Below, one piece after another: positions 1-64,000 of a stretch of DNA of 64,000 bases (position 1 is its first letter; each line of letters opens with the position of its first letter). The notes under the pieces are model-generated. The model was not told the DNA's origin, made no database searches, and worked only from the letters and a program-made list of their open reading frames with translations. This DNA is from Myxococcales bacterium. GTDB lineage: Bacteria > Desulfobacterota > Binatia > HRBIN30. The stretch spans positions 137,187 through 201,186 of the forward strand of contig JBBILD010000006.1 in NCBI GenBank assembly GCA_037445065.1. Reading direction: 5' to 3'. Made by a program: the position numbers and the translations under genes.

Positions 1-32
1 AAACAGAGTTAGGCGTTTTCGGTCGGAGCAGA

Positions 33-362
33 ATGGTGCCCAGGAACCCAAGCACCCAGCCGGTTGTGTCGGTGCGGGCAAAACCCAGCCTTGCCGAAGC
101 AGTCACGGCGCTGCGCTTGACATGGCGGTTGCTGCGCGACGGGCGGGTCCCACTGTGGGCCAAGCTCGTGCCGTTGGGTGCGCTTCTGTATGTGTTGCTT
201 CCGTATGACATTCTCCCCGACGTCCTGCCTGGACTGGGGCAAGTGGATGACGCGATCTTGCTGTGGGCCGCCTACCGTTTCTTCGTGTGGCTCTGTCCGA
301 GCGAGGTCGTGGACGAGCATCGTGCTGCTCTCGCGCGCCGCCTGACTCCCGGAACCGGGTGA
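33..362 (+). CDS. DUF1232/YkvA-like small membrane protein
   Basis: Translation carries the motif LLPYDILPDVLPGLGQVDDAILLW, characteristic of the DUF1232 family. ATG at 33. Confidence 0.55.
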   Translation: MVPRNPSTQPVVSVRAKPSLAEAVTALRLTWRLLRDGRVPLWAKLVPLGALLYVLLPYDILPDVLPGLGQVDDAILLWAAYRFFVWLCPSEVVDEHRAALARRLTPGTG

Positions 363-465
363 TGACCGGCAGGCAACCGCCAGAACCGCTAGTGGGTGGA
401 GCGGAGAGACGAACGCCAGTACGCGTGCAGGTGAAAGCAGAACGCTGCGGTGATCATCACACCGC

Positions 466-1104
466 TCACCGCAGCCAAGTGCCGATCCGGTGGAAGTTCC
501 AGCCCGACCAGTACACGAAGGTAGCGCGGCCTTTGATTGCCTTCTCGTCGGCAAAGCCCCAGTAGCGACTATCGAGACTTTCGTCGCGGTTGTCCCCCAT
601 CACGAAAAACTTTCCAGGTGGAACGACCACTGGGCCGAAGTTGTCACGCGGCACGCCGTTGACGTCCTGCGGAAATTTGAAGTGGGCATGAGGATCGGGC
701 GCAGGCTCGCCATTGATGTAGAGGCGCTTGTGGCGGACTTCGACTCGGTCGCCTGCCACGGCCACCACGCGTTTGATCAAATCCGTTTTGCCGTCAGCCG
801 GGGAGACAAAGACGACGATATCGCCGCGCCGTGGACTGCCCCAATGGACTACGGGAACAACGATGCCTGTGAACGGTACGTCGAAGTGCAGGCCATAGGC
901 GAGCTTATTGACGAACAAGTGATCCCCGATCTGGATGGTGGGCAGCATCGAGCCGGACGGTACCCAGAAGGCCTCCACGATGGTGGCGCGAATCGCCAGC
1001 GCAACGAGCAAGGCAACGGCCAAAGACTCGAGATTCTGGCGCAGTTTCGACTTCGCAGCGGCGGAGTTCTGGTTGGCTGTGGCCTTGACTTTCGCTTCTG
1101 ACAT
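466..1104 (-). CDS. lepB: signal peptidase I
   Basis: Catalytic Ser motif SGSMLPT, Lys box, and GDNRDESLDSRYWGF are all present. The tracked ORF opens with GTG at 1116. ATG at 1104 is preferred because a GAGGT RBS sits 5-6 nt upstream. Confidence 0.9.
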   Translation of the reverse strand: MSEAKVKATANQNSAAAKSKLRQNLESLAVALLVALAIRATIVEAFWVPSGSMLPTIQIGDHLFVNKLAYGLHFDVPFTGIVVPVVHWGSPRRGDIVVFVSPADGKTDLIKRVVAVAGDRVEVRHKRLYINGEPAPDPHAHFKFPQDVNGVPRDNFGPVVVPPGKFFVMGDNRDESLDSRYWGFADEKAIKGRATFVYWSGWNFHRIGTWLR

Positions 1105-1112
1105 CGGTGACC

Positions 1113-1739
1113 TCACGCAAGACTGGGCTTCTCAACATCGCGTTTTCGCACCGTGCGTGCAACCAGCGCCGCCTCTGCCGCCTTGTCCCGGCGCGATACC
1201 CCCGGGCTGCCCAGCAGGTAAAAGCGCAGTGGAAGATCAGCGGCGAGACGAACTCCAATGCGGGTTGTGGTGACGATCCGTTCGGAGCGCCTGCGGAAAC
1301 CAGGCTCGACCCAGATGTGGGGGTCGGTGACCAGGTCGCGACCGTTGTCTTGCCGCGTCAAGCCGAGAACTCGTGCCACCCGCCCCGGCCCTTGCGCCCC
1401 TTCGATGTGATCGAGCCCGCGGATCAGCACTGCTCCGGCGACTCCCTCCTCTTCGGCAACCACGTTGACGCAATGGTGCATGCCATACGTGAAGTACACG
1501 TACAGCAGCCCGGGGGTGCCGAACATCACTTGATTGCGAGCTGTCCGCTTTCCACCGGCCGCATGGGAGGCGGCGTCTTGGGTGTACGCTTCGGTCTCCA
1601 CGATGCGGCCCCGCAAGATTCGGCCATCTTTGCGGTGGCAAAAAAAGCAGCCGAGCAGCTTCCTGGCCAGCCGCACCGTATCGCCAGCAAAGTCTTGCCG
1701 GCCGAGGCGGTTCACCAGGCGATCGGTCGTGGTACCCAT
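1113..1739 (-). CDS. DNA-3-methyladenine glycosylase (MPG/AAG family)
   Basis: Motifs IVETEAY, AASHA, GKRT.RN, LLYVYF.YGMHHC.NVV. Lies immediately upstream of lepB on the same strand. Confidence 0.85.
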   Translation of the reverse strand: MGTTTDRLVNRLGRQDFAGDTVRLARKLLGCFFCHRKDGRILRGRIVETEAYTQDAASHAAGGKRTARNQVMFGTPGLLYVYFTYGMHHCVNVVAEEEGVAGAVLIRGLDHIEGAQGPGRVARVLGLTRQDNGRDLVTDPHIWVEPGFRRRSERIVTTTRIGVRLAADLPLRFYLLGSPGVSRRDKAAEAALVARTVRKRDVEKPSLA

Positions 1740-2836
1740 GAGTCAAGATGGCGCGCGGTTGTTGCTCTTTTTCCCCACAGGCCTGGGATGAACGTCTGGC
1801 ACTGAGGGCAGCGGCCGTCTTCCAAGCGGACGCGGAGGACGCGAAACCCCCGCCGCTCCACCACCGTCGTCTTGCAGTTCGGGCAGCGTGTATTCTCGTA
1901 AGCTCCGACCTGGCCCGGAGCGTTGCCAGCATACACGAATCGCAGTCCGGCGCGCTCGCCGAGCTCCGCCGCGCGCAAGAGCTGCTCGATTCGGGTGCCG
2001 TCCCGGTCGGTCATTTTGTAATCGGGATGGAAGGCTGTGACATGCCAAGGAATGTCTGGCGAAACGCTGGCGAGAAATTCGACCAGTGCCCGCAGTTCCT
2101 CCTCGCTGTCGTTGAAGCCAGGTACAAGCAAGGTCACGACTTCCACCCACACGCCGAGTTCGACCAGCCTGCGGATCGTCTCCTTGACCGTCTCTAAGAC
2201 CCCACCGAGCTTGCGGTAGCGCCGGTCATCGAAGCCCTTGAGATCCACTTTGTACGCGTCAATCACCGGCCGCAGGTATTCCAAAACCTCTGCGGTTGCG
2301 TTCCCGTTCGACACGTAGGACGTCAGGAGCCCTCGCGCCCGCGCCGCGCGGAAGACCTCTGCGGCCCATTCGCTGGCGATCAAAGGTTCGTTGTACGTGC
2401 TGGTGACCATTTCGGCTCCGTGCTCGACCGCCAGGCGGACGATCTCTTCGGGCTCGATTCTCTTGGGCGGAACGCCGGCGATGGGGTCCCGCAACGCCTG
2501 CGACGTAATCCAGTTTTGGCAGTAGGCGCAGTGGTAATCGCAGCCGAGCATGCCGAAACTCAGCGCCAATGCCCCAGGAAGTACATGGAAAAACGGTTTT
2601 TTCTCGATCGGGTCGCACTGCAGTCCGGCGACGTAGCCCCAGGGAACGTAGAGTTTGCCCTGGCGATGAAAGCGGACTTTGCAAATTCCGACCTTGCCTT
2701 CCGGCAGATAACACCGATGGCCACAGGCCAGGCAGCGCAAGCCTCCATCGGCGCTCGGCTGCACCAGGTCCGAGCGCGCCACGCTGAATTGCTCGATCCA
2801 CGCCTGCAGCGTTTCTTGAGCTGCCGTTTGTTTCAC
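1712..2836 (-). CDS. radical SAM enzyme, AmmeMemoRadiSam-type
   Basis: N-terminal LRCLACGHRCYLPEGKVGICKVR followed by CDYHCAYCQNW. The ORF runs up to 3145, but the ~130 aa before the Cys cluster are low-complexity. GTG at 2836 or M40 at 3028 are candidate starts. Confidence 0.7.
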   Translation of the reverse strand: MKQTAAQETLQAWIEQFSVARSDLVQPSADGGLRCLACGHRCYLPEGKVGICKVRFHRQGKLYVPWGYVAGLQCDPIEKKPFFHVLPGALALSFGMLGCDYHCAYCQNWITSQALRDPIAGVPPKRIEPEEIVRLAVEHGAEMVTSTYNEPLIASEWAAEVFRAARARGLLTSYVSNGNATAEVLEYLRPVIDAYKVDLKGFDDRRYRKLGGVLETVKETIRRLVELGVWVEVVTLLVPGFNDSEEELRALVEFLASVSPDIPWHVTAFHPDYKMTDRDGTRIEQLLRAAELGERAGLRFVYAGNAPGQVGAYENTRCPNCKTTVVERRGFRVLRVRLEDGRCPQCQTFIPGLWGKRATTARHLDSWVPRPIAW

Positions 2837-3026
2837 GGCTTGTTGTATAGAGGCAGCTCCGACTGCGAACAATTCCAGCCATGGCGCATCGCTACGGGAG
2901 ACGGCTCCGCAGGTGCGGGGACCACCAATGCCTGGTCGATGGGCCGCGGGCGTTTGTGGCCAGTACGACCTGACGCACCGCGCCAGCCGGATACCATGAA
3001 TCCGGGAGCTGTGCTTTAACGGGCGC

Positions 3027-4034
3027 ATGGTGATGCGTCGACTGGGGCTGGCGGCAATCGGGGCATTGCTCGCAGGGTTGTTCGTTTGGTGGTGGTGGGC
3101 GGTGGAAGAGCGACGAGAAATGGCGATTCGGGGCTCGGGAATCATCGAGGTGACCGAGGTGGACGTAGCGTTTGAGGTGCCGGGAACGATCGCCGAGCGC
3201 TATGTGGACGAGGGAGCGCTGCTCGATCGAGGGGAGCCCATCGCGCGGCTGGACGAGCGCGAGTACCGCCTGCAAGTCGAGCGCTGGCAAGCCGCGAAGG
3301 CTGCGGCCGAGGCGCGGTACGAGCTATTGAAGCGAGGTCCCCGCGGACAAGAAGTGGATCAGGCGCTAGCGGCATTGGAGTCGGCGCAAGCGGAATTCGA
3401 GGTTCGCCAGCGCGACTTCTCGCGAGTCGAAGAGCTGTTTCGCCGAGGAGTGGTTTCCCAGGCAGAGTGGGATCGCGCTCGGGGGGCTCTAACCGCCGCG
3501 CAAAGCGCGCGCGATGCCGCACGCTCCCGGCTCGAGATGTTGAAAGAAGGGTTTCGTACCGAAGAAATCGAGCAGGGACGTGCGCAGGTACGCGAGGCCG
3601 AGAAGGCGTTGGCGATTGCGGAACTCAACTTGGCGCGCTGCCAGCTCTTTGCTCCGATCGCGGGGCGAGTGCTCTCCAAAAACCGTGAGGTGGGAGAAGT
3701 CGTGGGCCCCGGGACCCCGGTGGTGACCATGGGTGATCTCACTTTTGTTTGAAATACTTGGTACGTGAGCGAGCGCGACCTCTGCAAGTTGCGGCTGGGG
3801 ATGGCGGGGCGCGTTTACGTGGATGCGTATCCAGGCCGGCCCTTTCCAGCACGGGTGAGTTACATCGCGGACAAATCCGAATTCACGCCGAAGAACGTCC
3901 AGACCCAGGAAGAGCGCGCCAAGTTGGTCTATCGGGTCAAGCTGGAACTCGCGAACGAAGAGGGGATTCTCAAGCCAGGGATGCCTGCCGATGTAGTGAT
4001 CCCGCTCGACTCTGCAGTTGCCGAAGGCCACTGA
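3027..4034 (+). pseudogene. HlyD-family membrane fusion protein interrupted by an in-frame TGA at 3750-3752
   Basis: ORFs 3027..3752 and 3765..4034 share a frame. Together they form one HlyD protein: TM helix, coiled coil, then ...VDAYPGRPFPARVSYI.... A single TGA separates them, inside an unusually AT-rich 25-bp patch. Confidence 0.55.
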
Positions 4035-4054
4035 TCCATCATAGGTGACGAGAG

Positions 4055-5032
4055 ATGGCGGCAGCCATCGAGGTACGGGATCTGGAGAAAGAGTATCCGC
4101 AGGGCACACGTGCGCTGCGCGGGGTCTCGTTCGAGGTAGAACGCGGGGAGTTGTTCGGGTTGGTGGGTCCCGACGGAGCGGGAAAAACCACCTTGCTTCG
4201 CATTCTGGCAGGGCTGCTCACACCAAGCCGCGGCAGCGTGCGGGTGGACGGCATCGATGTCGTGCAAGATGCTGCGGCGGTAAAGGAGCGGATCGGATAC
4301 ATGTCGCAGCGCTTTAGCCTGTGCGAAACACTGACGGTCTTGGAAAACCTGTTGTACGCGAGCGAAATTTGGCACCTGCGCCCGCAGCAGCGCAGAGAGC
4401 GGATCGCGCAGCTACTGCGTTTCAGCCGGCTCGCCCCGTTTCAGAACCGCCTCACGCGCAACCTCTCCGGCGGGATGAAGCAAAAACTCGCCTTGAGTGT
4501 GGCGCTCGTGCATCATCCGCGTATTTTACTTTTGGACGAGCCGACCATCGGTGTGGACCCTCTTTCGCGCCGGGATTTCTGGCTGATCTTGTACGAGCTG
4601 TTGCGCGAGGGTTCGACGATTTTCTTGTCCACTCCATACATGGACGAAGCCGAGCGGTGCTCTCGGGTTGCGTTTTTGCTGGACGGGCGCCTGATCGCAG
4701 TGGGGAGCCCGGCGGAGCTGCGCAAGTCGCTGCCCGTTGTCGTGTTGGATTTGCACTGCGCCGATGCTCGCCTGGCGCGCACGCGTCTCAGCCAACTCTC
4801 ACGCTTTGCACATCTCGCCCCATTCGGCGAGCACCTCCATGTGACGATCCCGCGGGAGGGCGTGGACCCGAAAGAGTGGGTGGAAGCGGCGCAAGCAGCG
4901 GGCGTGGGGGTGCGGAGCTGGCGGGTTAGCGAGCCATCGCTGGAAGACGTGTTTTTGTTCCTTGCCGCGAATCGAGCGCGCGAGCAGGCAGGGCTACCGG
5001 GTGCACCCTCGGCACCACCCACGCTCGGCTAA
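4055..5032 (+). CDS. ABC transporter ATP-binding protein (ABC-2 type)
   Basis: Walker A GPDGAGKTT, signature LSGGMKQKLAL, Walker B LLLDEPT. Confidence 0.9.
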   Translation: MAAAIEVRDLEKEYPQGTRALRGVSFEVERGELFGLVGPDGAGKTTLLRILAGLLTPSRGSVRVDGIDVVQDAAAVKERIGYMSQRFSLCETLTVLENLLYASEIWHLRPQQRRERIAQLLRFSRLAPFQNRLTRNLSGGMKQKLALSVALVHHPRILLLDEPTIGVDPLSRRDFWLILYELLREGSTIFLSTPYMDEAERCSRVAFLLDGRLIAVGSPAELRKSLPVVVLDLHCADARLARTRLSQLSRFAHLAPFGEHLHVTIPREGVDPKEWVEAAQAAGVGVRSWRVSEPSLEDVFLFLAANRAREQAGLPGAPSAPPTLG

Positions 5033-5042
5033 AGAGCGCGGC

Positions 5043-5765
5043 TTAGGGCGCACACCCGGCCAGTGCCACCCCCACGGCGGCAATGAGTTCGTCAACGGTA
5101 ATGATCCCGTCCTGGTTGGCATCTCCGGCGGCGCACTGTGCAAGCGGGGCCTGTTCGAGAGCGATGTTTACCATGAGTAAGACGTTGTTGATCGTGACTT
5201 CCCCGTCGCCATCGCAGTCCCCGATACACCCCGTTGGAGGTTGCGTGGGAGTGGGGGTTGGAAAGGTGCCTTCACCTTGGCAGGTGCCGAGGATGCAATC
5301 GCTATCGTCCACACACGCAAAGCCGTCTCCGGAACATACGCGGCCTGTGGCCCAGCAAAGCGAACCGGGGCAGTGTTCGTTGCGTAAGCAGGACAAGCCC
5401 TTGAGTTCCCCTCCAAGGCAAATCTTCTGCGTGCCTCGACAGGGCGCCGCCGAGCCGCAGTTGTACGCGGGATCGCAGCACTCGCCCTGATATGGGCCGC
5501 CCTCGCAGGTGCCGAGTTCGGGATCGTTTGTGCAGGAGCCGACGCTCGAGCATTGGCTTCCCGGACAATCACAGTCGAAGCCGTCGTCTGGGCCACCGTC
5601 GCAGACTCCCTGTGCGACCACGCAGGAGCCGCTCGGGCAGTCTTCCACGCGGGCGCACGGGCGGCCGTCGTTCGGTCCACCGGAGCAGAGGCGTTGTTGA
5701 GCCAGTAGTTCGCTAGCGAAGGAGCACGCGAGCAGCAGGAAGAAGGCGCGGGCGGTTGTCATCAT
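5043..5765 (-). CDS. secreted cysteine-rich repeat protein with C-terminal dockerin-like double repeat
   Basis: Signal peptide MMTTARAFFLLLACSFASELLA. Many CxxGxPxDGxxC-type repeats follow, then a PT linker (TPTPTQPPT), then GDCDGDGEVTINNVLLMVNIAL...GDANQDGIITVDELIAAV. Confidence 0.7.
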   Translation of the reverse strand: MMTTARAFFLLLACSFASELLAQQRLCSGGPNDGRPCARVEDCPSGSCVVAQGVCDGGPDDGFDCDCPGSQCSSVGSCTNDPELGTCEGGPYQGECCDPAYNCGSAAPCRGTQKICLGGELKGLSCLRNEHCPGSLCWATGRVCSGDGFACVDDSDCILGTCQGEGTFPTPTPTQPPTGCIGDCDGDGEVTINNVLLMVNIALEQAPLAQCAAGDANQDGIITVDELIAAVGVALAGCAP

Positions 5766-5876
5766 TGTGTTTCAGCTATTCGCGTTTGGCGCAGCAGAGT
5801 CAACGCTTTCGTTTCGCACTGGCATAGCAACCGGGGGTTCGCTACTCGAACAAGCCCGCCGCAAGGAGGAAGCGAG

Positions 5877-6437
5877 ATGGCTGCGACTCCGTCCAAGATG
5901 GTTCCCCTAGGCACCAAGGCTCCATCGTTTCGATTGCCCGACCCTGCGGGCAAAATCGTTTCCCTTGACGATTTCGCTGACAAACCGGCGCTCCTCGTAA
6001 TGTTCATCTGCAACCATTGTCCGTATGTGAAGCATATCCGCTCGGCTTTGGCACAGTTCGCTCGGGAGTATGTTCCGAAGGGCCTAGCCATCGTCGGGAT
6101 CAACTCGAACGACATTTCCCAGTATCCGGAGGACAGCCCGGAGAAGATGGCTGAGGAGGCGCGCGAGGCAGGGTATATCTTTCCCTACCTCTTCGATGAG
6201 ACGCAGGAAGTTGCGAAGGCGTACGGGGCGGCGTGCACTCCGGATTTCTTCCTGTTCGACCGCGAGCGAAAACTGGTGTACCGCGGGCAATTCGACGACA
6301 GCCGCCCTGGCTCGAACGTCCCAGTAACCGGGGCCGACTTGCGCGCCGCGGTGGACGCAGTACTGGCAGGCCGACCTGTGCCCGAGAAACAGAAGCCGAG
6401 CTTGGGCTGCAATATCAAGTGGAAGCAGGCCAGTTGA
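5877..6437 (+). CDS. thioredoxin-fold thiol-disulfide oxidoreductase (AhpC/TSA-like)
   Basis: CNHCP active-site motif within a thioredoxin-like layout. AGGAGG RBS at about 5860. Confidence 0.8.
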   Translation: MAATPSKMVPLGTKAPSFRLPDPAGKIVSLDDFADKPALLVMFICNHCPYVKHIRSALAQFAREYVPKGLAIVGINSNDISQYPEDSPEKMAEEAREAGYIFPYLFDETQEVAKAYGAACTPDFFLFDRERKLVYRGQFDDSRPGSNVPVTGADLRAAVDAVLAGRPVPEKQKPSLGCNIKWKQAS

Positions 6438-6453
6438 GGAGCGCGCCCGCACC

Positions 6454-7437
6454 CTAAAACCGGTCCGAGATCCAGTACACACTGCGTTCGGGCGGAAACA
6501 GCTCGGCCCATAGGGAATCCTGCTCGGTAGAGGCGAGTGAAGTTCCCATTTTCGATGCAAGCCGGCGCGGGTCGAGCACCCGCCACATGCAGAACAAGTC
6601 CTCGACGCGGTTCAGGGTGAGGCCGCGCACTTGCAGAGCGGCACGGATCTCTGGCTCATGCTCCAAGTGGGCAAGCGTACCGGGGAGGTGCGAGGCTCTG
6701 CGCTCGTGGTGGGCCAGTGCGAGTTGGACCAAGGCCTGGGTGTGACCGGGTGCAAAAGCGTGCTCCATGACCACGTTGAGGTCGAACAACTGTGTGGCGC
6801 GCGCGTATGCCAAGACTTGTCCATGCTGGCAGGCGACCAGGAAGGACTCGTCTGGGTTTCCCGCGTAACGGAGCTGGCCTTGCCAGTAGGCTACGTCACG
6901 GATGGTGCAGCCGTACAGCGCCTGCGTGTACGCGTCGTACAGGGCGCGCACGGCGGGCAAATCGTCGCGAGCAGCTGGCCGGACTTCATAGGTGGGTGGA
7001 GTGTCATCCGCGGCCGCGGTGCCGGTAATCAAGGTCAGGAGCCGGGGGTGGCTTCGATAACCGAGGGCTCCGTAGAACTCGAGTCGGGAGGCAAACAGTA
7101 GCGACACCTCGAAGGGCTGCGCGGCGAGCTGCTCTAGGCCGAAGCGCAGCAACTTGAAGGCGAGGCCGCGCCTGCGGTCAGTTGGGGTGGTGAACACGTT
7201 GCCGACTCCAGCGACTTCGATTTCCCCGCAGGAAGCGCGAACCCGTTTGCGGAAGACCTGGAAGGTGCTCACGATCCGAGGTCCATCGCAAGCGACAAAG
7301 CAGAGATCGTCGCGAAACGCTGGATCGTGGTAAAAGTAGCGGGCAAAAAAATCGCGGTCCCCGTACCACTCGCGCAACAAATCCAAAACCGCCTCTCGCT
7401 CACCCGGGCGAATGGAGCGGAACTCGATGCACGACAT
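6454..7437 (-). CDS. GNAT family N-acetyltransferase
   Basis: Acetyl-CoA-binding core GVGNVFTTPTDRRRGLAFKLL. The tracked ORF begins with TTG at 7473. ATG at 7437 is given here, but the start is uncertain. Confidence 0.55.
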   Translation of the reverse strand: MSCIEFRSIRPGEREAVLDLLREWYGDRDFFARYFYHDPAFRDDLCFVACDGPRIVSTFQVFRKRVRASCGEIEVAGVGNVFTTPTDRRRGLAFKLLRFGLEQLAAQPFEVSLLFASRLEFYGALGYRSHPRLLTLITGTAAADDTPPTYEVRPAARDDLPAVRALYDAYTQALYGCTIRDVAYWQGQLRYAGNPDESFLVACQHGQVLAYARATQLFDLNVVMEHAFAPGHTQALVQLALAHHERRASHLPGTLAHLEHEPEIRAALQVRGLTLNRVEDLFCMWRVLDPRRLASKMGTSLASTEQDSLWAELFPPERSVYWISDRF

Positions 7438-7491
7438 GGGAGGCCAGCTTCCATAAAGCGCACGGCGGGGCAAGGGCTCGCAGGCCGCGAG

Positions 7492-8745
7492 TCAGGAATC
7501 GGTGCGAGAGGCACCCGAGAAGCGATCGTTCGGCTGCCCGGGGAGGTCGGGCGGGAACCAGAGGGCAGTATCGTCACGCAGCAAAACTGCGAGCCCAACG
7601 AGTTCGACACCCAGTACGGTTGCTAAGAGGCTGGTGGCGAAGAGCAGCCAGCGCGCCGGCGCAAAAACAGGCCAGGACGTAGAGAAGAGCCACAACGCGG
7701 CGGTCAGCACGCCCACCGACCCGGCAAGGCAGGCCGCACGGAACAGCGGCTGGGCAGAGACCCCGCCCCAAGCACGGGGAAAGCGTTGCGGCGGAACGCT
7801 GGCGGGCATGGCGGCAGCGATTTGTGCGAGAATGGCCAAGCCCGCGCGCGATCCTGCCGCGCAAGCCCACAGCCAGGTGACAAACTCGAGGAGAGTTTCC
7901 GGGATCGATCGGGCAAGCACGAGAAAGCCAGCCATCGTCAAGCTGCAAACCCAGAAAAACCGACACGCCCAGCGACGCAAGCCCGCGAAGGCGCCGTTCG
8001 CCCGAGGTCTAAGCAATGAAGGGGGCGAGCGATCGAACCAAAGCCCGCGGCTGGCACCGGTCCAGGGCCGCATGTTTTCCGGCGCTGGTTCAGGTGCCGG
8101 AACGGACGCCACTGCGACACCGATCTTTTGCAGTGCTGCACGCAGCGATGACGCATCGAGTTCTCCGGTCAGGTCGCGTAGCGCTTGAGCAAGAACGGAA
8201 GTGGGCCCCAAACAGGCGAACCAGTGGCTCTGGGGAGTGACGCTTTGCTGTGGGCGCGAGGCTTGTGGGGTGGGCTGCCACGGCCCATCAGCGCTTACGG
8301 GAGCCTCCATGATTGCCACCCGATCTGAGGTCTCCGCCACCGCCTGCACCAAAGCAAAGAGAGCCGCCGGGTTGCGCGCCAACCCAACCGTAGCCAGGCA
8401 AGTGAAACTGCCGCGAGCGCTGGCGAGCGCCCTTCGGTATACGGCACTCGAGCTTTCCCCCGAACGAGCCGGCAACAATTGCACCGACCCCACTTGTATC
8501 GGCTCTTGTGGGGGAGCGTCCGCTACGTGGGTCTCGAGCACCACTACCTCCAGTCGCGCGAAACCGTAGCCGGCGAGCTTTTCCTCGAGCGCCAGTACGC
8601 GGTCGAGAAGCGAGGCGAGGGAGCCCCCCGAAGGTGCAGGCACGATGAGCGAAAGTCTCCCTCCGCTCACAAGAGGCCGCTCGCAGCTTGGTTCCCCACC
8701 CCTCGGCATGGGCAGTATTTTGCTGCAGGTGCTGGCACGAAGCAC
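7492..8745 (-). CDS. GT2-like glycosyltransferase domain fused to a C-terminal membrane domain (hypothetical)
   Basis: N-terminal LSLIVPAPSGG...EVVVLETH resembles GT2/DPM1-like proteins. The C-terminus has several hydrophobic helices. Its position in a same-strand run with neighbouring genes supports a real gene. Confidence 0.4.
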   Translation of the reverse strand: MLRASTCSKILPMPRGGEPSCERPLVSGGRLSLIVPAPSGGSLASLLDRVLALEEKLAGYGFARLEVVVLETHVADAPPQEPIQVGSVQLLPARSGESSSAVYRRALASARGSFTCLATVGLARNPAALFALVQAVAETSDRVAIMEAPVSADGPWQPTPQASRPQQSVTPQSHWFACLGPTSVLAQALRDLTGELDASSLRAALQKIGVAVASVPAPEPAPENMRPWTGASRGLWFDRSPPSLLRPRANGAFAGLRRWACRFFWVCSLTMAGFLVLARSIPETLLEFVTWLWACAAGSRAGLAILAQIAAAMPASVPPQRFPRAWGGVSAQPLFRAACLAGSVGVLTAALWLFSTSWPVFAPARWLLFATSLLATVLGVELVGLAVLLRDDTALWFPPDLPGQPNDRFSGASRTDS

Positions 8746-8803
8746 GAGGAAAAGTTTGCCTCAGCGCCGGGGGCCACTTGCCGCCAGTTAGCCGCGGAAG
8801 CGT

Positions 8804-10105
8804 TCAGCGCTTGCGCGGCCCTTGGCTAGCCCGGGGGCGACTGGGTTTACGACTGCGCGGTGGTTCCTTGGAGCATCGCCGGGCGATTCGCTGCATGAGA
8901 TCGAGGGCGTATACCAGTTCCGGGTACAGCAAGGGTTTCCCGCTGGTCAGGATGGCGCCGGCGAGCTGGCGCTCAGGGTCAGCCCAGCCAACGATGTTCG
9001 TAAATCCCAAGTGGCCAAAGGCATGCTCTGTGTCGAAGCCGTACAGGCTCAGGTAGCGCGCCCCTAACATGAAGCCGAGTGAGTAACGCAGGGGAAGGCC
9101 GAGGCTCAAATCAATTTCCCACCCGGTGTGCGGCAGCGTTGCGCGTCGAACCGTACGGCGGTCGAAGATGCGCTTGCCGTCGAGCGTGCCTCCATTCAGC
9201 AGGAGTTGGTAAAAACGGCTCAGTTCAAAGGCGGTGGTCACGATATTGCCAGCGGGTACAATCGCGCGCAAAAAGCGGGGATCGTTGGAGAGTTCGGTGG
9301 CGCTGCGCATGTCCATCCCGATGGCTTTGTGCAGCATGGTGGACAGCGGGGGCAACGGCGGCGGCCCGGTGAAGACGTTGTAAGCCACCTTCGGGATGTC
9401 CTTTTCCTCGACGCCATAATTGAGCCAGCGGAAGCCGAGAGGCTCTCGGATGTTGTGGGTAAGGAACGTGCGGATGTCGCTGCCCGTGATCCGGTGCACG
9501 ATTTCGCCGAGGATAAATCCGCCCGTCATTGCGTGGTACGCTGCCACTCTTCCCGCAGGCCACACCGGCCGCAAGTCGCACAAGATCTCGACAATCCGCT
9601 CCGGATGTTCGAGATGGTTCAGATCGAGGGCTTCCGGCGGCAGGTGAGGAATTCCGGCGCGGTGGGCGAGGACATGGCGGATGGTAATCCATTCCTTTCC
9701 GTGCCGGGCGAATTCGGGGATGTACTCACAAACCGGATCATCGAGGTGGATCAGGCGGCGCTCGTCCAGCATGTGGATCACCATGGCGGTCACCGCTTTG
9801 GACGCCGAAAAAATCGTAAATGGCGTGTCGAGGGTGCAGCGAACCTTCTTACCTTCCGCTGGGTCGTGTGGGCCGCCACCCCGCGCGTAGCCCAGTGCGC
9901 GATGGAGGAACACCTCGCCATGTCGCCGCAGGCAGATTTGCAGCGCGGGATGCAGGCCAGCGGCGAAGAAGCGCTCGGCTGCTTCCCAGATCTCCTCGAC
10001 CGCTTTGCGGTCTAGCCCCACGGCGCGGGGGTCCACTTCTTCTCCGCGCTCGGTAATCGCCGAGAGGTCCTCTGGTAGTGGACAACGCTCTACCAACCAG
10101 TTCAA
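8804..10105 (-). CDS. serine hydrolase, beta-lactamase class C / esterase family
   Basis: SxxK motif FSASKAVTA and the usual beta-lactamase-fold conservation. Confidence 0.85.
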   Translation of the reverse strand: MNWLVERCPLPEDLSAITERGEEVDPRAVGLDRKAVEEIWEAAERFFAAGLHPALQICLRRHGEVFLHRALGYARGGGPHDPAEGKKVRCTLDTPFTIFSASKAVTAMVIHMLDERRLIHLDDPVCEYIPEFARHGKEWITIRHVLAHRAGIPHLPPEALDLNHLEHPERIVEILCDLRPVWPAGRVAAYHAMTGGFILGEIVHRITGSDIRTFLTHNIREPLGFRWLNYGVEEKDIPKVAYNVFTGPPPLPPLSTMLHKAIGMDMRSATELSNDPRFLRAIVPAGNIVTTAFELSRFYQLLLNGGTLDGKRIFDRRTVRRATLPHTGWEIDLSLGLPLRYSLGFMLGARYLSLYGFDTEHAFGHLGFTNIVGWADPERQLAGAILTSGKPLLYPELVYALDLMQRIARRCSKEPPRSRKPSRPRASQGPRKR

Positions 10106-10155
10106 AGGTGCTTTTCCTTCCGCCAGCGCCTGGCCACTCCTTCCCTGTTGTTGGG

Positions 10156-10884
10156 TTAGGTGCCTAGCGGCTTCCTGGTTGCCTCAAGTGGAGAGGCGGC
10201 CCTCTCGACGGGCTGTGCAGGCTCGGCAAACAGATAACGCGAAATCAAGTCGGAAAGCGCAGCCACAACGGCCTCCACCTCCACGTCCGCCTCCCCTAAC
10301 ATCGCTCGGGAGGTGGTCCACTCCACCGCTGCGTGCAGGACGAAGGCAGCCGTACCAAAGTCGGTCACGCGCAGGCGACCCGCGCGCGCGAGGACCTCGA
10401 ACAACTGGATCATGGCGGCCTTGACTCGCTGCTCGATTGCCTCCACGGCCTTGCGAAACTCCGGGTCCTTGAAGTACCGCTCCCACAAGATCCGCTGCAG
10501 ACCAGGTTGGATGGTGCGCGAGTGGAACAGCGCGTCAATGAGCTGGCGCACACTCGCTTGCAGATCCGCCCCGAGCCAGAACTCCGGTTTGAGCCGCTCG
10601 ACTACCAGGTCGGCGATTTTTTGCGTGGTCTCGTCGAGCAGCTCGAGCAGAATGGACCGCTTGTCGGGGAAGTACCCGTATAACGTTCCGACCGCAATTC
10701 CTGCCCGCCGGGCAATGGCCGAAGTGGTCGTTTCATCGTACCCGCGGTGCTCGAAGCACCACACGGCCGCTTTCAGAATATCGTTCCGCGTCCGCTTGCT
10801 GCGCGCCTGTTGGGGCGTGCGCACGCGCGGCCGGCGTGCCCGCGCGCGCTGCCGCCCGAGCTGAAAGCGGCTTGGGTCGAGAAC
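10156..10884 (-). CDS. TetR/AcrR family transcriptional regulator
   Basis: HTH segment RNDILKAAVWCFEHRGYDETTTSAIARRAGIAVGTLYGYFPDK. The ORF extends to 11118, but the N-terminus is low-complexity and overlaps the divergent promoter. Start near 10884 is an estimate. Confidence 0.75.
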   Translation of the reverse strand, partial: VLDPSRFQLGRQRARARRPRVRTPQQARSKRTRNDILKAAVWCFEHRGYDETTTSAIARRAGIAVGTLYGYFPDKRSILLELLDETTQKIADLVVERLKPEFWLGADLQASVRQLIDALFHSRTIQPGLQRILWERYFKDPEFRKAVEAIEQRVKAAMIQLFEVLARAGRLRVTDFGTAAFVLHAAVEWTTSRAMLGEADVEVEAVVAALSDLISRYLFAEPAQPVERAASPLEATRKPLGT

Positions 10885-10940
10885 CTCCGAGCCGCGACCG
10901 CGGCTGCCAAAACTGGGCAACGTTCCACCCTCCCGAAAAT

Positions 10941-10992
10941 TTGAAATTGAGTTCACATTCCTATTGACTGCAGGGAGCGCGAGGCGTAATCT
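10941..10992 (+). promoter_or_regulatory. sigma70-like promoter and imperfect palindrome between the divergent TetR and diiron genes
   Basis: TTGACT (10964-10969), 17-bp spacer, TAATCT (10987-10992), about 38 nt upstream of ATG 11030. The imperfect inverted repeat TGAAATTGAGTTCA at 10943-10956 is a candidate TetR operator. Confidence 0.45.
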
Positions 10993-11029
10993 CCTGTGCC
11001 GCAAAACCTCAGCGAGGAAGGAGCGATCC

Positions 11030-12058
11030 ATGAGCCAAGCCGTGGCAGAGGTACTGCGGGAACGCCCGCAAAGCGAGCACCAGCCGAACGAGACCATGCG
11101 GGTGTCATATGACACCACATACGTTTGGAACTACGGTTCCGTCAAGGAAGGGCTGCGCGACCTGTACGAAAAGGCCAAGCGCGAGCAGTGGAACGGTAGC
11201 ACGCAGCTCAAGTGGGAGACGCCGGTAGACCCGGAGGCGGAACTCATCCCTGAACAGTACAATCCGCTCGAAGATTACGGGCCGTACAAGCGCCTTTCCC
11301 CGCGTCAGGTGCGTCACCTCCGCCACGCACAGATCTCCTGGCAGCTCTCCCAGTTCATGCACGGGGAGCAAGGCGCATTGATCGTTGCCTCCCAACTGGT
11401 GGCGGCGGCGCCGTGGACCGATGCGAAGTTTTACGCGGCAACGCAGACCATGGACGAGGCCCGGCACGTCGAGGTGTTTAGCCGCTACCTGCGCGAAAAA
11501 CTGGACTGGCAGTGGCCGATCAATCCCAACCTCAAGCACCTGTTGGACCTGATTATTTCCGATGCCCGCTGGGATATGAAGTACCTGGGCATGCAAATCT
11601 TGGTCGAAGGGCTGGCCATGGCTGCGTTCTCGAACATGTACCAACTGGCGCAAGAGCCGTTGATCAAAGAACTCGTCCATTACGTCATGCGCGACGAGTC
11701 GCGGCACGTGGCTTTTGGAGTGCTTTCCCTGAAGGGCTTTTACTTGGACATGCCGGAGAATGAGCGGCGAGACCGCGAGGACTTTGTCATCGAGGCGTGC
11801 CGGCTGATGCGCGATCGGTTGCTGGCGGAAGAGGTGACCGAGTACATCGGTTTTAACAAGCACGAAGTGCGGCAGATTGTGCTCGATTCACCCGTCATGC
11901 GTATGTTTCGGCAGGCCTTGTTCATGCGCATCGTGCCGAATATCAAAAAGCTCGGGTTGCTTACCCCCCACGTCCGGCGCGCCTTCGAGGAACTGGGGAT
12001 CATTCAGTTCGAGGACGTGGATCCCGAGGAGCAGGACCGGGCCATTGGCCTGGCTTAG
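11030..12058 (+). CDS. ferritin-like diiron-carboxylate oxygenase/desaturase family protein
   Basis: Two ExxH iron-ligand motifs, MDEARHVE and MRDESRHVA. GGAAGGAG RBS 7 nt upstream of ATG 11030; the tracked ORF starts earlier at 10964. Confidence 0.7.
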   Translation: MSQAVAEVLRERPQSEHQPNETMRVSYDTTYVWNYGSVKEGLRDLYEKAKREQWNGSTQLKWETPVDPEAELIPEQYNPLEDYGPYKRLSPRQVRHLRHAQISWQLSQFMHGEQGALIVASQLVAAAPWTDAKFYAATQTMDEARHVEVFSRYLREKLDWQWPINPNLKHLLDLIISDARWDMKYLGMQILVEGLAMAAFSNMYQLAQEPLIKELVHYVMRDESRHVAFGVLSLKGFYLDMPENERRDREDFVIEACRLMRDRLLAEEVTEYIGFNKHEVRQIVLDSPVMRMFRQALFMRIVPNIKKLGLLTPHVRRAFEELGIIQFEDVDPEEQDRAIGLA

Positions 12059-12432
12059 GCCAACCCCTCCCTCCCATGGCCGAACGCGGGCCGGTCGTGC
12101 AGCGGCGCGGCCGGCCCGCTGTTTTCTAGCCCGAGGCGTTCCGGAGGGCAGGTTGGTGCTTGGCTACTCGAGCCCGTGGCTCGCAATGCATGGCTCGTAC
12201 GAAAGAAGGGCCACTCGAGTGCGCTGGCCCTTTGCGTCGCGCCCATGCCGGGCAGACCATCCAATGAGGCTGATGACTGTGGCTCGCCGTGGCGGGAGCG
12301 CGGGCGATCGGAGACGGGGCTACCACTGGACAACGAAGTGGCGCGGGAGAGCGAAAAAGCCGTTCGCATTCGCTTGCTGAGTACGCTAGGTTTCGGGCAC
12401 TTTTTCACTCTATACGAGGAGTTGGACTGGTT

Positions 12433-14307
12433 ATGGCAACCGCGAAGACATCACGTTCGGTGCAGCGGACCGCGGCGCAGAAGTATCGGCCGGAAGCCCA
12501 CGAAGTAGCGCCCCACCCCAGGGCAGGCGTGGAGATGACCAATGCGGATGCGATTGTGCAGGTACTCGCCGACGAGGGTGTGGATACGGTTTTCGGCTAT
12601 AGTGGTGGCGCCATTTTGCCCACGTACGACGCGATCTTTCGTTACAACGAGGCCAACAAGGATCGCGAGATCCGACTCATCGTTCCGGCGACCGAGCAAG
12701 GTGCCGGTTTCATGGCGGCGGGCTATGCCCGCTCGAGCGGCCGGGTTGGAGTGTTTATCGTGACCTCCGGTCCTGGTGCCACGAATTCAGTGACGCCGAT
12801 CCGCGACTGCCAGGCTGACTCGGTGCCGGTGGTGCTGATCACGGGACAAGTGCCGCGTGTGGCCATGGGTACGGATGCGTTTCAAGAAGCACCTGTGTTC
12901 AACATCATGGCCGCCTGCGCCAAGCACGTGTTTCTCGTCACGGACGAAACAAAAGTCGAAGAAACGATCCGTACTGCCTTCCGCATTGCCCTGAGTGGGC
13001 GTCCGGGTCCGGTGGTAGTGGATATACCGCGCGATGTGCAACTGGCGAAGACCAGCTACCGCGGCCACGGGCGGTTGCGCTTACGTGGCTACGATGAACG
13101 GCTCGCTGCTCTCGAGCGTTCGACCCTGTCGCCGCGGGATGCCGAGGAGTTTTTCCGTTTGCTCGGCAATGCCGAGCGGCCCTTGCTGTACGTGGGTGGT
13201 GGGATCATCCACTCGAATGCGGCACCTGAGCTGCGCGCTTTTGTGGAGCGCTTCGGAATCCCGGTCGTCACCACCCTCATGGGTATCGGCGCCTATGACA
13301 CCAGCGCCGAGCTGTCGTTACGCATGCTGGGCATGCACGGCACTGCGTACGCGAATTATGCAGTGGAAGACTGCGATTTCTTGTTCGCCGTTGGTTCCCG
13401 CTTCGATGATCGTGTGGCGGGGAAGGTCAAGGAGTTCGCGCCCCACGCCAAAATCGCACATCTGGACATTGACGCTTCGGAAATCGGCAAAGTGAAAGCG
13501 GTGGATTGGGCGCATGTGGCCGACGCCAAACGCGGCTTGCAGCAACTATTGGAAGCCGGGCGGGACTTTAAAAAGGATTTCTCTCGCTGGCGAGCCTACA
13601 TCCTCGAACTCAAACGCAAGTATCCTCTCAATTGGAACCGAGAATCTCCCCTCATCCAGGCGGAGTACGTCCTTTCCACGCTGAACGAGCTCACCCGCGG
13701 CGAAGCGATCGTGACCACCGGTGTGGGCCAGCACCAGATGTGGGCGGCCCAGTACTTGGATTTTCACCGCCCCCGTACTTGGTTGACCTCTGGCAGCATG
13801 GGCACGATGGGATTCGGCCTGCCGGCAGCGGTGGGTGCACAGCTTGCAAATCCGGGTGCACTGGTGATCGATGTGGACGGCGACGGCAGCTTACGGATGA
13901 ACCTGGGTGAATTGGAAACCCTGACCACGTACGACATCCCGGTCAAAGTGCTGCTGCTGAACAACCTGGGCGATGGCATGGTGCGGCAGTGGCAGGACTT
14001 GTTTTACGCCAATCGGTACTCTGGCTCGGACAAGAGCTTGCACAAGAAGGACTTCGTTAAAGCTGCCGAGGCGGATGGCTTCGCCTTTGCCCGGCGCATT
14101 ACGCAGATTCCTGAGGTGCGCCCGGCACTGGAGGAGTTCATTCGTTTTCCAGGACCAGCGCTGCTCGAGGTCATGATCGACCAAAAGGCCCATGTGTACC
14201 CGATGGTCGGCCCCGGAATGGGATACAAGGACATGATTACCGGGAAATTCATCCCGAGCCGGGACAAAGGGCCGAAGACGACCGAGACACCGCCGGGTTA
14301 CTTTTGA
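12433..14307 (+). CDS. thiamine-diphosphate enzyme, acetolactate synthase large-subunit family
   Basis: Motifs VFGYSGGAILP, GFMAAGYARSSGRVGVFIVTSGPGATN, and the TPP-binding GDG...NN signature at the C-terminus. GAGGAG RBS precedes ATG 12433. Confidence 0.85.
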   Translation: MATAKTSRSVQRTAAQKYRPEAHEVAPHPRAGVEMTNADAIVQVLADEGVDTVFGYSGGAILPTYDAIFRYNEANKDREIRLIVPATEQGAGFMAAGYARSSGRVGVFIVTSGPGATNSVTPIRDCQADSVPVVLITGQVPRVAMGTDAFQEAPVFNIMAACAKHVFLVTDETKVEETIRTAFRIALSGRPGPVVVDIPRDVQLAKTSYRGHGRLRLRGYDERLAALERSTLSPRDAEEFFRLLGNAERPLLYVGGGIIHSNAAPELRAFVERFGIPVVTTLMGIGAYDTSAELSLRMLGMHGTAYANYAVEDCDFLFAVGSRFDDRVAGKVKEFAPHAKIAHLDIDASEIGKVKAVDWAHVADAKRGLQQLLEAGRDFKKDFSRWRAYILELKRKYPLNWNRESPLIQAEYVLSTLNELTRGEAIVTTGVGQHQMWAAQYLDFHRPRTWLTSGSMGTMGFGLPAAVGAQLANPGALVIDVDGDGSLRMNLGELETLTTYDIPVKVLLLNNLGDGMVRQWQDLFYANRYSGSDKSLHKKDFVKAAEADGFAFARRITQIPEVRPALEEFIRFPGPALLEVMIDQKAHVYPMVGPGMGYKDMITGKFIPSRDKGPKTTETPPGYF

Positions 14308-15695
14308 TCGCCGGTTGGGTTCCGCCGCTGCGCGGCGAGCCGGGCCAGCATTGTCGCGTGCACCTGTCGGGTAAGGGGGTATCTCTGCCCAGCGAGGATC
14401 GCGCACAGCAAGAACGTCGCGGGCGCGAGGCTCGTGAGCCATAAGATCACGTGGTCTACCTCGCGATCATTGGGTGCACCGGGCTGAAACCCCACAAGCT
14501 CGAGTACGCCGAAAACGATGGCGACTCCGAGTGCGCCGCCAAGCTTCCGCACGAAGGTAAAGAGCCCGTGGAACAGGCCCTCCCGGCGCTCCCCACTGCG
14601 CAGCTCTTCCTCGTCAATCACTTCTCCGAGCATGGACCACGGCATGACGTCTGCCGCCGCGTAGCCAACCCCGGCGATCGCCATGAGACAGAACATCAAC
14701 CACACTGGGGCGTCGCGTTCGACCAAGAGTAGGCTCAGTTGCACGATCAACCAAACGGTAGCTCCCGCCGCAAAAAGCGGCATCTTGTCGGTGTTGCGCG
14801 AGACTCTGAGCCAAGCGGGAAAGGCGACGACGACCGACGCCAGAAACAGCAGCATGCCGATCTCGAAGTGGCGGGACCGCCCCAGCCAGTGAGTGAAAAA
14901 CAAGATCAGTAAGGTGCTGACGGTGTCGATCGCCATGCGGCTGAAAAGAAACACCAACACCAGTTGCCGGAAGCTTGCGAGTGCGAAGGCGCTGCGCAGC
15001 CCCTTGAGAAGGCTGGTTTCATAACTCACCCGGTGCAGCTCGGGCCGCTCGAAGCTGACTTTGTAGACCGCAAACCAAGGGACTGCGAAGGCGGCCCCGA
15101 ACAAACAGGCAGCGGAGAGAAAGCCCGCCGAGCCTCCGCCAAAATACTCGGCCAGCGGGCGCAGGGCGATGGCTGCGAAAACACCGAGGATGGCTCCGGC
15201 CGCACGGAAGGTGTTGAGCGAGGTGCGGTCGTCATACGTGACCGCCATTTCTGGCTGTAACGCGAGGTAGGGAATGCTGAGCACGGTCATTGCGGTAGTC
15301 AGCAAGGAGTACATGCCGGCGTAGTAGGCGAAACGGGCCGCCTGCGATTCGAATCCTGGTTCGAGCCACAGCAGGGCAAAGCTGATCGCAAACGGCAGGG
15401 AGCCGATGAGAAAGTAGGGACGCCGGCGCCCGAGGCGCCAGCGCGTTCGGTCGGAAATGCGGCCCATGAGCGGATCGGTGATGGCATCAACGGTGCGCCC
15501 GACCAGGGGCACCAGTCCGGCCAGCGAGGGTCGCAGGCCAGCGACGTGCATGAGAAAGTAACCGGTAAAGACAAAGCTCAGCGCGTTGAGGGCAGCATTG
15601 ATCGTGAAGTCCCCGCTGGCATAGACCGCTCGTCGCCAGGCAGTCAGCACGGGCACCGGCTCGGGCCGAGAGCGATGCGCGGCGGGTTGCAGCAT
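14298..15695 (-). CDS. MFS transporter, GPH (glycoside-pentoside-hexuronide:cation symporter) family
   Basis: MFS_2 motif GRISDRTRWRLGRRRPYFLIG and 12 predicted TM segments. ATG at 15695 overlaps the stop of the upstream gene (TAATG). Confidence 0.8.
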   Translation of the reverse strand: MLQPAAHRSRPEPVPVLTAWRRAVYASGDFTINAALNALSFVFTGYFLMHVAGLRPSLAGLVPLVGRTVDAITDPLMGRISDRTRWRLGRRRPYFLIGSLPFAISFALLWLEPGFESQAARFAYYAGMYSLLTTAMTVLSIPYLALQPEMAVTYDDRTSLNTFRAAGAILGVFAAIALRPLAEYFGGGSAGFLSAACLFGAAFAVPWFAVYKVSFERPELHRVSYETSLLKGLRSAFALASFRQLVLVFLFSRMAIDTVSTLLILFFTHWLGRSRHFEIGMLLFLASVVVAFPAWLRVSRNTDKMPLFAAGATVWLIVQLSLLLVERDAPVWLMFCLMAIAGVGYAAADVMPWSMLGEVIDEEELRSGERREGLFHGLFTFVRKLGGALGVAIVFGVLELVGFQPGAPNDREVDHVILWLTSLAPATFLLCAILAGQRYPLTRQVHATMLARLAAQRRNPTGDQK

Positions 15696-18600
15696 TATCC
15701 GGCTAAGGGAGAGGCCGACTGCTCCGCCCAGCGGGCAAGGAACCTGAGGCCGAGGTTCTGCGCCGCCTGGCTGAGTTCGCTGGCAGAGAAGCCGGTTCGA
15801 TCGAAGTCGGCGCCAGCAACGGAACACAACAGGCGGGCGATGCTCGCGTGTAAGCTGCTCAGTTGTCCCCCCGCCCGGTGGCTCGTGATCTCTGTAAACT
15901 CCACCGCTTGCGTCGTGTCCCCGCTGCCTAAGAGCGCAGCGGTGATCACATGGCTGCCGAGAGAGAGGTTGTCGCTACCGCTCAAGAGCTGGGCGACATG
16001 GCTGCGGAGCATCGTAAGGGGGGATTGGGTCCCGAGTTTGCGCGCGGCCAGCACGGCGTAAGCGGCGTCGCGCAGCGAGCCCGCACTCGAGTCGAGGCCT
16101 GGTGCCATGTCCAAGGCCTGCTGGCACAGTTCCAACGCCGCTGCAAAGTCCCCCTCCTCGAACGCGATATGCCCTCGCAAACCCACCATCGCACTCGACA
16201 CTTTCCGATTTCCGGCACGCTGGGCGATCGCCTCCGTGGCGTGGCACTCCTCCCGCGCGGCAGCAAACCGCTCGGCAAAGAAAAGCACATGAGCGCGCAG
16301 CCAGCGTGTACCACAGTATAGGTCGGTGGCGGGATCGCGCTGGCCAGCCTCTTCGAGGAAACGGAGGGCTTGGTCCAGCGCCTGCAGGGATGCCGCGAAT
16401 CTTCCATCTCGCAAGCGCATGTACGCGGCGGCGCGAGCTGCGTCGCAAACTGTATTCACCTCGAGGTGGTCTTTCTGTTGGAGAGCTTCCGCAAAAACGC
16501 CTTCCACGCGTTCCAGTGCAGCAGCGAAGTCTTCCCGATAGCCCAGTCCGAGGGCCAGTCCATCGTAGATCGCCAGCACCGCCGCGGCGCTCGGCTCGCC
16601 CCACTGCCGTGCGATCTCAGTTGCCCGCGCGAAGATTTGGCGGTGGTCCCCGCCCGCCGCGCCGTAAATCACGTGCATGCGGGCTAGGCCTCTGACCGCC
16701 TGCAACGCAAGCCGGGCTGGCTGCTCGTTCGCCGCATGGGGCGCGGTCATTTCCCACGCCTTGCGATACAGGTCCGCAGCGACCTGGTACGAGGGTTCCT
16801 CCTCCGCGGCCTGGGCGGCACGCAGCAGGGAGCGAGCGGCGCGCGCGGGGTTGTCCGTGTGTGACGCGTGGTGGAGGAGTAGGGCGAGAGAGGAACGGTC
16901 CAGACCTTCCTGTTCTTCGAGCAACTGACTGGCTCGTTCGTGCAAGGCTTTTCGTTCTTTGAGGAGCAGTGTCGAGTACGCCACTTCTTGGGTGAGGCTC
17001 TCGCCGAAGCGGTATTCGTCGGCAGAGAAGACAAAGCGGCGGTGCAACACACCCCGCCGCTCGAGTTCCGCCAACTGCCGGTCCACCTCGATTCCCTCCT
17101 CGGTGAGCAGGCGGGCGAGCATACCGTGCGAGAACTCCCGGCCGAGAACCGACGCCACTTGTAGGGTGCGCTTGGCGGCGGGCGGTAAGCGGTCGATGCG
17201 CGCCACGATGACCTCTTGCACCGTGCTCGGCAAAGGCAACGCAGAGGCCAAAGCGGGCAGCACACCGCCTCCCTCGGCACTGTTTTCGAGGACGGAACGG
17301 GTAAGCTCTTCGGCAAGGAAGGGGTTGCCCTCTGCCTTTTGTAAGATTTGCTCGACTGCTTCTGTAGAAAGGCGCTCGCCGCCGATGCTGCGTACAATTG
17401 TACTCACGGCTTCGCGGCTCAAAGGGCCAAGCGGTACCAGGGTTTGCACGGCTGGGCTTTGCGGCGTGAACAGGAAATCGGGGCGGTGGCTGAGCCAGAA
17501 CAGCACGGGGCCCGAAGCTGCTTGCAGCGCTGCTTGCAACATTTCGAGAGAAGGGGGGTCGATCCAATGGAGGTCTTCGACAACCAAGACCACCGGGTGG
17601 CGGCGCAACTCAGCGCGCACGAGCTGCGAAACAGCCCCGAATGTGCCGAGTTTTCGTTTGCGCTCACTCAGCGGCTCCGGGAAAGACACCGGCAGCCCAA
17701 GAACCAGCTCGAGCCATGGCGTCTCAAGGAGCAGCGCCGGATCAAGTTCCTCGGCCTTCTGTTTCAGGCGGGCGCGCAAGGCCGGAGCCGGGGTGTCGGG
17801 TCCCGCCTCCAGATAGCGGCGCAACATTTTCGCCCACGGCACATAGGGAAGAAGTTGGGTAAATGGCGAGCCACGGGTCTCGAACCAGGCCAAATCGCGC
17901 TCGGCTAAGCGCTGGCGCAATTCGAACAGCAAGCGCGACTTGCCGCTGCCCGGCCCGCCGCTGACAACTATCAGTTGGGGTACGCCCCGATCGAGCGCGG
18001 CAAAGCAGGCGAGGAGTTGATCGAGATGTGCCTCGCGGCCAACAAATGGCGTCAAGCCGTAGCCAGCGTCCAGCTCGTGGATCTCCGACCCGGAGCGAGG
18101 CGAAGAGAGGGCTCCCAGCACCTCGTATGCTTCAACTGGCTCGCTTTTCCCCTTCGCCGGAAGCGCCCCAGCCGGGCGGCAGGAGAACACCCTCCGCACT
18201 GCACGGTAGGTGGCGGCACTGATGAGGATCGCACCCGGAGGGGCCAGCGATTCCAGTCGAGCTGCTGTGTGCGTTGTGTCGCCGATGGCACTGTAGTCCG
18301 CCTTCAATTCATTGCCCACGGCACCGACAACCGCAGGTCCAGAGTGTATGCCGATCCGAGCCTGCAATCGAATGCCGCGGCGAGCCCGCAACTCGCGATC
18401 GAGGCGGCCGAGCGCCGTTTGGATCTCGAGGGCGGCAAGCACCGCCCGCTGGGCATCGTTTTCGTGTGCAAGCGGAGCACCGAACAAGGCCATGAAGCCG
18501 TCCCCGGCAAGCTGGTTCACCATCCCTTCGAAGTGGTGCACGGCACGAATGGCGATTTCCAAATATTGGTCGAGAAGTTCGCGGAAATCCTCTGGATCGA

Positions 18601-18958
18601 GGCGTTCGGCTAAAGCTGTGGAGCCGACCAGATCACAGAACATCACGGTTACTTGCTTGCGCTCGGCGCGGGCAAAGTTGGGTGCAACTGGGCTCGAATT
18701 CGACGCCGCAGCGCCCCAAGGGGGATCGATCGGCGAGCTGGTAGCGGCGGCGTCGCTGCGCGCGGCCTCGGAAATTTGCTCTGCGGCCGGTGCAGGGGGA
18801 GATGCCTCGGAGATGGGCGAGCCGCAATCCGCGCAGAAGCGGTCCCCCGGCTCTGCCTCCGCTCCGCATCGTCCGCAGCGCAGTCCAAAAGAAGTCCCAC
18901 ACTGGGTGCAGAACGGCTTTTGCCGCCGCCGCGGCGCACCGCAGGAGGGACAGTTCAT
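15695..18958 (-). CDS. multidomain signalling protein: double zinc-ribbon, class III adenylate/guanylate cyclase, AAA/STAND ATPase, TPR-like C-terminus
   Basis: N-terminal CPSCG...CTQCG...CGRCG...CADCG. Cyclase domain VTVMFCDLVGST...LAGDGFMALFGAP. P-loop VSGGPGSGKS. Long helical repeat C-terminus. Confidence 0.9.
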   Translation of the reverse strand: MNCPSCGAPRRRQKPFCTQCGTSFGLRCGRCGAEAEPGDRFCADCGSPISEASPPAPAAEQISEAARSDAAATSSPIDPPWGAAASNSSPVAPNFARAERKQVTVMFCDLVGSTALAERLDPEDFRELLDQYLEIAIRAVHHFEGMVNQLAGDGFMALFGAPLAHENDAQRAVLAALEIQTALGRLDRELRARRGIRLQARIGIHSGPAVVGAVGNELKADYSAIGDTTHTAARLESLAPPGAILISAATYRAVRRVFSCRPAGALPAKGKSEPVEAYEVLGALSSPRSGSEIHELDAGYGLTPFVGREAHLDQLLACFAALDRGVPQLIVVSGGPGSGKSRLLFELRQRLAERDLAWFETRGSPFTQLLPYVPWAKMLRRYLEAGPDTPAPALRARLKQKAEELDPALLLETPWLELVLGLPVSFPEPLSERKRKLGTFGAVSQLVRAELRRHPVVLVVEDLHWIDPPSLEMLQAALQAASGPVLFWLSHRPDFLFTPQSPAVQTLVPLGPLSREAVSTIVRSIGGERLSTEAVEQILQKAEGNPFLAEELTRSVLENSAEGGGVLPALASALPLPSTVQEVIVARIDRLPPAAKRTLQVASVLGREFSHGMLARLLTEEGIEVDRQLAELERRGVLHRRFVFSADEYRFGESLTQEVAYSTLLLKERKALHERASQLLEEQEGLDRSSLALLLHHASHTDNPARAARSLLRAAQAAEEEPSYQVAADLYRKAWEMTAPHAANEQPARLALQAVRGLARMHVIYGAAGGDHRQIFARATEIARQWGEPSAAAVLAIYDGLALGLGYREDFAAALERVEGVFAEALQQKDHLEVNTVCDAARAAAYMRLRDGRFAASLQALDQALRFLEEAGQRDPATDLYCGTRWLRAHVLFFAERFAAAREECHATEAIAQRAGNRKVSSAMVGLRGHIAFEEGDFAAALELCQQALDMAPGLDSSAGSLRDAAYAVLAARKLGTQSPLTMLRSHVAQLLSGSDNLSLGSHVITAALLGSGDTTQAVEFTEITSHRAGGQLSSLHASIARLLCSVAGADFDRTGFSASELSQAAQNLGLRFLARWAEQSASPLAG

Positions 18959-18961
18959 CGC

Positions 18962-19942
18962 TCAGCTATCTCCAACGAGGCGCCCGGTGGGATCAAGCTG
19001 CCCTGCGAGTTTTTTGGCAGTCTCGCGTTCCATAAAATCAACGATTTGCCGTTCCAGATGCAGTCCGCTCGCGGCGTTGATCTGCCGCACCGCAGAAGGG
19101 CTGGTGATATTGACCTCGGTGAGGTAGCCGCCGATTACGTCCAGCCCGGCCAGCGCGAGCCCCTCGCTGCGCAAAAAGGCACCGACCACACGTACGATTT
19201 CTTGTTCTCGCGCTGTCAGCCGGGTCGGCTCGACCCTCGCCCCCTGGTGGATGTTGGCGAGGCGGTCTAGCGCCGCCGGAATGCGGTTCACCGCCCCGAT
19301 CGCTTCCCCGTCGAGAAGGAAGATGCGCTTGTCCCCGTGGCAAACTTCGGCCAAGTACGCTTGCACGACGATGGGCTCCGGCGCGTAGCGCTCAAGCATC
19401 TCTGCGAGCGCGGCCTCGAACCCCTTACGGTCGGTGATGCGGATCCCCCGGCCACTGCACTCGCTGAGTGGCTTGAGCACGACCCGCTCGAACGACTGTG
19501 CAAACGCAAGCAGGTCGCGCGCATGCCGGCTCACGCAGGTGGGCGGGCAGAAGCGAGGGAAAAGCAGCGGAAGAAGCTTTTCGCTCCACAACAGTACGCT
19601 GCTTGGACGATTGATCACAAGCGGGCGTCTGGCCATGGCCAGGGTTTGGGCAGCAAAGCGGTAGCCCTCATCCACCGGGGGGTCTTGCCGCATGAGGATC
19701 AGGTCGAACCACTCGAGTTCTCCCTCGTATTCGCTGCTGCCAGGAACAATGGGGCGGCCGTCCGGTTCGACCGACAAGCGCCGGGCGTGGGTCAGGGCGG
19801 CGCTGCTCGTTAGCGAGAGTTCGCGCGGGAGCGCCATCCAAACTTCGTGACCCCGCCGCTCGAGTTCCTCGACCAGCAACAGCGAGGTTTCGGTTTGGAG
19901 GTTGAGTCGCTCGAGCGGATCGAGCACCACGAGCACGCGCAT
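18962..19942 (-). CDS. gshB: glutathione synthetase (ATP-grasp)
   Basis: DLILMRQDPP, VLKPLSECSGRGI, GDKRIFLLDGE and GLDVIGGYLTEVNITSP align with prokaryotic GshB. Start at M67 (MRVLVVLDP) of the tracked ORF. Confidence 0.85.
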   Translation of the reverse strand: MRVLVVLDPLERLNLQTETSLLLVEELERRGHEVWMALPRELSLTSSAALTHARRLSVEPDGRPIVPGSSEYEGELEWFDLILMRQDPPVDEGYRFAAQTLAMARRPLVINRPSSVLLWSEKLLPLLFPRFCPPTCVSRHARDLLAFAQSFERVVLKPLSECSGRGIRITDRKGFEAALAEMLERYAPEPIVVQAYLAEVCHGDKRIFLLDGEAIGAVNRIPAALDRLANIHQGARVEPTRLTAREQEIVRVVGAFLRSEGLALAGLDVIGGYLTEVNITSPSAVRQINAASGLHLERQIVDFMERETAKKLAGQLDPTGRLVGDS

Positions 19943-20154
19943 GTCCCGCACCCTAACACGCCTGCGCGCCTCCGCTACTGCGGGGGTCGTTCCCGCCCTC
20001 GGCTCGCCGAACTTGCTTGAGCACAAGGATTCAGTGCGGTAGTTTGCTGCCTCGTGTGCGTGATCTGGTTTTGTAAAACCAGCAACGAGTCGGCGGCGTT
20101 GGAGAGGCTCGCTCGAGGGGGCAACTCGCGCCGGAAGCAAGGGGGGCCGACACC

Positions 20155-20559
20155 ATGAAGCTGAGAGGGAAGGAGTTGGCCTTCATCCGTTCGCAAAGGG
20201 TGGCACGCCTAGCTACGGTCGGACCCGGAGGAGAGCCCCATAACGTTCCCGTATGTGTGGTGGCGGTGGGCGGGAATTTGTACTTTGCCTCCGAGGCGAA
20301 GGCGCGAAAGGTGAAAAACCTCGCGGCCAACCCGCGCGCGGCTCTGGTGTTCGACGTGTATGAGGAGGACTGGAACCGGCTGGCGGGAGTGATGGTGGTT
20401 GGCCGAGCAGCGATTCTGGAAAAGGGAACCACCTTCCACCGCATCCGCCTTGCGCTGTACCGGAAGTACCGGCAGTACAAGAAATTTGCGCCCATCGAAG
20501 AGGGAGAGTCGGTAATCGTGGCGATTACTCCGGAGACCTCGTTCTCATGGGGGCTCTAG
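20155..20559 (+). CDS. pyridoxamine 5'-phosphate oxidase family protein (F420/FMN-binding split barrel)
   Basis: ARLATVGPGGEPHNVPV...LYFAS...KV.NLAANPRAALVFD matches the PPOX-class split barrel. Confidence 0.7.
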   Translation: MKLRGKELAFIRSQRVARLATVGPGGEPHNVPVCVVAVGGNLYFASEAKARKVKNLAANPRAALVFDVYEEDWNRLAGVMVVGRAAILEKGTTFHRIRLALYRKYRQYKKFAPIEEGESVIVAITPETSFSWGL

Positions 20560-20584
20560 GGAAAACGACAGTTGGGAGGACGGT

Positions 20585-22666
20585 ATGCGAGAGTGGTCCC
20601 GCCTAGGAGCGGGCGTCGGCTTGGTCTTGTTTTTGTTGGTGGGGACGCAGCTCGAAGCACAAGTTTGTACCGGGGACTGCTCGGCGGACAACGAAGTCAC
20701 CATTGATGAGATCATCCTTGCGGTCAACATTGCTTTGGGATCGGCGGCTTCCTCCGCCTGCACTGCAGCGGATCAAAACGGCGACGGAGAAGTCACCATC
20801 GACGAGATCATCCAGGCGGTGAACAACGCCTTGAATGGCTGCACTCAGAGCACCCAGGACCCGTGGTTCTTCCAAAACCCGGCTCCCTCCGGCGAAGACT
20901 TGTTCGCCGTCAGCTTTCCCGACGCGCAGCACGGCTTTGCGGTGGGCAGCTTTTCCGAAGTCGTGCGCACGCGCGATGGTGGCCAGACGTGGGAGTCGGT
21001 GGCCGTCAATGACTTCTGGAACTTTTTTGCGGTCCGCTTCCTCGACGCGCAGCGGGGTTGGGTGGTCGGTGAGGCAGGGACCATGTACTTCACTGCCGAC
21101 GGCGGAGACACGTGGAGTTCTCGTACCAGCGGAACGCAGCAAGACTTGAACGGGCTCGTCTTCCTTGATCCGGCGCGCGGCTTCGCGGTGGGCAGCGGAG
21201 GCGTGCTCCTGCGCACGTCGGATGGTGGCGACACCTGGAATTCCACGGTGCTCAATGCCAGCCGGGATCTCTTTGCCATCAACTTTGCGGGACCGCAGCG
21301 CGGTTGGATCGTCGGCACGATGGGGAGCATTTGGCATTCAAGCGATAGCGGTGCGAGTTGGCAGACCCAGGCAAGCAATACTGGGGTGACTCTGTACTCC
21401 GTGGCCTTTGCCAACGAGCAGCTTGGCTTGGTGGTGGGAGACAGCGGAACGATTTTACGCACCGAGGATGGGGGCGCCCGCTGGATCCCATCGGTTGCCC
21501 CTGAGATCGTCCCGCTGTACGGCGTGGCTTGGGCCGACGCGCAGACTGCATGGATCGTCGGTGACCTGGATGACTTTGGCGAAGCTGTCATTTTCAAGTC
21601 GACGGACGGCGGCCTCACTTGGACCCGACAAGACAGCCTCAACAATAACCCGCTGTACGGGCTGGCTGCCTTAGCGATCAACGGTGCTCGGGCCGTGGGT
21701 GGCGCGGGTACGTTGCTTGCCACTGATAACGGCGAGACTTGGTCGCTACGGAACCCGGCACCGACCAATGATCTCTACGGCGTGGCTTTCCCACCCGGCG
21801 AGCCAAACGTGGGATACGCGGTCGGCGATTTCGGAGCCATCGCGGTGACGAGCGATGGAGGAGAGACATGGCTCTCGCGGGATGCCGGGACGACCGCCGG
21901 CCTGTTCGCGGTGACTTCGATTGACCCCCAACTGGCCTGGGTTGCCGGCCAGGAGGGCTTGATTCTTTACACCCGCGACGGCGGCAGTACGTGGCTTCCG
22001 CAGAGTTCCGGAACCACCGCTTCGTTGTTCGGTATCCAGTTCGTGACCGGTACGCAGGGGTGGGCGGTCGGCGAGAGCGGAACGATTCGCGTAACCACGG
22101 ACGGCGGTGGCACTTGGCGCGGGCAAAGCAGCGGCACCACACAGGACTTGTTTGGCGTTCGCTTCGTGGACGTGTCTACCGGGTGGGTCGTCGGGGATAA
22201 CGGCACGATCCTGCGCACCACCAACGGTGGTGCGACCTGGCAGCGGCAAGCCAGCGGTACGACTGAGCCACTCTTTGCCGTGGCTTGCGTGGACGCATCG
22301 ACTTGCTGGGTCGTCGGTGGTAGCGGGCAGACCGATACCACCCCTCCGGTTCAGGTCCTGCTTAAAACCACCGACGGAGGACAAAGCTGGACGCAGCAAA
22401 ATGTCTTTTGCGGCAGCAACCCTTCAGTTCCAGACAGTTCCGCTTGCCCAGACCCGCTTTTCGCCATTGTGGCGTTCGATCGGCAGACGGCTTGGGCGGT
22501 TGGGGATTTTGGTTTGATCTTGGCCACACGGGACGGGCAGCGGTGGGAGCCGCAAGCGAGCCCCACGGATGACCTACTGAATGCTCTCGCGTTCCCCACC
22601 CGGCAGGTGGGTTACATTGTTGCAACCCGCGGCACCATCTTGAAAACAGAGACGGGAGGTTTTTGA
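20585..22666 (+). CDS. secreted BNR/Ycf48-like repeat protein (two beta-propellers) with N-terminal dockerin-like double repeat
   Basis: Signal peptide. GDCSADNEVTIDEIILAVNIAL...DQNGDGEVTIDEIIQAVNNAL. About 13 SxDxGxTW-type repeats follow (DGGQTWESV, DGGDTWSS, DSGASWQTQ, ...). Confidence 0.85.
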   Translation: MREWSRLGAGVGLVLFLLVGTQLEAQVCTGDCSADNEVTIDEIILAVNIALGSAASSACTAADQNGDGEVTIDEIIQAVNNALNGCTQSTQDPWFFQNPAPSGEDLFAVSFPDAQHGFAVGSFSEVVRTRDGGQTWESVAVNDFWNFFAVRFLDAQRGWVVGEAGTMYFTADGGDTWSSRTSGTQQDLNGLVFLDPARGFAVGSGGVLLRTSDGGDTWNSTVLNASRDLFAINFAGPQRGWIVGTMGSIWHSSDSGASWQTQASNTGVTLYSVAFANEQLGLVVGDSGTILRTEDGGARWIPSVAPEIVPLYGVAWADAQTAWIVGDLDDFGEAVIFKSTDGGLTWTRQDSLNNNPLYGLAALAINGARAVGGAGTLLATDNGETWSLRNPAPTNDLYGVAFPPGEPNVGYAVGDFGAIAVTSDGGETWLSRDAGTTAGLFAVTSIDPQLAWVAGQEGLILYTRDGGSTWLPQSSGTTASLFGIQFVTGTQGWAVGESGTIRVTTDGGGTWRGQSSGTTQDLFGVRFVDVSTGWVVGDNGTILRTTNGGATWQRQASGTTEPLFAVACVDASTCWVVGGSGQTDTTPPVQVLLKTTDGGQSWTQQNVFCGSNPSVPDSSACPDPLFAIVAFDRQTAWAVGDFGLILATRDGQRWEPQASPTDDLLNALAFPTRQVGYIVATRGTILKTETGGF

Positions 22667-22684
22667 TCGCAACGGAATGCGGCG

Positions 22685-23725
22685 TTAGCGCACTCGCTCG
22701 TGCGCTCGGAAGAGGCGCTGGATTTGTTGCCGGTACGGGGCGCGGATCACGCCGCGCTCGGTGATGAGGGCCGATACGAACCGCGCAGGCGTGACGTCGA
22801 AGGCCGGGTTGGCAACGGCGACCTCCGCCGGCGCAACCCGCCGCCCCCCGCAATGCGTGACTTCCTCCGGCGGCCGTTCCTCGATGACGATGTCCTCGCC
22901 GGATGGGCACTCGCGGTCCAGCGTAGAAAGCGGTGCCGCAACATAGAAAGGCAGGCGGTGAGCACGGGCGAGTACGGCGAGACCATACGTGCCGATCTTG
23001 TTGGCCACGTCTCCGTTGGCTGCAATGCGATCCGCCCCCACGATGACGCAGTCCACCTCGCCGCGCCTCATTCGATCTGCGGCCATGTTATCCGTGATCA
23101 GCGTCACCGGGACGCCGTCGCGCACGAGTTCCCACGCGGTGAGTCGCGCTCCCTGCAAAAACGGTCGCGTTTCGGTGGCGAGCACGCTGACTTCTTTTCC
23201 TTGTTCCCGCGCCGCCCGGATCACACCCAGGGCAGTGCCGTAACCAGCGGTGGCAAGGGCGCCGGCGTTGCAGTGGGTGAGCACCCGCACACGGCGCGGT
23301 AAGAGCTTGGCCCCGAAATGCCCGAGGGCACGATTAGCTGCGCGGTCCTCCTCATAGATCGCTTGCGCTTCGGCGAGCATGGCGGCACGCACCGCGGCAA
23401 GCCCGGCACCCCGTGTTGCTGCAAACCGCTTCTGCATGCGCGCAATGGCCCAGAAGAGATTTACTGCGGTCGGGCGCGTCGAGGCGAAGGTCTCACAGAT
23501 CCGAGCGAAGGTAGCCTCTGGGTCGCGCCGCGCTTGCATCATGCCTAGCGCGATGCCGAAGGCAGCAGTCACGCCAATGGCCGGTGCCCCGCGTACTACC
23601 ATGTCGCGAATCGCTTGTGCGAGTTTTCGATAGTCGCGGTAGACTCGGTACACTTCGCGCTCCGGCAACAGCCGCTGGTCGATCAACACCACAGCGTTGT
23701 CACGCCATTCCACTGTGCGGATCAT
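22685..23725 (-). CDS. mtnA: S-methyl-5-thioribose-1-phosphate isomerase
   Basis: eIF-2B/MtnA family: [21 protein letters not shown]...[12 protein letters not shown]...[18 protein letters not shown]. Confidence 0.85.
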
Positions 23726-23825
23726 CGCTCTCGGTTTGCTAACAGATTTCCGGCTTGTTGGACCGTCGTCGTTCTAGGGCTGCCGCAGACCGCACCGGCC
23801 GGGCAGTCGGCCGCGACGGGGCGAA

Positions 23826-25022
23826 TCAGCGGCTCCTCCACTCCACTCGCGCGTCTCCGTTCTCCGCGGCGAGGGCGTTTTCCAAGTATAAACGGAACTC
23901 TTCGCGCCGCCGAAGCCACGCCTCGAAGTGCGCAAGGGTAGCGGCCAGGGCGAGATCGTGCTGGCGCTGTGGGCGCATCGAAGGTGGGTTACGCGGGCCG
24001 GCCGTGCAGGGTAGGGGACAGCCGCCGAGCTGGATCCCAGCCTCTGCTCCCCCGAGGCCCGCAGTCAGGTCGGTGTTGCCGCTGTTCGCAAGCGCGGACA
24101 AAAGTGCCGAGCAACCGAGGTCGTCGGAGTTGCTCATGTCTGCGAAGAGCCTCTCGGCTCCGTCGGTGAACGAGGTGTGGTTTCCTTGCAGTAGGGTAAC
24201 GAGGTACTTCGGAGGCTGCGCGCGCTCGAAAGCGCGCACCGCGTTTGCCTGGTACGGAACGATGGCGTCGATGTCGCCATGTACAATGAGCAGCGGCACG
24301 CTGCGGGTGGCGAAGAAGGTTTGCGTCAGGAAACAGGCTGGGGGAGCGTGTGCCACAGTGGCGGCGATGCGCGGGTCGTGAAGCTGGGGGTGAAAGGTGA
24401 CGAGCAGCGAGGTGGCGCCTCCCAGAGAGAGGCCCATGACGCCGATGGCATCGGCGTGGATTTGCCGCGCTAACCCAATGCCTCCGTTTGGCTCCCCGTC
24501 GCCGGAAAGCACCGCGCTGATGAGAAACGACACGTCGCCAGGTTGATTCGCTAGGTCGGCGAAGGTGGCTCCGCCGGGCGCATTGAAGGAGGTCAGTGGA
24601 AAATCTGCGGCGGCCACTACGTATCCGTGGCTTGCGAGATGGCGAGCGAGGTAGGTACCGCCGGCGCGATTGCCGAGGAAGCCGTGCGCGTAGACCACAA
24701 GTGGGAAGGGACCGCCATTGCGGGCAGCCATGGGAGGCCTCTCGTTCGTGGCTTCTGCAGGATACCACACAGTGGTGGGCAAGCGGCGTTCCGGAGCACC
24801 GGGGAAGTTGCGGTTGGCCATGGTCGGCCGCGAGGGGTCAGTAAACACCGCGTCAAAGGCCCCGACCGCATAAGGGCCCGGTGCCAATAGGTCTGCCGTT
24901 GTTGGGACCGCCGCCGGCTGCGCTCCTGCCTCTCCGTCGTCCCCGCACCCACCGGACCCGAGGGGAAGGATCAGCAAGAACCCCAGAAGAGCCCAGTTTC
25001 GTTTGAATCGGCTGTAGCGCAT
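23826..25022 (-). CDS. lipoprotein alpha/beta hydrolase (lipase / PAF-acetylhydrolase-like)
   Basis: Start at M101 of the tracked ORF (MRYSRFKRNWALLGFLLILPLGSGGC, lipobox). Nucleophile elbow GLSLGG. Alpha/beta-hydrolase layout. Confidence 0.75.
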   Translation of the reverse strand: MRYSRFKRNWALLGFLLILPLGSGGCGDDGEAGAQPAAVPTTADLLAPGPYAVGAFDAVFTDPSRPTMANRNFPGAPERRLPTTVWYPAEATNERPPMAARNGGPFPLVVYAHGFLGNRAGGTYLARHLASHGYVVAAADFPLTSFNAPGGATFADLANQPGDVSFLISAVLSGDGEPNGGIGLARQIHADAIGVMGLSLGGATSLLVTFHPQLHDPRIAATVAHAPPACFLTQTFFATRSVPLLIVHGDIDAIVPYQANAVRAFERAQPPKYLVTLLQGNHTSFTDGAERLFADMSNSDDLGCSALLSALANSGNTDLTAGLGGAEAGIQLGGCPLPCTAGPRNPPSMRPQRQHDLALAATLAHFEAWLRRREEFRLYLENALAAENGDARVEWRSR

Positions 25023-25137
25023 GCGCGGCGTTTTGTCGGAATGTGCAAGCTGGGTCAACAGCCGCAACTGGCGTGCCGCGCGCCTTGGTTTGGATGCTTG
25101 CATTGGGCACGAGTTGAGGAGAAAATTCGGCGAACAA

Positions 25138-26178
25138 ATGGCGGAGGAGAAAATCCCGGGCAGGGGCGCGGCGCAGAACCCCGAGAACCGTTTCGAGTCC
25201 ATCCACATCGAGTGGGATGAAGAGGACCCGGAGGGTGCGCAAACCCAGTACTTTCGCGACGCCTCGCGTAGCATCTTGGCGGCAAACGACAGCCCGGATG
25301 TTCCGTTCCGTTTCAGCCTCAATCCGTATCGGGGCTGCGAGCACGGCTGTATTTATTGTTACGCTAGACCGAGCCACGAGTACTTAGGTTGGAGCGCGGG
25401 GCTCGATTTCGAAACCCGGATCCTGGTGAAGACCGATGCACCAGAACTCTTGCGGCGTGCTCTGTCTGCGCCCGGGTGGCAGCCGCAAGTGGTTGCTTTG
25501 TCAGGCAACACCGATTGTTACCAGCCGGCCGAACGAAGGTTCGGGCTTACGCGCGCCTGCCTCGAGGTGTTTCGGGAATTTCGGAATCCGGTCGGGGTCG
25601 TGACCAAGAGTGCACTGGTGCTGCGCGATCTCGAGCTGCTCGCGGATCTGGCTCGGCAGCGCCTAGTGCACGTGGCGATTTCCGTGACCACCCTCGACCG
25701 GGAACTTACGCGGCGCCTGGAGCCCAGGGCTGCGCAGCCGGCTAAGCGGCTGGAAGCCATACGGGAACTGGCCCGCGCCGGAGTACCGGTGGCAGTGATG
25801 ATTGCCCCTGTAATCCCCGGGCTGAACGATGAGGAGATTCCAGCGATTTTGAGCGCCGCCGCGGAGGCCGGGGCCATGAGCGCTGCTTACGTGCTCCTGC
25901 GCTTGCCAGCTCCAGTGGATCGCTTGTTCGACGATTGGCTCCAACGCCATCTCCCTGAGCGGCGCGGGCGCGTGCTCGGGCGGATCCAGCAATGCCGTGG
26001 CGGGCGCCTGAACGACGTCCGTTTTGGCAGCCGCATGCGTGGCGAAGGGGACTACGCAAAGCAAATCCAGGCGCTGTTTCGCTTGATGGCACGGAAGAGC
26101 GGACTGGATCGGCCACTGCCGGAGTTGGACACGACCAACTTCCGGCGGCCGCAAGTAGGCCAGCTCAGCCTTTGGTAA
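25138..26178 (+). CDS. radical SAM protein, PA0069/SPL-like family
   Basis: NPYRGCEHGCIYCYAR motif. Start at ATG 25138 (MAEEKIPG) avoids overlap with the divergent lipoprotein gene. Confidence 0.8.
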   Translation: MAEEKIPGRGAAQNPENRFESIHIEWDEEDPEGAQTQYFRDASRSILAANDSPDVPFRFSLNPYRGCEHGCIYCYARPSHEYLGWSAGLDFETRILVKTDAPELLRRALSAPGWQPQVVALSGNTDCYQPAERRFGLTRACLEVFREFRNPVGVVTKSALVLRDLELLADLARQRLVHVAISVTTLDRELTRRLEPRAAQPAKRLEAIRELARAGVPVAVMIAPVIPGLNDEEIPAILSAAAEAGAMSAAYVLLRLPAPVDRLFDDWLQRHLPERRGRVLGRIQQCRGGRLNDVRFGSRMRGEGDYAKQIQALFRLMARKSGLDRPLPELDTTNFRRPQVGQLSLW

Positions 26179-26304
26179 CTGAGAGACACCTTTGAGCGTG
26201 AATCCACGCTCGGGTTGGCTGGGCCCCCGTTGGGGATCGAGTCCCGGGTGGAGACTGGTCTGCGAGGGCGGCCGAGCACGAGCGGTGGTGAGGCACGTGC
26301 TCAT

Positions 26305-27249
26305 CTACGCTGCGGGTCCCGGATGAAGAAGCGCCCGCCAAACTTCCGCGACCGGCAGTCGGTGGGTGCAAAACACTCCAGGCCCGCAATGCCCGCACGG
26401 ATCTGGCCGGTAAAGAACCTGCACACACTCGCCGCGCGGCGCCCAAGTCGTGGGAGAAGTAGGCCCGAACAGAACGAGCACCCGCGCCGCGAGAATCGCG
26501 GCCACATGGCTCACGCCAGAGTCGTTCCCGACATAAAGCGACGCCCCATCGAGCCAGGTGGCAACTTCGCGAATGTCTCGATCTTCGAGCCTCACGGACG
26601 CATGCTGGATGTGCTCGACGCGGCCTCTCTCCGCCGGGCCGCGAATCTCGATCACCGCACCGTGGGTTTGCTCCACCCAGCGCCGAGCCAGCTCGCCAAA
26701 TCCGGCCCAGTTCTTGGCGCCGCTTCCGCTGCCAGCGTGGACGAAGAGCGTGGGGGCTGGCAAATTGCGCAACGCGGCACACGGGTGCTCGGGGCTAGGA
26801 GGGTGCAGGCGGAACAGCGAGCGCTGCAATTTCGCCGGCTCGACGCCCAAGCACCGCGCGTAGTAGACGGTAGCGTGCTCCCCTGGGTGCATACCGCGGA
26901 ACGGGAACACCTGCACCTCCTTTGCGCCGGTCGCCTTGGCGAGAGCCTCGGCAAAGCCGGGAAGCGTTGCCCCGCTCCAGGAGTAAGCGCGTTCGACGCC
27001 CCGAAGGTGGGGCGATTCTGTGCCCTGGTCCGCCGTGCGCGGGGAGTAAAGCCGAACCACCTCTGGGTGGTCCAAAGACAATGGGTACAAGTGTGGGTGG
27101 TGGATCAAGGAAAGCCAGGCCGAGCGAGCGACAAGCACAACCTCGGTGCCCGTTTGCATGACGGCGACGGCGGCAGGAAGGAAGCAGAGAAAATCGCCGA
27201 GTGCGCCCGGGAACAGGAGGAGGACGCGCCCCTTACGCCGGTCTTTCAA
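26305..27249 (-). CDS. glycosyltransferase family 9 (LPS heptosyltransferase-like)
   Basis: RVLLLFPGALGDFLCFLPA, HAGSGSGAKNW and GNDSGVSHVAA motifs. Probable TTG start at 27249 with an AGGTGAG RBS. The tracked ORF extends to 27642, but that would run through the cysK promoter and start. Confidence 0.7.
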   Translation of the reverse strand: MKDRRKGRVLLLFPGALGDFLCFLPAAVAVMQTGTEVVLVARSAWLSLIHHPHLYPLSLDHPEVVRLYSPRTADQGTESPHLRGVERAYSWSGATLPGFAEALAKATGAKEVQVFPFRGMHPGEHATVYYARCLGVEPAKLQRSLFRLHPPSPEHPCAALRNLPAPTLFVHAGSGSGAKNWAGFGELARRWVEQTHGAVIEIRGPAERGRVEHIQHASVRLEDRDIREVATWLDGASLYVGNDSGVSHVAAILAARVLVLFGPTSPTTWAPRGECVQVLYRPDPCGHCGPGVFCTHRLPVAEVWRALLHPGPAA

Positions 27250-27278
27250 TTGACTCACCTGGGAGGTGCCGGTATCTT
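27250..27278 (+). promoter_or_regulatory. sigma70-like promoter of cysK
   Basis: TTGACT (27250-27255), 17 bp, TATCTT (27273-27278). GAGGA RBS sits before ATG 27317. Confidence 0.4.
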
Positions 27279-27316
27279 GCCGTGTGTTCGCTACGCGGCC
27301 CTTCCGTTGAGGACCC

Positions 27317-28249
27317 ATGGAAACCTCACCTGCCCATTCGGTTTTGGAGCTCATCGGTAACACCCCGGTGGTGAAGCTGCAGCGGATCGCCACCCCCGAG
27401 ATGGCGGAGGTGTGGGGGAAGCTCGAATCCATGAATCCAGGCGGGAGCGTCAAAGACCGCATTTGTCGGGCCATGATCGAGGCGGCCGAAAAAGATGGCC
27501 GCCTCAAACCTGGGGGAACGATCGTGGAGCCCACCAGCGGCAACACCGGGATCGGGCTTGCTTTGGTGGCCGCGGTCAAAGGGTACCGGTGCGTGCTGAC
27601 CATGCCGGACACGATGAGCGAAGAACGACGCAGCTTGCTCACGGCCTACGGGGCGTTTTTGGAACTAACGCCTGACAGCAAGGGCATGCACGCGGCCGTG
27701 GCTCGGGCCGAGCAGATCGCGCGCTCGCACCCCGACTTCTTTATGCCGCAGCAGTTTCGCAACCCGGCCAACCCGGAGGCACATCGGCGAACGACGGCGC
27801 AAGAATTGTTGGAAGACTTTGAACGAATCGACGCCTTTGTTGCTGGGGTAGGTACGGGCGGCACCATTACCGGCGTGGGGCAAGTGCTCCGGGAGCGTAT
27901 GCCCGGAATCCGAATCTTCGCCGTGGAGCCGGCCGCCTCGCCGGTTTTGCGTGGAGGGGAGCCAGGGTTTCATAACATCCAGGGAATTGGCGCCGGGTTC
28001 GTGCCCGAGATCCTGGATACGACGATTTACGACGAGGTCATCGAGGTTTCGGACGAAGAGGCGACCTACTTTACGCGCCGCTTGGCACAGGAAGAAGGCT
28101 TGTTATTGGGAATTTCCTCGGGTGCGAACGTGTGCGCCGCGGTCGAGGTGGCGAAGAGACTCGGCCCGGGAAAAGTGGTTGTGACCATGCTGTGCGACAC
28201 GGGCCAGCGTTACTTGAGCACACCCGTGTTTCAGTGCGAGGGAATTTGA
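27317..28249 (+). CDS. cysK: cysteine synthase (O-acetylserine sulfhydrylase)
   Basis: PLP-lysine motif GSVKDRI, LIGNTPVVKL, TSGNTGIGLA, plus the glycine-rich loop. Confidence 0.9.
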   Translation: METSPAHSVLELIGNTPVVKLQRIATPEMAEVWGKLESMNPGGSVKDRICRAMIEAAEKDGRLKPGGTIVEPTSGNTGIGLALVAAVKGYRCVLTMPDTMSEERRSLLTAYGAFLELTPDSKGMHAAVARAEQIARSHPDFFMPQQFRNPANPEAHRRTTAQELLEDFERIDAFVAGVGTGGTITGVGQVLRERMPGIRIFAVEPAASPVLRGGEPGFHNIQGIGAGFVPEILDTTIYDEVIEVSDEEATYFTRRLAQEEGLLLGISSGANVCAAVEVAKRLGPGKVVVTMLCDTGQRYLSTPVFQCEGI

Positions 28250-29085
28250 TGATGTCCAGCGACGAAAAGCTTACACGTTTGCGTGCGATCCTCCGTGGCT
28301 GCGAGCGGCTACTGGTGGCCTTTTCGGGCGGAGTGGATTCTTCCTTTTTACTGCGGGTTGCGGCTGAGGAACTGCCCGGCCAGGTGGTTGCCCTGACCAT
28401 TTCGTCACCCACCGTTCCGGCTGAGGACTACACGCTAGCGGTCGAGTTGGCGCGCATGTGGGACGTGGAGCACGTGGTGGTGGAAGCTGACGAGCTGGGC
28501 ATCCCGAACTACGCCGCCAACCCAGTCAATCGCTGCTACTTCTGCAAACACCACTTGTACGAGATCTGCGCCAAGGAGGCTGGGAAGCGCGGCATCCGCG
28601 TGATTGCCGATGGGGTGAATCGGGATGATCTGGGGGATTACCGCCCCGGACTCCAAGCCGCACAGGAAAGCGGCATTCGCCATCCCCTGGTCGAGGCGGA
28701 GCTCGGCAAGGCGGAGATTCGGGACTTGAGCCGCCGGCTCGGCCTGGCGACTTGGAACAAGCCGGCTAGTCCCTGCTTGTCGTCCCGCTTCCCTTACGGC
28801 ACGCCCATTACCCACGAGGCGCTCACGCGCGTGGCTCGAGCGGAACGGCTCTTGCGCCAAGCGGGGTTTTCCGATTGCCGGGTGCGTTATCACGGAGAGA
28901 TCGCCCGTATCGAAGTGCCAGTACCGGAACTGCCGCGCTTGGTCGAACCCTCCTTCCGGCAAGAGATCGTCAGCGAGTTTCAGGAGTTGGGTTTTCGCTT
29001 TGTTACGGTGGATCTGCAGGGGTTACGAAGTGGCAGCCTTAACGAGGGGATTGCTCTCGGATACGGGAGTTCTCTGAACTCGTAG
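28249..29085 (+). CDS. PP-loop ATP pyrophosphatase, LarE-like sulfur transferase family
   Basis: SGGVDSS PP-loop and the conserved CYFCK cysteine. ATG at 28249 overlaps the cysK stop (TGATGATG). Confidence 0.8.
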   Translation: MMSSDEKLTRLRAILRGCERLLVAFSGGVDSSFLLRVAAEELPGQVVALTISSPTVPAEDYTLAVELARMWDVEHVVVEADELGIPNYAANPVNRCYFCKHHLYEICAKEAGKRGIRVIADGVNRDDLGDYRPGLQAAQESGIRHPLVEAELGKAEIRDLSRRLGLATWNKPASPCLSSRFPYGTPITHEALTRVARAERLLRQAGFSDCRVRYHGEIARIEVPVPELPRLVEPSFRQEIVSEFQELGFRFVTVDLQGLRSGSLNEGIALGYGSSLNS

Positions 29086-29776
29086 AACCAGCTCGGCTTC
29101 GTGCCGCGTACCACTCAGCCCAATCCCAATCGTCCGGCCGGGTAAGCTTTCGGTTGGTCTCTTCCCCGGGGACCACGTGCACGGGGAACCCGGCTGCTTC
29201 TAGCAGTTGAGCCTCGTCGGTGGCTTGGAGCCCGCAAGTTTGGGCATGAGCAATCGCTGTCACGAGCCAGTCCCGGCGGCTTACCTGTGGGGTTTGCGCG
29301 TGCCAGAGACAGCTCCGGTCTACGGTATGATGGATGACGCCTGCCTCTACCCACTTGATGGTATCCGTGACCGGGATGGCGAGAATGGCGCTCCCATGCG
29401 ATCGGGCGCCCCGAACACACGCCTCCACCGCCGCCCGGGTCACGAACGGGCGCGCCGCATCATGGACCAGAACCAGCTCATTGCTGGGATCGCTAGCGGC
29501 CAAGCCAGCGGCGACCGAATCGGCCCGCTCGGCACCGCCTGCAACCACTCGCAGGCGAGGCTGTTCCTGTGAATGCCCTTCCAACGCTGCCAGAAACGAA
29601 TCAAGCGCATCACCCGGCGCGACAATGACGATTTCCGTGATGCCCGAAACTTGCTGAAGGGTTACCAAAGAATGCAAGAACAGGGGCTTGCCACCGAGCG
29701 GACGGAGAGCCTTGGGCAAGCCTCCGCCCATCCGCATTCCGCGGCCGGCGGCGGCCAAGATGGCTGAAAGCGGCAC
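29039..29776 (-). CDS. ispD: 2-C-methyl-D-erythritol 4-phosphate cytidylyltransferase
   Basis: ILAAAGRGMRMGGGLPKALRPLGGKPL...VLVHDAARPFV... Confidence 0.85.
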   Translation of the reverse strand: MPLSAILAAAGRGMRMGGGLPKALRPLGGKPLFLHSLVTLQQVSGITEIVIVAPGDALDSFLAALEGHSQEQPRLRVVAGGAERADSVAAGLAASDPSNELVLVHDAARPFVTRAAVEACVRGARSHGSAILAIPVTDTIKWVEAGVIHHTVDRSCLWHAQTPQVSRRDWLVTAIAHAQTCGLQATDEAQLLEAAGFPVHVVPGEETNRKLTRPDDWDWAEWYAARSRAGSTSSENSRIREQSPR

Positions 29777-29821
29777 GGAACTCGGCCTGCGCTCAAGAAC
29801 TCAAATCCTCGGGTGCCGGGC

Positions 29822-30310
29822 TCACTGGGCGAAAATCTGGTTTAATTCTTCGAGCACTTTCTCTTCGGGGTGCGACTTGGCAATCGAGATTTCTTTGACG
29901 AGAAGGTTCCGCGCTAAGTCCAGCATTTTTCGTTCCCCGAAGGAAAGCTCTTTGTCGCTGCGCAAGATGCTCAAATCGCGCAGGACCGTAGCAATTTCGA
30001 GCACGGATCCTGTTTTGATCTTCTCTGTGTACTCGCGGTAGCGCCGATTCCAAGTCTGCTGATCCATGGGCTTCTTTACTTTCCGCTCCCGCAGAATCTT
30101 GTAAATCTTATTGACCATGTCTTTGCCGATCACTCGGCGCAGGCCCACCGCTTCGACACTGTCGGTCGGGATCATGATGGTCATTTGGTTGTCCAAGATG
30201 CGGAGCATGTAAAACGTCTTTTGCGTGCCTTGGATCACCCGAGTTTCGATGCTTTCGATGACCCCAACCCCGTGAGCCGGGTAGACGACCTTTTCGCCGA
30301 CTTTGAACAT
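29822..30310 (-). CDS. carD: CarD/CdnL family transcriptional regulator
   Basis: MFKVGEKVVYPAHGVGVIESIE...TFYMLRIL (CarD_CdnL_TRCF domain). GGGGAGGAG RBS. Candidate promoter TTGCAA-17-TACTTA at 30353-30381 on the minus strand. Confidence 0.9.
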   Translation of the reverse strand: MFKVGEKVVYPAHGVGVIESIETRVIQGTQKTFYMLRILDNQMTIMIPTDSVEAVGLRRVIGKDMVNKIYKILRERKVKKPMDQQTWNRRYREYTEKIKTGSVLEIATVLRDLSILRSDKELSFGERKMLDLARNLLVKEISIAKSHPEEKVLEELNQIFAQ

Positions 30311-30586
30311 CGCCTGCTCCTCCCCTGGCCCAATGAGCCGCGGATTGACGAGTTGGTCTTCTTAAGTACCTATAAATCCAGCTTTTTGCAACTCGGGCGC
30401 GTTTTTTGCGGCGGCCCGCCGGCGTTGCAGCGAGCGCTCGGTGCACAAGCTTTCCCAGCTTTCCAGCCGAATTCTCGACCGCCGGCGCTGTTTTGGTTGC
30501 GCAGGGAGAATCTCTGGCTCGATAGGTTGAGCCCCCCACTGAATCGTAGTAGAGGCGACCCAGTTCAGGCGGAGGGAGCCGACGGT

Positions 30587-32935
30587 ATGGAGCGGTACAT
30601 TCGTTTCATTGTGGCTCAGCGGCGTTGGGTCATTGCGGGGACGGTGCTGGTGACGGTTGCTGCCATTGCCCAGTTCCGTCACCTCCACCTCGAGATCCGC
30701 CGGCGAGCCAATCTTCCTGACCACCACCCGTACGTACAGGTGCAAAACAAGATCACTGATATCTTCGGGGGCGAAGGGGTGGTGATCATCGGCGCTGCTG
30801 CTACCCGGGGCACAATTTACACGCCAGAGTTTCTGGGCAAAGTTTTTCGGGTTTGCGATCGGCTGGCGCGGACTGAAGGCGTAATTCCGACGAACCTGTT
30901 TTGCATGGGTGCCCCGGTGGTGAAAACGATTCAGTCCACCGGCGACGACATGGAAGTGCGCCCCCTGATGGAGCGTGCCCCTGGCAACCAGGCCGAGGTA
31001 GACGAGGTACGCCGCCGCATCGAGGCCGATCCTCTCTTGCGGGAGAATCTGGTGTCCAAGGACGGTACCGCCACCGTGCTGGTGGTGGAGTTCGACGACA
31101 AACTCAACGAACAACAAATCTTCGCCAAAGTCCAAGAAATCGTGGCCCCTGAACGGGATGACACTGTTCGCTTCGCGCTTGCTGGGGCGCCAGTGCTGCG
31201 CGCGTGGCTTGCTAAGTACACGCGCTTGATTGGCGTTCTCTTGCCAGCGGCAGTGGTGGTGATCGGGCTTGTCCATTTCGAAGCGTTCCGCACGCTCCAG
31301 GGCATGATCCTGCCCTTGGTCACCGCCATTTTGAGCGTGGTGTGGGCGCTCGGGATCATGGGGCTGAGCGGGCAACCCATGGACACCTGGAGCGCCATGA
31401 CTCCGGTAGTCATCCTGGCCGTGGCAGCGGGGCACGCGGTGCAAATCCTCAAACGATATTACGAGGAGTTTGCCATTGTGCGGGATAGCCACGAGGCGAT
31501 TGTCCGCTCGATCGTGGCAGTGGGTCCCGTGATGATGGTGGCTAGCGTGATCGCCGCCGCGGGCTTTGCCTCCCTCACGACGTTCGGGATCACCAGCGTG
31601 CGGGTTTTTGGCCTGCTTATGGCGAGCGGCATTCTCAGCGCCTTGGTGATCGAGCTGACCTTCACCCCAGCGTGCCGCGCCATGCTGCCGGCCCCAAAGC
31701 TCAGAGAAACGGCGAGAGAACAGTCGCACGGTTGGCTGGATCGTTTGCTTGAAGCTCTAGCCCGCCTGGTGTCGCAGCGGCCGCGGGCGGTACTGGGCAC
31801 GGCGGCCGTGGTGTTCCTCGTTGCCCTGCTCGGGACCACGCGGATCCGAGTGGACAACAGCTTCCGCTACTGGTTTGCGCCCTCGACCCAAGTACGGCTC
31901 GACGACGCCTTTCTCAACGAGAAGTTGCCAGGCACGGCTTCGCTGCGCATTCTGATCGAAGGTAAGGAAGAGAACGTCCTGCAGCGTCCCGACGTGCTGC
32001 GAGCCATGGACGATCTGGAAGCCTTTTTGGCAGCCGACCCGCACCTGGGCGCAATTAATTCGATCGTAGGGCGCGTCAAGCGCATGCATCAAGCGATGCA
32101 TGGCGATGACCTGGCTGCGTACACAATCCCGGACAATCCGCGCCTCATCAGCCAGTACCTGCTGCTCTACAGCATGTCCGCCGGCCCGGACAGCTTGAGC
32201 GCCTTTGTGGATGCGAATTACCAGCGGGCAGTGATTCGCGCCTTGAGCAAAACCGACACAGCCGCTTACTCGCGCGAATTGATTGCCAGGTTGCGCGCTT
32301 TTGTCGAGCAACGCTTCCGTGGCCTTCCAGTCGAGGTGGGTTTGGTGGGCGGTACGCTCGGCGTGCAGACGGCGATGAACGACGTGGTTGTGCACGACAA
32401 GATCGTCAATATGATCCAGATCGCGGTCATCATTTTTGTCCTGGCCAGTGTCGTACTTCGCTCGCTGGTGGGTGGCGCAATCGTGTTGCTCCCGCTCACC
32501 CTCGCGGTGACCTTCAACCTGGGTCTGATGGGATGGTCGCAGATCTGGCTCGACATGACCACCGCGGCCATCACCGCCATGGGCGTGAGCATTGGAGCAG
32601 ACTTCGCCATCTACCTCATTTTCCGCATTCGCGAGGAGATGCGCCGGCGCGGGGATTTTCAGGAGGCGGTTCGCGCGGCTCTGCGCACCTCGGGTAAGGC
32701 GATTTTCTTCGTGTCGTCGGCTGTGGCCTTGGGATACATGGTGCTGCCGCTTTCTGGCTTCAGCCTGTGGATTCGCTTGGGGGCACTCACGGCGCTGATC
32801 GTATCGGTGAGCGCGCTGGCCGCGGTCACGATCCTTCCCGCCATCGCGTTGCTCGGTCGACCGCGGTTTCTCGTGGCCCGGGGTGGCGGGGAGGCGGTGG
32901 TGACGGAGCCGAAACAGATCGCCGTCCCCAGTTGA
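30587..32935 (+). CDS. MMPL/RND superfamily exporter
   Basis: Two 6-TM bundles separated by large periplasmic loops, typical MMPL layout. GGAGGGAG RBS 8 nt before ATG 30587; the tracked ORF begins at 30185. Confidence 0.85.
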   Translation: MERYIRFIVAQRRWVIAGTVLVTVAAIAQFRHLHLEIRRRANLPDHHPYVQVQNKITDIFGGEGVVIIGAAATRGTIYTPEFLGKVFRVCDRLARTEGVIPTNLFCMGAPVVKTIQSTGDDMEVRPLMERAPGNQAEVDEVRRRIEADPLLRENLVSKDGTATVLVVEFDDKLNEQQIFAKVQEIVAPERDDTVRFALAGAPVLRAWLAKYTRLIGVLLPAAVVVIGLVHFEAFRTLQGMILPLVTAILSVVWALGIMGLSGQPMDTWSAMTPVVILAVAAGHAVQILKRYYEEFAIVRDSHEAIVRSIVAVGPVMMVASVIAAAGFASLTTFGITSVRVFGLLMASGILSALVIELTFTPACRAMLPAPKLRETAREQSHGWLDRLLEALARLVSQRPRAVLGTAAVVFLVALLGTTRIRVDNSFRYWFAPSTQVRLDDAFLNEKLPGTASLRILIEGKEENVLQRPDVLRAMDDLEAFLAADPHLGAINSIVGRVKRMHQAMHGDDLAAYTIPDNPRLISQYLLLYSMSAGPDSLSAFVDANYQRAVIRALSKTDTAAYSRELIARLRAFVEQRFRGLPVEVGLVGGTLGVQTAMNDVVVHDKIVNMIQIAVIIFVLASVVLRSLVGGAIVLLPLTLAVTFNLGLMGWSQIWLDMTTAAITAMGVSIGADFAIYLIFRIREEMRRRGDFQEAVRAALRTSGKAIFFVSSAVALGYMVLPLSGFSLWIRLGALTALIVSVSALAAVTILPAIALLGRPRFLVARGGGEAVVTEPKQIAVPS

Positions 32936-33075
32936 GTCGTTGGCTTCTACATGGGCTTGTGCCCAATGGGTGCCAGGAACGGTACCCGTTTGCGCTGTTT
33001 GCCTCAGGCTCCGCGGCTTGACTCACTGCTGCCAGCGCGGAACGATGCGTGACACGCGTCAGCTTGGAGGTAGCG

Positions 33076-34020
33076 ATGCAAGAGCAGGCACACCACGACT
33101 ATTTGCACCCGAACACGGGCGAGCCGAACTTCAATGAGAGCATGTACTTCAACTTTTACGACCGCCGCTCACGGTGGGGAGGCTTCGCCCGGATTGGCAA
33201 TCGTCCCAACGAAGGATACGCCGAGGTGACCCTTGCCCTGTACCGCCCGGATGGAACGGCACTATTCAACTACAAGCGCCCGGAGATCGCCGACAACCGT
33301 GCCCTTGCTGCTGGAGGCATGGAGTTTTCCATTCTCGAGCCTGGACGCCACTTGCGCGTGCGGTATCGAGGGAATGCAGTCTACCTGGCGCAACCGCGAG
33401 AGCTCGAGGACCCTCGTCGGGCTTTCACCGTGAATCCATATCGTTCTGTGGAACTCGACCTCGATTTTTACGGCCTGAGCCCCATGTACGGAGGTGAAAC
33501 TGAGGCACAAAGCGAGGCTCTGGTCTTCGCGCGCGGCCACACCGAGCAGCACGTTCGCGCCAGCGGTACTCTCACCGTAGAGGGCGAAACCGTGCCGATT
33601 TCTGGGCTCGGCCTGCGGGATCATTCCTGGGGACCGCGTTCTTGGCAGTCTCCCGCGTTTTACCGCTGGCTCACATGCCAATTCGACGAGTCCTTCGGCT
33701 TCATGGGTTCCCACATCCACTTACAAAACGGCGCCGATCTTATGTCCGGGTTTGTGTACCGGGAAGGGAAGAACGACTTGGTCCATGCCCTTCGCATCGA
33801 CACGGAGTGGGAAGAAGGTGCTCCCTACCAGAAAGCTTTGAGGGTGGAACTGCATACCGGGAGCGGCAAACTGCAGGTGAGTGGCGAGGTGTTGAGCATG
33901 TTGCCCCTGCGCAATCGGCGCGAAGGGAAAGTGACGAGAATCGCCGAGGGACTCACGCGGTGGCGTTGCGGATCGCAAGAAGGCTACGGCTGGGCCGAGT
34001 ACCTGGACCAGATAGGCTAG
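33076..34020 (+). CDS. hypothetical protein (possible CrtC/AttH-like beta-sandwich; weak)
   Basis: GGAGGT RBS before ATG 33076. No motif recognised with confidence. ESMYFNFYD and RDHSWGPR are loosely CrtC/AttH-like. Confidence 0.5.
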   Translation: MQEQAHHDYLHPNTGEPNFNESMYFNFYDRRSRWGGFARIGNRPNEGYAEVTLALYRPDGTALFNYKRPEIADNRALAAGGMEFSILEPGRHLRVRYRGNAVYLAQPRELEDPRRAFTVNPYRSVELDLDFYGLSPMYGGETEAQSEALVFARGHTEQHVRASGTLTVEGETVPISGLGLRDHSWGPRSWQSPAFYRWLTCQFDESFGFMGSHIHLQNGADLMSGFVYREGKNDLVHALRIDTEWEEGAPYQKALRVELHTGSGKLQVSGEVLSMLPLRNRREGKVTRIAEGLTRWRCGSQEGYGWAEYLDQIG

Positions 34021-34124
34021 CCTTCGCTCCGCGGAGCCGAACCCCTTTCTCCCGACCAAGAGGCGCGCTACGTTTGAGGCGCGTGTCTGCTTCGTTGATC
34101 GAGGCAAATGGTTCTTTGAGTTGT

Positions 34125-34471
34125 GGGGGCGATCTGGTTTCGACGGAGGTGAGAAGGTACGTGGTTGCGTGCCCGGGAGCCTGGGTACCGGTGAACAACC
34201 CCAGGGCTGCATAAACGCAGACGAACCGCTTGCTCTGGCTGCCTAAAGCGCAGTCACGTCTCCCCGACTCGAGCCCGTAGGGTCGGGTGAGGCGTCGCAA
34301 ATCGGGCTAAGCGGTGGTGGCTGCTCGGACACCACCGACGAAAACGTACGAGCTGGCACTTGGATTCCCCGCCCGTGGGGCCGCCAAGTGCGAGAATCAA
34401 ACGCGTGGCTACGCACGTAGAGACCACGGCTGACTGCCTCCGGACGGGGGTTCGATTCCCCCCGCCTCCAC
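34125..34471 (+). ncRNA. ssrA: tmRNA (ssrA)
   Basis: 5' GGGGGCGATCTGGTTTCGACGG. Tag reading frame ...GCAGACGAACCGCTTGCTCTGGCTGCCTAA (..ADEPLALAA*). 3' T-arm/acceptor GGACGGGGGTTCGATTCCCCCCGCCTCCAC. CCA is not encoded. Confidence 0.85.
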
Positions 34472-34480
34472 TTTCTTCAC

Positions 34481-34530
34481 GGCCGCCCGCGATTGCCGTT
34501 CCACTTGCGCAGCGGGCGGCCGCTGTTTTT
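34481..34530 (+). terminator. rho-independent terminator after ssrA
   Basis: GGCCGCCCGC ... GCGGGCGGCC stem followed by GCTGTTTTT. Confidence 0.6.
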
Positions 34531-34639
34531 CGAGGACTTCGGGAAACCGCTTCTCTGGACGGGCGGCGCGGAAACATGTGGTCTGGACGCGACCGCGGCG
34601 GCCATGTGGACGCTGTGACAGTAGAGGGCGCAGCTCAGC

Positions 34640-35503
34640 TTACTGTGTCGCAGCGACTTGGCTCACGGTCTTCGCTAGGTCCGCTCGGGCTGCCTCCATT
34701 CCTTGACGGAGTGCCGCGAAGTGCCAGGCAAAGAAGGAATAGGGGTCCACGCCTGGTTCTTGCAGGACGGGCACCGAAAAGCGCGTACCGTTGTGGGTAG
34801 AGGCAACCAACTCCTCGTCGGTCGTCCTGGCGATGCGCAAGATCGTGTTGTCCAAGTCGTACTGCCAGAGGGTCTGGTCCGACTGGCGGTCCCGCAATGT
34901 CAGCGTTGCCTTGACGACGGCCCCGGTTGTGCCGCAGTAAACAGGGTTCATGAAGGCGTGCAGCGCGTACACGGCCGGGCCCAGCATATACGTGGTCCGC
35001 GTCATGAACAGGGTGGAATCGTGCAGCACTCCGGTCAGCTCGTACCGAATGTGGTCGAGGGCAGGTGCTTCGTCTTCGAACAACACGAAATCCGCAATGC
35101 CGCTAGCGCGCAGGTCTTTCGCCACGGCCCGCGCCAGGCTGCGCGCCAGAGTGTAGCCCGTACTGGCGGCGGTGCTCTCAGCGGAAGCGGTTGCGCCCAA
35201 GGTTCTGTCTGCCTGTTGGCGGGCTTGCATCTCGCTCAGGATTTCATCCAGCCGTTCGTACTTGGCCGAGGCTACGGGCAAAAGCGGAATCCAAGTCACG
35301 GCATGGAAAAAGCGACTCACCTCGCTTTTGCGAGGCGGTCGCTGGTCCACCCAGGCCCACACCACAAGCCCGCCCCGGAGCAGTGGCTCCGTCGCCACTG
35401 GTGGCGGGGGGACATAGCCTGTACCCAAATTGCCCGTACTCGCGCACCCGAGTAGCCCAGCGACACCCAAACTAACGAGCCCGAAACGCTTGCGTCGCCT
35501 CAT
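34640..35503 (-). CDS. lipoprotein, function unknown
   Basis: AGGAGG RBS 7 nt before ATG 35503. Signal peptide with lipobox MRRRKRFGLVSLGVAGLLGCAS. Confidence 0.6.
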   Translation of the reverse strand: MRRRKRFGLVSLGVAGLLGCASTGNLGTGYVPPPPVATEPLLRGGLVVWAWVDQRPPRKSEVSRFFHAVTWIPLLPVASAKYERLDEILSEMQARQQADRTLGATASAESTAASTGYTLARSLARAVAKDLRASGIADFVLFEDEAPALDHIRYELTGVLHDSTLFMTRTTYMLGPAVYALHAFMNPVYCGTTGAVVKATLTLRDRQSDQTLWQYDLDNTILRIARTTDEELVASTHNGTRFSVPVLQEPGVDPYSFFAWHFAALRQGMEAARADLAKTVSQVAATQ

Positions 35504-36385
35504 CGGAACCCCTCCTTTCTTTTTGAAAAGAACGGCTTTGCTCTTCGACAACGTAGCCGTTTGGGATGCGGTGGCAGCCAGGAATACAGAGCTCGGAATT
35601 CTGCCCTTATTTGCTGTGACAGCAATTCATGGTAAGTTTGGATTCCAGATCGGGGCATTGATTGCAAGAAGTCGGAAGAAAAAATTTTCTATCGAACTGT
35701 CGGGCGGGCCCCCAAGGACGCACCAGAGAGTCGCGAGTGTTTCTGATGGTGCGCCCGCAGCATTTCGAGCAGCAGCCGGCCCGAGTCTGCGCCTCTCAAG
35801 ATCGGAAGAGCGAGGCAAGGCTGAGGAAAAGACCGAAGGGATCTCCCAGAGCGCGCTTTGAGGCGAGACCATCGGTAGTGAGCGGATGAGCTTTGTGCTC
35901 GGGCCAGGCTTGCTAGGGCCGCGACCGCCGAGCACGGAGTGGCGCGCCGCGTTTGTCCTGCTCTTCAACTTGGCTCGCTGCTGGGTGCTTTAGCAGAGCG
36001 AAACCTCCACGAAGTAGCGACCGCTTCTGTGGCGAAATGTTGTCTGCTGATTTGGGAGCGCATCCGTTTGGGATCTTCGGAAAGTTCCCGCCCTGATCCA
36101 GCGCGGGCCTTGGCGCCGTGCGTTCCAGAATGGTGGTCAGACCGGCGAGACGCTGGGCACCCGCATGTTAAGGCGGCGCTTGTCCGTGTGACTTCGAGCC
36201 CCGCCGCTACTGGTCCTCGATCAGCCACTGCCTTGGCAGCGTAGCCTGGTCCCGTGCCGCCAATCGCTCCGTGTACCGTAAAAAAACTTTCTCGATTCGT
36301 TGACCTCGTTTGCCGGGATCGGGTAGGGCGCCAAAGCAGTAGCCCGGGAGGGTCGAATCATGCTTGACCGTGCTGTGCTTTTGGC

Positions 36386-39137
36386 ATGCCCGGCCGGGGT
36401 GGTTCGCGCCTTGTGGCCTCCGCACGCTTCGTTCTGCCTGGGAGCGCACTGGCAGCGTTGGCCGCCCTCGGCTTCCGGGGCGACAACGGCGGGGAGCGGC
36501 AGGCGGCGTGGCGAGCGGCGGATTTCGTGGCCTTCAGAACGGTGGAGGCCACGCGCGCTGGGACGGGTGCGAAGTCTCCCGTCCCCGCTCTGTTCGAAGC
36601 AGGCCGTGTACAGGCTGCGCCGCGGCAGGGACCTTCGGCATTGCCGCCGTTGGTGCAGGCGGCGGTGTCCAGAGCAGTAGGTAAGGATCGCGCCCAATTT
36701 CATGCGCGCCAGGAGTTGCAGAGCGACGCGATTCGCTTCGCGCAGCCCGGGCGAGGTCTCGAGGCAGAACTGCGCCCAGAGCACGGGCTGACGGTAAGGA
36801 GCGTGTCTGGCCACCAATGGGGCCTGGAACTGACGCGTTGGGGCTGTGGGAAAGATTTGCGCTCTGCCGGGCCGGTAACCGAGCAGCACCTGCTGGCAAA
36901 CGAAGTCACGTGGGTCCGGAACGGAGGCGGCCTCCGCGAGTGGTATGTGCATGGGCCGTTCGGGATTCAGCAGGGCTTCACGGTCGTGAGCGCGGGTGAG
37001 TCTTGTAGGCGCGAGGCGGCGGATGAGCTGGTACTCGAACTCCAGGTGCGTGGCAGCGTGATCGGCGAACCCGAGCAAGATTGGCGGAGCGTGCTCTGGC
37101 GCGACGCAAGGACGCAAGAGCCCGTCGTCCGCTATTCGGGTCTCATTGCATACGATGCGAACCACCGAGCGCTGCCGGCACGCATGGAGTTGGGGCGGGA
37201 CACGTTGGAGCTGCGGGTGGCGCTGGCGGGGGCGGAGTATCCAGTAGTGGTGGATCCGTTCGTGCAGGAGGCCAAGCTTACCGCAGCAGGCACTGCAGGC
37301 TTGGCCTTGTTCGGAGCGTCAGTGGCAATTGACGGAGACACGATCGTTGTCGGGGCGCCGGGCGTGGACTTTGATGTCGGGGCTGCGTACGTGTTCGAAA
37401 AACCAGCCTCTGGTTGGAACATCACGTCTACCTACTCGGCCAAGCTCACTCCCACGTTCGACGACACGTTTTTGCCTGAAGGGTTCGGTTACGCCGTCGC
37501 CATCTCCGGCAATACGATCGTCGTGGGGGCTCCGTTTTCCACGGTGCACGAGGCGCTCATGATGAAAGAGGCGATCGGCTTGGCGTATGTATACGTGAAA
37601 CCGGATACGGGCTGGGCCGACATGACCGAAACGGCCCGGCTCCGGCCAAGCGATGCCGGCTCGGTCGAGGACTTCTTCGGCTACTCGGTCGCCATCGAAG
37701 GCGACACAATCGTCGTGGGCGCTCCATCTCACACGCCGCCCCCCCGGGGGCGAGGCGTTGCAGTTCAATGGATCCACATACGTCTTCGTGAAGCCCGAAT
37801 CGGGTTGGTCCAACATGACTGAGACTGCCAAGCTCGAAGCAGAAGGAAAGTGGTTGGGTGCCTCGGTGGGCATCAGCGGTGACGTTGTTGTGGTGGGTGC
37901 CCCACTCCATGATCTTGAAGAAAGAGTGAATGCGGGCGCCGCGTACGTGTTTGCACGGCCCGCCGGCGGGTGGACTGGACATGTGCCGCCAGTTGCGAAG
38001 CTTACCGCCTCCGACGGGGAAGCGGGGGATCAACTGGGGCACAGCGCGGCCATCGATGGCGATACCATCGTCGTCGGCACCTTGTTCGACGACGTTGATG
38101 GAAGTGCGGACTAAGGTTCCGTTTATGTGTTTGCCCGCCCGAGCGGTGGCTGGCAGGACACGACGGAAACAGCCAGGCTGACGACCTCGGACGGGGCAGC
38201 CGAAGATTGGTTCGGGCTTGGCTTGGCGATCGAGCACGATACGATCGTTGCGGGAGCGCAGCAACACGACGTTGATAGTGCTTCGAATCAAGGCGCTGCT
38301 TACGTGTTCCTCAGGCCCTCGGGTGGCTGGGCAACGGCGACAGAGGACGGCAAGCCGTTGGCGTCGGATGGGCAAGCTGACGCCAACTTTGGTGTGTCCA
38401 TCGGTTTATCGGGCGGGGTGCTAGTGGCGGGTGCGCTCTTTCACGACCAGAACGGGAACGTAGATCAGGGCTCCGCCTATGTTTTCGCCCGGGAGTTGGA
38501 GCCCCCTTCTCCAACGCCGACCTCGAGTGCGACCCCAACCCCAACCCGGACCCCGACGCCGACCCTGACCCCGACGCTGACCCCGAGCGGCGCTTGCCCA
38601 GCGCTGCCGCGGCTCGACTGCGATCTACCAGCGCGAGCGTCTTTGTGGCTCCGCGACTCTCTCCTCGATCGCGGCGACCGGTTCGCTCTCCGCTTGTTGC
38701 GCAGTGCCCCGAAGCGCAAGCGGGCTGAGTTAGGCGACCCGACCGAAAGCGCGACGTACTCGGTCTGCATGTGGCAAGGTACGGAACCGATGGCACAAAT
38801 GCGAGCGTGGGATCGGAGGAAGTGGACCTCCGGGCCGCGCGGTTATCGGTACATTGATCGCTCGGCATTGAGTGACGGACTCGTCCTGCTCGGTTTGCGG
38901 ACTGGCGGCGATAGGTCGGCCAGAAGGACGCGCGTGATCGCCTTCGGCAGGGGGGTAGCCTTGCCGGAAGTGGCACTTCCCCTGAGCCTGCCGGTGCAGC
39001 TCACGGTTCAAGTGGTGGAGTCAGAGAGTGGCGTCTGCTTTGGCCAAACGTTTACCGATGCTCAGGTGATTGAAAACCGTGAGGATCCCACCGGGCGAAC
39101 ACGGGTGTTTCGAGCCGAACGGCCCAAGGCGCCGTAA
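36386..39137 (+). pseudogene. FG-GAP (integrin-alpha-like) repeat protein, disrupted by a frameshift and a nonsense codon
   Basis: About 9 repeats of the form FGxSVAIxGDTIVVGAP....GAAYVF spread over three tracked ORFs (36386..37822, 37653..38114, 38127..39137). The frame changes inside CCCCCCCGGGGG at about 37735-37750. An in-frame TAA at 38112 sits where sibling repeats have CAA (VDQGSAYVF). C-terminus has a PT linker plus an unknown Cys-containing domain. Confidence 0.65.
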
Positions 39138-39158
39138 CGGCAGGGTACGGCCTGACGC

Positions 39159-40250
39159 TTATCGCGCCGCGTACGTTGTAAGCGGCGTCAACATCAAGGC
39201 CAGCGCGGCGCCGACCGGGAACGTGGCGAACCAGGCCAGCAACACCTCCGAGAACGTGCGCACATGGAGCCGCTCTTGAGAACCGCCGGCGCCGGCGATC
39301 GCGGCAACGGCGACGTGGGTCGCCGACACGGGCAGGCTCATAGCGCTGGCGGCAATGACGAGGGCGCTTGTCACTGCGTTGGCTGCAAAGCCGGTACGCG
39401 AATCGAGCGGAGCAATCCGGTAACTCATCGTCGAGGCAACGCGGCCTCCCCAAAACAAGCTGCCAGAGGCCATTGCCAGCCCCACCGCAGCGATGGCGGG
39501 TGCACTGGGTAGCGAGTGGGAGGCGTAAAGGACTCCTAGGACCTTGGGCAGATCGTTGGCGGCACGTGCAAAGCATACGGCCAGTGCGGACAAGAGGTGC
39601 AGGCCGTTCAGATGCTGCGTGATCGAAACCTGCGCAACCGGGTAATGCCGCTCGCAAGTACCGGCGCTAGCGGCCAAGACTAGTGGCGGCACCCACCGTT
39701 GTACGAGCACACCGCGGAATGGCTGGGCTTCGAGCGTGGGTGCCACAACGCAGAGGCAAGCCCGACTGAGATGTGCTCTGCTGAGAAGTTTGCTGAGGAG
39801 AACCCCGAGCCCTGCAGCAAGGAGGGGTGAGAGCAGCATGGGCGCGAGAAAGATACCGCCCAAAACACCAGCATTGAACGATTGGTGGTGTGCGAGCGCG
39901 GTGCCGACCAGGCTGCCCAGCAGGGCGTGGGTCGTGGAAACGGGGAGGCCGAGACAGGTGGCGAGCCCCACCGCGCCAGCACCTGCGAGCACGACGCTCA
40001 GGCGGAAACTGTCCGTGGCGAGCACATCAGCCGGGACCAGTCCGCTGCCCGCGAAACGCTCGGCAAGCTGCTTTCCCAAAGCAATGGCGCTCAGTGCCCC
40101 GGCAAAGGTCGCGAGCGTGGCCAGAGTTTTCGCATGCCGATAGCGAAACACCTGCGCCCCCACCGCGGTTGCGAAGCCTTTGAAGTTATCATTCGCGCCG
40201 TTTGCGAAGCCCAGAAGGAGAACAGCGCTGAAAAGCGACAGGTCCGTCAT
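39159..40250 (-). CDS. inorganic phosphate transporter, PiT family
   Basis: GFANGANDNFKGFATAVGA and a second PHO4 half. Start at ATG 40250 (MTDLSLFSAVLLL). Confidence 0.85.
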   Translation of the reverse strand: MTDLSLFSAVLLLGFANGANDNFKGFATAVGAQVFRYRHAKTLATLATFAGALSAIALGKQLAERFAGSGLVPADVLATDSFRLSVVLAGAGAVGLATCLGLPVSTTHALLGSLVGTALAHHQSFNAGVLGGIFLAPMLLSPLLAAGLGVLLSKLLSRAHLSRACLCVVAPTLEAQPFRGVLVQRWVPPLVLAASAGTCERHYPVAQVSITQHLNGLHLLSALAVCFARAANDLPKVLGVLYASHSLPSAPAIAAVGLAMASGSLFWGGRVASTMSYRIAPLDSRTGFAANAVTSALVIAASAMSLPVSATHVAVAAIAGAGGSQERLHVRTFSEVLLAWFATFPVGAALALMLTPLTTYAAR

Positions 40251-40381
40251 CGTAGCGACGAGGATCGGATTGGGCGTTGGGTGATCAAAGGGAGCCGGGG
40301 CCCTTACGTGCGCCTGCGCTGCCTCGGAGAGCGCTTCTCCAGTGCGGCGGTAGCTCCCTTTGTAGAGGCTGGTCCATCGAA

Positions 40382-41419
40382 TCAGCAACAACCGTTTTTT
40401 GTGTCGTTCACCGGGGCCTCGAACGGGGCGCTTGCGCCGCATCCGGGGAAGATTCCGTAATGGCGTGAAAAGTCGCCGATGAATTCAAAGTGAGGCGCAA
40501 AACGGGTCTGGCGCAGCATCCGCCAGGTGTTCCCGCAAACTGGAAAGACCCGGCCGGCGTCCATTTCGTGACGTTTGTCCAAGCGGAACCGGTGTGGAAA
40601 CCACGGGATGGTTCCACGATAGATCACCGCCTGCCCGTAGTCCTCGCAAGCGTCTTCCAGTCCTTCGAGCCGAAACATGCGATAGGTAGCCGAGTAAAAG
40701 CGCACAGCGCCAACGCGCGCGGCAAGTTTGGGGTCCGTGAGTTCGATCGGGCGATCTTCCACTAAGCGGGGATCGGTGAACCCAGTGCATCGCACCAGAC
40801 GGAGAAAATCGTTCCAGTAGAGTGCCCCTCCTAGGCATTCCGCGTAAAGCACGGGGTCATTTTGGACCTCGAGTGGCACGCGCCGGTCGGCGTAAACATC
40901 GGAAAAGTAGAATTCGCCTCCGAACTTGAGCAAGCGGTACACCCCGGCGAGCACTGCCGCCTTGTCGGCGGAGAGATTCACCACGCAGTTCGAGACGACG
41001 ACGTCGAAGCTCGCTGGTTCCAAATCGAGTTCTTCCAAGCGTTCGATGTACCCGCGCAGAAAACGCACGTTGGAGAACCCAAAGCGCTCGGCGTGCCATC
41101 GCCGGTACCGCTCCGCGACCGCAAGCTGCTCCTCCGTCATATCCACCCCGACGACTTCACCGCTCGGCCCTACGAGTTGCGCGAGCAGGTACACGTCTCT
41201 TCCAGCGCCGCAGCCCAGATCGAGAACGCGGCAGCCGCTGAGCAGTGGCGGGCAGCTGAGGCCGCAACCGTAGTACCGCTTCGCGACCTCCGGGTGAATG
41301 TTGGCGAGAAGTGCTTTTAGCCACGGTGGCGTGGCGACCGGGTCGCAACACGCCGTCGTCTTCAAGTCCGCGGACTGCTGCAGGGTTTTGCCGTAATATT
41401 CCTGAACGAGTTCATGCAT
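40382..41419 (-). CDS. arsM: arsenite S-adenosylmethionine methyltransferase-like
   Basis: N-terminal CCDPV cysteine pair, class I SAM fold VLDLGCGAGRDV, and further conserved Cys. GGGAGG RBS before ATG 41419. Confidence 0.7.
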   Translation of the reverse strand: MHELVQEYYGKTLQQSADLKTTACCDPVATPPWLKALLANIHPEVAKRYYGCGLSCPPLLSGCRVLDLGCGAGRDVYLLAQLVGPSGEVVGVDMTEEQLAVAERYRRWHAERFGFSNVRFLRGYIERLEELDLEPASFDVVVSNCVVNLSADKAAVLAGVYRLLKFGGEFYFSDVYADRRVPLEVQNDPVLYAECLGGALYWNDFLRLVRCTGFTDPRLVEDRPIELTDPKLAARVGAVRFYSATYRMFRLEGLEDACEDYGQAVIYRGTIPWFPHRFRLDKRHEMDAGRVFPVCGNTWRMLRQTRFAPHFEFIGDFSRHYGIFPGCGASAPFEAPVNDTKNGCC

Positions 41420-41846
41420 GCGGGTTCGCCTCCCTGAATGATGTTCTGTGGGATTCGTTGCGCGTTTGGTCGCACCAAGTCCTCGCCTCGTTACAATTGC
41501 CAGACTCGCTCCCATGCCGCGCCTCTCGACTCACCCTGTACGTTGCGAAGCAGCGTGAACCTCTTCTCGGGCCCCCGCATAGGCCCGAGAAGAAGCGCAG
41601 CCCGCAGATCGCGGAAAACCCAGTGTCGGCGCGCACGGGCGCGCTCGTCGGTACAGTTGCCTCCCGCTGTCAAGGGCGCCCGGAGCCACGGCGTTATCGC
41701 GCCTTCGCTGGCACGCCCAAACAGCGCCGACGGGCCAGGCAAGGGAAGCGCATGCAGTTCTGGCTTTGGACAGCCCTCCGAACTGAGTTGCGTGCGCTCC
41801 CGTGCAACGCGGAAACCGTCTCGCTTGTTGCGGACCGCACATTGCG

Positions 41847-42485
41847 TCATGGTGCGAGATGGACACCGCGCGCCAGTGAGGGCGGCAATTCGCTGAGGTG
41901 GGCTGGTTCGTCAATGTCAGTGAGCGCTGGAAACTCCTTCCAAAGCCACCCAATCTCGCGTAGGCGTGCCCTGGTTTGTGCCGCTACAGACGAAGTACTC
42001 CACGCGATGTCGGAAAACAGCCGCGGGTGGAAGTGGCGGGCGCCGAGAAGCACGTAGCCGCCGTCAGTACTAGGAACCAGCACCGCGTCGTGGCGCGTCA
42101 GCGCCTGCCCACAAGCCCTGAGGACGGAGCGTTCTAGGGCAGGACAATCGGTTCCAAGAAGCAGCACCGCATTCCCCAACGCTGCCGATCGTTCCGCAGC
42201 CCGAGCAAGGCGCCGACCTAGATCTCCAGCGCCTTGGTCTGTCCAACGGGTAACGCGAGCAGCGAGTCGCTTACGCCATGCCGTCCACACCGGATTCTCT
42301 GGCTCGGGAGTAACGCAGAGTTCTACTTCGCCGATACCCGAACGGCACGCTTCTCGAACCGTGTAGAGGAGCATGCGGCGGGCGAGAAGCGCGGCGCCTA
42401 CTTCTCCGAGCGCGGGGATGAGCCGCGTTTTTACGAACCCGGGAACGGGTGCCTTTGCGAACACCACAAGGCGCAAGCCCTTCAC
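41847..42485 (-). CDS. DUF2064 / TIGR04282-type rSAM-associated transferase 1 (arsenosugar-cluster glycosyltransferase-like)
   Basis: LRLVVFAKAPVPGFVKTRL...LLLGTDCP. Probable GTG start at 42485 overlapping the upstream stop. The tracked ORF extends to 43067 through low-complexity sequence. Confidence 0.65.
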   Translation of the reverse strand: MKGLRLVVFAKAPVPGFVKTRLIPALGEVGAALLARRMLLYTVREACRSGIGEVELCVTPEPENPVWTAWRKRLAARVTRWTDQGAGDLGRRLARAAERSAALGNAVLLLGTDCPALERSVLRACGQALTRHDAVLVPSTDGGYVLLGARHFHPRLFSDIAWSTSSVAAQTRARLREIGWLWKEFPALTDIDEPAHLSELPPSLARGVHLAP

Positions 42486-43189
42486 GGGTAGGCCCTCGCC
42501 AAATCTTCCGCAGGGACGCCGAGCCAATACAAGCAGCGAAGCCGCCACATGAGAAGGATCGTTCTCCATACCCCGTACGTTTCCCACCGGCGCCCAGAAG
42601 TGGTTACGCGCGAGCCCACGCAAGCCGGGCGGCCGAGCTGCTTCAGCGCACGGGACAGCCAGATGTCTTCCATCAACGGTTGGTCGGGATAGCCCCCGAC
42701 TTTCCAGAAAACGTCGCGGCGGACGAAAATGGCTTGGTCTCCGGTGGCAATCCCACTGAGTCGGGAGCGCAGGTTCATCAGCGCGGCAATCACTGGGAAC
42801 CAGCGGCTTCGACCTTCGATGCGTACGTCGAAGCGGCCCCAAAGGACCTGGGGGCGGGAGAGTGCTCGAGCGATTTGGTAGCACGCGTCGGGAGGCAGCC
42901 GCGTATCCGCATGCAGAAAGACGAGTGCCTCGCCGGTAGCCACGCTCGCACCTGCGTTCATTTGCCTTGCTCTTCCCCGCGGGGCGCACAAGACCCGGAA
43001 ACCAAGGGCACGCGCAAAGGCGACCGATCCGTCTTGACTGCCGCCGTCTACAATCAGCACCTCGCACCCAGCCCGGCGCAGTGGCAGCAAGTGCTGCAAC
43101 AACGAGGGGAGCTGCGTCATTTCGTTGAGCATCGGAACGATGAGGGAGATTTTCATCGTCTGCTTGCTACAGAGTCGTTCAGACTCCAA
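42482..43189 (-). CDS. GT2-family TIGR04283-type rSAM-associated transferase 2
   Basis: MKISLIVPMLNE...EVLIVDGGSQDGS...RGRARQMNAGA...LVFLHADTRLP. Confidence 0.75.
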   Translation of the reverse strand: MESERLCSKQTMKISLIVPMLNEMTQLPSLLQHLLPLRRAGCEVLIVDGGSQDGSVAFARALGFRVLCAPRGRARQMNAGASVATGEALVFLHADTRLPPDACYQIARALSRPQVLWGRFDVRIEGRSRWFPVIAALMNLRSRLSGIATGDQAIFVRRDVFWKVGGYPDQPLMEDIWLSRALKQLGRPACVGSRVTTSGRRWETYGVWRTILLMWRLRCLYWLGVPAEDLARAYP

Positions 43190-44055
43190 TCGTAGTCTCC
43201 GAAGCGGATGGGGATGCGGCCAGCCCGCAACGCCGTTTCTCGTTCAGGGGACAGCTCGAGTTCGCGTGCGTAGAGTGCCAGAAACTCCGCGAGCGAAGTC
43301 GCACCGCGGAAGCCCTGCTCGAAGTCGCCGCGATACCAGTGGAAGATCGGAGACACTTCCAAGTACGTCCCCACCAGCCGATTCCGACCGCGATCTCCGA
43401 GAAATCGGCGCGCTTGATCCTCGAGCTGTGCATCGAGTTCACTTCCTGTGTACGCCTCGGGCCGCAATGCTGGACAGCCGACACTGGCGCAATTGAGGGC
43501 AAAGTGAACCCGTGGGTCTCGGTAGCGCCCTGAGCCGCGAATGAGTCCGTGTTCGATATCGTCCAGAGAGACCGTCTTGCTCAGCAAGCGAATGAACGGA
43601 CGCTTCCAAGGCGATTGGAAGAGGGACCCCAAGTCCTTGATGGACTTGAGCCCCGGGTATCGGCTCAAAACGAGTTGGATGGTGAAGGCATTGTAGGCGT
43701 TGATGAGGAACGCCAGTTGCTGGCTCGCGGGCCAGGTGTCAAAGGCGGCTTGTTGCACCGCCGATAGGTTGGCCAAATAGGCATCCAGCGCTGCTTGATT
43801 TCTCTTGAATCCCGCGTAGTCCACAGTACTCGCGTGCCCTTCGTACACCCAACGCACGTGTTGTTTGAGGAGCGTGTCCCAGGAGCTGTGGTCCGCGAAC
43901 GCGAAAACAGGCCAGGCCGGGAACAGTCCGAGCAAGAGGAAGGAAAAGCAGGCTAGGAGGTTCCGGTGGCAGGTCGCGCCGCGCTGGGGCGTGCTCGCGG
44001 AAGGCCGCGGAGACTCGGCCGCTCTCCCTTTTCCGGTGGCAAACAGGGCTGCCAT
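43153..44055 (-). CDS. DUF547 domain protein, secreted
   Basis: FLINAYNAFTIQLV....HFALNCASVGCPAL (DUF547). Signal peptide LLACFSFLLLGLFPAWPVFAFA. Start at M24 of the tracked ORF. Confidence 0.7.
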   Translation of the reverse strand: MAALFATGKGRAAESPRPSASTPQRGATCHRNLLACFSFLLLGLFPAWPVFAFADHSSWDTLLKQHVRWVYEGHASTVDYAGFKRNQAALDAYLANLSAVQQAAFDTWPASQQLAFLINAYNAFTIQLVLSRYPGLKSIKDLGSLFQSPWKRPFIRLLSKTVSLDDIEHGLIRGSGRYRDPRVHFALNCASVGCPALRPEAYTGSELDAQLEDQARRFLGDRGRNRLVGTYLEVSPIFHWYRGDFEQGFRGATSLAEFLALYARELELSPERETALRAGRIPIRFGDYDWSLNDSVASRR

Positions 44056-44066
44056 CGCTCTCTGGA

Positions 44067-45062
44067 CTAGGGCCATGACGGCCGAGCCTCCGCTCCTGCC
44101 GAGGTTTGCAGGGCGCCACCGCAACTACTGCCCTGGCCCGCAGTGCAGCCGTAGCAATGGTCGGCAACCCGAATCGGCGAACCGGCAGGATCCCACTCGA
44201 GCAAGTCGCGCAAGTGGGCGGGCCGCAGCTGGCGGTTGAGCGGCAAGCGAAGCTGCTGGTTGAAGTCGCAATCGTACAGGTAGCCCTGCCAGTCCACACT
44301 CACGAGGGAACGGCACATGACCTGGTCTGTGTTGCCCGCCCGGAAGTGCTCCTTGAGCAATCGCAGGTAGTTGTGAAACTCGCCGCGCGAAAGCAGCCAC
44401 GAGCCGAAACGCTGAATCGGCATGTTGGTTAGAACGAAGAGGTGGTGGAAAACGATGCCGAAGCGCTCGCGTAGCTCCTGCTTGTACGCCGCTTCGAGGG
44501 ACGTTTGGTTCGGCGGTAGGCTGGGGCCGAGCGGATTGTATACGAGATGAAGCCGCAGGGGGGAGTCCTCTTGGCCGTAGCCAAGGGCGTTCAGCTTCCG
44601 TAATGCCGCAATGCTCTTTTCGAAAACACCCTTGCCGCGCTGGCGATCTACGTTGTCGGCGGAGTAGCAGGGCAGAGATGCGACCACCTCCACTGAGTGG
44701 TCGCGCAGAAACTCAGCCAGGTCTTCCTCGCCTGGCTCGAACAGGACCGTAAGGTTGCAACGGTCGATGACGCGCACCCCGAGACCATGCGCGGCACGCA
44801 CAAGATCCCGGAACCCTGGATGCAATTCCGGAGCCCCGCCGGTAAGGTCGAGGGCGGAGATCCGCCGCGCTGCGAGCACTTTTGGGATCAGCGCCAAGAT
44901 GTCTGCTTGCATCATCTCTGTGCGGTACGGCCCGGCGTTGACATGGCAGTGCATGCACGATTGGTTGCAGCGGTAGCCCAGGTTCACCTGCAGCGTGTTT
45001 ACGGGCCCGCGCTTCAGTGCGGGGAAATCTGTGGGCTCGAGTAGTGGCAAAACGGTCTGCAT
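44067..45062 (-). CDS. arsS: arsenosugar-biosynthesis-type radical SAM protein with C-terminal Cys-rich domain (ArsS-like)
   Basis: CNQSCMHCHVNAG radical-SAM cluster. C-terminal ...ADHCYGCTAGQGSSCGG (Cys-rich selenodomain-type tail). Confidence 0.8.
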   Translation of the reverse strand: MQTVLPLLEPTDFPALKRGPVNTLQVNLGYRCNQSCMHCHVNAGPYRTEMMQADILALIPKVLAARRISALDLTGGAPELHPGFRDLVRAAHGLGVRVIDRCNLTVLFEPGEEDLAEFLRDHSVEVVASLPCYSADNVDRQRGKGVFEKSIAALRKLNALGYGQEDSPLRLHLVYNPLGPSLPPNQTSLEAAYKQELRERFGIVFHHLFVLTNMPIQRFGSWLLSRGEFHNYLRLLKEHFRAGNTDQVMCRSLVSVDWQGYLYDCDFNQQLRLPLNRQLRPAHLRDLLEWDPAGSPIRVADHCYGCTAGQGSSCGGALQTSAGAEARPSWP

Positions 45063-45314
45063 CTTTTTTCCTCTCGAAACAAAGAACGGAATGTTTCATC
45101 CCTTGAGATCGTTGACGGGTGCGGCGTTGCTATGGTCGTTCCCCTCCATCGCTCTCTTACGGTCGAGGTGGCGGGCAGGATGAGATTCGCGCCCGTAAGA
45201 AACGGAGAGCCTGGCCCGACGAACGGGGCCAGAGCTGCTGCGACCTACGCCTGCGTTCGGACAACTGCACAGGGGGATCGCGCGAGCGTTCGATTCGAAA
45301 GGAGGAGAATGACC

Positions 45315-45896
45315 ATGGAAAGAAAGTCCGCTCTCCTGGATCTTGTCCCGTATTCAGCCGAATCGGCACCGGAGAAAGCTAAGGAGCTAATGGAAAGGAT
45401 TCGCGCCAAGTATGGATTCGTTCCGAACGTGTATGCGGGGATGGCTCATTCCCCTGGCCTCCTCGAGACGTACCTAGTCGGGTACGAGCAGTTCCGGGAG
45501 AAGAGTGGGTTGAACCCAATTGAGCAAGAGGTCGTTTTCCTCACCATCAGCCGCTTCCACCGATGCCACTATTGCATGGCCGCGCACAGTCTGGTGGCCG
45601 ATTTGGTGGCGAAAATGCCGACTGACGTCCTGGATGCTGTTCGCAAAGGCAGGAGCATTCCTGACCCCAAGCTCGCCGTGCTAGCCTCTTTCACCCACGC
45701 CATGGTGGAAACCCGGGGAATGCCAACGCCCGAGCAGGTGCAGGAATTTCGCGCTGCAGGGTACACCGACCGGCACGCGCTCGAAATCATTCTGGCGTTG
45801 GCCCTCAAGACCATGAGCAACTTCTCGAATCACCTGCTGCAACCGGAGCTGGAGCCGGCTTTCCGAGCCTATGCGTGGGCGGAAGACCCTAGCTGA
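45315..45896 (+). CDS. carboxymuconolactone decarboxylase / AhpD-like peroxidase family
   Basis: CxxH motif RCHYCMAAH. AGGAGGAG RBS; the second ATG, at 45315, is preferred for RBS spacing. Confidence 0.75.
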   Translation: MERKSALLDLVPYSAESAPEKAKELMERIRAKYGFVPNVYAGMAHSPGLLETYLVGYEQFREKSGLNPIEQEVVFLTISRFHRCHYCMAAHSLVADLVAKMPTDVLDAVRKGRSIPDPKLAVLASFTHAMVETRGMPTPEQVQEFRAAGYTDRHALEIILALALKTMSNFSNHLLQPELEPAFRAYAWAEDPS

Positions 45897-46117
45897 GTCT
45901 TATAAGGGTCCCGATTTGGCCCGGCGCATTGACGAGCGCTGGCTTGTTCGGCCACAGGGCCTGCGGCGCTGATTTCTAGGCTGCGGCACGGCTTTTCTCG
46001 GCCCGCAGGCTGGGCCATCACTACTGAGTGCACTGCCAGCAGTGCTCGCAACTGGAGCCGGGCGCAAGTCGCGCTCGGCCTGGAGAATCAGGAGTCACGA
46101 CCCGGAGCGTCCCGGCT

Positions 46118-46318
46118 TCATTTCGCGCCAGGCATGTTCGGGCGATCCGTGCTGACGTATCGGCGGATCGCTTGTCGTAGTAAGAGGAACTGCTTGCGGG
46201 CATTGCGGCAACCGGAACACATCATTGCATGGAACATTAGAGCGACCCTTTCCCGCCAACTCAGCGAACGCTCCTGCGCCTCGCTCATCAAGCGAGTGGC
46301 TTCACGGCAGCTCAACAT
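46118..46318 (-). CDS. zf-HC2 anti-sigma factor
   Basis: MLSCREATRLMSE...HAMMCSGCRN (H-x3-C-x2-C). Start overlaps the stop of the ECF sigma gene. Confidence 0.6.
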   Translation of the reverse strand: MLSCREATRLMSEAQERSLSWRERVALMFHAMMCSGCRNARKQFLLLRQAIRRYVSTDRPNMPGAK

Positions 46319-46974
46319 GGTTTGCCTCCCGAGAACCAGCGGTTCTCGAGGCACTCCCGCAAGCGCAGGCGCGCCCGGTGCAACATGACGTTCAAGTTCG
46401 TTGCCGTAATCCCTAGGCTGGTACAGATCTCGTGGCTTTCGAGTCCTAAAAACTCCCGCATCATGAAGACCCGTGCCTGGCGCGCGGGCAGATGCTCTAA
46501 GCACGCTTCGAAGACTTGCCAGAACTGTGCGTTTTGAAACGCATCTTCTGGGTCTTGCCAGGTACGAGGGCGTTCTTGAGCGAGCCAAAAGCCCTGCTGA
46601 TCGAACCACTCCCCTTCTTCCTCCTCGTCCTCCCGCAGCAATTGGCTGGCCTCAACCAGTCGCTGGCGCCGGCGCAGCTCGTCCGCGACTTTGTTTTTGA
46701 GGATTGCAAACACCCACGTCTTGAATGCCGAGCGGCCGGCAAAGGTGCTCGCGTTTTTCATTGCACCAGCGAGTGCCTCCTGAACGGCGTCCTCGGCTGC
46801 CTGGGGATCGGACAGTTGCAGGGTGGCGAACTTAAGCATTTGCCGGCGCAACTCACCGAGAAACCCCTCGTCGAGCGCCGCCACACTGGTTGCGCGAGCA
46901 CTGCCTAGCGAAGGTGGCGTCCGCGTCTCATTCATTGGTTGTCCGTCGTTCTGTTCGGCCAGAGTGTCTTTCAC
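46312..46974 (-). CDS. RNA polymerase sigma-70 factor, ECF subfamily
   Basis: Region 2 and region 4 (HEICTSLGITATNLNVMLHRAR) of ECF sigma factors are present. Confidence 0.85.
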   Translation of the reverse strand: MKDTLAEQNDGQPMNETRTPPSLGSARATSVAALDEGFLGELRRQMLKFATLQLSDPQAAEDAVQEALAGAMKNASTFAGRSAFKTWVFAILKNKVADELRRRQRLVEASQLLREDEEEEGEWFDQQGFWLAQERPRTWQDPEDAFQNAQFWQVFEACLEHLPARQARVFMMREFLGLESHEICTSLGITATNLNVMLHRARLRLRECLENRWFSGGKPC

Positions 46975-48132
46975 GCACGGGGGCAGGGAAAAGCTGGAAG
47001 TAAACTACCGAAGGAGAAACGAGCAATAAAGCTCCTGTCCAGCGTTTCCTTCCACTTCCAGGCCAAGCGGCCTTCAAAATGCAAAGGACCCCACGCCGCG
47101 ACGGCATAGCCAGGCCCGCAGCTCAGCAGAGATAGGGTCCATGCGCGCGGCTGGACCATTCGCAACGGTTCACCGCATAAAGCCGCCCGGAGGTTGTGGG
47201 CAAGGAACGACCCCGTGCGTGCAGCGTGGATGTCCGCGCCCGGCAACCTACCACCGGCGGGCGTGCACGTCTCTCCAACGCAGAAGACGTTGGGATGCGA
47301 GACGCTGCGGTGCGAACTGTCCACGAGTACGAACCCCGCCGGGTCGAGGTCCAACCCCGATTGCCGCAGCCAGTGCGGAGGGCGCACATTCGTGGCTGCA
47401 AGAACAGTATCTGCCGCCAAGTGCCTACCGCTGCCGAGGAACACGCCGGCGGAACTGCCCACCGCGTCCTCTCGGATCCACTTGATTCCAGCCGTGCGCA
47501 ACAACCGTTGGATACGGCGGCGCACGCCCTCCGGGTAGCCAGACAACAATCCTGCCTCACCGCTAATGAGCACAGTCTCGACCCCGAACGGTCCCAGTTT
47601 CTTCTGTGCGGCGAAGGCGAGTTCGACTGCATGACGTCCCTCGCCGATCACTACGATGCGAGAAAGCGTGCCTCGCTGTGCTCTGGTGACAAGCTGCTGC
47701 CAACCCGCGCAAAAGTCGGTTGAAGGACGGAGTGCTAGCAGGCGGTTTCCGCAGGCAGCGAGGCTCGAGACATCCGTTTCCCCTTCGAGTTCGAGCGAGA
47801 CCACCCCGTAGGCAAGTGTGGCGCCGCTCACGAACCGGGCTCGAGACTGCCGTGCGTCAATCGCTGCGATTCGGTCTTCGATGAAGCGGATCCTTGCCCG
47901 AGCGCATAGGGCCCGCAAATCGATCCGCCATTCTTCTTCCCGATAGTACCCGCCCATCCACTCAGGCAGCATCCCAACGGGAAACGAATACCGCGTGGGA
48001 GCCACGAGTATCACTTCCCCTGCATCGAGCGGCGTGCGGGCGAGCTGCTCGAGGACGAAGAGGTGGGCCTGCCCCCCCACCGGCCAGGAGTAGCCGTCGC
48101 CTGCCATTGTGGGTGGATTGCAGCGCCTCCAT
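46971..48132 (-). pseudogene. FAD-dependent pyridine nucleotide-disulfide oxidoreductase (NDH-2/SQR-like) with a frameshift in a C7/G7 tract
   Basis: Body VVIGEGRHAVELAFA...VFCVGETC is in the frame of ORF 46971..48107. The N-terminal Rossmann MEALQ..RRRLLLAGGG lies in another frame (ORF 47962..48636). The two frames meet at CCCCCCC, 48061-48068. Confidence 0.55.
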
Positions 48133-48323
48133 GGCTGACCGGCCCGCTCGCGGGCCGGCGCGCATTCCCGTACCTGGACAGTATGCCACAGGGTGATGCC
48201 CGTGGAATCTCATCTTGTCCGCGTTGGTCGGACTGGGCGCACGTTTCTTACCTGACGGGCAGCGTCGGTGGCATTTCCGCTGGACACGGATGTCTCCCGA
48301 GAAGGGCGATTCATGCCAGATCT

Positions 48324-49682
48324 TCAGAGGACCAGTTTGTACGCGAGACCGAACGCGCCGCTCAGCGCAATAACTGGGATCACGCCGGCTTGCTGGCGAA
48401 AGAGCAAGTAGGTGGCGCCAAGGGCAATGCATGCTGAGGGCCAGTCGAAACGGCCGCTGAATCCATGTGGCCAAAGCACGTGGTAAGTCAGGAACAATGC
48501 CAAATACACGATCACCCCGGTTACCGCCGCAGTAACTGCCTGTAGCGGCGCCGTGAGCGTCAGATTGCCGCGCGTGGATTCGACCATAGGGCCACCCGCG
48601 AGAATGAACAGAAAAGAGGGCAGAAAGGTAAACCACGTGGCCACTAGGGCGGCGAGTGCCCCTCCTGCAAAGGTGTACTCCGGGCCGAGGAGTGCCTGCC
48701 GGTAGCCGGCTACGAAGGCGACGAAGGCCACCACCATGATCAGTGGACCTGGAGTCGTTTCGCCGAGCGCTAAGCCGTCAATCATCTCTCCAGGAGTAAG
48801 CCAGCCGTAATGGTTCACAGCGGCTTGGTACACATAGGGAAGCACCGCGTACGCGCCCCCGAAGGTGAGCAAGGCGACCTTGGTAAAGAACCAAGTCATC
48901 TGCGTGAACATGCCACGCCAGCCGTCCGTTGCGGCCAGCCACGCCATTGGCACCACCCAAAGCAACGCACCGGCCACCAGCACTCGGGCAAAGCTGCGCG
49001 CGCGAAAGCGGGTGTGTTCTGGTGGGGGCGTGTCCTCGTCGATCAGCGCGGGAGTAAATTGCGAGACGGCCCCATTTGTTTTTCCCAGCAATCGCTCAGG
49101 AGCCAAGCGCCAGGCCAAGTAGCCGACCACCGCCGCGCCGGTCAAAATCGCCGGGAACGGCACCTGGAGGGCGGAGATGGCCACGAAGGAGGCGGCCGAA
49201 ATTGCCCAAAGCAAATGGCTGCGAAGCGTACGCGTGCCAATGCGGTAAGCGGCGTGCGCGACGATCGCGGTGACCGCCGGTTTGAACCCGTAAAAGAGCC
49301 CGGCCACAGCGGGCTGGTTGCCGAACGCAACATAGAGCCACGCTAGTAGGGTCAGGAGGATCAGCGACGGCAGGACGAACAGGGCTCCAGCAGCAATTCC
49401 GCCCCACGTGCGATGCAGTAACCAGCCAATGTAGGTGGCAAGCTGCTGGGCTTCCGGCCCGGGAAGCAGCATGCAGTAGTTCAGAGCGTGCAGAAAGCGA
49501 GGTTCGCTGATCCAACGCCTCCGCTCGACGAGTTCGGCGTGCATGATCGCGATTTGGCCGGCTGGACCACCAAAGCTCACGAAACCAAGTTGGAGCCAGA
49601 ACCGAAGCGCCTCCCGAAAGCTCACAGTCGCTGGTCGCGAGGTTGGTCCCTGGGAAGGGGGTTCCGTCGTCTGCGCTGTCAC
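48324..49682 (-). CDS. chrA: chromate ion transporter (CHR family)
   Basis: Duplicated ChrA halves with FGGPAGQIAIMH and LLTFGGAYAVLPY motifs. Confidence 0.85.
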   Translation of the reverse strand: MTAQTTEPPSQGPTSRPATVSFREALRFWLQLGFVSFGGPAGQIAIMHAELVERRRWISEPRFLHALNYCMLLPGPEAQQLATYIGWLLHRTWGGIAAGALFVLPSLILLTLLAWLYVAFGNQPAVAGLFYGFKPAVTAIVAHAAYRIGTRTLRSHLLWAISAASFVAISALQVPFPAILTGAAVVGYLAWRLAPERLLGKTNGAVSQFTPALIDEDTPPPEHTRFRARSFARVLVAGALLWVVPMAWLAATDGWRGMFTQMTWFFTKVALLTFGGAYAVLPYVYQAAVNHYGWLTPGEMIDGLALGETTPGPLIMVVAFVAFVAGYRQALLGPEYTFAGGALAALVATWFTFLPSFLFILAGGPMVESTRGNLTLTAPLQAVTAAVTGVIVYLALFLTYHVLWPHGFSGRFDWPSACIALGATYLLFRQQAGVIPVIALSGAFGLAYKLVL

Positions 49683-51136
49683 ACTAGGGCCCTTGCTCGA
49701 GGATCACCGTAGCTGTGCGCGCAGGTGCTTCCACTGCAGACAGGAACCGTTCCTGTTCCGAGGCAATCTTCCATCGTCGCTTGCAACTCCTGGTGCATTG
49801 CAGGTGAGCTGGGTGCGTCAGTTGCTGCGAAGGGACTCGGGGCTTCTGTTGTGGCCCTGGACAGTCGCCGTGCGGGCCAGCCTCCGCTGCCAGAAACTCG
49901 CTGCGGCTCCTGAGGCCACGAGTAAGAGCGGCCTTTTCTCCTCCGTTAGCCTATGTCGAGGGAGCGGTTCCCTGTTTGCCGGACCTCGTGCACGTCTCCC
50001 GTCAGCGCCTGGATCGGATGCAAACAGCTCTGCTCGTCGGAAGAGAACGCCCCACCGGGGCACGCCGATCACGTTCTTGTTCGGACCGCTCCGGCGTGTA
50101 GGCCCTGTTCGAGGGCCTACGGGACTGGTGCGGGAGCCGGTAGAGCCTCCACGTCTCCCCGCTCTTGTGCTCCTCCCAGTTGCGAAGCTGCGGACATTGT
50201 GCTGCCGACTTGCTCGGCCACTCCTGCAAGTCTGGAAGCGCCTCTTGCCCAGCCCGTCTGTCGGCGAGCCAGAGCCGCCCGCTCACGTAGACAGCGTTCG
50301 TTTTGCGCGGCAGGTCGTCCACGGCTTTGCACAAACGAGTGCATGCTCCAACGCTGCCTGCGTGCCGCGGGCAGCACCTGAGAGGCAGTCGCGCCGAATT
50401 CGGGTGGCGGTCGCCCCTCCGCAGCTCTACCCCGCGAAGCTCCCGATCCTTGCGGCGCAACCACACAGCCTGCCAGCTTGGCTCGCAGTGGCGGCGCACC
50501 CACCTTCGCCGCGACTGGCGGTTCCGTCGGCACACGTGCAAGCAGAAGAGCTGCCCTTACAACAATTGGCAGCCCCGGTAATTCAACGGAATCCGAACAC
50601 CCACAGCACGGGGCCACGTGCCGCTGCTTGCACAGCGGGCGCGGGTACGAGATGCCATCCAGGTTGTGTAGGGGCGACCCTTGTGGTTACCGGAGGTGCC
50701 GTTGGCAGTGCTGTTCGAACGTGCCCGCGGCGTTTATGCGACCACGCGTTGCTGGCAGCATGGTGTCCCTTCGCCGCACTCCCCTGCCCCCCGAGGCATG
50801 CTGTCACCACTACCACCAACAACGCTGAAATCGTTGCGCATGGCTCCCCGGGATTGGACCGCAGCGCCTACCCAGGAGCGCTTTCGGCGTGAGCGGCCGA
50901 GCGCACTCCTGGCGAGTGGGCAATGAGCTGGCCGATCGCCGGCGTTTGGGGACGCCGCTGGTGCGAGCACTTCGGTGCGGCCCAGGCTCGACCTCCGCGG
51001 CTTTGGTTCCGAAACTTCGTTGCTTGAGTTGCGTGCTAAGGGGTGTAGCGTGCCGAGTCAGGCGAGGAGGGTTGCGCATGCACCCAGCCGCCGCACGGCA
51101 AAGGTGGCCTAGTAGTCGCGGGGGGCGTACTCGCGC

Positions 51137-53030
51137 ATGCGCGTGGTTCCTCGCGGTCGTGTTCTTTTGGGCGAGCCCGGAGGCTCCATGGCTTTGGCAC
51201 TCGCTGCCTGCCCGCTCGACTGCAATGAAGACGGGCTCGTATCGGAGAGCGGGTTAGCCCTTGGACTCGCCAACGTCTCTCCCCGAGCAGTGTTTGGCTG
51301 TCCCATCGCTGGCCCGCAGTCGACTCCAACGCCGACGGCGACTACGGCGTCGAGGACCTCATCCGCGGCGCCACGGCTCGCCGTCTGCAGTGCGAAGATG
51401 TGGCATCACCGGCAGGCTGGCGCGGTGCGGTCATTGACGCATTGCAGGGACTCTATCTCATCGGTGCCCAACTCCGCGCCAACCGCTGACCTCCACCGGG
51501 CACGTTGGCGTCCGACCCCTCATGGGCGTGGCTTGGGCCGGATTCTGCCACGCCGAGCCCACGCCTCAGTTCCGGTTCGTCACCACAACCTCCAATCTGC
51601 CCTGGATGCGGCCTGGCTGGCCACCGCCGAATTGTGCCTTCGACCCGCCGGCGGCGGCTTATCTCGCGGACGTGCCGCCCACCCCTACCCTCACGCGCAC
51701 GCCTACCAGCAGCACACCTACCCCGGGCACGCGCACCCCCACTTGGATTGCCACGCCCACTCGGACGGCCACGGCCACTCCCACCGGTCCCACGCCCATA
51801 CGTACACCGGTTCTCTTATGCGACACTGTGGATTGCCGCGGGATCGCTCCGGACTGCTGCCCGTGCCCTGGAGATTCCTGTCCCATTGCCGATTGGCAGG
51901 TGGAACCAATACCGCAAGTGCAAGGAGTATTTCTGCGCGCTCGATCCGTTGAGCCCGGCGTGCTTGGGCGAGTGTGGGACTTGTCCACCGAATGCTCCGT
52001 GTCTCGGCGCTCCAGCGACTGCTTGTGCGACAGCCACCTACACGCGTACGCCGGCGTGCAGCCCACGCGCACCGCCAGTCCCACTCGCACGCCCACCGGA
52101 CCGACCCGTACTCCCACCGCGGCGCCACCCCCGGCGCGCATCCCCGGACTCGCTGTGCCGATCCTCGACGTATCCGGGAGCAACGGCGAGCGTGTGACCG
52201 TCGAGGCGTACTTAGTGGGCAGCGGCGGCAAGGTTGGCGGTTTGGAATTCGACTTGCTGCTGCTGCAGGCGGCTGTAGCGCCAGTGGCTGTGTCGGAACA
52301 ATCGGCGGACAGCGTCCTGCAAGCAGCCTTTCTCTCCACCCACCGCTTGCCTCTAGTCGCGCCCCCGATCACCCGCTCGCTGGATTCGACCGGGTGCCGG
52401 TGCTGGTGGCGGACCGCAACGTGACCGACCGACTGCGCGACGAAACGCAGATGTTGAGCGACGGTGTGGTGGTGACCTGCACTCTGACCATCCTCACCAA
52501 CGCGCCTAGGGGCGGCCACCCGTTGCGCGTGGATCGGGCGCGAGCAGGCGATGAGCGCGGCACTTCCCTGTGGCCCTTCCGGGGCAGGCGACGCTGTGGG
52601 TGGGGGGCTGTTCGGGGAGCTGCTGCTCAAAGGAGGCGCCACCATGAGGCCGATGTTGTTCGGCACATACAGAACAACCGAACCCGCACCGCCTGCCTGG
52701 CTTGCAGCGCTGCTCGCGGCAGCCGTTGTTCAGGCTCGTGGGGCCTGGGGCCAGTTCGTACTCGAGGAAAGGTGGGACTTCCGGTACCCAGGCCCAGGCT
52801 ATGTCATCGAGCGCACGGCCTGGTATGCGGTCTACCCGGTCAAAACCAGAGATGCCATTGGTCCGCCTGGAGGCAGTGCGATGATTTCCGTTGCAGTGCG
52901 CCCGACATTGCGCTGTTGCGACTCAGAGCCGCAAGCGTTCTGGGAGGGGTGGTTTTCTCTCCGCTTCGCGGGTCTCGAGGGCTTGGGTTCCCCGTTGCAG
53001 CGCAGCTTTATCCGGCGCGGCCTGCGGTGA
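51137..53030 (+). pseudogene. multiply frameshifted locus encoding dockerin-like, PT-linker, Cys-rich and cohesin-like segments (scaffoldin-like remnant)
   Basis: Frame 2 reads CPLDCNEDGLVSESGLALGLANV (dockerin-like). Frame 0 reads PTPTLTRTPTSSTPTPGTRTPT... and later PTRTASPTRTPTGPTRTPT...VPILDVSGSNGERVTVEAYLVGSGGKVGGLEFDL (cohesin-like). Another frame reads CALDPLSPACLGECGTCPPNAPC. No single frame is open across the region. Confidence 0.3.
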
Positions 53031-53226
53031 GCCGTGCTGCCCGATTCTTTGCAAGTCGTCCCGGACCGAGGGTCTGGATGGCGTCTTCTCCCTCCCCGTT
53101 GGGGTGGGTTTCGGTTCATTCCGGCCAAGGTTCCGGATATCCAGGTCCGGGAATGGCTCAGGGGGCTGAGAGCCCCTGGTCGCCCTGAGTCAGCGCCATG
53201 CGAGAGGATCGTGGTTTGGTTTTACG

Positions 53227-53706
53227 TTGGGCTTCAACTGTTGCTTGAAGGCGAGTCGGGCCCATTCGCAACGGACCCGATTCCGATTCACGAGTGGCCC
53301 GAGGGGGCCCTCGGGCCTGCCGTTTTTCGCGCCTGAGGATTCGGCGGTGTGCTGTGGCTTCTTTGTGCCTGCTACTGCCCGCCCAGGGACGTACCCGGCA
53401 GAGTGCGCGGGCAACGAAGAAGGGATCCTGCTGCCGCCGGAGTGTGGCGGCTGCCAACGGGGCGCTTTGCACGTGGTGCCGTGCGTGGCCGACTGCAACC
53501 GCGACGGGCAGGTGACCGTGGAGGAACTGGTGCGCGCGGTGGGCGTGGTGGTGGGCAGGGAGCGTTACGAAGGCTGCGCTGCTGCCGATGGCAACGAAGA
53601 CGGGGCGGTCGCCTTGGATGAGGTGGTGCGTGGCGTGCGCAACGTGCTGACGAGCTGCCTGCAGACCTGGATGGAAGCGCACAACGCCCCTCTAGAGGTG
53701 CCGTGA
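53227..53706 (+). CDS. Cys-rich protein fragment with C-terminal dockerin-like double repeat
   Basis: CVADCNRDGQVTVEELVRAVGVVVG...ADGNEDGAVALDEVVRGVRNVL. No signal peptide at the tracked TTG start, so this may be the 3' part of the decayed upstream gene. Confidence 0.4.
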   Translation: MGFNCCLKASRAHSQRTRFRFTSGPRGPSGLPFFAPEDSAVCCGFFVPATARPGTYPAECAGNEEGILLPPECGGCQRGALHVVPCVADCNRDGQVTVEELVRAVGVVVGRERYEGCAAADGNEDGAVALDEVVRGVRNVLTSCLQTWMEAHNAPLEVP

Positions 53707-54182
53707 TGAGGTTCTCGGCTCGGCTCTCGAGCGTGCTGATCGCTGTCTTGCTTGCACCGCCCACGGTGCGGTTTGCCGCTGCCATTGACTCCACTGGGGT
53801 GCTCAAAGCGACCATTCATCCTGCGGCGGCTCGCGCCGGGGGTGAGGGCGACCTGCTGTTTTCGCTTGCCTCTCCCGACGAATCCTGGGAAGGCAAGCGG
53901 CTGCGGGGACTGCTGAACTGGCCTCGTGCTGGCGGCAGAGAGCCCAGCCACCCGTGGTGGTGGGTGCGCAAGGCAGAAAACGGCGTGCCCGACGGCGAGC
54001 CCTGGGACGCTGCTGCCTTTACCGAGTTCGAGGTTCGGTTCCACCCGCCAGGTTGTAGGGAGGGGGTGAATCGCTTCGCGATGACCTTGCGCGGCGAAGT
54101 GCACCGCGCGCCGGAACCTCCCATCGTGCGCTGCCGCATCGCGGTGGCGCCAACCCGTTCTCCAGGCGAGTACGTGCACTAA
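53703..54182 (+). CDS. small secreted protein, unknown function
   Basis: Signal peptide MMRFSARLSSVLIAVLLAPPTVRFAAA. Start overlaps the upstream stop. Trp-rich segment PSHPWWWVRKAENG. Confidence 0.45.
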   Translation: MMRFSARLSSVLIAVLLAPPTVRFAAAIDSTGVLKATIHPAAARAGGEGDLLFSLASPDESWEGKRLRGLLNWPRAGGREPSHPWWWVRKAENGVPDGEPWDAAAFTEFEVRFHPPGCREGVNRFAMTLRGEVHRAPEPPIVRCRIAVAPTRSPGEYVH

Positions 54183-54292
54183 ACGGGTTGCCCGTTCGGT
54201 GCTGCACTCTGCCGGGTGGGCTACCTCTGGCGCCAGTGGTTGGAGGAACCGTGCGTGCGGATCCCGGGGCGTTTCCCTCTGCGGGTGGAGCC

Positions 54293-54799
54293 ATGAAGCG
54301 CATGACCTGGCTAGCGCGCGCCAACCTATTGCGTGTGCTCCGCTTGTTCGCCGTCGTCTCCGCTACCACTGCTGTGCTCGCCTTCCTGGCCGCTGCCTTG
54401 CCTCCCCTCTCGGTTGCACTGCTGCCGACCTCGCTGGCCTTGCGCGGGAGCTTGGAGGAGGCCGTTGGCAACGAAGGGCAGACTGGGGCTCCGGACCGGC
54501 GGTTGCAGTGGAGCTTCGTTGGCCAGCGCCAAGGCCACGCGTTGCATGGTAAGTGGCTCATACTCGGCCATCCGAGTTGGAACAGTTTGGCAGTGGAAGC
54601 CGCCGTCCTTCCTGAGGTTGTCGAGGGCTTGCTCATGGGCGCGGGTGGCGAGGTGGTCGGGAAGTTGTCCGGCCGCTGGAGTACTTCGGGGGCAGAGGGC
54701 ACCTACGAGCTCTTGAGCGGCGAGGCGGGTAGCTGGAATTGGCCCTCGGCGGCGCCCGACACACCACCGACGGCCGAGAAAGAGCCCGCGCTGGCATGA
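54293..54799 (+). CDS. membrane-anchored/secreted hypothetical protein
   Basis: ATG 54293 preceded by GGGTGGAG. N-terminal hydrophobic anchor LLRVLRLFAVVSATTAVLAFLAAALPP. Confidence 0.4.
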   Translation: MKRMTWLARANLLRVLRLFAVVSATTAVLAFLAAALPPLSVALLPTSLALRGSLEEAVGNEGQTGAPDRRLQWSFVGQRQGHALHGKWLILGHPSWNSLAVEAAVLPEVVEGLLMGAGGEVVGKLSGRWSTSGAEGTYELLSGEAGSWNWPSAAPDTPPTAEKEPALA

Positions 54800-55016
54800 G
54801 CGAGCGGAAGTCGCTGGGCGAGGCCCTCGGTCCCGGAGTGCGCGCGGGGCACCACCCGTGCGACCCGAACCCAGCAGAGGGCGATTCGGGATGTGGCCTT
54901 ACCTAGGCGGAGTTCCGGCATATTACGCCGCCTGGGTCGCCGCGGCGGCGGCGTTCCTGGGGTGGGGCTACCGGGCTTAGCGGTGCAGCACCGCTCGGAG
55001 CCTGCCTCGCTTTTTA

Positions 55017-55730
55017 TTGCCGCTATCGCTGGTGTGCGCAGTGCTGCTCGGGACAAAGGCGGCTTACGGATTGGAGCGATCGCACGGGCTGAGCACCATG
55101 CCCTTTGCCGCACCTGAGTGGTGGTCCGGTTTTCGCCTGCCCGCCGGGAGTGTGCTCGCGCCCTGTTGCTTTTGTGTTGGGGCTCGCCTGGCGGCGCTTC
55201 CGTTCGGCACCGTTGCCGATGCGCTCTCGGTACCGGCATGGGCGAGCGTGGCACTGCTCCAAGTCGGCTGTTTGCTCAATGGCTGCTGCTTCGGGCGCTC
55301 GAGCTCTCTCCCGTGGGCGGTCTGCTTGTATGGGCACACACAACCTTTCTGCTGCACGCCAAACTGGGCTGGGTTGCCAGCAGCCAACCTTCTACTGCCC
55401 CAGCTCACCCGCTGCCCTTGTACTTTGCTGCGCTCGCCCGGCTCGCTGCGGTAACCTCTAGCTTCTAAAGGTCTCGGTGGGGCGGCCTGGTGCTCGGTTC
55501 CTGACCGCGCTGTGCGTGTACGGTTCGGGTGCCGCGTTTCTGGAGCCGTTGCGCCCGCTCTGGTTGTGGCCGAACCTCGTTTTCTGCACTGTCCTGAGTG
55601 TGGCCAGTGCCGCTGCGCTCGTGAACTTGCACGGCGAAGATCGCGCCGCCCGGCGTGCTCGACCAGTGGCTCCGCTGTCCAGCGGGAGGGGCCACGATTC
55701 GAAGAGAACCGCACCCACGCCCGGGTAGGC
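55017..55730 (+). pseudogene. prolipoprotein diacylglyceryl transferase (Lgt)-like gene fragments across three frames
   Basis: Frame 0 reads LQVGCLLNGCCFGRSSSLPWAVCLYG (compare Lgt GRLGNFINGELWGR...PWA). Frame 2 reads AHPLPLYFAAL (compare HPSQLYE). Frame 1 reads RPGARFLTALCVYGSGAAFLEPLRP (compare YGAFRIIVEFFRQP). Confidence 0.35.
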
Positions 55731-56500
55731 TCGAAGCTTGCCAGTTCGAGGCGCGACGCTGGGCTCTCGTCGCGGCTCAAGGCGGAGCAGGCGATCAGGG
55801 GTGTGTGATGACCGGACCACTGCGACTAGTCGCTTACGTGTAAGTCGTGCCGCGCGTGCGTGCGCTAGCGGGTGCACGGCGAAGGTTTCGGAAGACCACC
55901 GGCTGGGCGAAGAAAACCCCCGTTGCGGGTGTTCATGGAGAGCGGTAACGGCGACCCTCGCGCTCCGCTCGCTTGACTCCGTCCTCACTGTGCCTCTGCG
56001 GTCCACGCCTCCAGGACCTGTGATGTGCCGCCCTCACAAGCGCGCAGGAAATTGTCGTGGGAAGGCAACGAAGTCCTATCAAACGACCGAAATCTTGCCG
56101 CGCTTCCTTTGCGCTTTCTGCCCCTCTTGGCGGCCTTCCCCTCGCTCCTGGACTACCTACCAGCCCTGGATCCTTGTCGGCGGAAGGTTTCCCACACTGC
56201 GCCTCCGGTCGAGGGCCGAACTCGGCCGCAGAAACTGCCCTCGATCGGGCTCATGCGAGAGGGCCGCGAGCAAGGCCGGGTGCGAGGAACGAGCCATTTG
56301 CTCTGCACCCCCCGTCCGCCACCAGATCGCCTCTGGCCCGCTCATCTTGGGGATCGTTCTCCCGACCTTTCCGCACAACAAAGGGAAAAGACTGGCGTGC
56401 AACCCCGCGAGTCGCTTCCGCGTGCGGTTTATGTAACAAGGACTTCGCGCGTGCGACCAAGCGGGCATGACTAACGGAGCGGGTCGCGCTGGGAAGAACG

Positions 56501-57391
56501 ATGCAAGGAAACACTGAGGGAAACGGGGGCGTCGCCCGCCAGCGTTCTGCGGGCCTCGCCGGGTTTGCGCGCGGGTTGCGGTGGCTGTGCTGGCTGGTGA
56601 TTGCAGGCTGTGCGGTAGCGCTCGCTCGTTTGCTTCCGGTGAGCGCGTGGCTTCAGCAAATCACGGTCGTTGCGGAAGGCGCAGGCCCTTGGGGCCTGGT
56701 GATCTTCGGTCTTGCATATGTTGTGGCGGCATTGCTGTTCGTGCCGGGGGCAGCGATCACGATCGCTGCCGGAGCCGTCTTCGGGCTTGGGCTCGGCATC
56801 GTGGTGGTCTCGTTCGCTTCGACTGCCGCCGCCGCACTCGCGTTCGCCATCGCTCGCTATGCGGCGCGCGGCGCCGTGACGGAGTGGGCGAAAAGATACC
56901 CGTGGTTCGTTGCCCTCGATCAGGCGCTCGAGCGTGGCGGATGGCGGATCGTGGCTTTGCTGCGGCTGTCACCTGTTGTGCCTTTCAACGTGCTCAATTA
57001 CTTGCTCGGCCTAACCGCGGTCCGTTTTGGGCCGTACGTGCTGGCGAGTTGGATTTTCATGCTTCCCGGCACGGTGCTGTACGTGGGAGCGGGTTACGCG
57101 AGCCGGCTAGGACTGGAAGCAGCGGCAGGCCAGGAGGCGGCGCTTTCTCTCGGCCGTTGGCTGCTGCTCGTAGTGGGCCTCGCCGCCACGCTTTTTGTGA
57201 CCGTGTACGCAGGCCGGCTGGCCCGCCAGGCGATGGCGGAGCAGGTGCAAAGTCTTGCCAGCCCAAAGCCGCAGCAGCCAGCAACAAGGACGGGAGCCAG
57301 TTCTACGGGCCTGCTCGTGCTTGCTTCGCTGGCCGTGTTGATGGTCGCGGTGACGTCGTTCGCCTATTTGCACGCGGGTGGGGCCCACTGA
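56501..57391 (+). CDS. TVP38/TMEM64 (DedA superfamily) membrane protein
   Basis: LRLSPVVPFNVLNYLLGLT signature of DedA/SNARE-associated proteins, with multiple TM helices. Confidence 0.85.
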   Translation: MQGNTEGNGGVARQRSAGLAGFARGLRWLCWLVIAGCAVALARLLPVSAWLQQITVVAEGAGPWGLVIFGLAYVVAALLFVPGAAITIAAGAVFGLGLGIVVVSFASTAAAALAFAIARYAARGAVTEWAKRYPWFVALDQALERGGWRIVALLRLSPVVPFNVLNYLLGLTAVRFGPYVLASWIFMLPGTVLYVGAGYASRLGLEAAAGQEAALSLGRWLLLVVGLAATLFVTVYAGRLARQAMAEQVQSLASPKPQQPATRTGASSTGLLVLASLAVLMVAVTSFAYLHAGGAH

Positions 57392-57443
57392 GCCCGCGCT
57401 CCGCTTCCAACGTGGAAAGACCTACGCATCGCGAGGAGGAACG

Positions 57444-59012
57444 ATGAGTGCACACCGTCTAGCTGTGACCCCATGGGAAACACCTGCGGAAAGCTGGCAG
57501 AAGATGCTCGTGCCGGACTCCGAACACAATCGGGAGTTGGCGCGGCAAGTGCGTCCGCCGAACTGGGTGCCACCGGTTCCAGCTCGCCGTTACAACTTGG
57601 TGGTGATCGGCGGAGGTACGGCGGGGCTGGTGACGGCCGTGGGCGCCTCGTCCTTGGGCGCGCGAGTGGCGCTGGTGGAGCAGGGGCTGCTCGGCGGCGA
57701 CTGCCTCAACGTCGGATGCGTACCCTCCAAGGCAGTTCTGCACGCTGCCCGCGTGGCCGCCGAGGTGCGGCGGGCAAGCTGGCTGCGTGTGGCGGGCGGT
57801 GGCGCGGTGGAAAGTGACTTTGCGCGCGTCATGGAACGCATGCGCGCCATTCGCGCCGAATTGGCGAGGAACGACTCAGCTCAGCGGCTGGCAGACCTGG
57901 GTGTAGACGTGTTTTTCGAGCAGGCGCGCTTTACGGGACCGGACACGGTGCAGGCTGGAAACCAGGAGCTGCGCTTTGCGCGTGCCGTGATTGCTACAGG
58001 CGCGCGTGCGGCAGTCCCGCCCATCTCTGGTTTGGACTCGGTGCCATACTGGACCAATGAGTCGGTCTTCTCGATGACCGAACTTCCACGGCGCTTGGTG
58101 GTGCTCGGTGCCGGACCGATCGGGTGCGAGCTAGGGCAAGCGTTTGCTCGTTTCGGCTCCCGCGTGACGTTGGTGGACATGGCGCCTCGAATCTTGCCAA
58201 GGGACGATGCGGAAGCTGCCGCGGTCGTGACCGAGTCCTTGCTCCGCGACGGCGTCGAAATCATGTCCGAGGCTAAGGTCGAACGAGTGGAGCGTACGCG
58301 CGGCGGTGAGATCTCCGTACAGGTGCGCTCTGCCCGGGGGGCAGCCGCGCTCGCGGCCGACGGTCTCTTGGTCGCTGTCGGCCGTGCGCCGAACATCGAG
58401 GCGTTGGATCTCGAAGCGGCGGGGGTGCGATACGATGCCAGGCAAGGGGTTCAGGTTGACGACTTCCTGCGCTCGAGTAACCCTCGCATTTACGCGGCAG
58501 GCGACGTTTGCTCCGCGTTTCGCTTTACTCACGCTGCGGATGCGATGGCGCGCATTGTGATTCAGAATGCGCTCTTTTTCGGGCGCGCGCGGGTGAGTCA
58601 GCTCGTGATCCCATGGTGTACCTACACCGACCCTGAGCTGGCGCAGGTAGGTTGGAGCGAGGAAGAAGCGCGCCGCCGAGGAGCGGATCCGCACGTCGTC
58701 CGAGTGGACTTTGCTGAGGTCGATCGCGCTGTCGTAGATGGGCGCGCGCAAGGCTTTGTGAAAGTTGTTGCTCATCGGCGCTCGGGGAAGGTGCTGGGGG
58801 CAACGATTGTGGGGCCGGCTGCCGGGGAATTGGCAGCCCACCTTGCCACTGCAGTGCAACATGGTGTGCGCCTTTCCAGCTTCGCCCGCACAGTGTTTCC
58901 GTATCCAACGCTTTCGCTTGCCATCAAGCGCGCGGCGGACCAATGGAACCGCACGCGCCTGACACCGCGCGTGCAATGGTTGTTTTCCAAGTTCCTTGCG
59001 TGGCGCCGCTGA
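57444..59012 (+). CDS. class I pyridine nucleotide-disulfide oxidoreductase (dihydrolipoamide dehydrogenase / mercuric reductase-like)
   Basis: LVVIGGGTAGL, redox-active GGDCLNVGCVPSK, a second Rossmann fold LVVLGAGPIGCE, and a dimerisation domain. GAGGAGG RBS before ATG 57444. Confidence 0.85.
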   Translation: MSAHRLAVTPWETPAESWQKMLVPDSEHNRELARQVRPPNWVPPVPARRYNLVVIGGGTAGLVTAVGASSLGARVALVEQGLLGGDCLNVGCVPSKAVLHAARVAAEVRRASWLRVAGGGAVESDFARVMERMRAIRAELARNDSAQRLADLGVDVFFEQARFTGPDTVQAGNQELRFARAVIATGARAAVPPISGLDSVPYWTNESVFSMTELPRRLVVLGAGPIGCELGQAFARFGSRVTLVDMAPRILPRDDAEAAAVVTESLLRDGVEIMSEAKVERVERTRGGEISVQVRSARGAAALAADGLLVAVGRAPNIEALDLEAAGVRYDARQGVQVDDFLRSSNPRIYAAGDVCSAFRFTHAADAMARIVIQNALFFGRARVSQLVIPWCTYTDPELAQVGWSEEEARRRGADPHVVRVDFAEVDRAVVDGRAQGFVKVVAHRRSGKVLGATIVGPAAGELAAHLATAVQHGVRLSSFARTVFPYPTLSLAIKRAADQWNRTRLTPRVQWLFSKFLAWRR

Positions 59013-59047
59013 GGAACGCTCGGCGGGTAGTCCGCCGAGCGCAAAGC

Positions 59048-60241
59048 TCAGGGGGGATCGCTAGCCACAGATACGCTAGCGCCGGGGTCGCGCAGTACGC
59101 AGCGCGTGCGCTGGTAAATGGTCGGCACGCACTCATTGCAATGAGTGCATAAAGAGGCGTGTTCGGGGTCTTGCTGCCACACCCGTACAAGCTCGGGTTC
59201 GCGCAGCAAGGCACGGCCGATTTGCACGAAATCGAATCCTTCCGAGAGGGCCATACGCACGGTCTGCAAGGAGGTCACGCCGCCCAAGAGAATCAGCGGT
59301 AGGCGCAGTGCGGCGCGGAACTGCCGCGCCTGAGCGAGGAAAAAAGCCTCTTCGAACGGGTAGCTCCGGAACAAGCGCCGCATGAGGAGCTTGGCGGGCA
59401 AGCGCAACCAGCGCGGAAAGCGCGTGCTCATGGAATCGATTGGCGCGTCTCCCCGGAACAGGAACATGGGGTTGGCGAAGGAAGAGCCACCCGTGAGCGT
59501 AATTGCATCCACGGTGCCATCTGCTTCGAGCATACGGGCGAACTCGAGGCTCTCCTCCACTTGCAGGCCATCGGGCAATCCGTCGCTCATATTGAGTTTC
59601 GCGGTGACCGCCATACGAACCCCCGCAGCCTGCCGCACCGCTTCGAGCACCCGCCTGGGAAAGCGCGCCCGGTTGGCCAGGGAGCCTCCCCATTCGTCGG
59701 CTCGCTGATTGAGGCGCGGGGAAAGAAACGCGCACAGCAGGTAGTCGTGGCCCAGGTGGACCTCGATGGCGTCGAAGCCGCTCTCGCGCAGGAGGCGCGC
59801 GCCGCGGGCGAACTCCTGCTCGATGCGCTGCAGGTCGCGCTCGCTCGCCGCGCGCGTCCAGCGCATACGCGAGGCACTGAACACACGCGAAGGAGCAAGC
59901 GTGCCGAGGGGTCCTGAATGGCCGATTTGCGCGGCTACCTTCGCTCCGCATGCGTGAACAGCCTCGGCCAACCGAGCCAAGCCTCTTCCGACGCCGGGCA
60001 AGTCCAACTGCACCTGCCTACCGTCGATGCTTCCTTCGCGGCTCACGGCACAGTAAGCCACTGTGGTCATTCCCACCCCGCCTCGCGCAAAGCGGCAGTG
60101 GAATTCGACGAGGTCGCTGCTCACCTCGCCCCGGGGGGCGCGACCCTCGAAGGTAGCCGCTTTGATGATCCGATTGGGCAGTTCAACTGGTCCCAGTCTT
60201 GCCGGTGCAAACGGATCGGGTCCCGGGTCCTGTACCGCCAT
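59048..60241 (-). CDS. NADH:flavin oxidoreductase, Old Yellow Enzyme family
   Basis: TIM-barrel OYE motifs HLGHDYLLCAFLSPRLNQRADEWGGSLANRARF. GGAGGA RBS before the second ATG, at 60241. Confidence 0.85.
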   Translation of the reverse strand: MAVQDPGPDPFAPARLGPVELPNRIIKAATFEGRAPRGEVSSDLVEFHCRFARGGVGMTTVAYCAVSREGSIDGRQVQLDLPGVGRGLARLAEAVHACGAKVAAQIGHSGPLGTLAPSRVFSASRMRWTRAASERDLQRIEQEFARGARLLRESGFDAIEVHLGHDYLLCAFLSPRLNQRADEWGGSLANRARFPRRVLEAVRQAAGVRMAVTAKLNMSDGLPDGLQVEESLEFARMLEADGTVDAITLTGGSSFANPMFLFRGDAPIDSMSTRFPRWLRLPAKLLMRRLFRSYPFEEAFFLAQARQFRAALRLPLILLGGVTSLQTVRMALSEGFDFVQIGRALLREPELVRVWQQDPEHASLCTHCNECVPTIYQRTRCVLRDPGASVSVASDPP

Positions 60242-60519
60242 GGCCTTTTCCTCCACCAGTACACGCCTCTATGTCTTACGCCGCGCTGAGGAAGCAAGGG
60301 ACGCAGGTCAGGAACCGGATCCTGGGTGTGCCCGACCAACCGCGTGTTTGTGTTTCAAGATTTGGGAACGCAGTTCGCAAGTGGCCGCCTTTATGATCTC
60401 TTTGCCCGGAGAACTGGCGTGCGGGCACGCGGATGCGTAGAACAGGCGCCTTGTACAGGCAAAACATGGAGCGGGATCGTTCGTGCGAGCGGGGCGACAG
60501 GTGGTTCGACCTTCGTGCG

Positions 60520-62022
60520 ATGAGAGTATGGACCACAGCGCTGGCAGTGCTGGCCTCTCTGGGGCGGGCACAGGCCGAGGGGACCCACTTTCAGTTCGCG
60601 CAAGTTGCCGAGCGCGCGCAGCAACTAGCGAAGGGCGCGTATCAGGCACCTGAGCGCATTCCTGACTGGCTCACTCGTATTTCGTATGATCAATGGCGGG
60701 ACATTCGTTTCCGGCCCGAGCGGGCACTGTGGCGGGATGGCCGTACCCCCTTCCAAGTGCAGTTCTTCCATCCGGGTTATTATTACGAGCGGACGGTCGC
60801 CATACGGATCGTGGATGAGGCGGGTGTCCACCCTGTGGCCTTTTCTCCTAGCGATTTCGATTACGGGAAGAACGACTTTGCGAGCCGCGTGCCCCACAAT
60901 CTGGGTTTTGCTGGCTTTCGGCTGCACGCGCCGATCAACCGTCCCGATTATTTCGACGAGGTCATCGTCTTTCTCGGGGCCAGCTACTTTCGCGCTGTGG
61001 GGCGGGGGCAAGTGTTCGGGTTGTCTGCGCGTGGTCTAGCCATCGACACCGGGTTGCCGAGCGGCGAAGAATTCCCGTATTTCCGCGAGTTTTGGATCGT
61101 CAAGCCGCCGCCTTGGGCAACCGCAGTGACAGTATACGCGCTGCTCGACAGCCCGAGTGTGGCCGGGGCGTACCGTTTCGAGATCTACCCAGGCGAAACA
61201 ACGCGGGTAGAGGTGACAAGCCGGCTGTTTTTCCGGCGCGAAGTGCAGCAACTCGGTGTTGCGCCGCTCACGAGCATGTTTTTCCATGGCGAATACAGCC
61301 CGCGGGCCGTCGAGGACTACCGGCCCGAGGTCCACGATTCGGATGGACTCCTGCTCCATTTCCGCGGCGGGGAGTTTCTCTGGCGTCCCCTTTCCAACCC
61401 TCGTACTTTGCAGATAAGTAACTTTCGTATGCAGTCGCCCCGCGGGTTTGGCCTGCTTCAGCGGGATCGGGACTTCGATCACTACCAGGACTTGGAAACG
61501 AGGCGCGAGCTGCGTCCGAGCGTGTGGGTGGAGCCTCTTGATGATTGGGGAGCCGGCAGAGTGCTACTGGTCGAGATCCCGACCAAATCTGACACCAATG
61601 ACAACATCGTTGCTTTTTGGGTGCCAGAGCCGCGACCCAAGGTCGAACTCCCGTTTGAAGCGCGCTACCGCTTGCACTGGTTTTCCGAGTATCCAGGCTT
61701 GTCCCCCGGCGGGCGGGTGGTGGCGACCCGGCGTGACCGTGGCAATCGCGAAAACGTGGTCCGTTACGTTGTCGACTTCGCTGGGGGCGGCTTGGAGGCA
61801 ATCCCTGCCGACACGGTTGTCCACGGCGCTGTCACCATTGCAAGCGGCGAAGACGCTGCTGAGTTGCTCGATCAGCAAGTGGTGAAAAACCCGGTGACGG
61901 AGCATTGGAGACTGGTGTTCCAAGTGCGGCCCAAACGCAGCGAGCCGGTTGAGCTGCGCGCGTACCTGATGCTGGGCGATCGGGTACTCACCGAAACCTG
62001 GTCAGCCGTCCTGGTGCCATGA
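60520..62022 (+). CDS. opgG: periplasmic glucan biosynthesis protein
   Basis: MdoG family: FFHPGYYYERTVAI...YFDEVIVFLGASYFRAVG. Signal peptide starts at ATG 60520. Confidence 0.85.
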   Translation: MRVWTTALAVLASLGRAQAEGTHFQFAQVAERAQQLAKGAYQAPERIPDWLTRISYDQWRDIRFRPERALWRDGRTPFQVQFFHPGYYYERTVAIRIVDEAGVHPVAFSPSDFDYGKNDFASRVPHNLGFAGFRLHAPINRPDYFDEVIVFLGASYFRAVGRGQVFGLSARGLAIDTGLPSGEEFPYFREFWIVKPPPWATAVTVYALLDSPSVAGAYRFEIYPGETTRVEVTSRLFFRREVQQLGVAPLTSMFFHGEYSPRAVEDYRPEVHDSDGLLLHFRGGEFLWRPLSNPRTLQISNFRMQSPRGFGLLQRDRDFDHYQDLETRRELRPSVWVEPLDDWGAGRVLLVEIPTKSDTNDNIVAFWVPEPRPKVELPFEARYRLHWFSEYPGLSPGGRVVATRRDRGNRENVVRYVVDFAGGGLEAIPADTVVHGAVTIASGEDAAELLDQQVVKNPVTEHWRLVFQVRPKRSEPVELRAYLMLGDRVLTETWSAVLVP

Positions 62023-64000
62023 GCCAGCCCAAACGAGCCGAGCCTGAGCGGGGTCGTGAGACTCTGTACGCCCTGCGCATTTCGAGTGAGCGCTTGTACC
62101 AGGATTGGGCGGCTGCCCACGCCCGCGCACTGGCATACCTCGCCAGCCTCGGCATTTTTGGCGAGGAAGCCGAGGGTTTGTGTGAGGCCGCGGTACACCG
62201 GGCACTCGGGCGCGAGGAGTGGGAGGCCGAAGGCACGGCCGTGAGCGAGACGCAGCGGGCTTTGCGGGAAATGCTCTCGGAGGGGGTCGCGGCCGGCCGG
62301 CTACCAGCATTTCTGGCTTTTCGATTGGAGCGGTTTCTCGGTCGCTCGGGGCTGGATTCTTTGCCGCACCGGGCTGGATACCCGACATCACACGCGCCGC
62401 TTAGCCGCCGCTCGATGCGGCCCGAAGCTGTGGAGCGTCGGGTGTGGGTGCGGGTTTGGAATCGGCTGCGCGGCAGGGTCAGTGCCGACGTGGCCCGCGG
62501 GCGCGAGCTGCGCAAGCAGCGGCGGAGTCTACCGTGGATTTGGGCGGCTCGGTGGCGGCGGGGCCTGCTCCTCATGCTCGTGTCGTTGCCCAGCGTCGTT
62601 GCTGCCGGCTTCATGCAGACGGTGCTGCCTTACCAGGGACGAACTTGGCTCGAGTTCCTGATCGTGTTGTTCTTTGGTGCCTTGTTCGGTTGGATTTCGA
62701 TCGGATTCTGGACGGCGTTGTTTGGCTTTTTCACGCTGCTCTTTGGCGACCGCTACGCGGTTGGCCGCCTGCCTAGCCGGGGCCGCGAATTTCGTCCGAG
62801 GGGACGCACCGCCATTGTCATGCCGATTTGCGAGGAGCCAGTGGAACGGGTGTTCGCTGGCCTGCGCGCCATTTACGATTCGCTCGAGCGCACGGGTGCG
62901 TTGGATCACTTCGATTTCTTCATTTTGAGTGACACCTCCGATCCGGGCACGTGGGTCCGTGAGGAAGAAGCATGGGCCGAGTGGTGCCGTGAGGTGGGTG
63001 GATTCGGGCGCATATTCTACCGGCGCCGGCGCGTGCGGCTCAAACGCAAGAGCGGCAACGTTGCCGATTTCTGCCGCCGTTGGGGCCAGCGGTATGAGTA
63101 CATGGTCATGCTCGATGCGGACAGCATCATGAGCGGCGAGACCATCGTGCGGCTGGTGGAAATGATGGAAGCATTGCCTCGTGCCGGCATGATCCAAACC
63201 GCGCCGAAAGCCGTCAACCGGCGTTCCCTACTGGCGAGGGTGCAGCAATTCAGTAGCCGCGTGTACGGACCGATGTTTGCGGCTGGGTTGCACTTTTGGC
63301 AGCTCGGCGACGGGCAGTACTGGGGTCACAACACGATCATTCGAGTGCAACCCTTCACCGATCACTGCGGCTTGCCGCGCCTGCCGGGCAAACCCCCTCT
63401 TGGCGGGGAGATCATGAGTCATGACTTTGTTGAGGCCGCGCTCCTCGGTCGCGCCGGGTGGCAGATTTGGTTGGCCTACGATCTCGAGGGATCCTACGAA
63501 GAAGTACCTTCGACGCTGCTCGAAGAAATGAACCGGGATCGCCGCTGGTGCCAAGGCAACCTCCAGCACCTGCGTTTGCTCTTTACCGAGGGACTGTTCG
63601 GAGCGCACCGCGTCTTGTTCCTGAACGGTGTTCTCTCGTACGTTTCCGCGCTGCTTTGGTTTCTGTTCCTGGCGCTCAGCACCGTCGAAGCAGTGGCGCA
63701 CGTAATCTGGGAACCCGAGTACTTTCCGCACGGTCCGAGTTTGTTCCCGGAGTGGCCGATTTGGCGCCCGGACTGGGCCATGTACCTGATGGCGGTCACC
63801 GCCATGATTCTCTTTCTACCGAAGGTGCTGAGCTTGGTGTTGGTGGCATTGGTCTGGCGGCGCGCAGGAGACTTTGGCGGCCTCCTTCCGCTGCTGGGTA
63901 GTGCGCTCATCGAAATCCTGCTCTCCGCCCTATTTGCCCCGATCCGGATGGTGTTCCACAGTCGCTTCGTGGTGCAGAACCTCCTGGGCCGCACTGTGCA
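62019..64000 (+). CDS. opgH: glucans biosynthesis glucosyltransferase H, 3' end truncated by the window edge
   Basis: Hand translation in frame 0 from ATG 62019 is open to the end of the window. The ATG overlaps the opgG stop (ATGA). GT2 motifs MVMLDADSIM and RDRRWCQGNLQH are present, plus TM segments. Missing from the ORF track because it has no stop within the window. Confidence 0.8.
   Translation, partial: MSQPKRAEPERGRETLYALRISSERLYQDWAAAHARALAYLASLGIFGEEAEGLCEAAVHRALGREEWEAEGTAVSETQRALREMLSEGVAAGRLPAFLAFRLERFLGRSGLDSLPHRAGYPTSHAPLSRRSMRPEAVERRVWVRVWNRLRGRVSADVARGRELRKQRRSLPWIWAARWRRGLLLMLVSLPSVVAAGFMQTVLPYQGRTWLEFLIVLFFGALFGWISIGFWTALFGFFTLLFGDRYAVGRLPSRGREFRPRGRTAIVMPICEEPVERVFAGLRAIYDSLERTGALDHFDFFILSDTSDPGTWVREEEAWAEWCREVGGFGRIFYRRRRVRLKRKSGNVADFCRRWGQRYEYMVMLDADSIMSGETIVRLVEMMEALPRAGMIQTAPKAVNRRSLLARVQQFSSRVYGPMFAAGLHFWQLGDGQYWGHNTIIRVQPFTDHCGLPRLPGKPPLGGEIMSHDFVEAALLGRAGWQIWLAYDLEGSYEEVPSTLLEEMNRDRRWCQGNLQHLRLLFTEGLFGAHRVLFLNGVLSYVSALLWFLFLALSTVEAVAHVIWEPEYFPHGPSLFPEWPIWRPDWAMYLMAVTAMILFLPKVLSLVLVALVWRRAGDFGGLLPLLGSALIEILLSALFAPIRMVFHSRFVVQNLLGRTV

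Follow-up and report, generated by a model that had tools for sequence, protein, structure and literature searches.

The window, a stretch of 64,000 nucleotides, carries at 51078-52647 of its forward strand what is very probably a non-functional relic (a pseudogene) of a secreted multidomain protein with lysyl-oxidase, cohesin and dockerin-like parts, as judged from its sequence. Alignment to intact homologues (P0004, 750 aa; P0015; P0007) placed the relic between an ATG at 51078 and a TGA at 52645-52647, and seven frame changes (51187, ~51263, ~51557, ~51900, ~52063, ~52351 and ~52578) were needed to read through it, which is an unusually dense damage for 1.57 kb. In addition, the relic contains a premature in-frame TGA at 51487-51489 and has lost ~283 residues, i.e. 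the entire lysyl-oxidase catalytic domain of its relatives (frameshift-aware alignment to P0004). The original prediction had described a gene with at least four frame changes at 51137-53030; the relic itself and its damage in several frames were borne out, but the number of lesions was underestimated and the limits differ, with 52644-53030 forming a separate ORF. We compared the locus with a sister genome (L002, a contig from SRR11582145), which is collinear with the window at 94.6% identity. The parts of the relic are as follows, with the frame given as the codon start modulo 3:

51078..51186, + strand: start and signal-peptide-like N-terminus MHPAAARQRW...AWFLAVVFFWASPEAP, frame 0 mod 3; GAGGAGG precedes the ATG at 51078
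51187, + strand: frameshift 1, 1-nt deletion (CCC to CC), window lineage only
51188..51262, + strand: first Ca-loop of the dockerin-like EF-hand pair, CPLDCNEDGLVS, frame 2 mod 3
51263..51264, + strand: frameshift 2, approximate position, common to the window and L002
51265..51556, + strand: second Ca-loop AVDSNADGDYGVEDLIRG and the next ~70 residues, frame 1 mod 3, containing the TGA at 51487-51489
51557..51560, + strand: frameshift 3, 1-nt deletion (CCCC to CCC) at 51560, window-specific
51558..51899, + strand: conserved PGWPPPNCAFDPPAAAYLADVPPTP motif, 46-residue PT linker and first half of the Cys-rich block, CDTVDCRGIAPDCCPCPGDSC, frame 0 mod 3
51900..51906, + strand: frameshift 4, complex replacement with a net gain of 1 nt relative to L002, window-specific; the L002 ORF P0005 reads through
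51901..52062, + strand: second half of the Cys-rich block, CKEYFCALDPLSPACLGECGTCPPNAPC, frame 1 mod 3
52063..52065, + strand: frameshift 5, 1-nt deletion (AA to A) at 52065, window-specific
52065..52350, + strand: second PT linker and N-terminal half of the cohesin, LAVPILDVSGSNGERVTVEAYLVGSGGKVGGLEFDLLL..., frame 0 mod 3
52351..52354, + strand: frameshift 6, 1-nt deletion (CTCAG to CTAG), window-specific
52352..52577, + strand: middle of the cohesin, DHPLAGFDRVPVLVADRNVTDRL...VVVTCTLTILTNAPRGGHPLRVDRARAGDERGTSL, frame 2 mod 3
52578, + strand: frameshift 7, 1-nt deletion (TTGCC to TTCC)
52579..52647, + strand: last cohesin strand and conserved C-terminus, PGQATLWVGGCSGSCC, frame 1 mod 3

Three-frame translation confirmed the predicted arrangement of PT linkers, Cys-rich block, dockerin-like repeat and cohesin-like continuation in three different frames. 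The PT linkers (51675-51815 and 52065-52130) have codon starts at 0 mod 3, the Cys-rich continuation NQYRKCKEYFCALDPLSPACLGECGTCPPNAPC (51901-52062) lies in frame 1 mod 3, and frame 2 mod 3 holds the first dockerin-like loop together with FDRVPVLVADRNVTDRL...VTCTLTILTN. A plot of GC by codon position was too noisy for frame placement at the 63-66% GC of this DNA. At its N-terminus, the frame that begins at 51078 continues directly into MALAVVACPLDCNEDG in L002, the window being one C short at 51187, and frameshift 2 is common to both genomes because 51188-51559 contains no indel between them. At its 3' end, the relic runs seven codons beyond the stop of the homologues (SKEAPP after CC).

In an exhaustive HMMER scan, the repaired C-terminal piece matched P0002 (E 6e-43, 57% identity, residues 3-162) and P0004 (E 4e-34), both matches spanning the two internal frameshift sites. 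Because the repaired piece matches intact proteins across both of these sites, the frame switching in the relic is not due to chance. Frameshift-aware alignment to P0004 gave 84/162 identities (52%) in the N-terminal part and 154/280 (55%) in the C-terminal part, and tblastn against the homologues matched segments in alternating frames. The relic is thus clearly homologous to intact coding genes: the indels could be placed by alignment, as had been proposed, and the repaired translation does have a protein family. This family is small: databases of billions of proteins yielded five members. When the repaired cohesin piece was the query of a word-indexed protein search, only the window's own fragment was returned, and Pfam gave just a spurious LysR match (0.029) on the repaired pieces.

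All five intact or near-intact homologues that we aligned (P0002, P0004, P0007, P0015 and P0016) combine a single cohesin with a lysyl-oxidase-like domain. Three of them (P0002, P0004 and P0007) match PF01186 at 30-38 bits, above the Pfam cutoff of 20.4 bits, and the alignments of P0015 and P0016 extend over this domain as well. The intact relatives share the order signal peptide, dockerin-like EF-hand pair, spacer, lysyl-oxidase-like copper amine-oxidase domain, Cys-rich block, PT linker and cohesin, the latter ending in GGCSGSCC. The motifs His-x-His-x-His, K-x-SFC and GW.D.Y were invariant in alignment A1 (H333/H335/H337, K371 and Y409 of P0004), and by analogy with the animal lysyl oxidases these residues would be the copper ligands (His) and the Lys and Tyr that form the LTQ cofactor. 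The intact relatives therefore resemble prokaryotic lysyl oxidase homologues in their domain match and motifs, and they differ from them in the added dockerin-like pair, Cys-rich block, PT linkers and cohesin. An architecture of lysyl oxidase, cohesin and dockerin-like module was not noted in a survey of prokaryotic lysyl oxidases (PMC4448552). When GTDB genomes were scanned with the family alignment, only distant relatives of the lysyl-oxidase domain were found (29-39% identity, in Myxococcales, Kofleriaceae and Gammaproteobacteria MAGs), and scans of JGI metagenomes with protein patterns and with a degenerate CK[DE]YFC..LDP DNA pattern gave no matches.

The C-terminal module has a cohesin fold by profile and model, so that the term cohesin-like in the original prediction was right at the level of the fold. 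The family profile matched solved cohesins (5n5p, 9e-9; 6kg8, 3.7e-8 over its full length), and a profile restricted to the close family still matched 5n5p (0.0049). The C-terminal domain of P0004 was modelled by AlphaFold with a pLDDT of 88.5; this beta-sandwich is that of the intact protein and not of the broken window copy. All 50 matches listed by Foldseek against the PDB were cohesins (TM 0.6-0.75), among them the non-cellulosomal Archaeoglobus cohesin 2xdh. The family shares 10-19% sequence identity with solved cohesins. Pfam Cohesin (PF00963) was matched neither by the repaired window piece (E<=1) nor by P0002, P0004 or P0007 (E<=0.1), and was matched only by P0012, P0013 and P0011, which are more distantly related.

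In contrast, the proposal that the locus encoded a scaffoldin-like, cohesin-bearing anchor was not upheld. Like cellulosomal scaffoldins, the relic family has PT-rich linkers, a cohesin and a dockerin-like module on one polypeptide. Unlike them, the intact proteins have one cohesin, no detected carbohydrate-binding module and a catalytic domain. Because a single cohesin is fused to an enzyme domain, the intact protein is not a scaffoldin, and we rejected assignment to the cellulosomal scaffoldins. Within the window, we saw no second cohesin-like region, no cohesin paralogue elsewhere and no cellulosome-type genes.

The N-terminal module is a predicted dockerin-like EF-hand pair. It consists of two tandem 12-residue Asp/Asn-rich loops (DCNxDGxV..E and DxNxDGxxxxEDL), each followed by a helix, a motif pattern that may correspond to the loop-helix repeats of type I dockerins; conserved Cys residues flank the module. 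Its profile scored best with classical EF-hand proteins (3akb, 1e-6), compared to one solved dockerin (5lxv_B, E 0.009), and Pfam Dockerin_1 (PF00404) was matched neither by the window pieces nor by P0004 and P0007. The predicted dockerin-like character therefore holds as a tandem pair of EF-hand-type loops, but does not extend to a Pfam Dockerin_1 match.

Downstream of the relic, the window contains further genes and remnants:

52644..53030, + strand: separate 128-aa ORF with a Shine-Dalgarno sequence (AAAGGAGG) and a signal-peptide-like start, without a Pfam match
53347..53667, + strand: C-terminal remainder of the cluster's second gene, with a Cys-rich stretch and a dockerin-like EF-hand pair that looks intact, VPCVADCNRDGQVTVEEL...AADGNEDGAVALDEV
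54188..54799, + strand: homologue of the cluster's conserved 173-aa protein, readable in one frame in the window (37% identity, no frameshift)
54891..55674, + strand: pseudogene of an Lgt (prolipoprotein diacylglyceryl transferase) paralogue, interrupted by an in-frame stop near 54978 and by two frameshifts, at ~55342 and ~55461

These correspond to a conserved cluster, in which the gene of the relic comes first: LOX-cohesin protein, dockerin-bearing 320-aa protein, 173-aa protein and Lgt paralogue. At the two comparator loci with enough flanking sequence (L004 and L005), the LOX-cohesin gene adjoins the gene of its dockerin-bearing partner and a gene for a small membrane protein, and the cluster lies downstream of a Cus/Czc-type RND efflux pump; in L004 a dedicated Lgt paralogue follows. 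No remnants of the RND pump were found at 49500-56600 of the window. In L005, the gene is split into two ORFs, and the LOX-cohesin family may thus be decay-prone or poorly assembled elsewhere. In the window, only the C-terminal part of the dockerin-bearing gene survives (tblastn E 1e-19 against the L004 320-aa protein, with weak EF-hand Pfam matches), and it carries a 1-nt indel at 53463 relative to L002. The ORF at 52644-53030 may be an N-terminal remnant of the same gene, to which its similarity is weak (tblastn E 0.009 against the L004 protein; a permissive frameshift-aware score of 78 compared to shuffles of up to 74). The homologue of the 173-aa protein differs from L002 by indels of 5 nt and 11 nt at 54409 and 54482, and the Lgt-paralogue pseudogene is 44% identical to the L004 PF01790 protein.

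The lysyl-oxidase domain (PF01186) was absent from the window copy by Pfam, tblastn and frameshift-aware alignment, and no counterpart of P0004 residues ~184-466 was found in the window; the 46-residue PT linker sits in its place. The five homologues and the conserved gene order suggest that the domain was deleted from the window gene. Alternatively, the ancestor could have been a paralogue that never had the domain and consisted of the dockerin-like module, linkers, Cys-rich block and cohesin, resembling an adaptor scaffoldin. Frame 0 mod 3 is unbroken across the junction, so an in-frame protein without the domain was once possible, and the domain is missing from both decayed copies (window and L002). 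However, five of five aligned homologues have the domain, the motif PPPN.AFDPP.A that lies directly upstream of it is retained in the window copy, and the downstream order (dockerin-bearing gene, 173-aa gene, Lgt paralogue) is that of the LOX-containing L004 and L005 loci, which favours orthology. We thus consider such an ancestor improbable. No intact orthologue in the same chromosomal position (chrA to the VTT-domain gene) was found, including in the GTDB genome scan, and there were no repeats or mobile-element ends of note flanking the decayed stretch.

The original prediction had left two alternatives, an old pseudogene or local assembly indel errors. Several lesions are indeed 1-nt differences in short runs (CC/CCC at 51187, CCC/CCCC at 51560 and A/AA at 52065), as would be expected if sequencing or assembly had introduced indels into an otherwise intact gene. 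However, these runs are merely 2-4 nt long, and CTCAG to CTAG, TTGCC to TTCC and the complex block at 51873-51906 are non-homopolymeric; moreover, the catalytic domain is wholly missing and a premature TGA is present. A Logan contig (SRR11582170), from another assembly though perhaps from the same reads, was 100% identical to the window over 20,465 bp with zero gaps. Approximately 35 kb of neighbouring genes were free of frame problems, with full-length Pfam matches (e.g. MdoG 1-475/478 and MFS_2 2-427/427), and no indels relative to L002 were present at 56000-62500 or 41500-45000. In addition, L002, which comes from a separate sample, holds an independently damaged copy: the pseudogene is present there too and lacks the same domain, with frameshifts that are in part different. 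Its ORF P0005 runs uninterrupted across the window frameshifts at 51900, 52063 and 52351 and it lacks the premature TGA, while it has private lesions of its own (11 nt deleted at 51606, and a frameshift that corresponds to position 52406 of the window). The lesions appear biological on this evidence, assembly indel errors being effectively excluded, and an artefact in an intact gene is highly unlikely. The old-pseudogene alternative was supported, also by the even distribution of substitutions over codon positions.

Indels between the window and L002 were concentrated at the decayed cluster: 33 of 43 lay within 49683-56500 (binomial p 3e-9), and 23 of these 33 were not multiples of three. In the relic there were 15 indels in 1.57 kb, nine of them not multiples of three. 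Mismatches in the relic were uniform over the codon positions (42/37/39; 8.5%; p 0.85), compared to 106/76/282 (3.7%) in the flanking genes (contingency p 3e-7), indicating that the relic has evolved without purifying selection. This pattern also speaks against a functional gene decoded by programmed ribosomal frameshifting or other recoding. Recognisable protein sequence does resume in another frame past each break, and nothing more favours recoding. Seven shifts in both directions plus stop readthrough would be needed within 1.5 kb, and the shift sites are not conserved, since three of them are read through in the 94.6%-identical L002, which is shifted at other positions instead. We give this reading next to no credence, and programmed frameshifting was rejected for its non-conserved sites.

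The relic is an ordinary pseudogene in a cluster that is decaying as a whole, with no new mechanism. It resembles other bacterial pseudogenes in its frameshifts, stop, large internal deletion, unbiased substitutions, lineage-specific lesions and decaying cluster neighbours; nothing essential differs, apart from the dense damage and the rarity of the parent family. Its decay was stepwise. Loss of the lysyl-oxidase domain (with the PT-rich linker bridging the gap) and the frameshift between the two Ca-loops would have come first; both states are common to the sister genome and so seem to predate the split of the lineages. After the split, each lineage gained small indels of its own and substitutions at a neutral rate, as comparison of the two copies shows, with five 1-nt-class frameshifts and the TGA stop arising in the window lineage. 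As at least three of the four cluster genes are damaged in this lineage, the whole system has probably ceased to be under selection. The locus would yield no functional product.

For annotation, 51078-52647 and 54891-55674 are best treated as pseudogenes, the ORF fragments within them (271, 300 and 404 aa, among others) not being genes, and the frame changes in the relic can be trusted as biological. The relic documents how an uncharacterised extracellular system was lost, and it pointed to a rare family of LOX-cohesin-dockerin-like proteins. We tentatively propose, as a possibility that we hold the less likely case, that the intact relatives and their L004/L005 neighbours form an undescribed non-cellulosomal cohesin-dockerin system with a secreted copper-dependent LOX-like enzyme that bears a dockerin-like module as well as a cohesin; the loss of this system would be recorded in the window by decay of the whole operon. 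If so, the system might come together at the cell surface, where it could cross-link proteins, and its decay in the window perhaps passed through an 'adaptor' intermediate without the lysyl-oxidase domain. Finally, two genomes ~5% apart that both contain this dead cluster, with some lesions in common and others private to each, make a small, clean case for the neutral rates of indels and substitutions in this uncultured lineage.

Three-frame translation of 51078-52647 gave recognisable protein pieces spread over all three forward frames, which bears out the multi-frame reading of the original prediction.

Pieces of the pseudogene at 51078-52647, in order (frame n, codon starts at coordinate n mod 3)
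From ATG 51078, +, frame 0: signal-peptide-like start
+, frame 2: first Asp/Asn-rich loop, CPLDCNEDGLVS
+, frame 1: second loop, AVDSNADGDYGVEDLIRG, ending at TGA 51487-51489
+, frame 0: PPPNCAFDPP, then PT linker, then CDTVDCRGIAPDCCPCPGDSC
+, frame 1: CKEYFCALDPLSPACLGECGTCPPNAPC
+, frame 0: second PT linker, then VPILDVSGSNGERVTVEAYLVGSGGKVGGLEFDL
+, frame 2: FDRVPVLVADRNVTDRL...VVVTCTLTILTNAPRGGHPLRVDRARAGDERGTSL
+, frame 1: PGQATLWVGGCSGSCC

We aligned this region with P0004, a 750-aa homologue, using a custom-written frameshift-aware protein-to-DNA alignment. The identities were 84/162 in the N-terminal part and 154/280 in the C-terminal part. At least four frame changes had been predicted; the alignment gave six (at ~51263, ~51557, ~51900, ~52063, ~52351 and ~52578) in addition to the TGA, and a seventh came from comparison with the sister-genome contig L002 (SRR11582145), where an extra C at 51187 joins the signal peptide to the first loop. 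The real start is ATG 51078, with GAGGAGG just upstream. Residues ~184-466 of P0004 have no counterpart in the window, and a 46-residue PT-rich linker occupies their place.

Were the frame changes errors of the assembly, as the original prediction had allowed, or the marks of an old pseudogene? The window comes from a 228.5-kb NCBI contig, and the Logan assembly of SRR11582170 was 100% identical to 41960-62424, without gaps. L002 is collinear with 41390-62562 (94.6% identity). Comparison of the two gave 43 indels, and 33 of them lie within 49683-56500, a region making up 32% of the alignment (binomial p 3e-9); in 23 of these 33 the length is not a multiple of three. No indels relative to L002 were found in 56000-62500 or 41500-45000. 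The L002 copy of the gene shares the absence of the domain and the N-terminal frame change with the window, and it is damaged differently elsewhere: its 382-aa ORF (P0005) is uninterrupted at the window breaks 51900, 52063 and 52351, the TGA is absent, and it carries private lesions (11 nt lost at window 51606, +1 nt at 52406). The indels occur in runs of only 2-4 nt or in no run at all. Mismatches between the window and L002 are spread evenly over codon positions in the pseudogene (42/37/39), whereas in eleven flanking genes they number 106/76/282 (contingency p 3e-7); the overall divergence is 8.5% and 3.7%, respectively, the former being similar to that at third codon positions of the neighbouring genes (282/4146 = 6.8%). 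All the evidence at hand (assemblies, L002 comparison and codon positions) thus indicates that the lesions are biological, and the reading of 51078-52647 as an ordinary, old pseudogene is well supported, at the expense of assembly errors. Programmed frameshifting was ruled out because the shift sites are not conserved.

The window has a G+C content of 63%, and most of it is covered by long ORFs that match Pfam families along their whole length (MdoG 1-475/478, MFS_2 2-427/427, TPP enzymes, MMPL). It also carries a tmRNA gene (34125-34473, +; Rfam 165.8 bits; tag peptide ADEPLALAA). The broken stretch is bounded by the chromate-transporter gene chrA (48324-49682, minus) and a VTT-domain gene (56501-57391), and no Pfam-family ORFs were found between them. 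A stop-free frame of 449 codons at 49543-50892 (+; 66% G+C) is Arg/Pro/Ala-rich and not protein-like. Its database matches were only itself and one 92%-identical fragment, single-nucleotide indels at 49979, 50778 and 50792 disrupt it in L002, and it is probably not a gene. In the window chrA looks intact; the truncated 207-aa call of the sister copy (L002 6929-7552) coincides with a 2-bp difference at window 49003, so that in the L002 lineage the decay reaches into chrA.

Pfam assigned no family to the repaired pieces, and a word-indexed search returned only the window's own fragment. The 162 residues of the repaired C-terminal piece served as query for an exhaustive HMMER scan, in which intact proteins aligned across both internal frameshift sites: P0002 (E 6e-43, 57% identity, residues 3-162), P0004 (E 4e-34) and P0007 (788 aa, E 4e-13). 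Conversely, tblastn of intact homologues against the window gave successive segments in alternating frames. These three proteins exceed the gathering score of Pfam Lysyl_oxidase (LOX, PF01186), and the match is exactly the part absent from the window copy. H-x-H-x-H, K-x-SFC and GW.D.Y are invariant in the family alignment (A1); by analogy with animal LOX, they would supply the copper ligands and the Lys/Tyr pair from which the LTQ cofactor forms. The parent family is very small (P0004, P0015, P0016, P0007 and P0002). It is a rare and mildly novel combination of lysyl oxidase, cohesin and dockerin-like pair, set in a conserved cluster; a survey of prokaryotic LOX reported mostly LOX-only architectures (PMC4448552).

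The C-terminal domain of this family is a predicted cohesin, on the basis of profile matches to solved cohesins and of AlphaFold/Foldseek. When three more distant relatives were added to the family, the profile matched 5n5p at 9e-9 and 6kg8, over its full length, at 3.7e-8; the close-family-only profile matched 5n5p at 0.0049. The AlphaFold model of the P0004 domain had a pLDDT of 88.5, and only cohesins were among the 50 Foldseek matches listed. The name scaffoldin was partly right, but the intact protein has a single cohesin and carries a catalytic domain, and is therefore not a scaffoldin. The N-terminal module consists of two EF-hand-type loops, and its profile preferred classical EF-hand proteins (1e-6), with one solved dockerin at 0.009 and no match to Pfam Dockerin_1; dockerin-like is thus apt as a description, but membership is not demonstrated. 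The same pair is carried by a BNR/Ycf48-like beta-propeller protein (20585-22666, +) and a 240-aa protein (5043-5765, -), so the module is used on several secreted proteins of the organism. No intact cohesin gene was found within the window.

How might the gene have decayed? The two shared lesions (domain loss and N-terminal frameshift) would be older than the split of the window and L002 lineages. The reading frame is unbroken where the domain is missing, and in alignment A1 the intact proteins have PT-rich sequence at both edges of this domain, which makes recombination or slippage between linker-coding repeats a plausible cause of the domain loss; a LOX-less dockerin-cohesin protein may then have existed for a time. 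After the split, each lineage gathered private small indels and substitutions, at about the pace of third codon positions in nearby genes.

We read the cluster order from two loci, L004 and L005, whose intact or near-intact members have enough flanking sequence. Both have a Cus/Czc-type RND pump, the LOX-cohesin gene, a 320-aa protein ending in a dockerin-like pair, and then a 173-aa protein; a paralogue of Lgt (prolipoprotein diacylglyceryl transferase) comes next in L004, and the L005 contig ends at that point. The RND efflux genes (OEP, CusB/CzcB-like, ACR_tran) lie directly upstream of the family members (L004 43-4362, L005 3099-8696), and such a pump is suggestive of a fit with a copper-dependent enzyme. 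In L005, an unrelated metagenome contig, the LOX-cohesin gene (9205-11587) consists of two overlapping ORFs of 271 and 528 aa that lie in different frames, and the next gene (11601-12684) is broken into 245 + 90 aa, reflecting either family decay there too or errors in that assembly. No remnant of the pump was detectable in the window, which retains the order of the other genes.

Features downstream of the pseudogene
52644-53030, +: separate ORF, 128 aa, with a good Shine-Dalgarno and a signal-peptide-like start
53227-53706, + (core 53347-53667): end of the second gene, Cys-rich with an intact-looking dockerin-like EF-hand pair, E 1e-19
54188-54799, +: homologue of the 173-aa protein, single frame, 37% identity, intact-looking
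54891-55674, +: Lgt (PF01790) paralogue pseudogene, 44% identity to the L004 protein

The ORF 53227-53706 matches the C-terminal part of the L004 320-aa protein, about half its length, and a 1-nt indel at 53463 separates it from the L002 version. In the 173-aa homologue, indels of 5 nt (54409) and 11 nt (54482) relative to L002 alter the frame between them. The Lgt pseudogene is interrupted by an in-frame stop near 54978 and changes frame at ~55342 and ~55461; five further 1-nt indels distinguish the L002 copy. The L002 copies of these genes carry different damage, and the LOX-cohesin pseudogene therefore belongs to a cluster that is breaking down as a whole.

The ORF 52644-53030 had been counted as part of the predicted gene (51137-53030). 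It has no Pfam family, and its similarity to the N-terminal part of the L004 320-aa protein, encoded by the second gene of the cluster, was weak (E 0.009) and not above shuffled controls. Its start codon overlaps the terminal TGA of the pseudogene.
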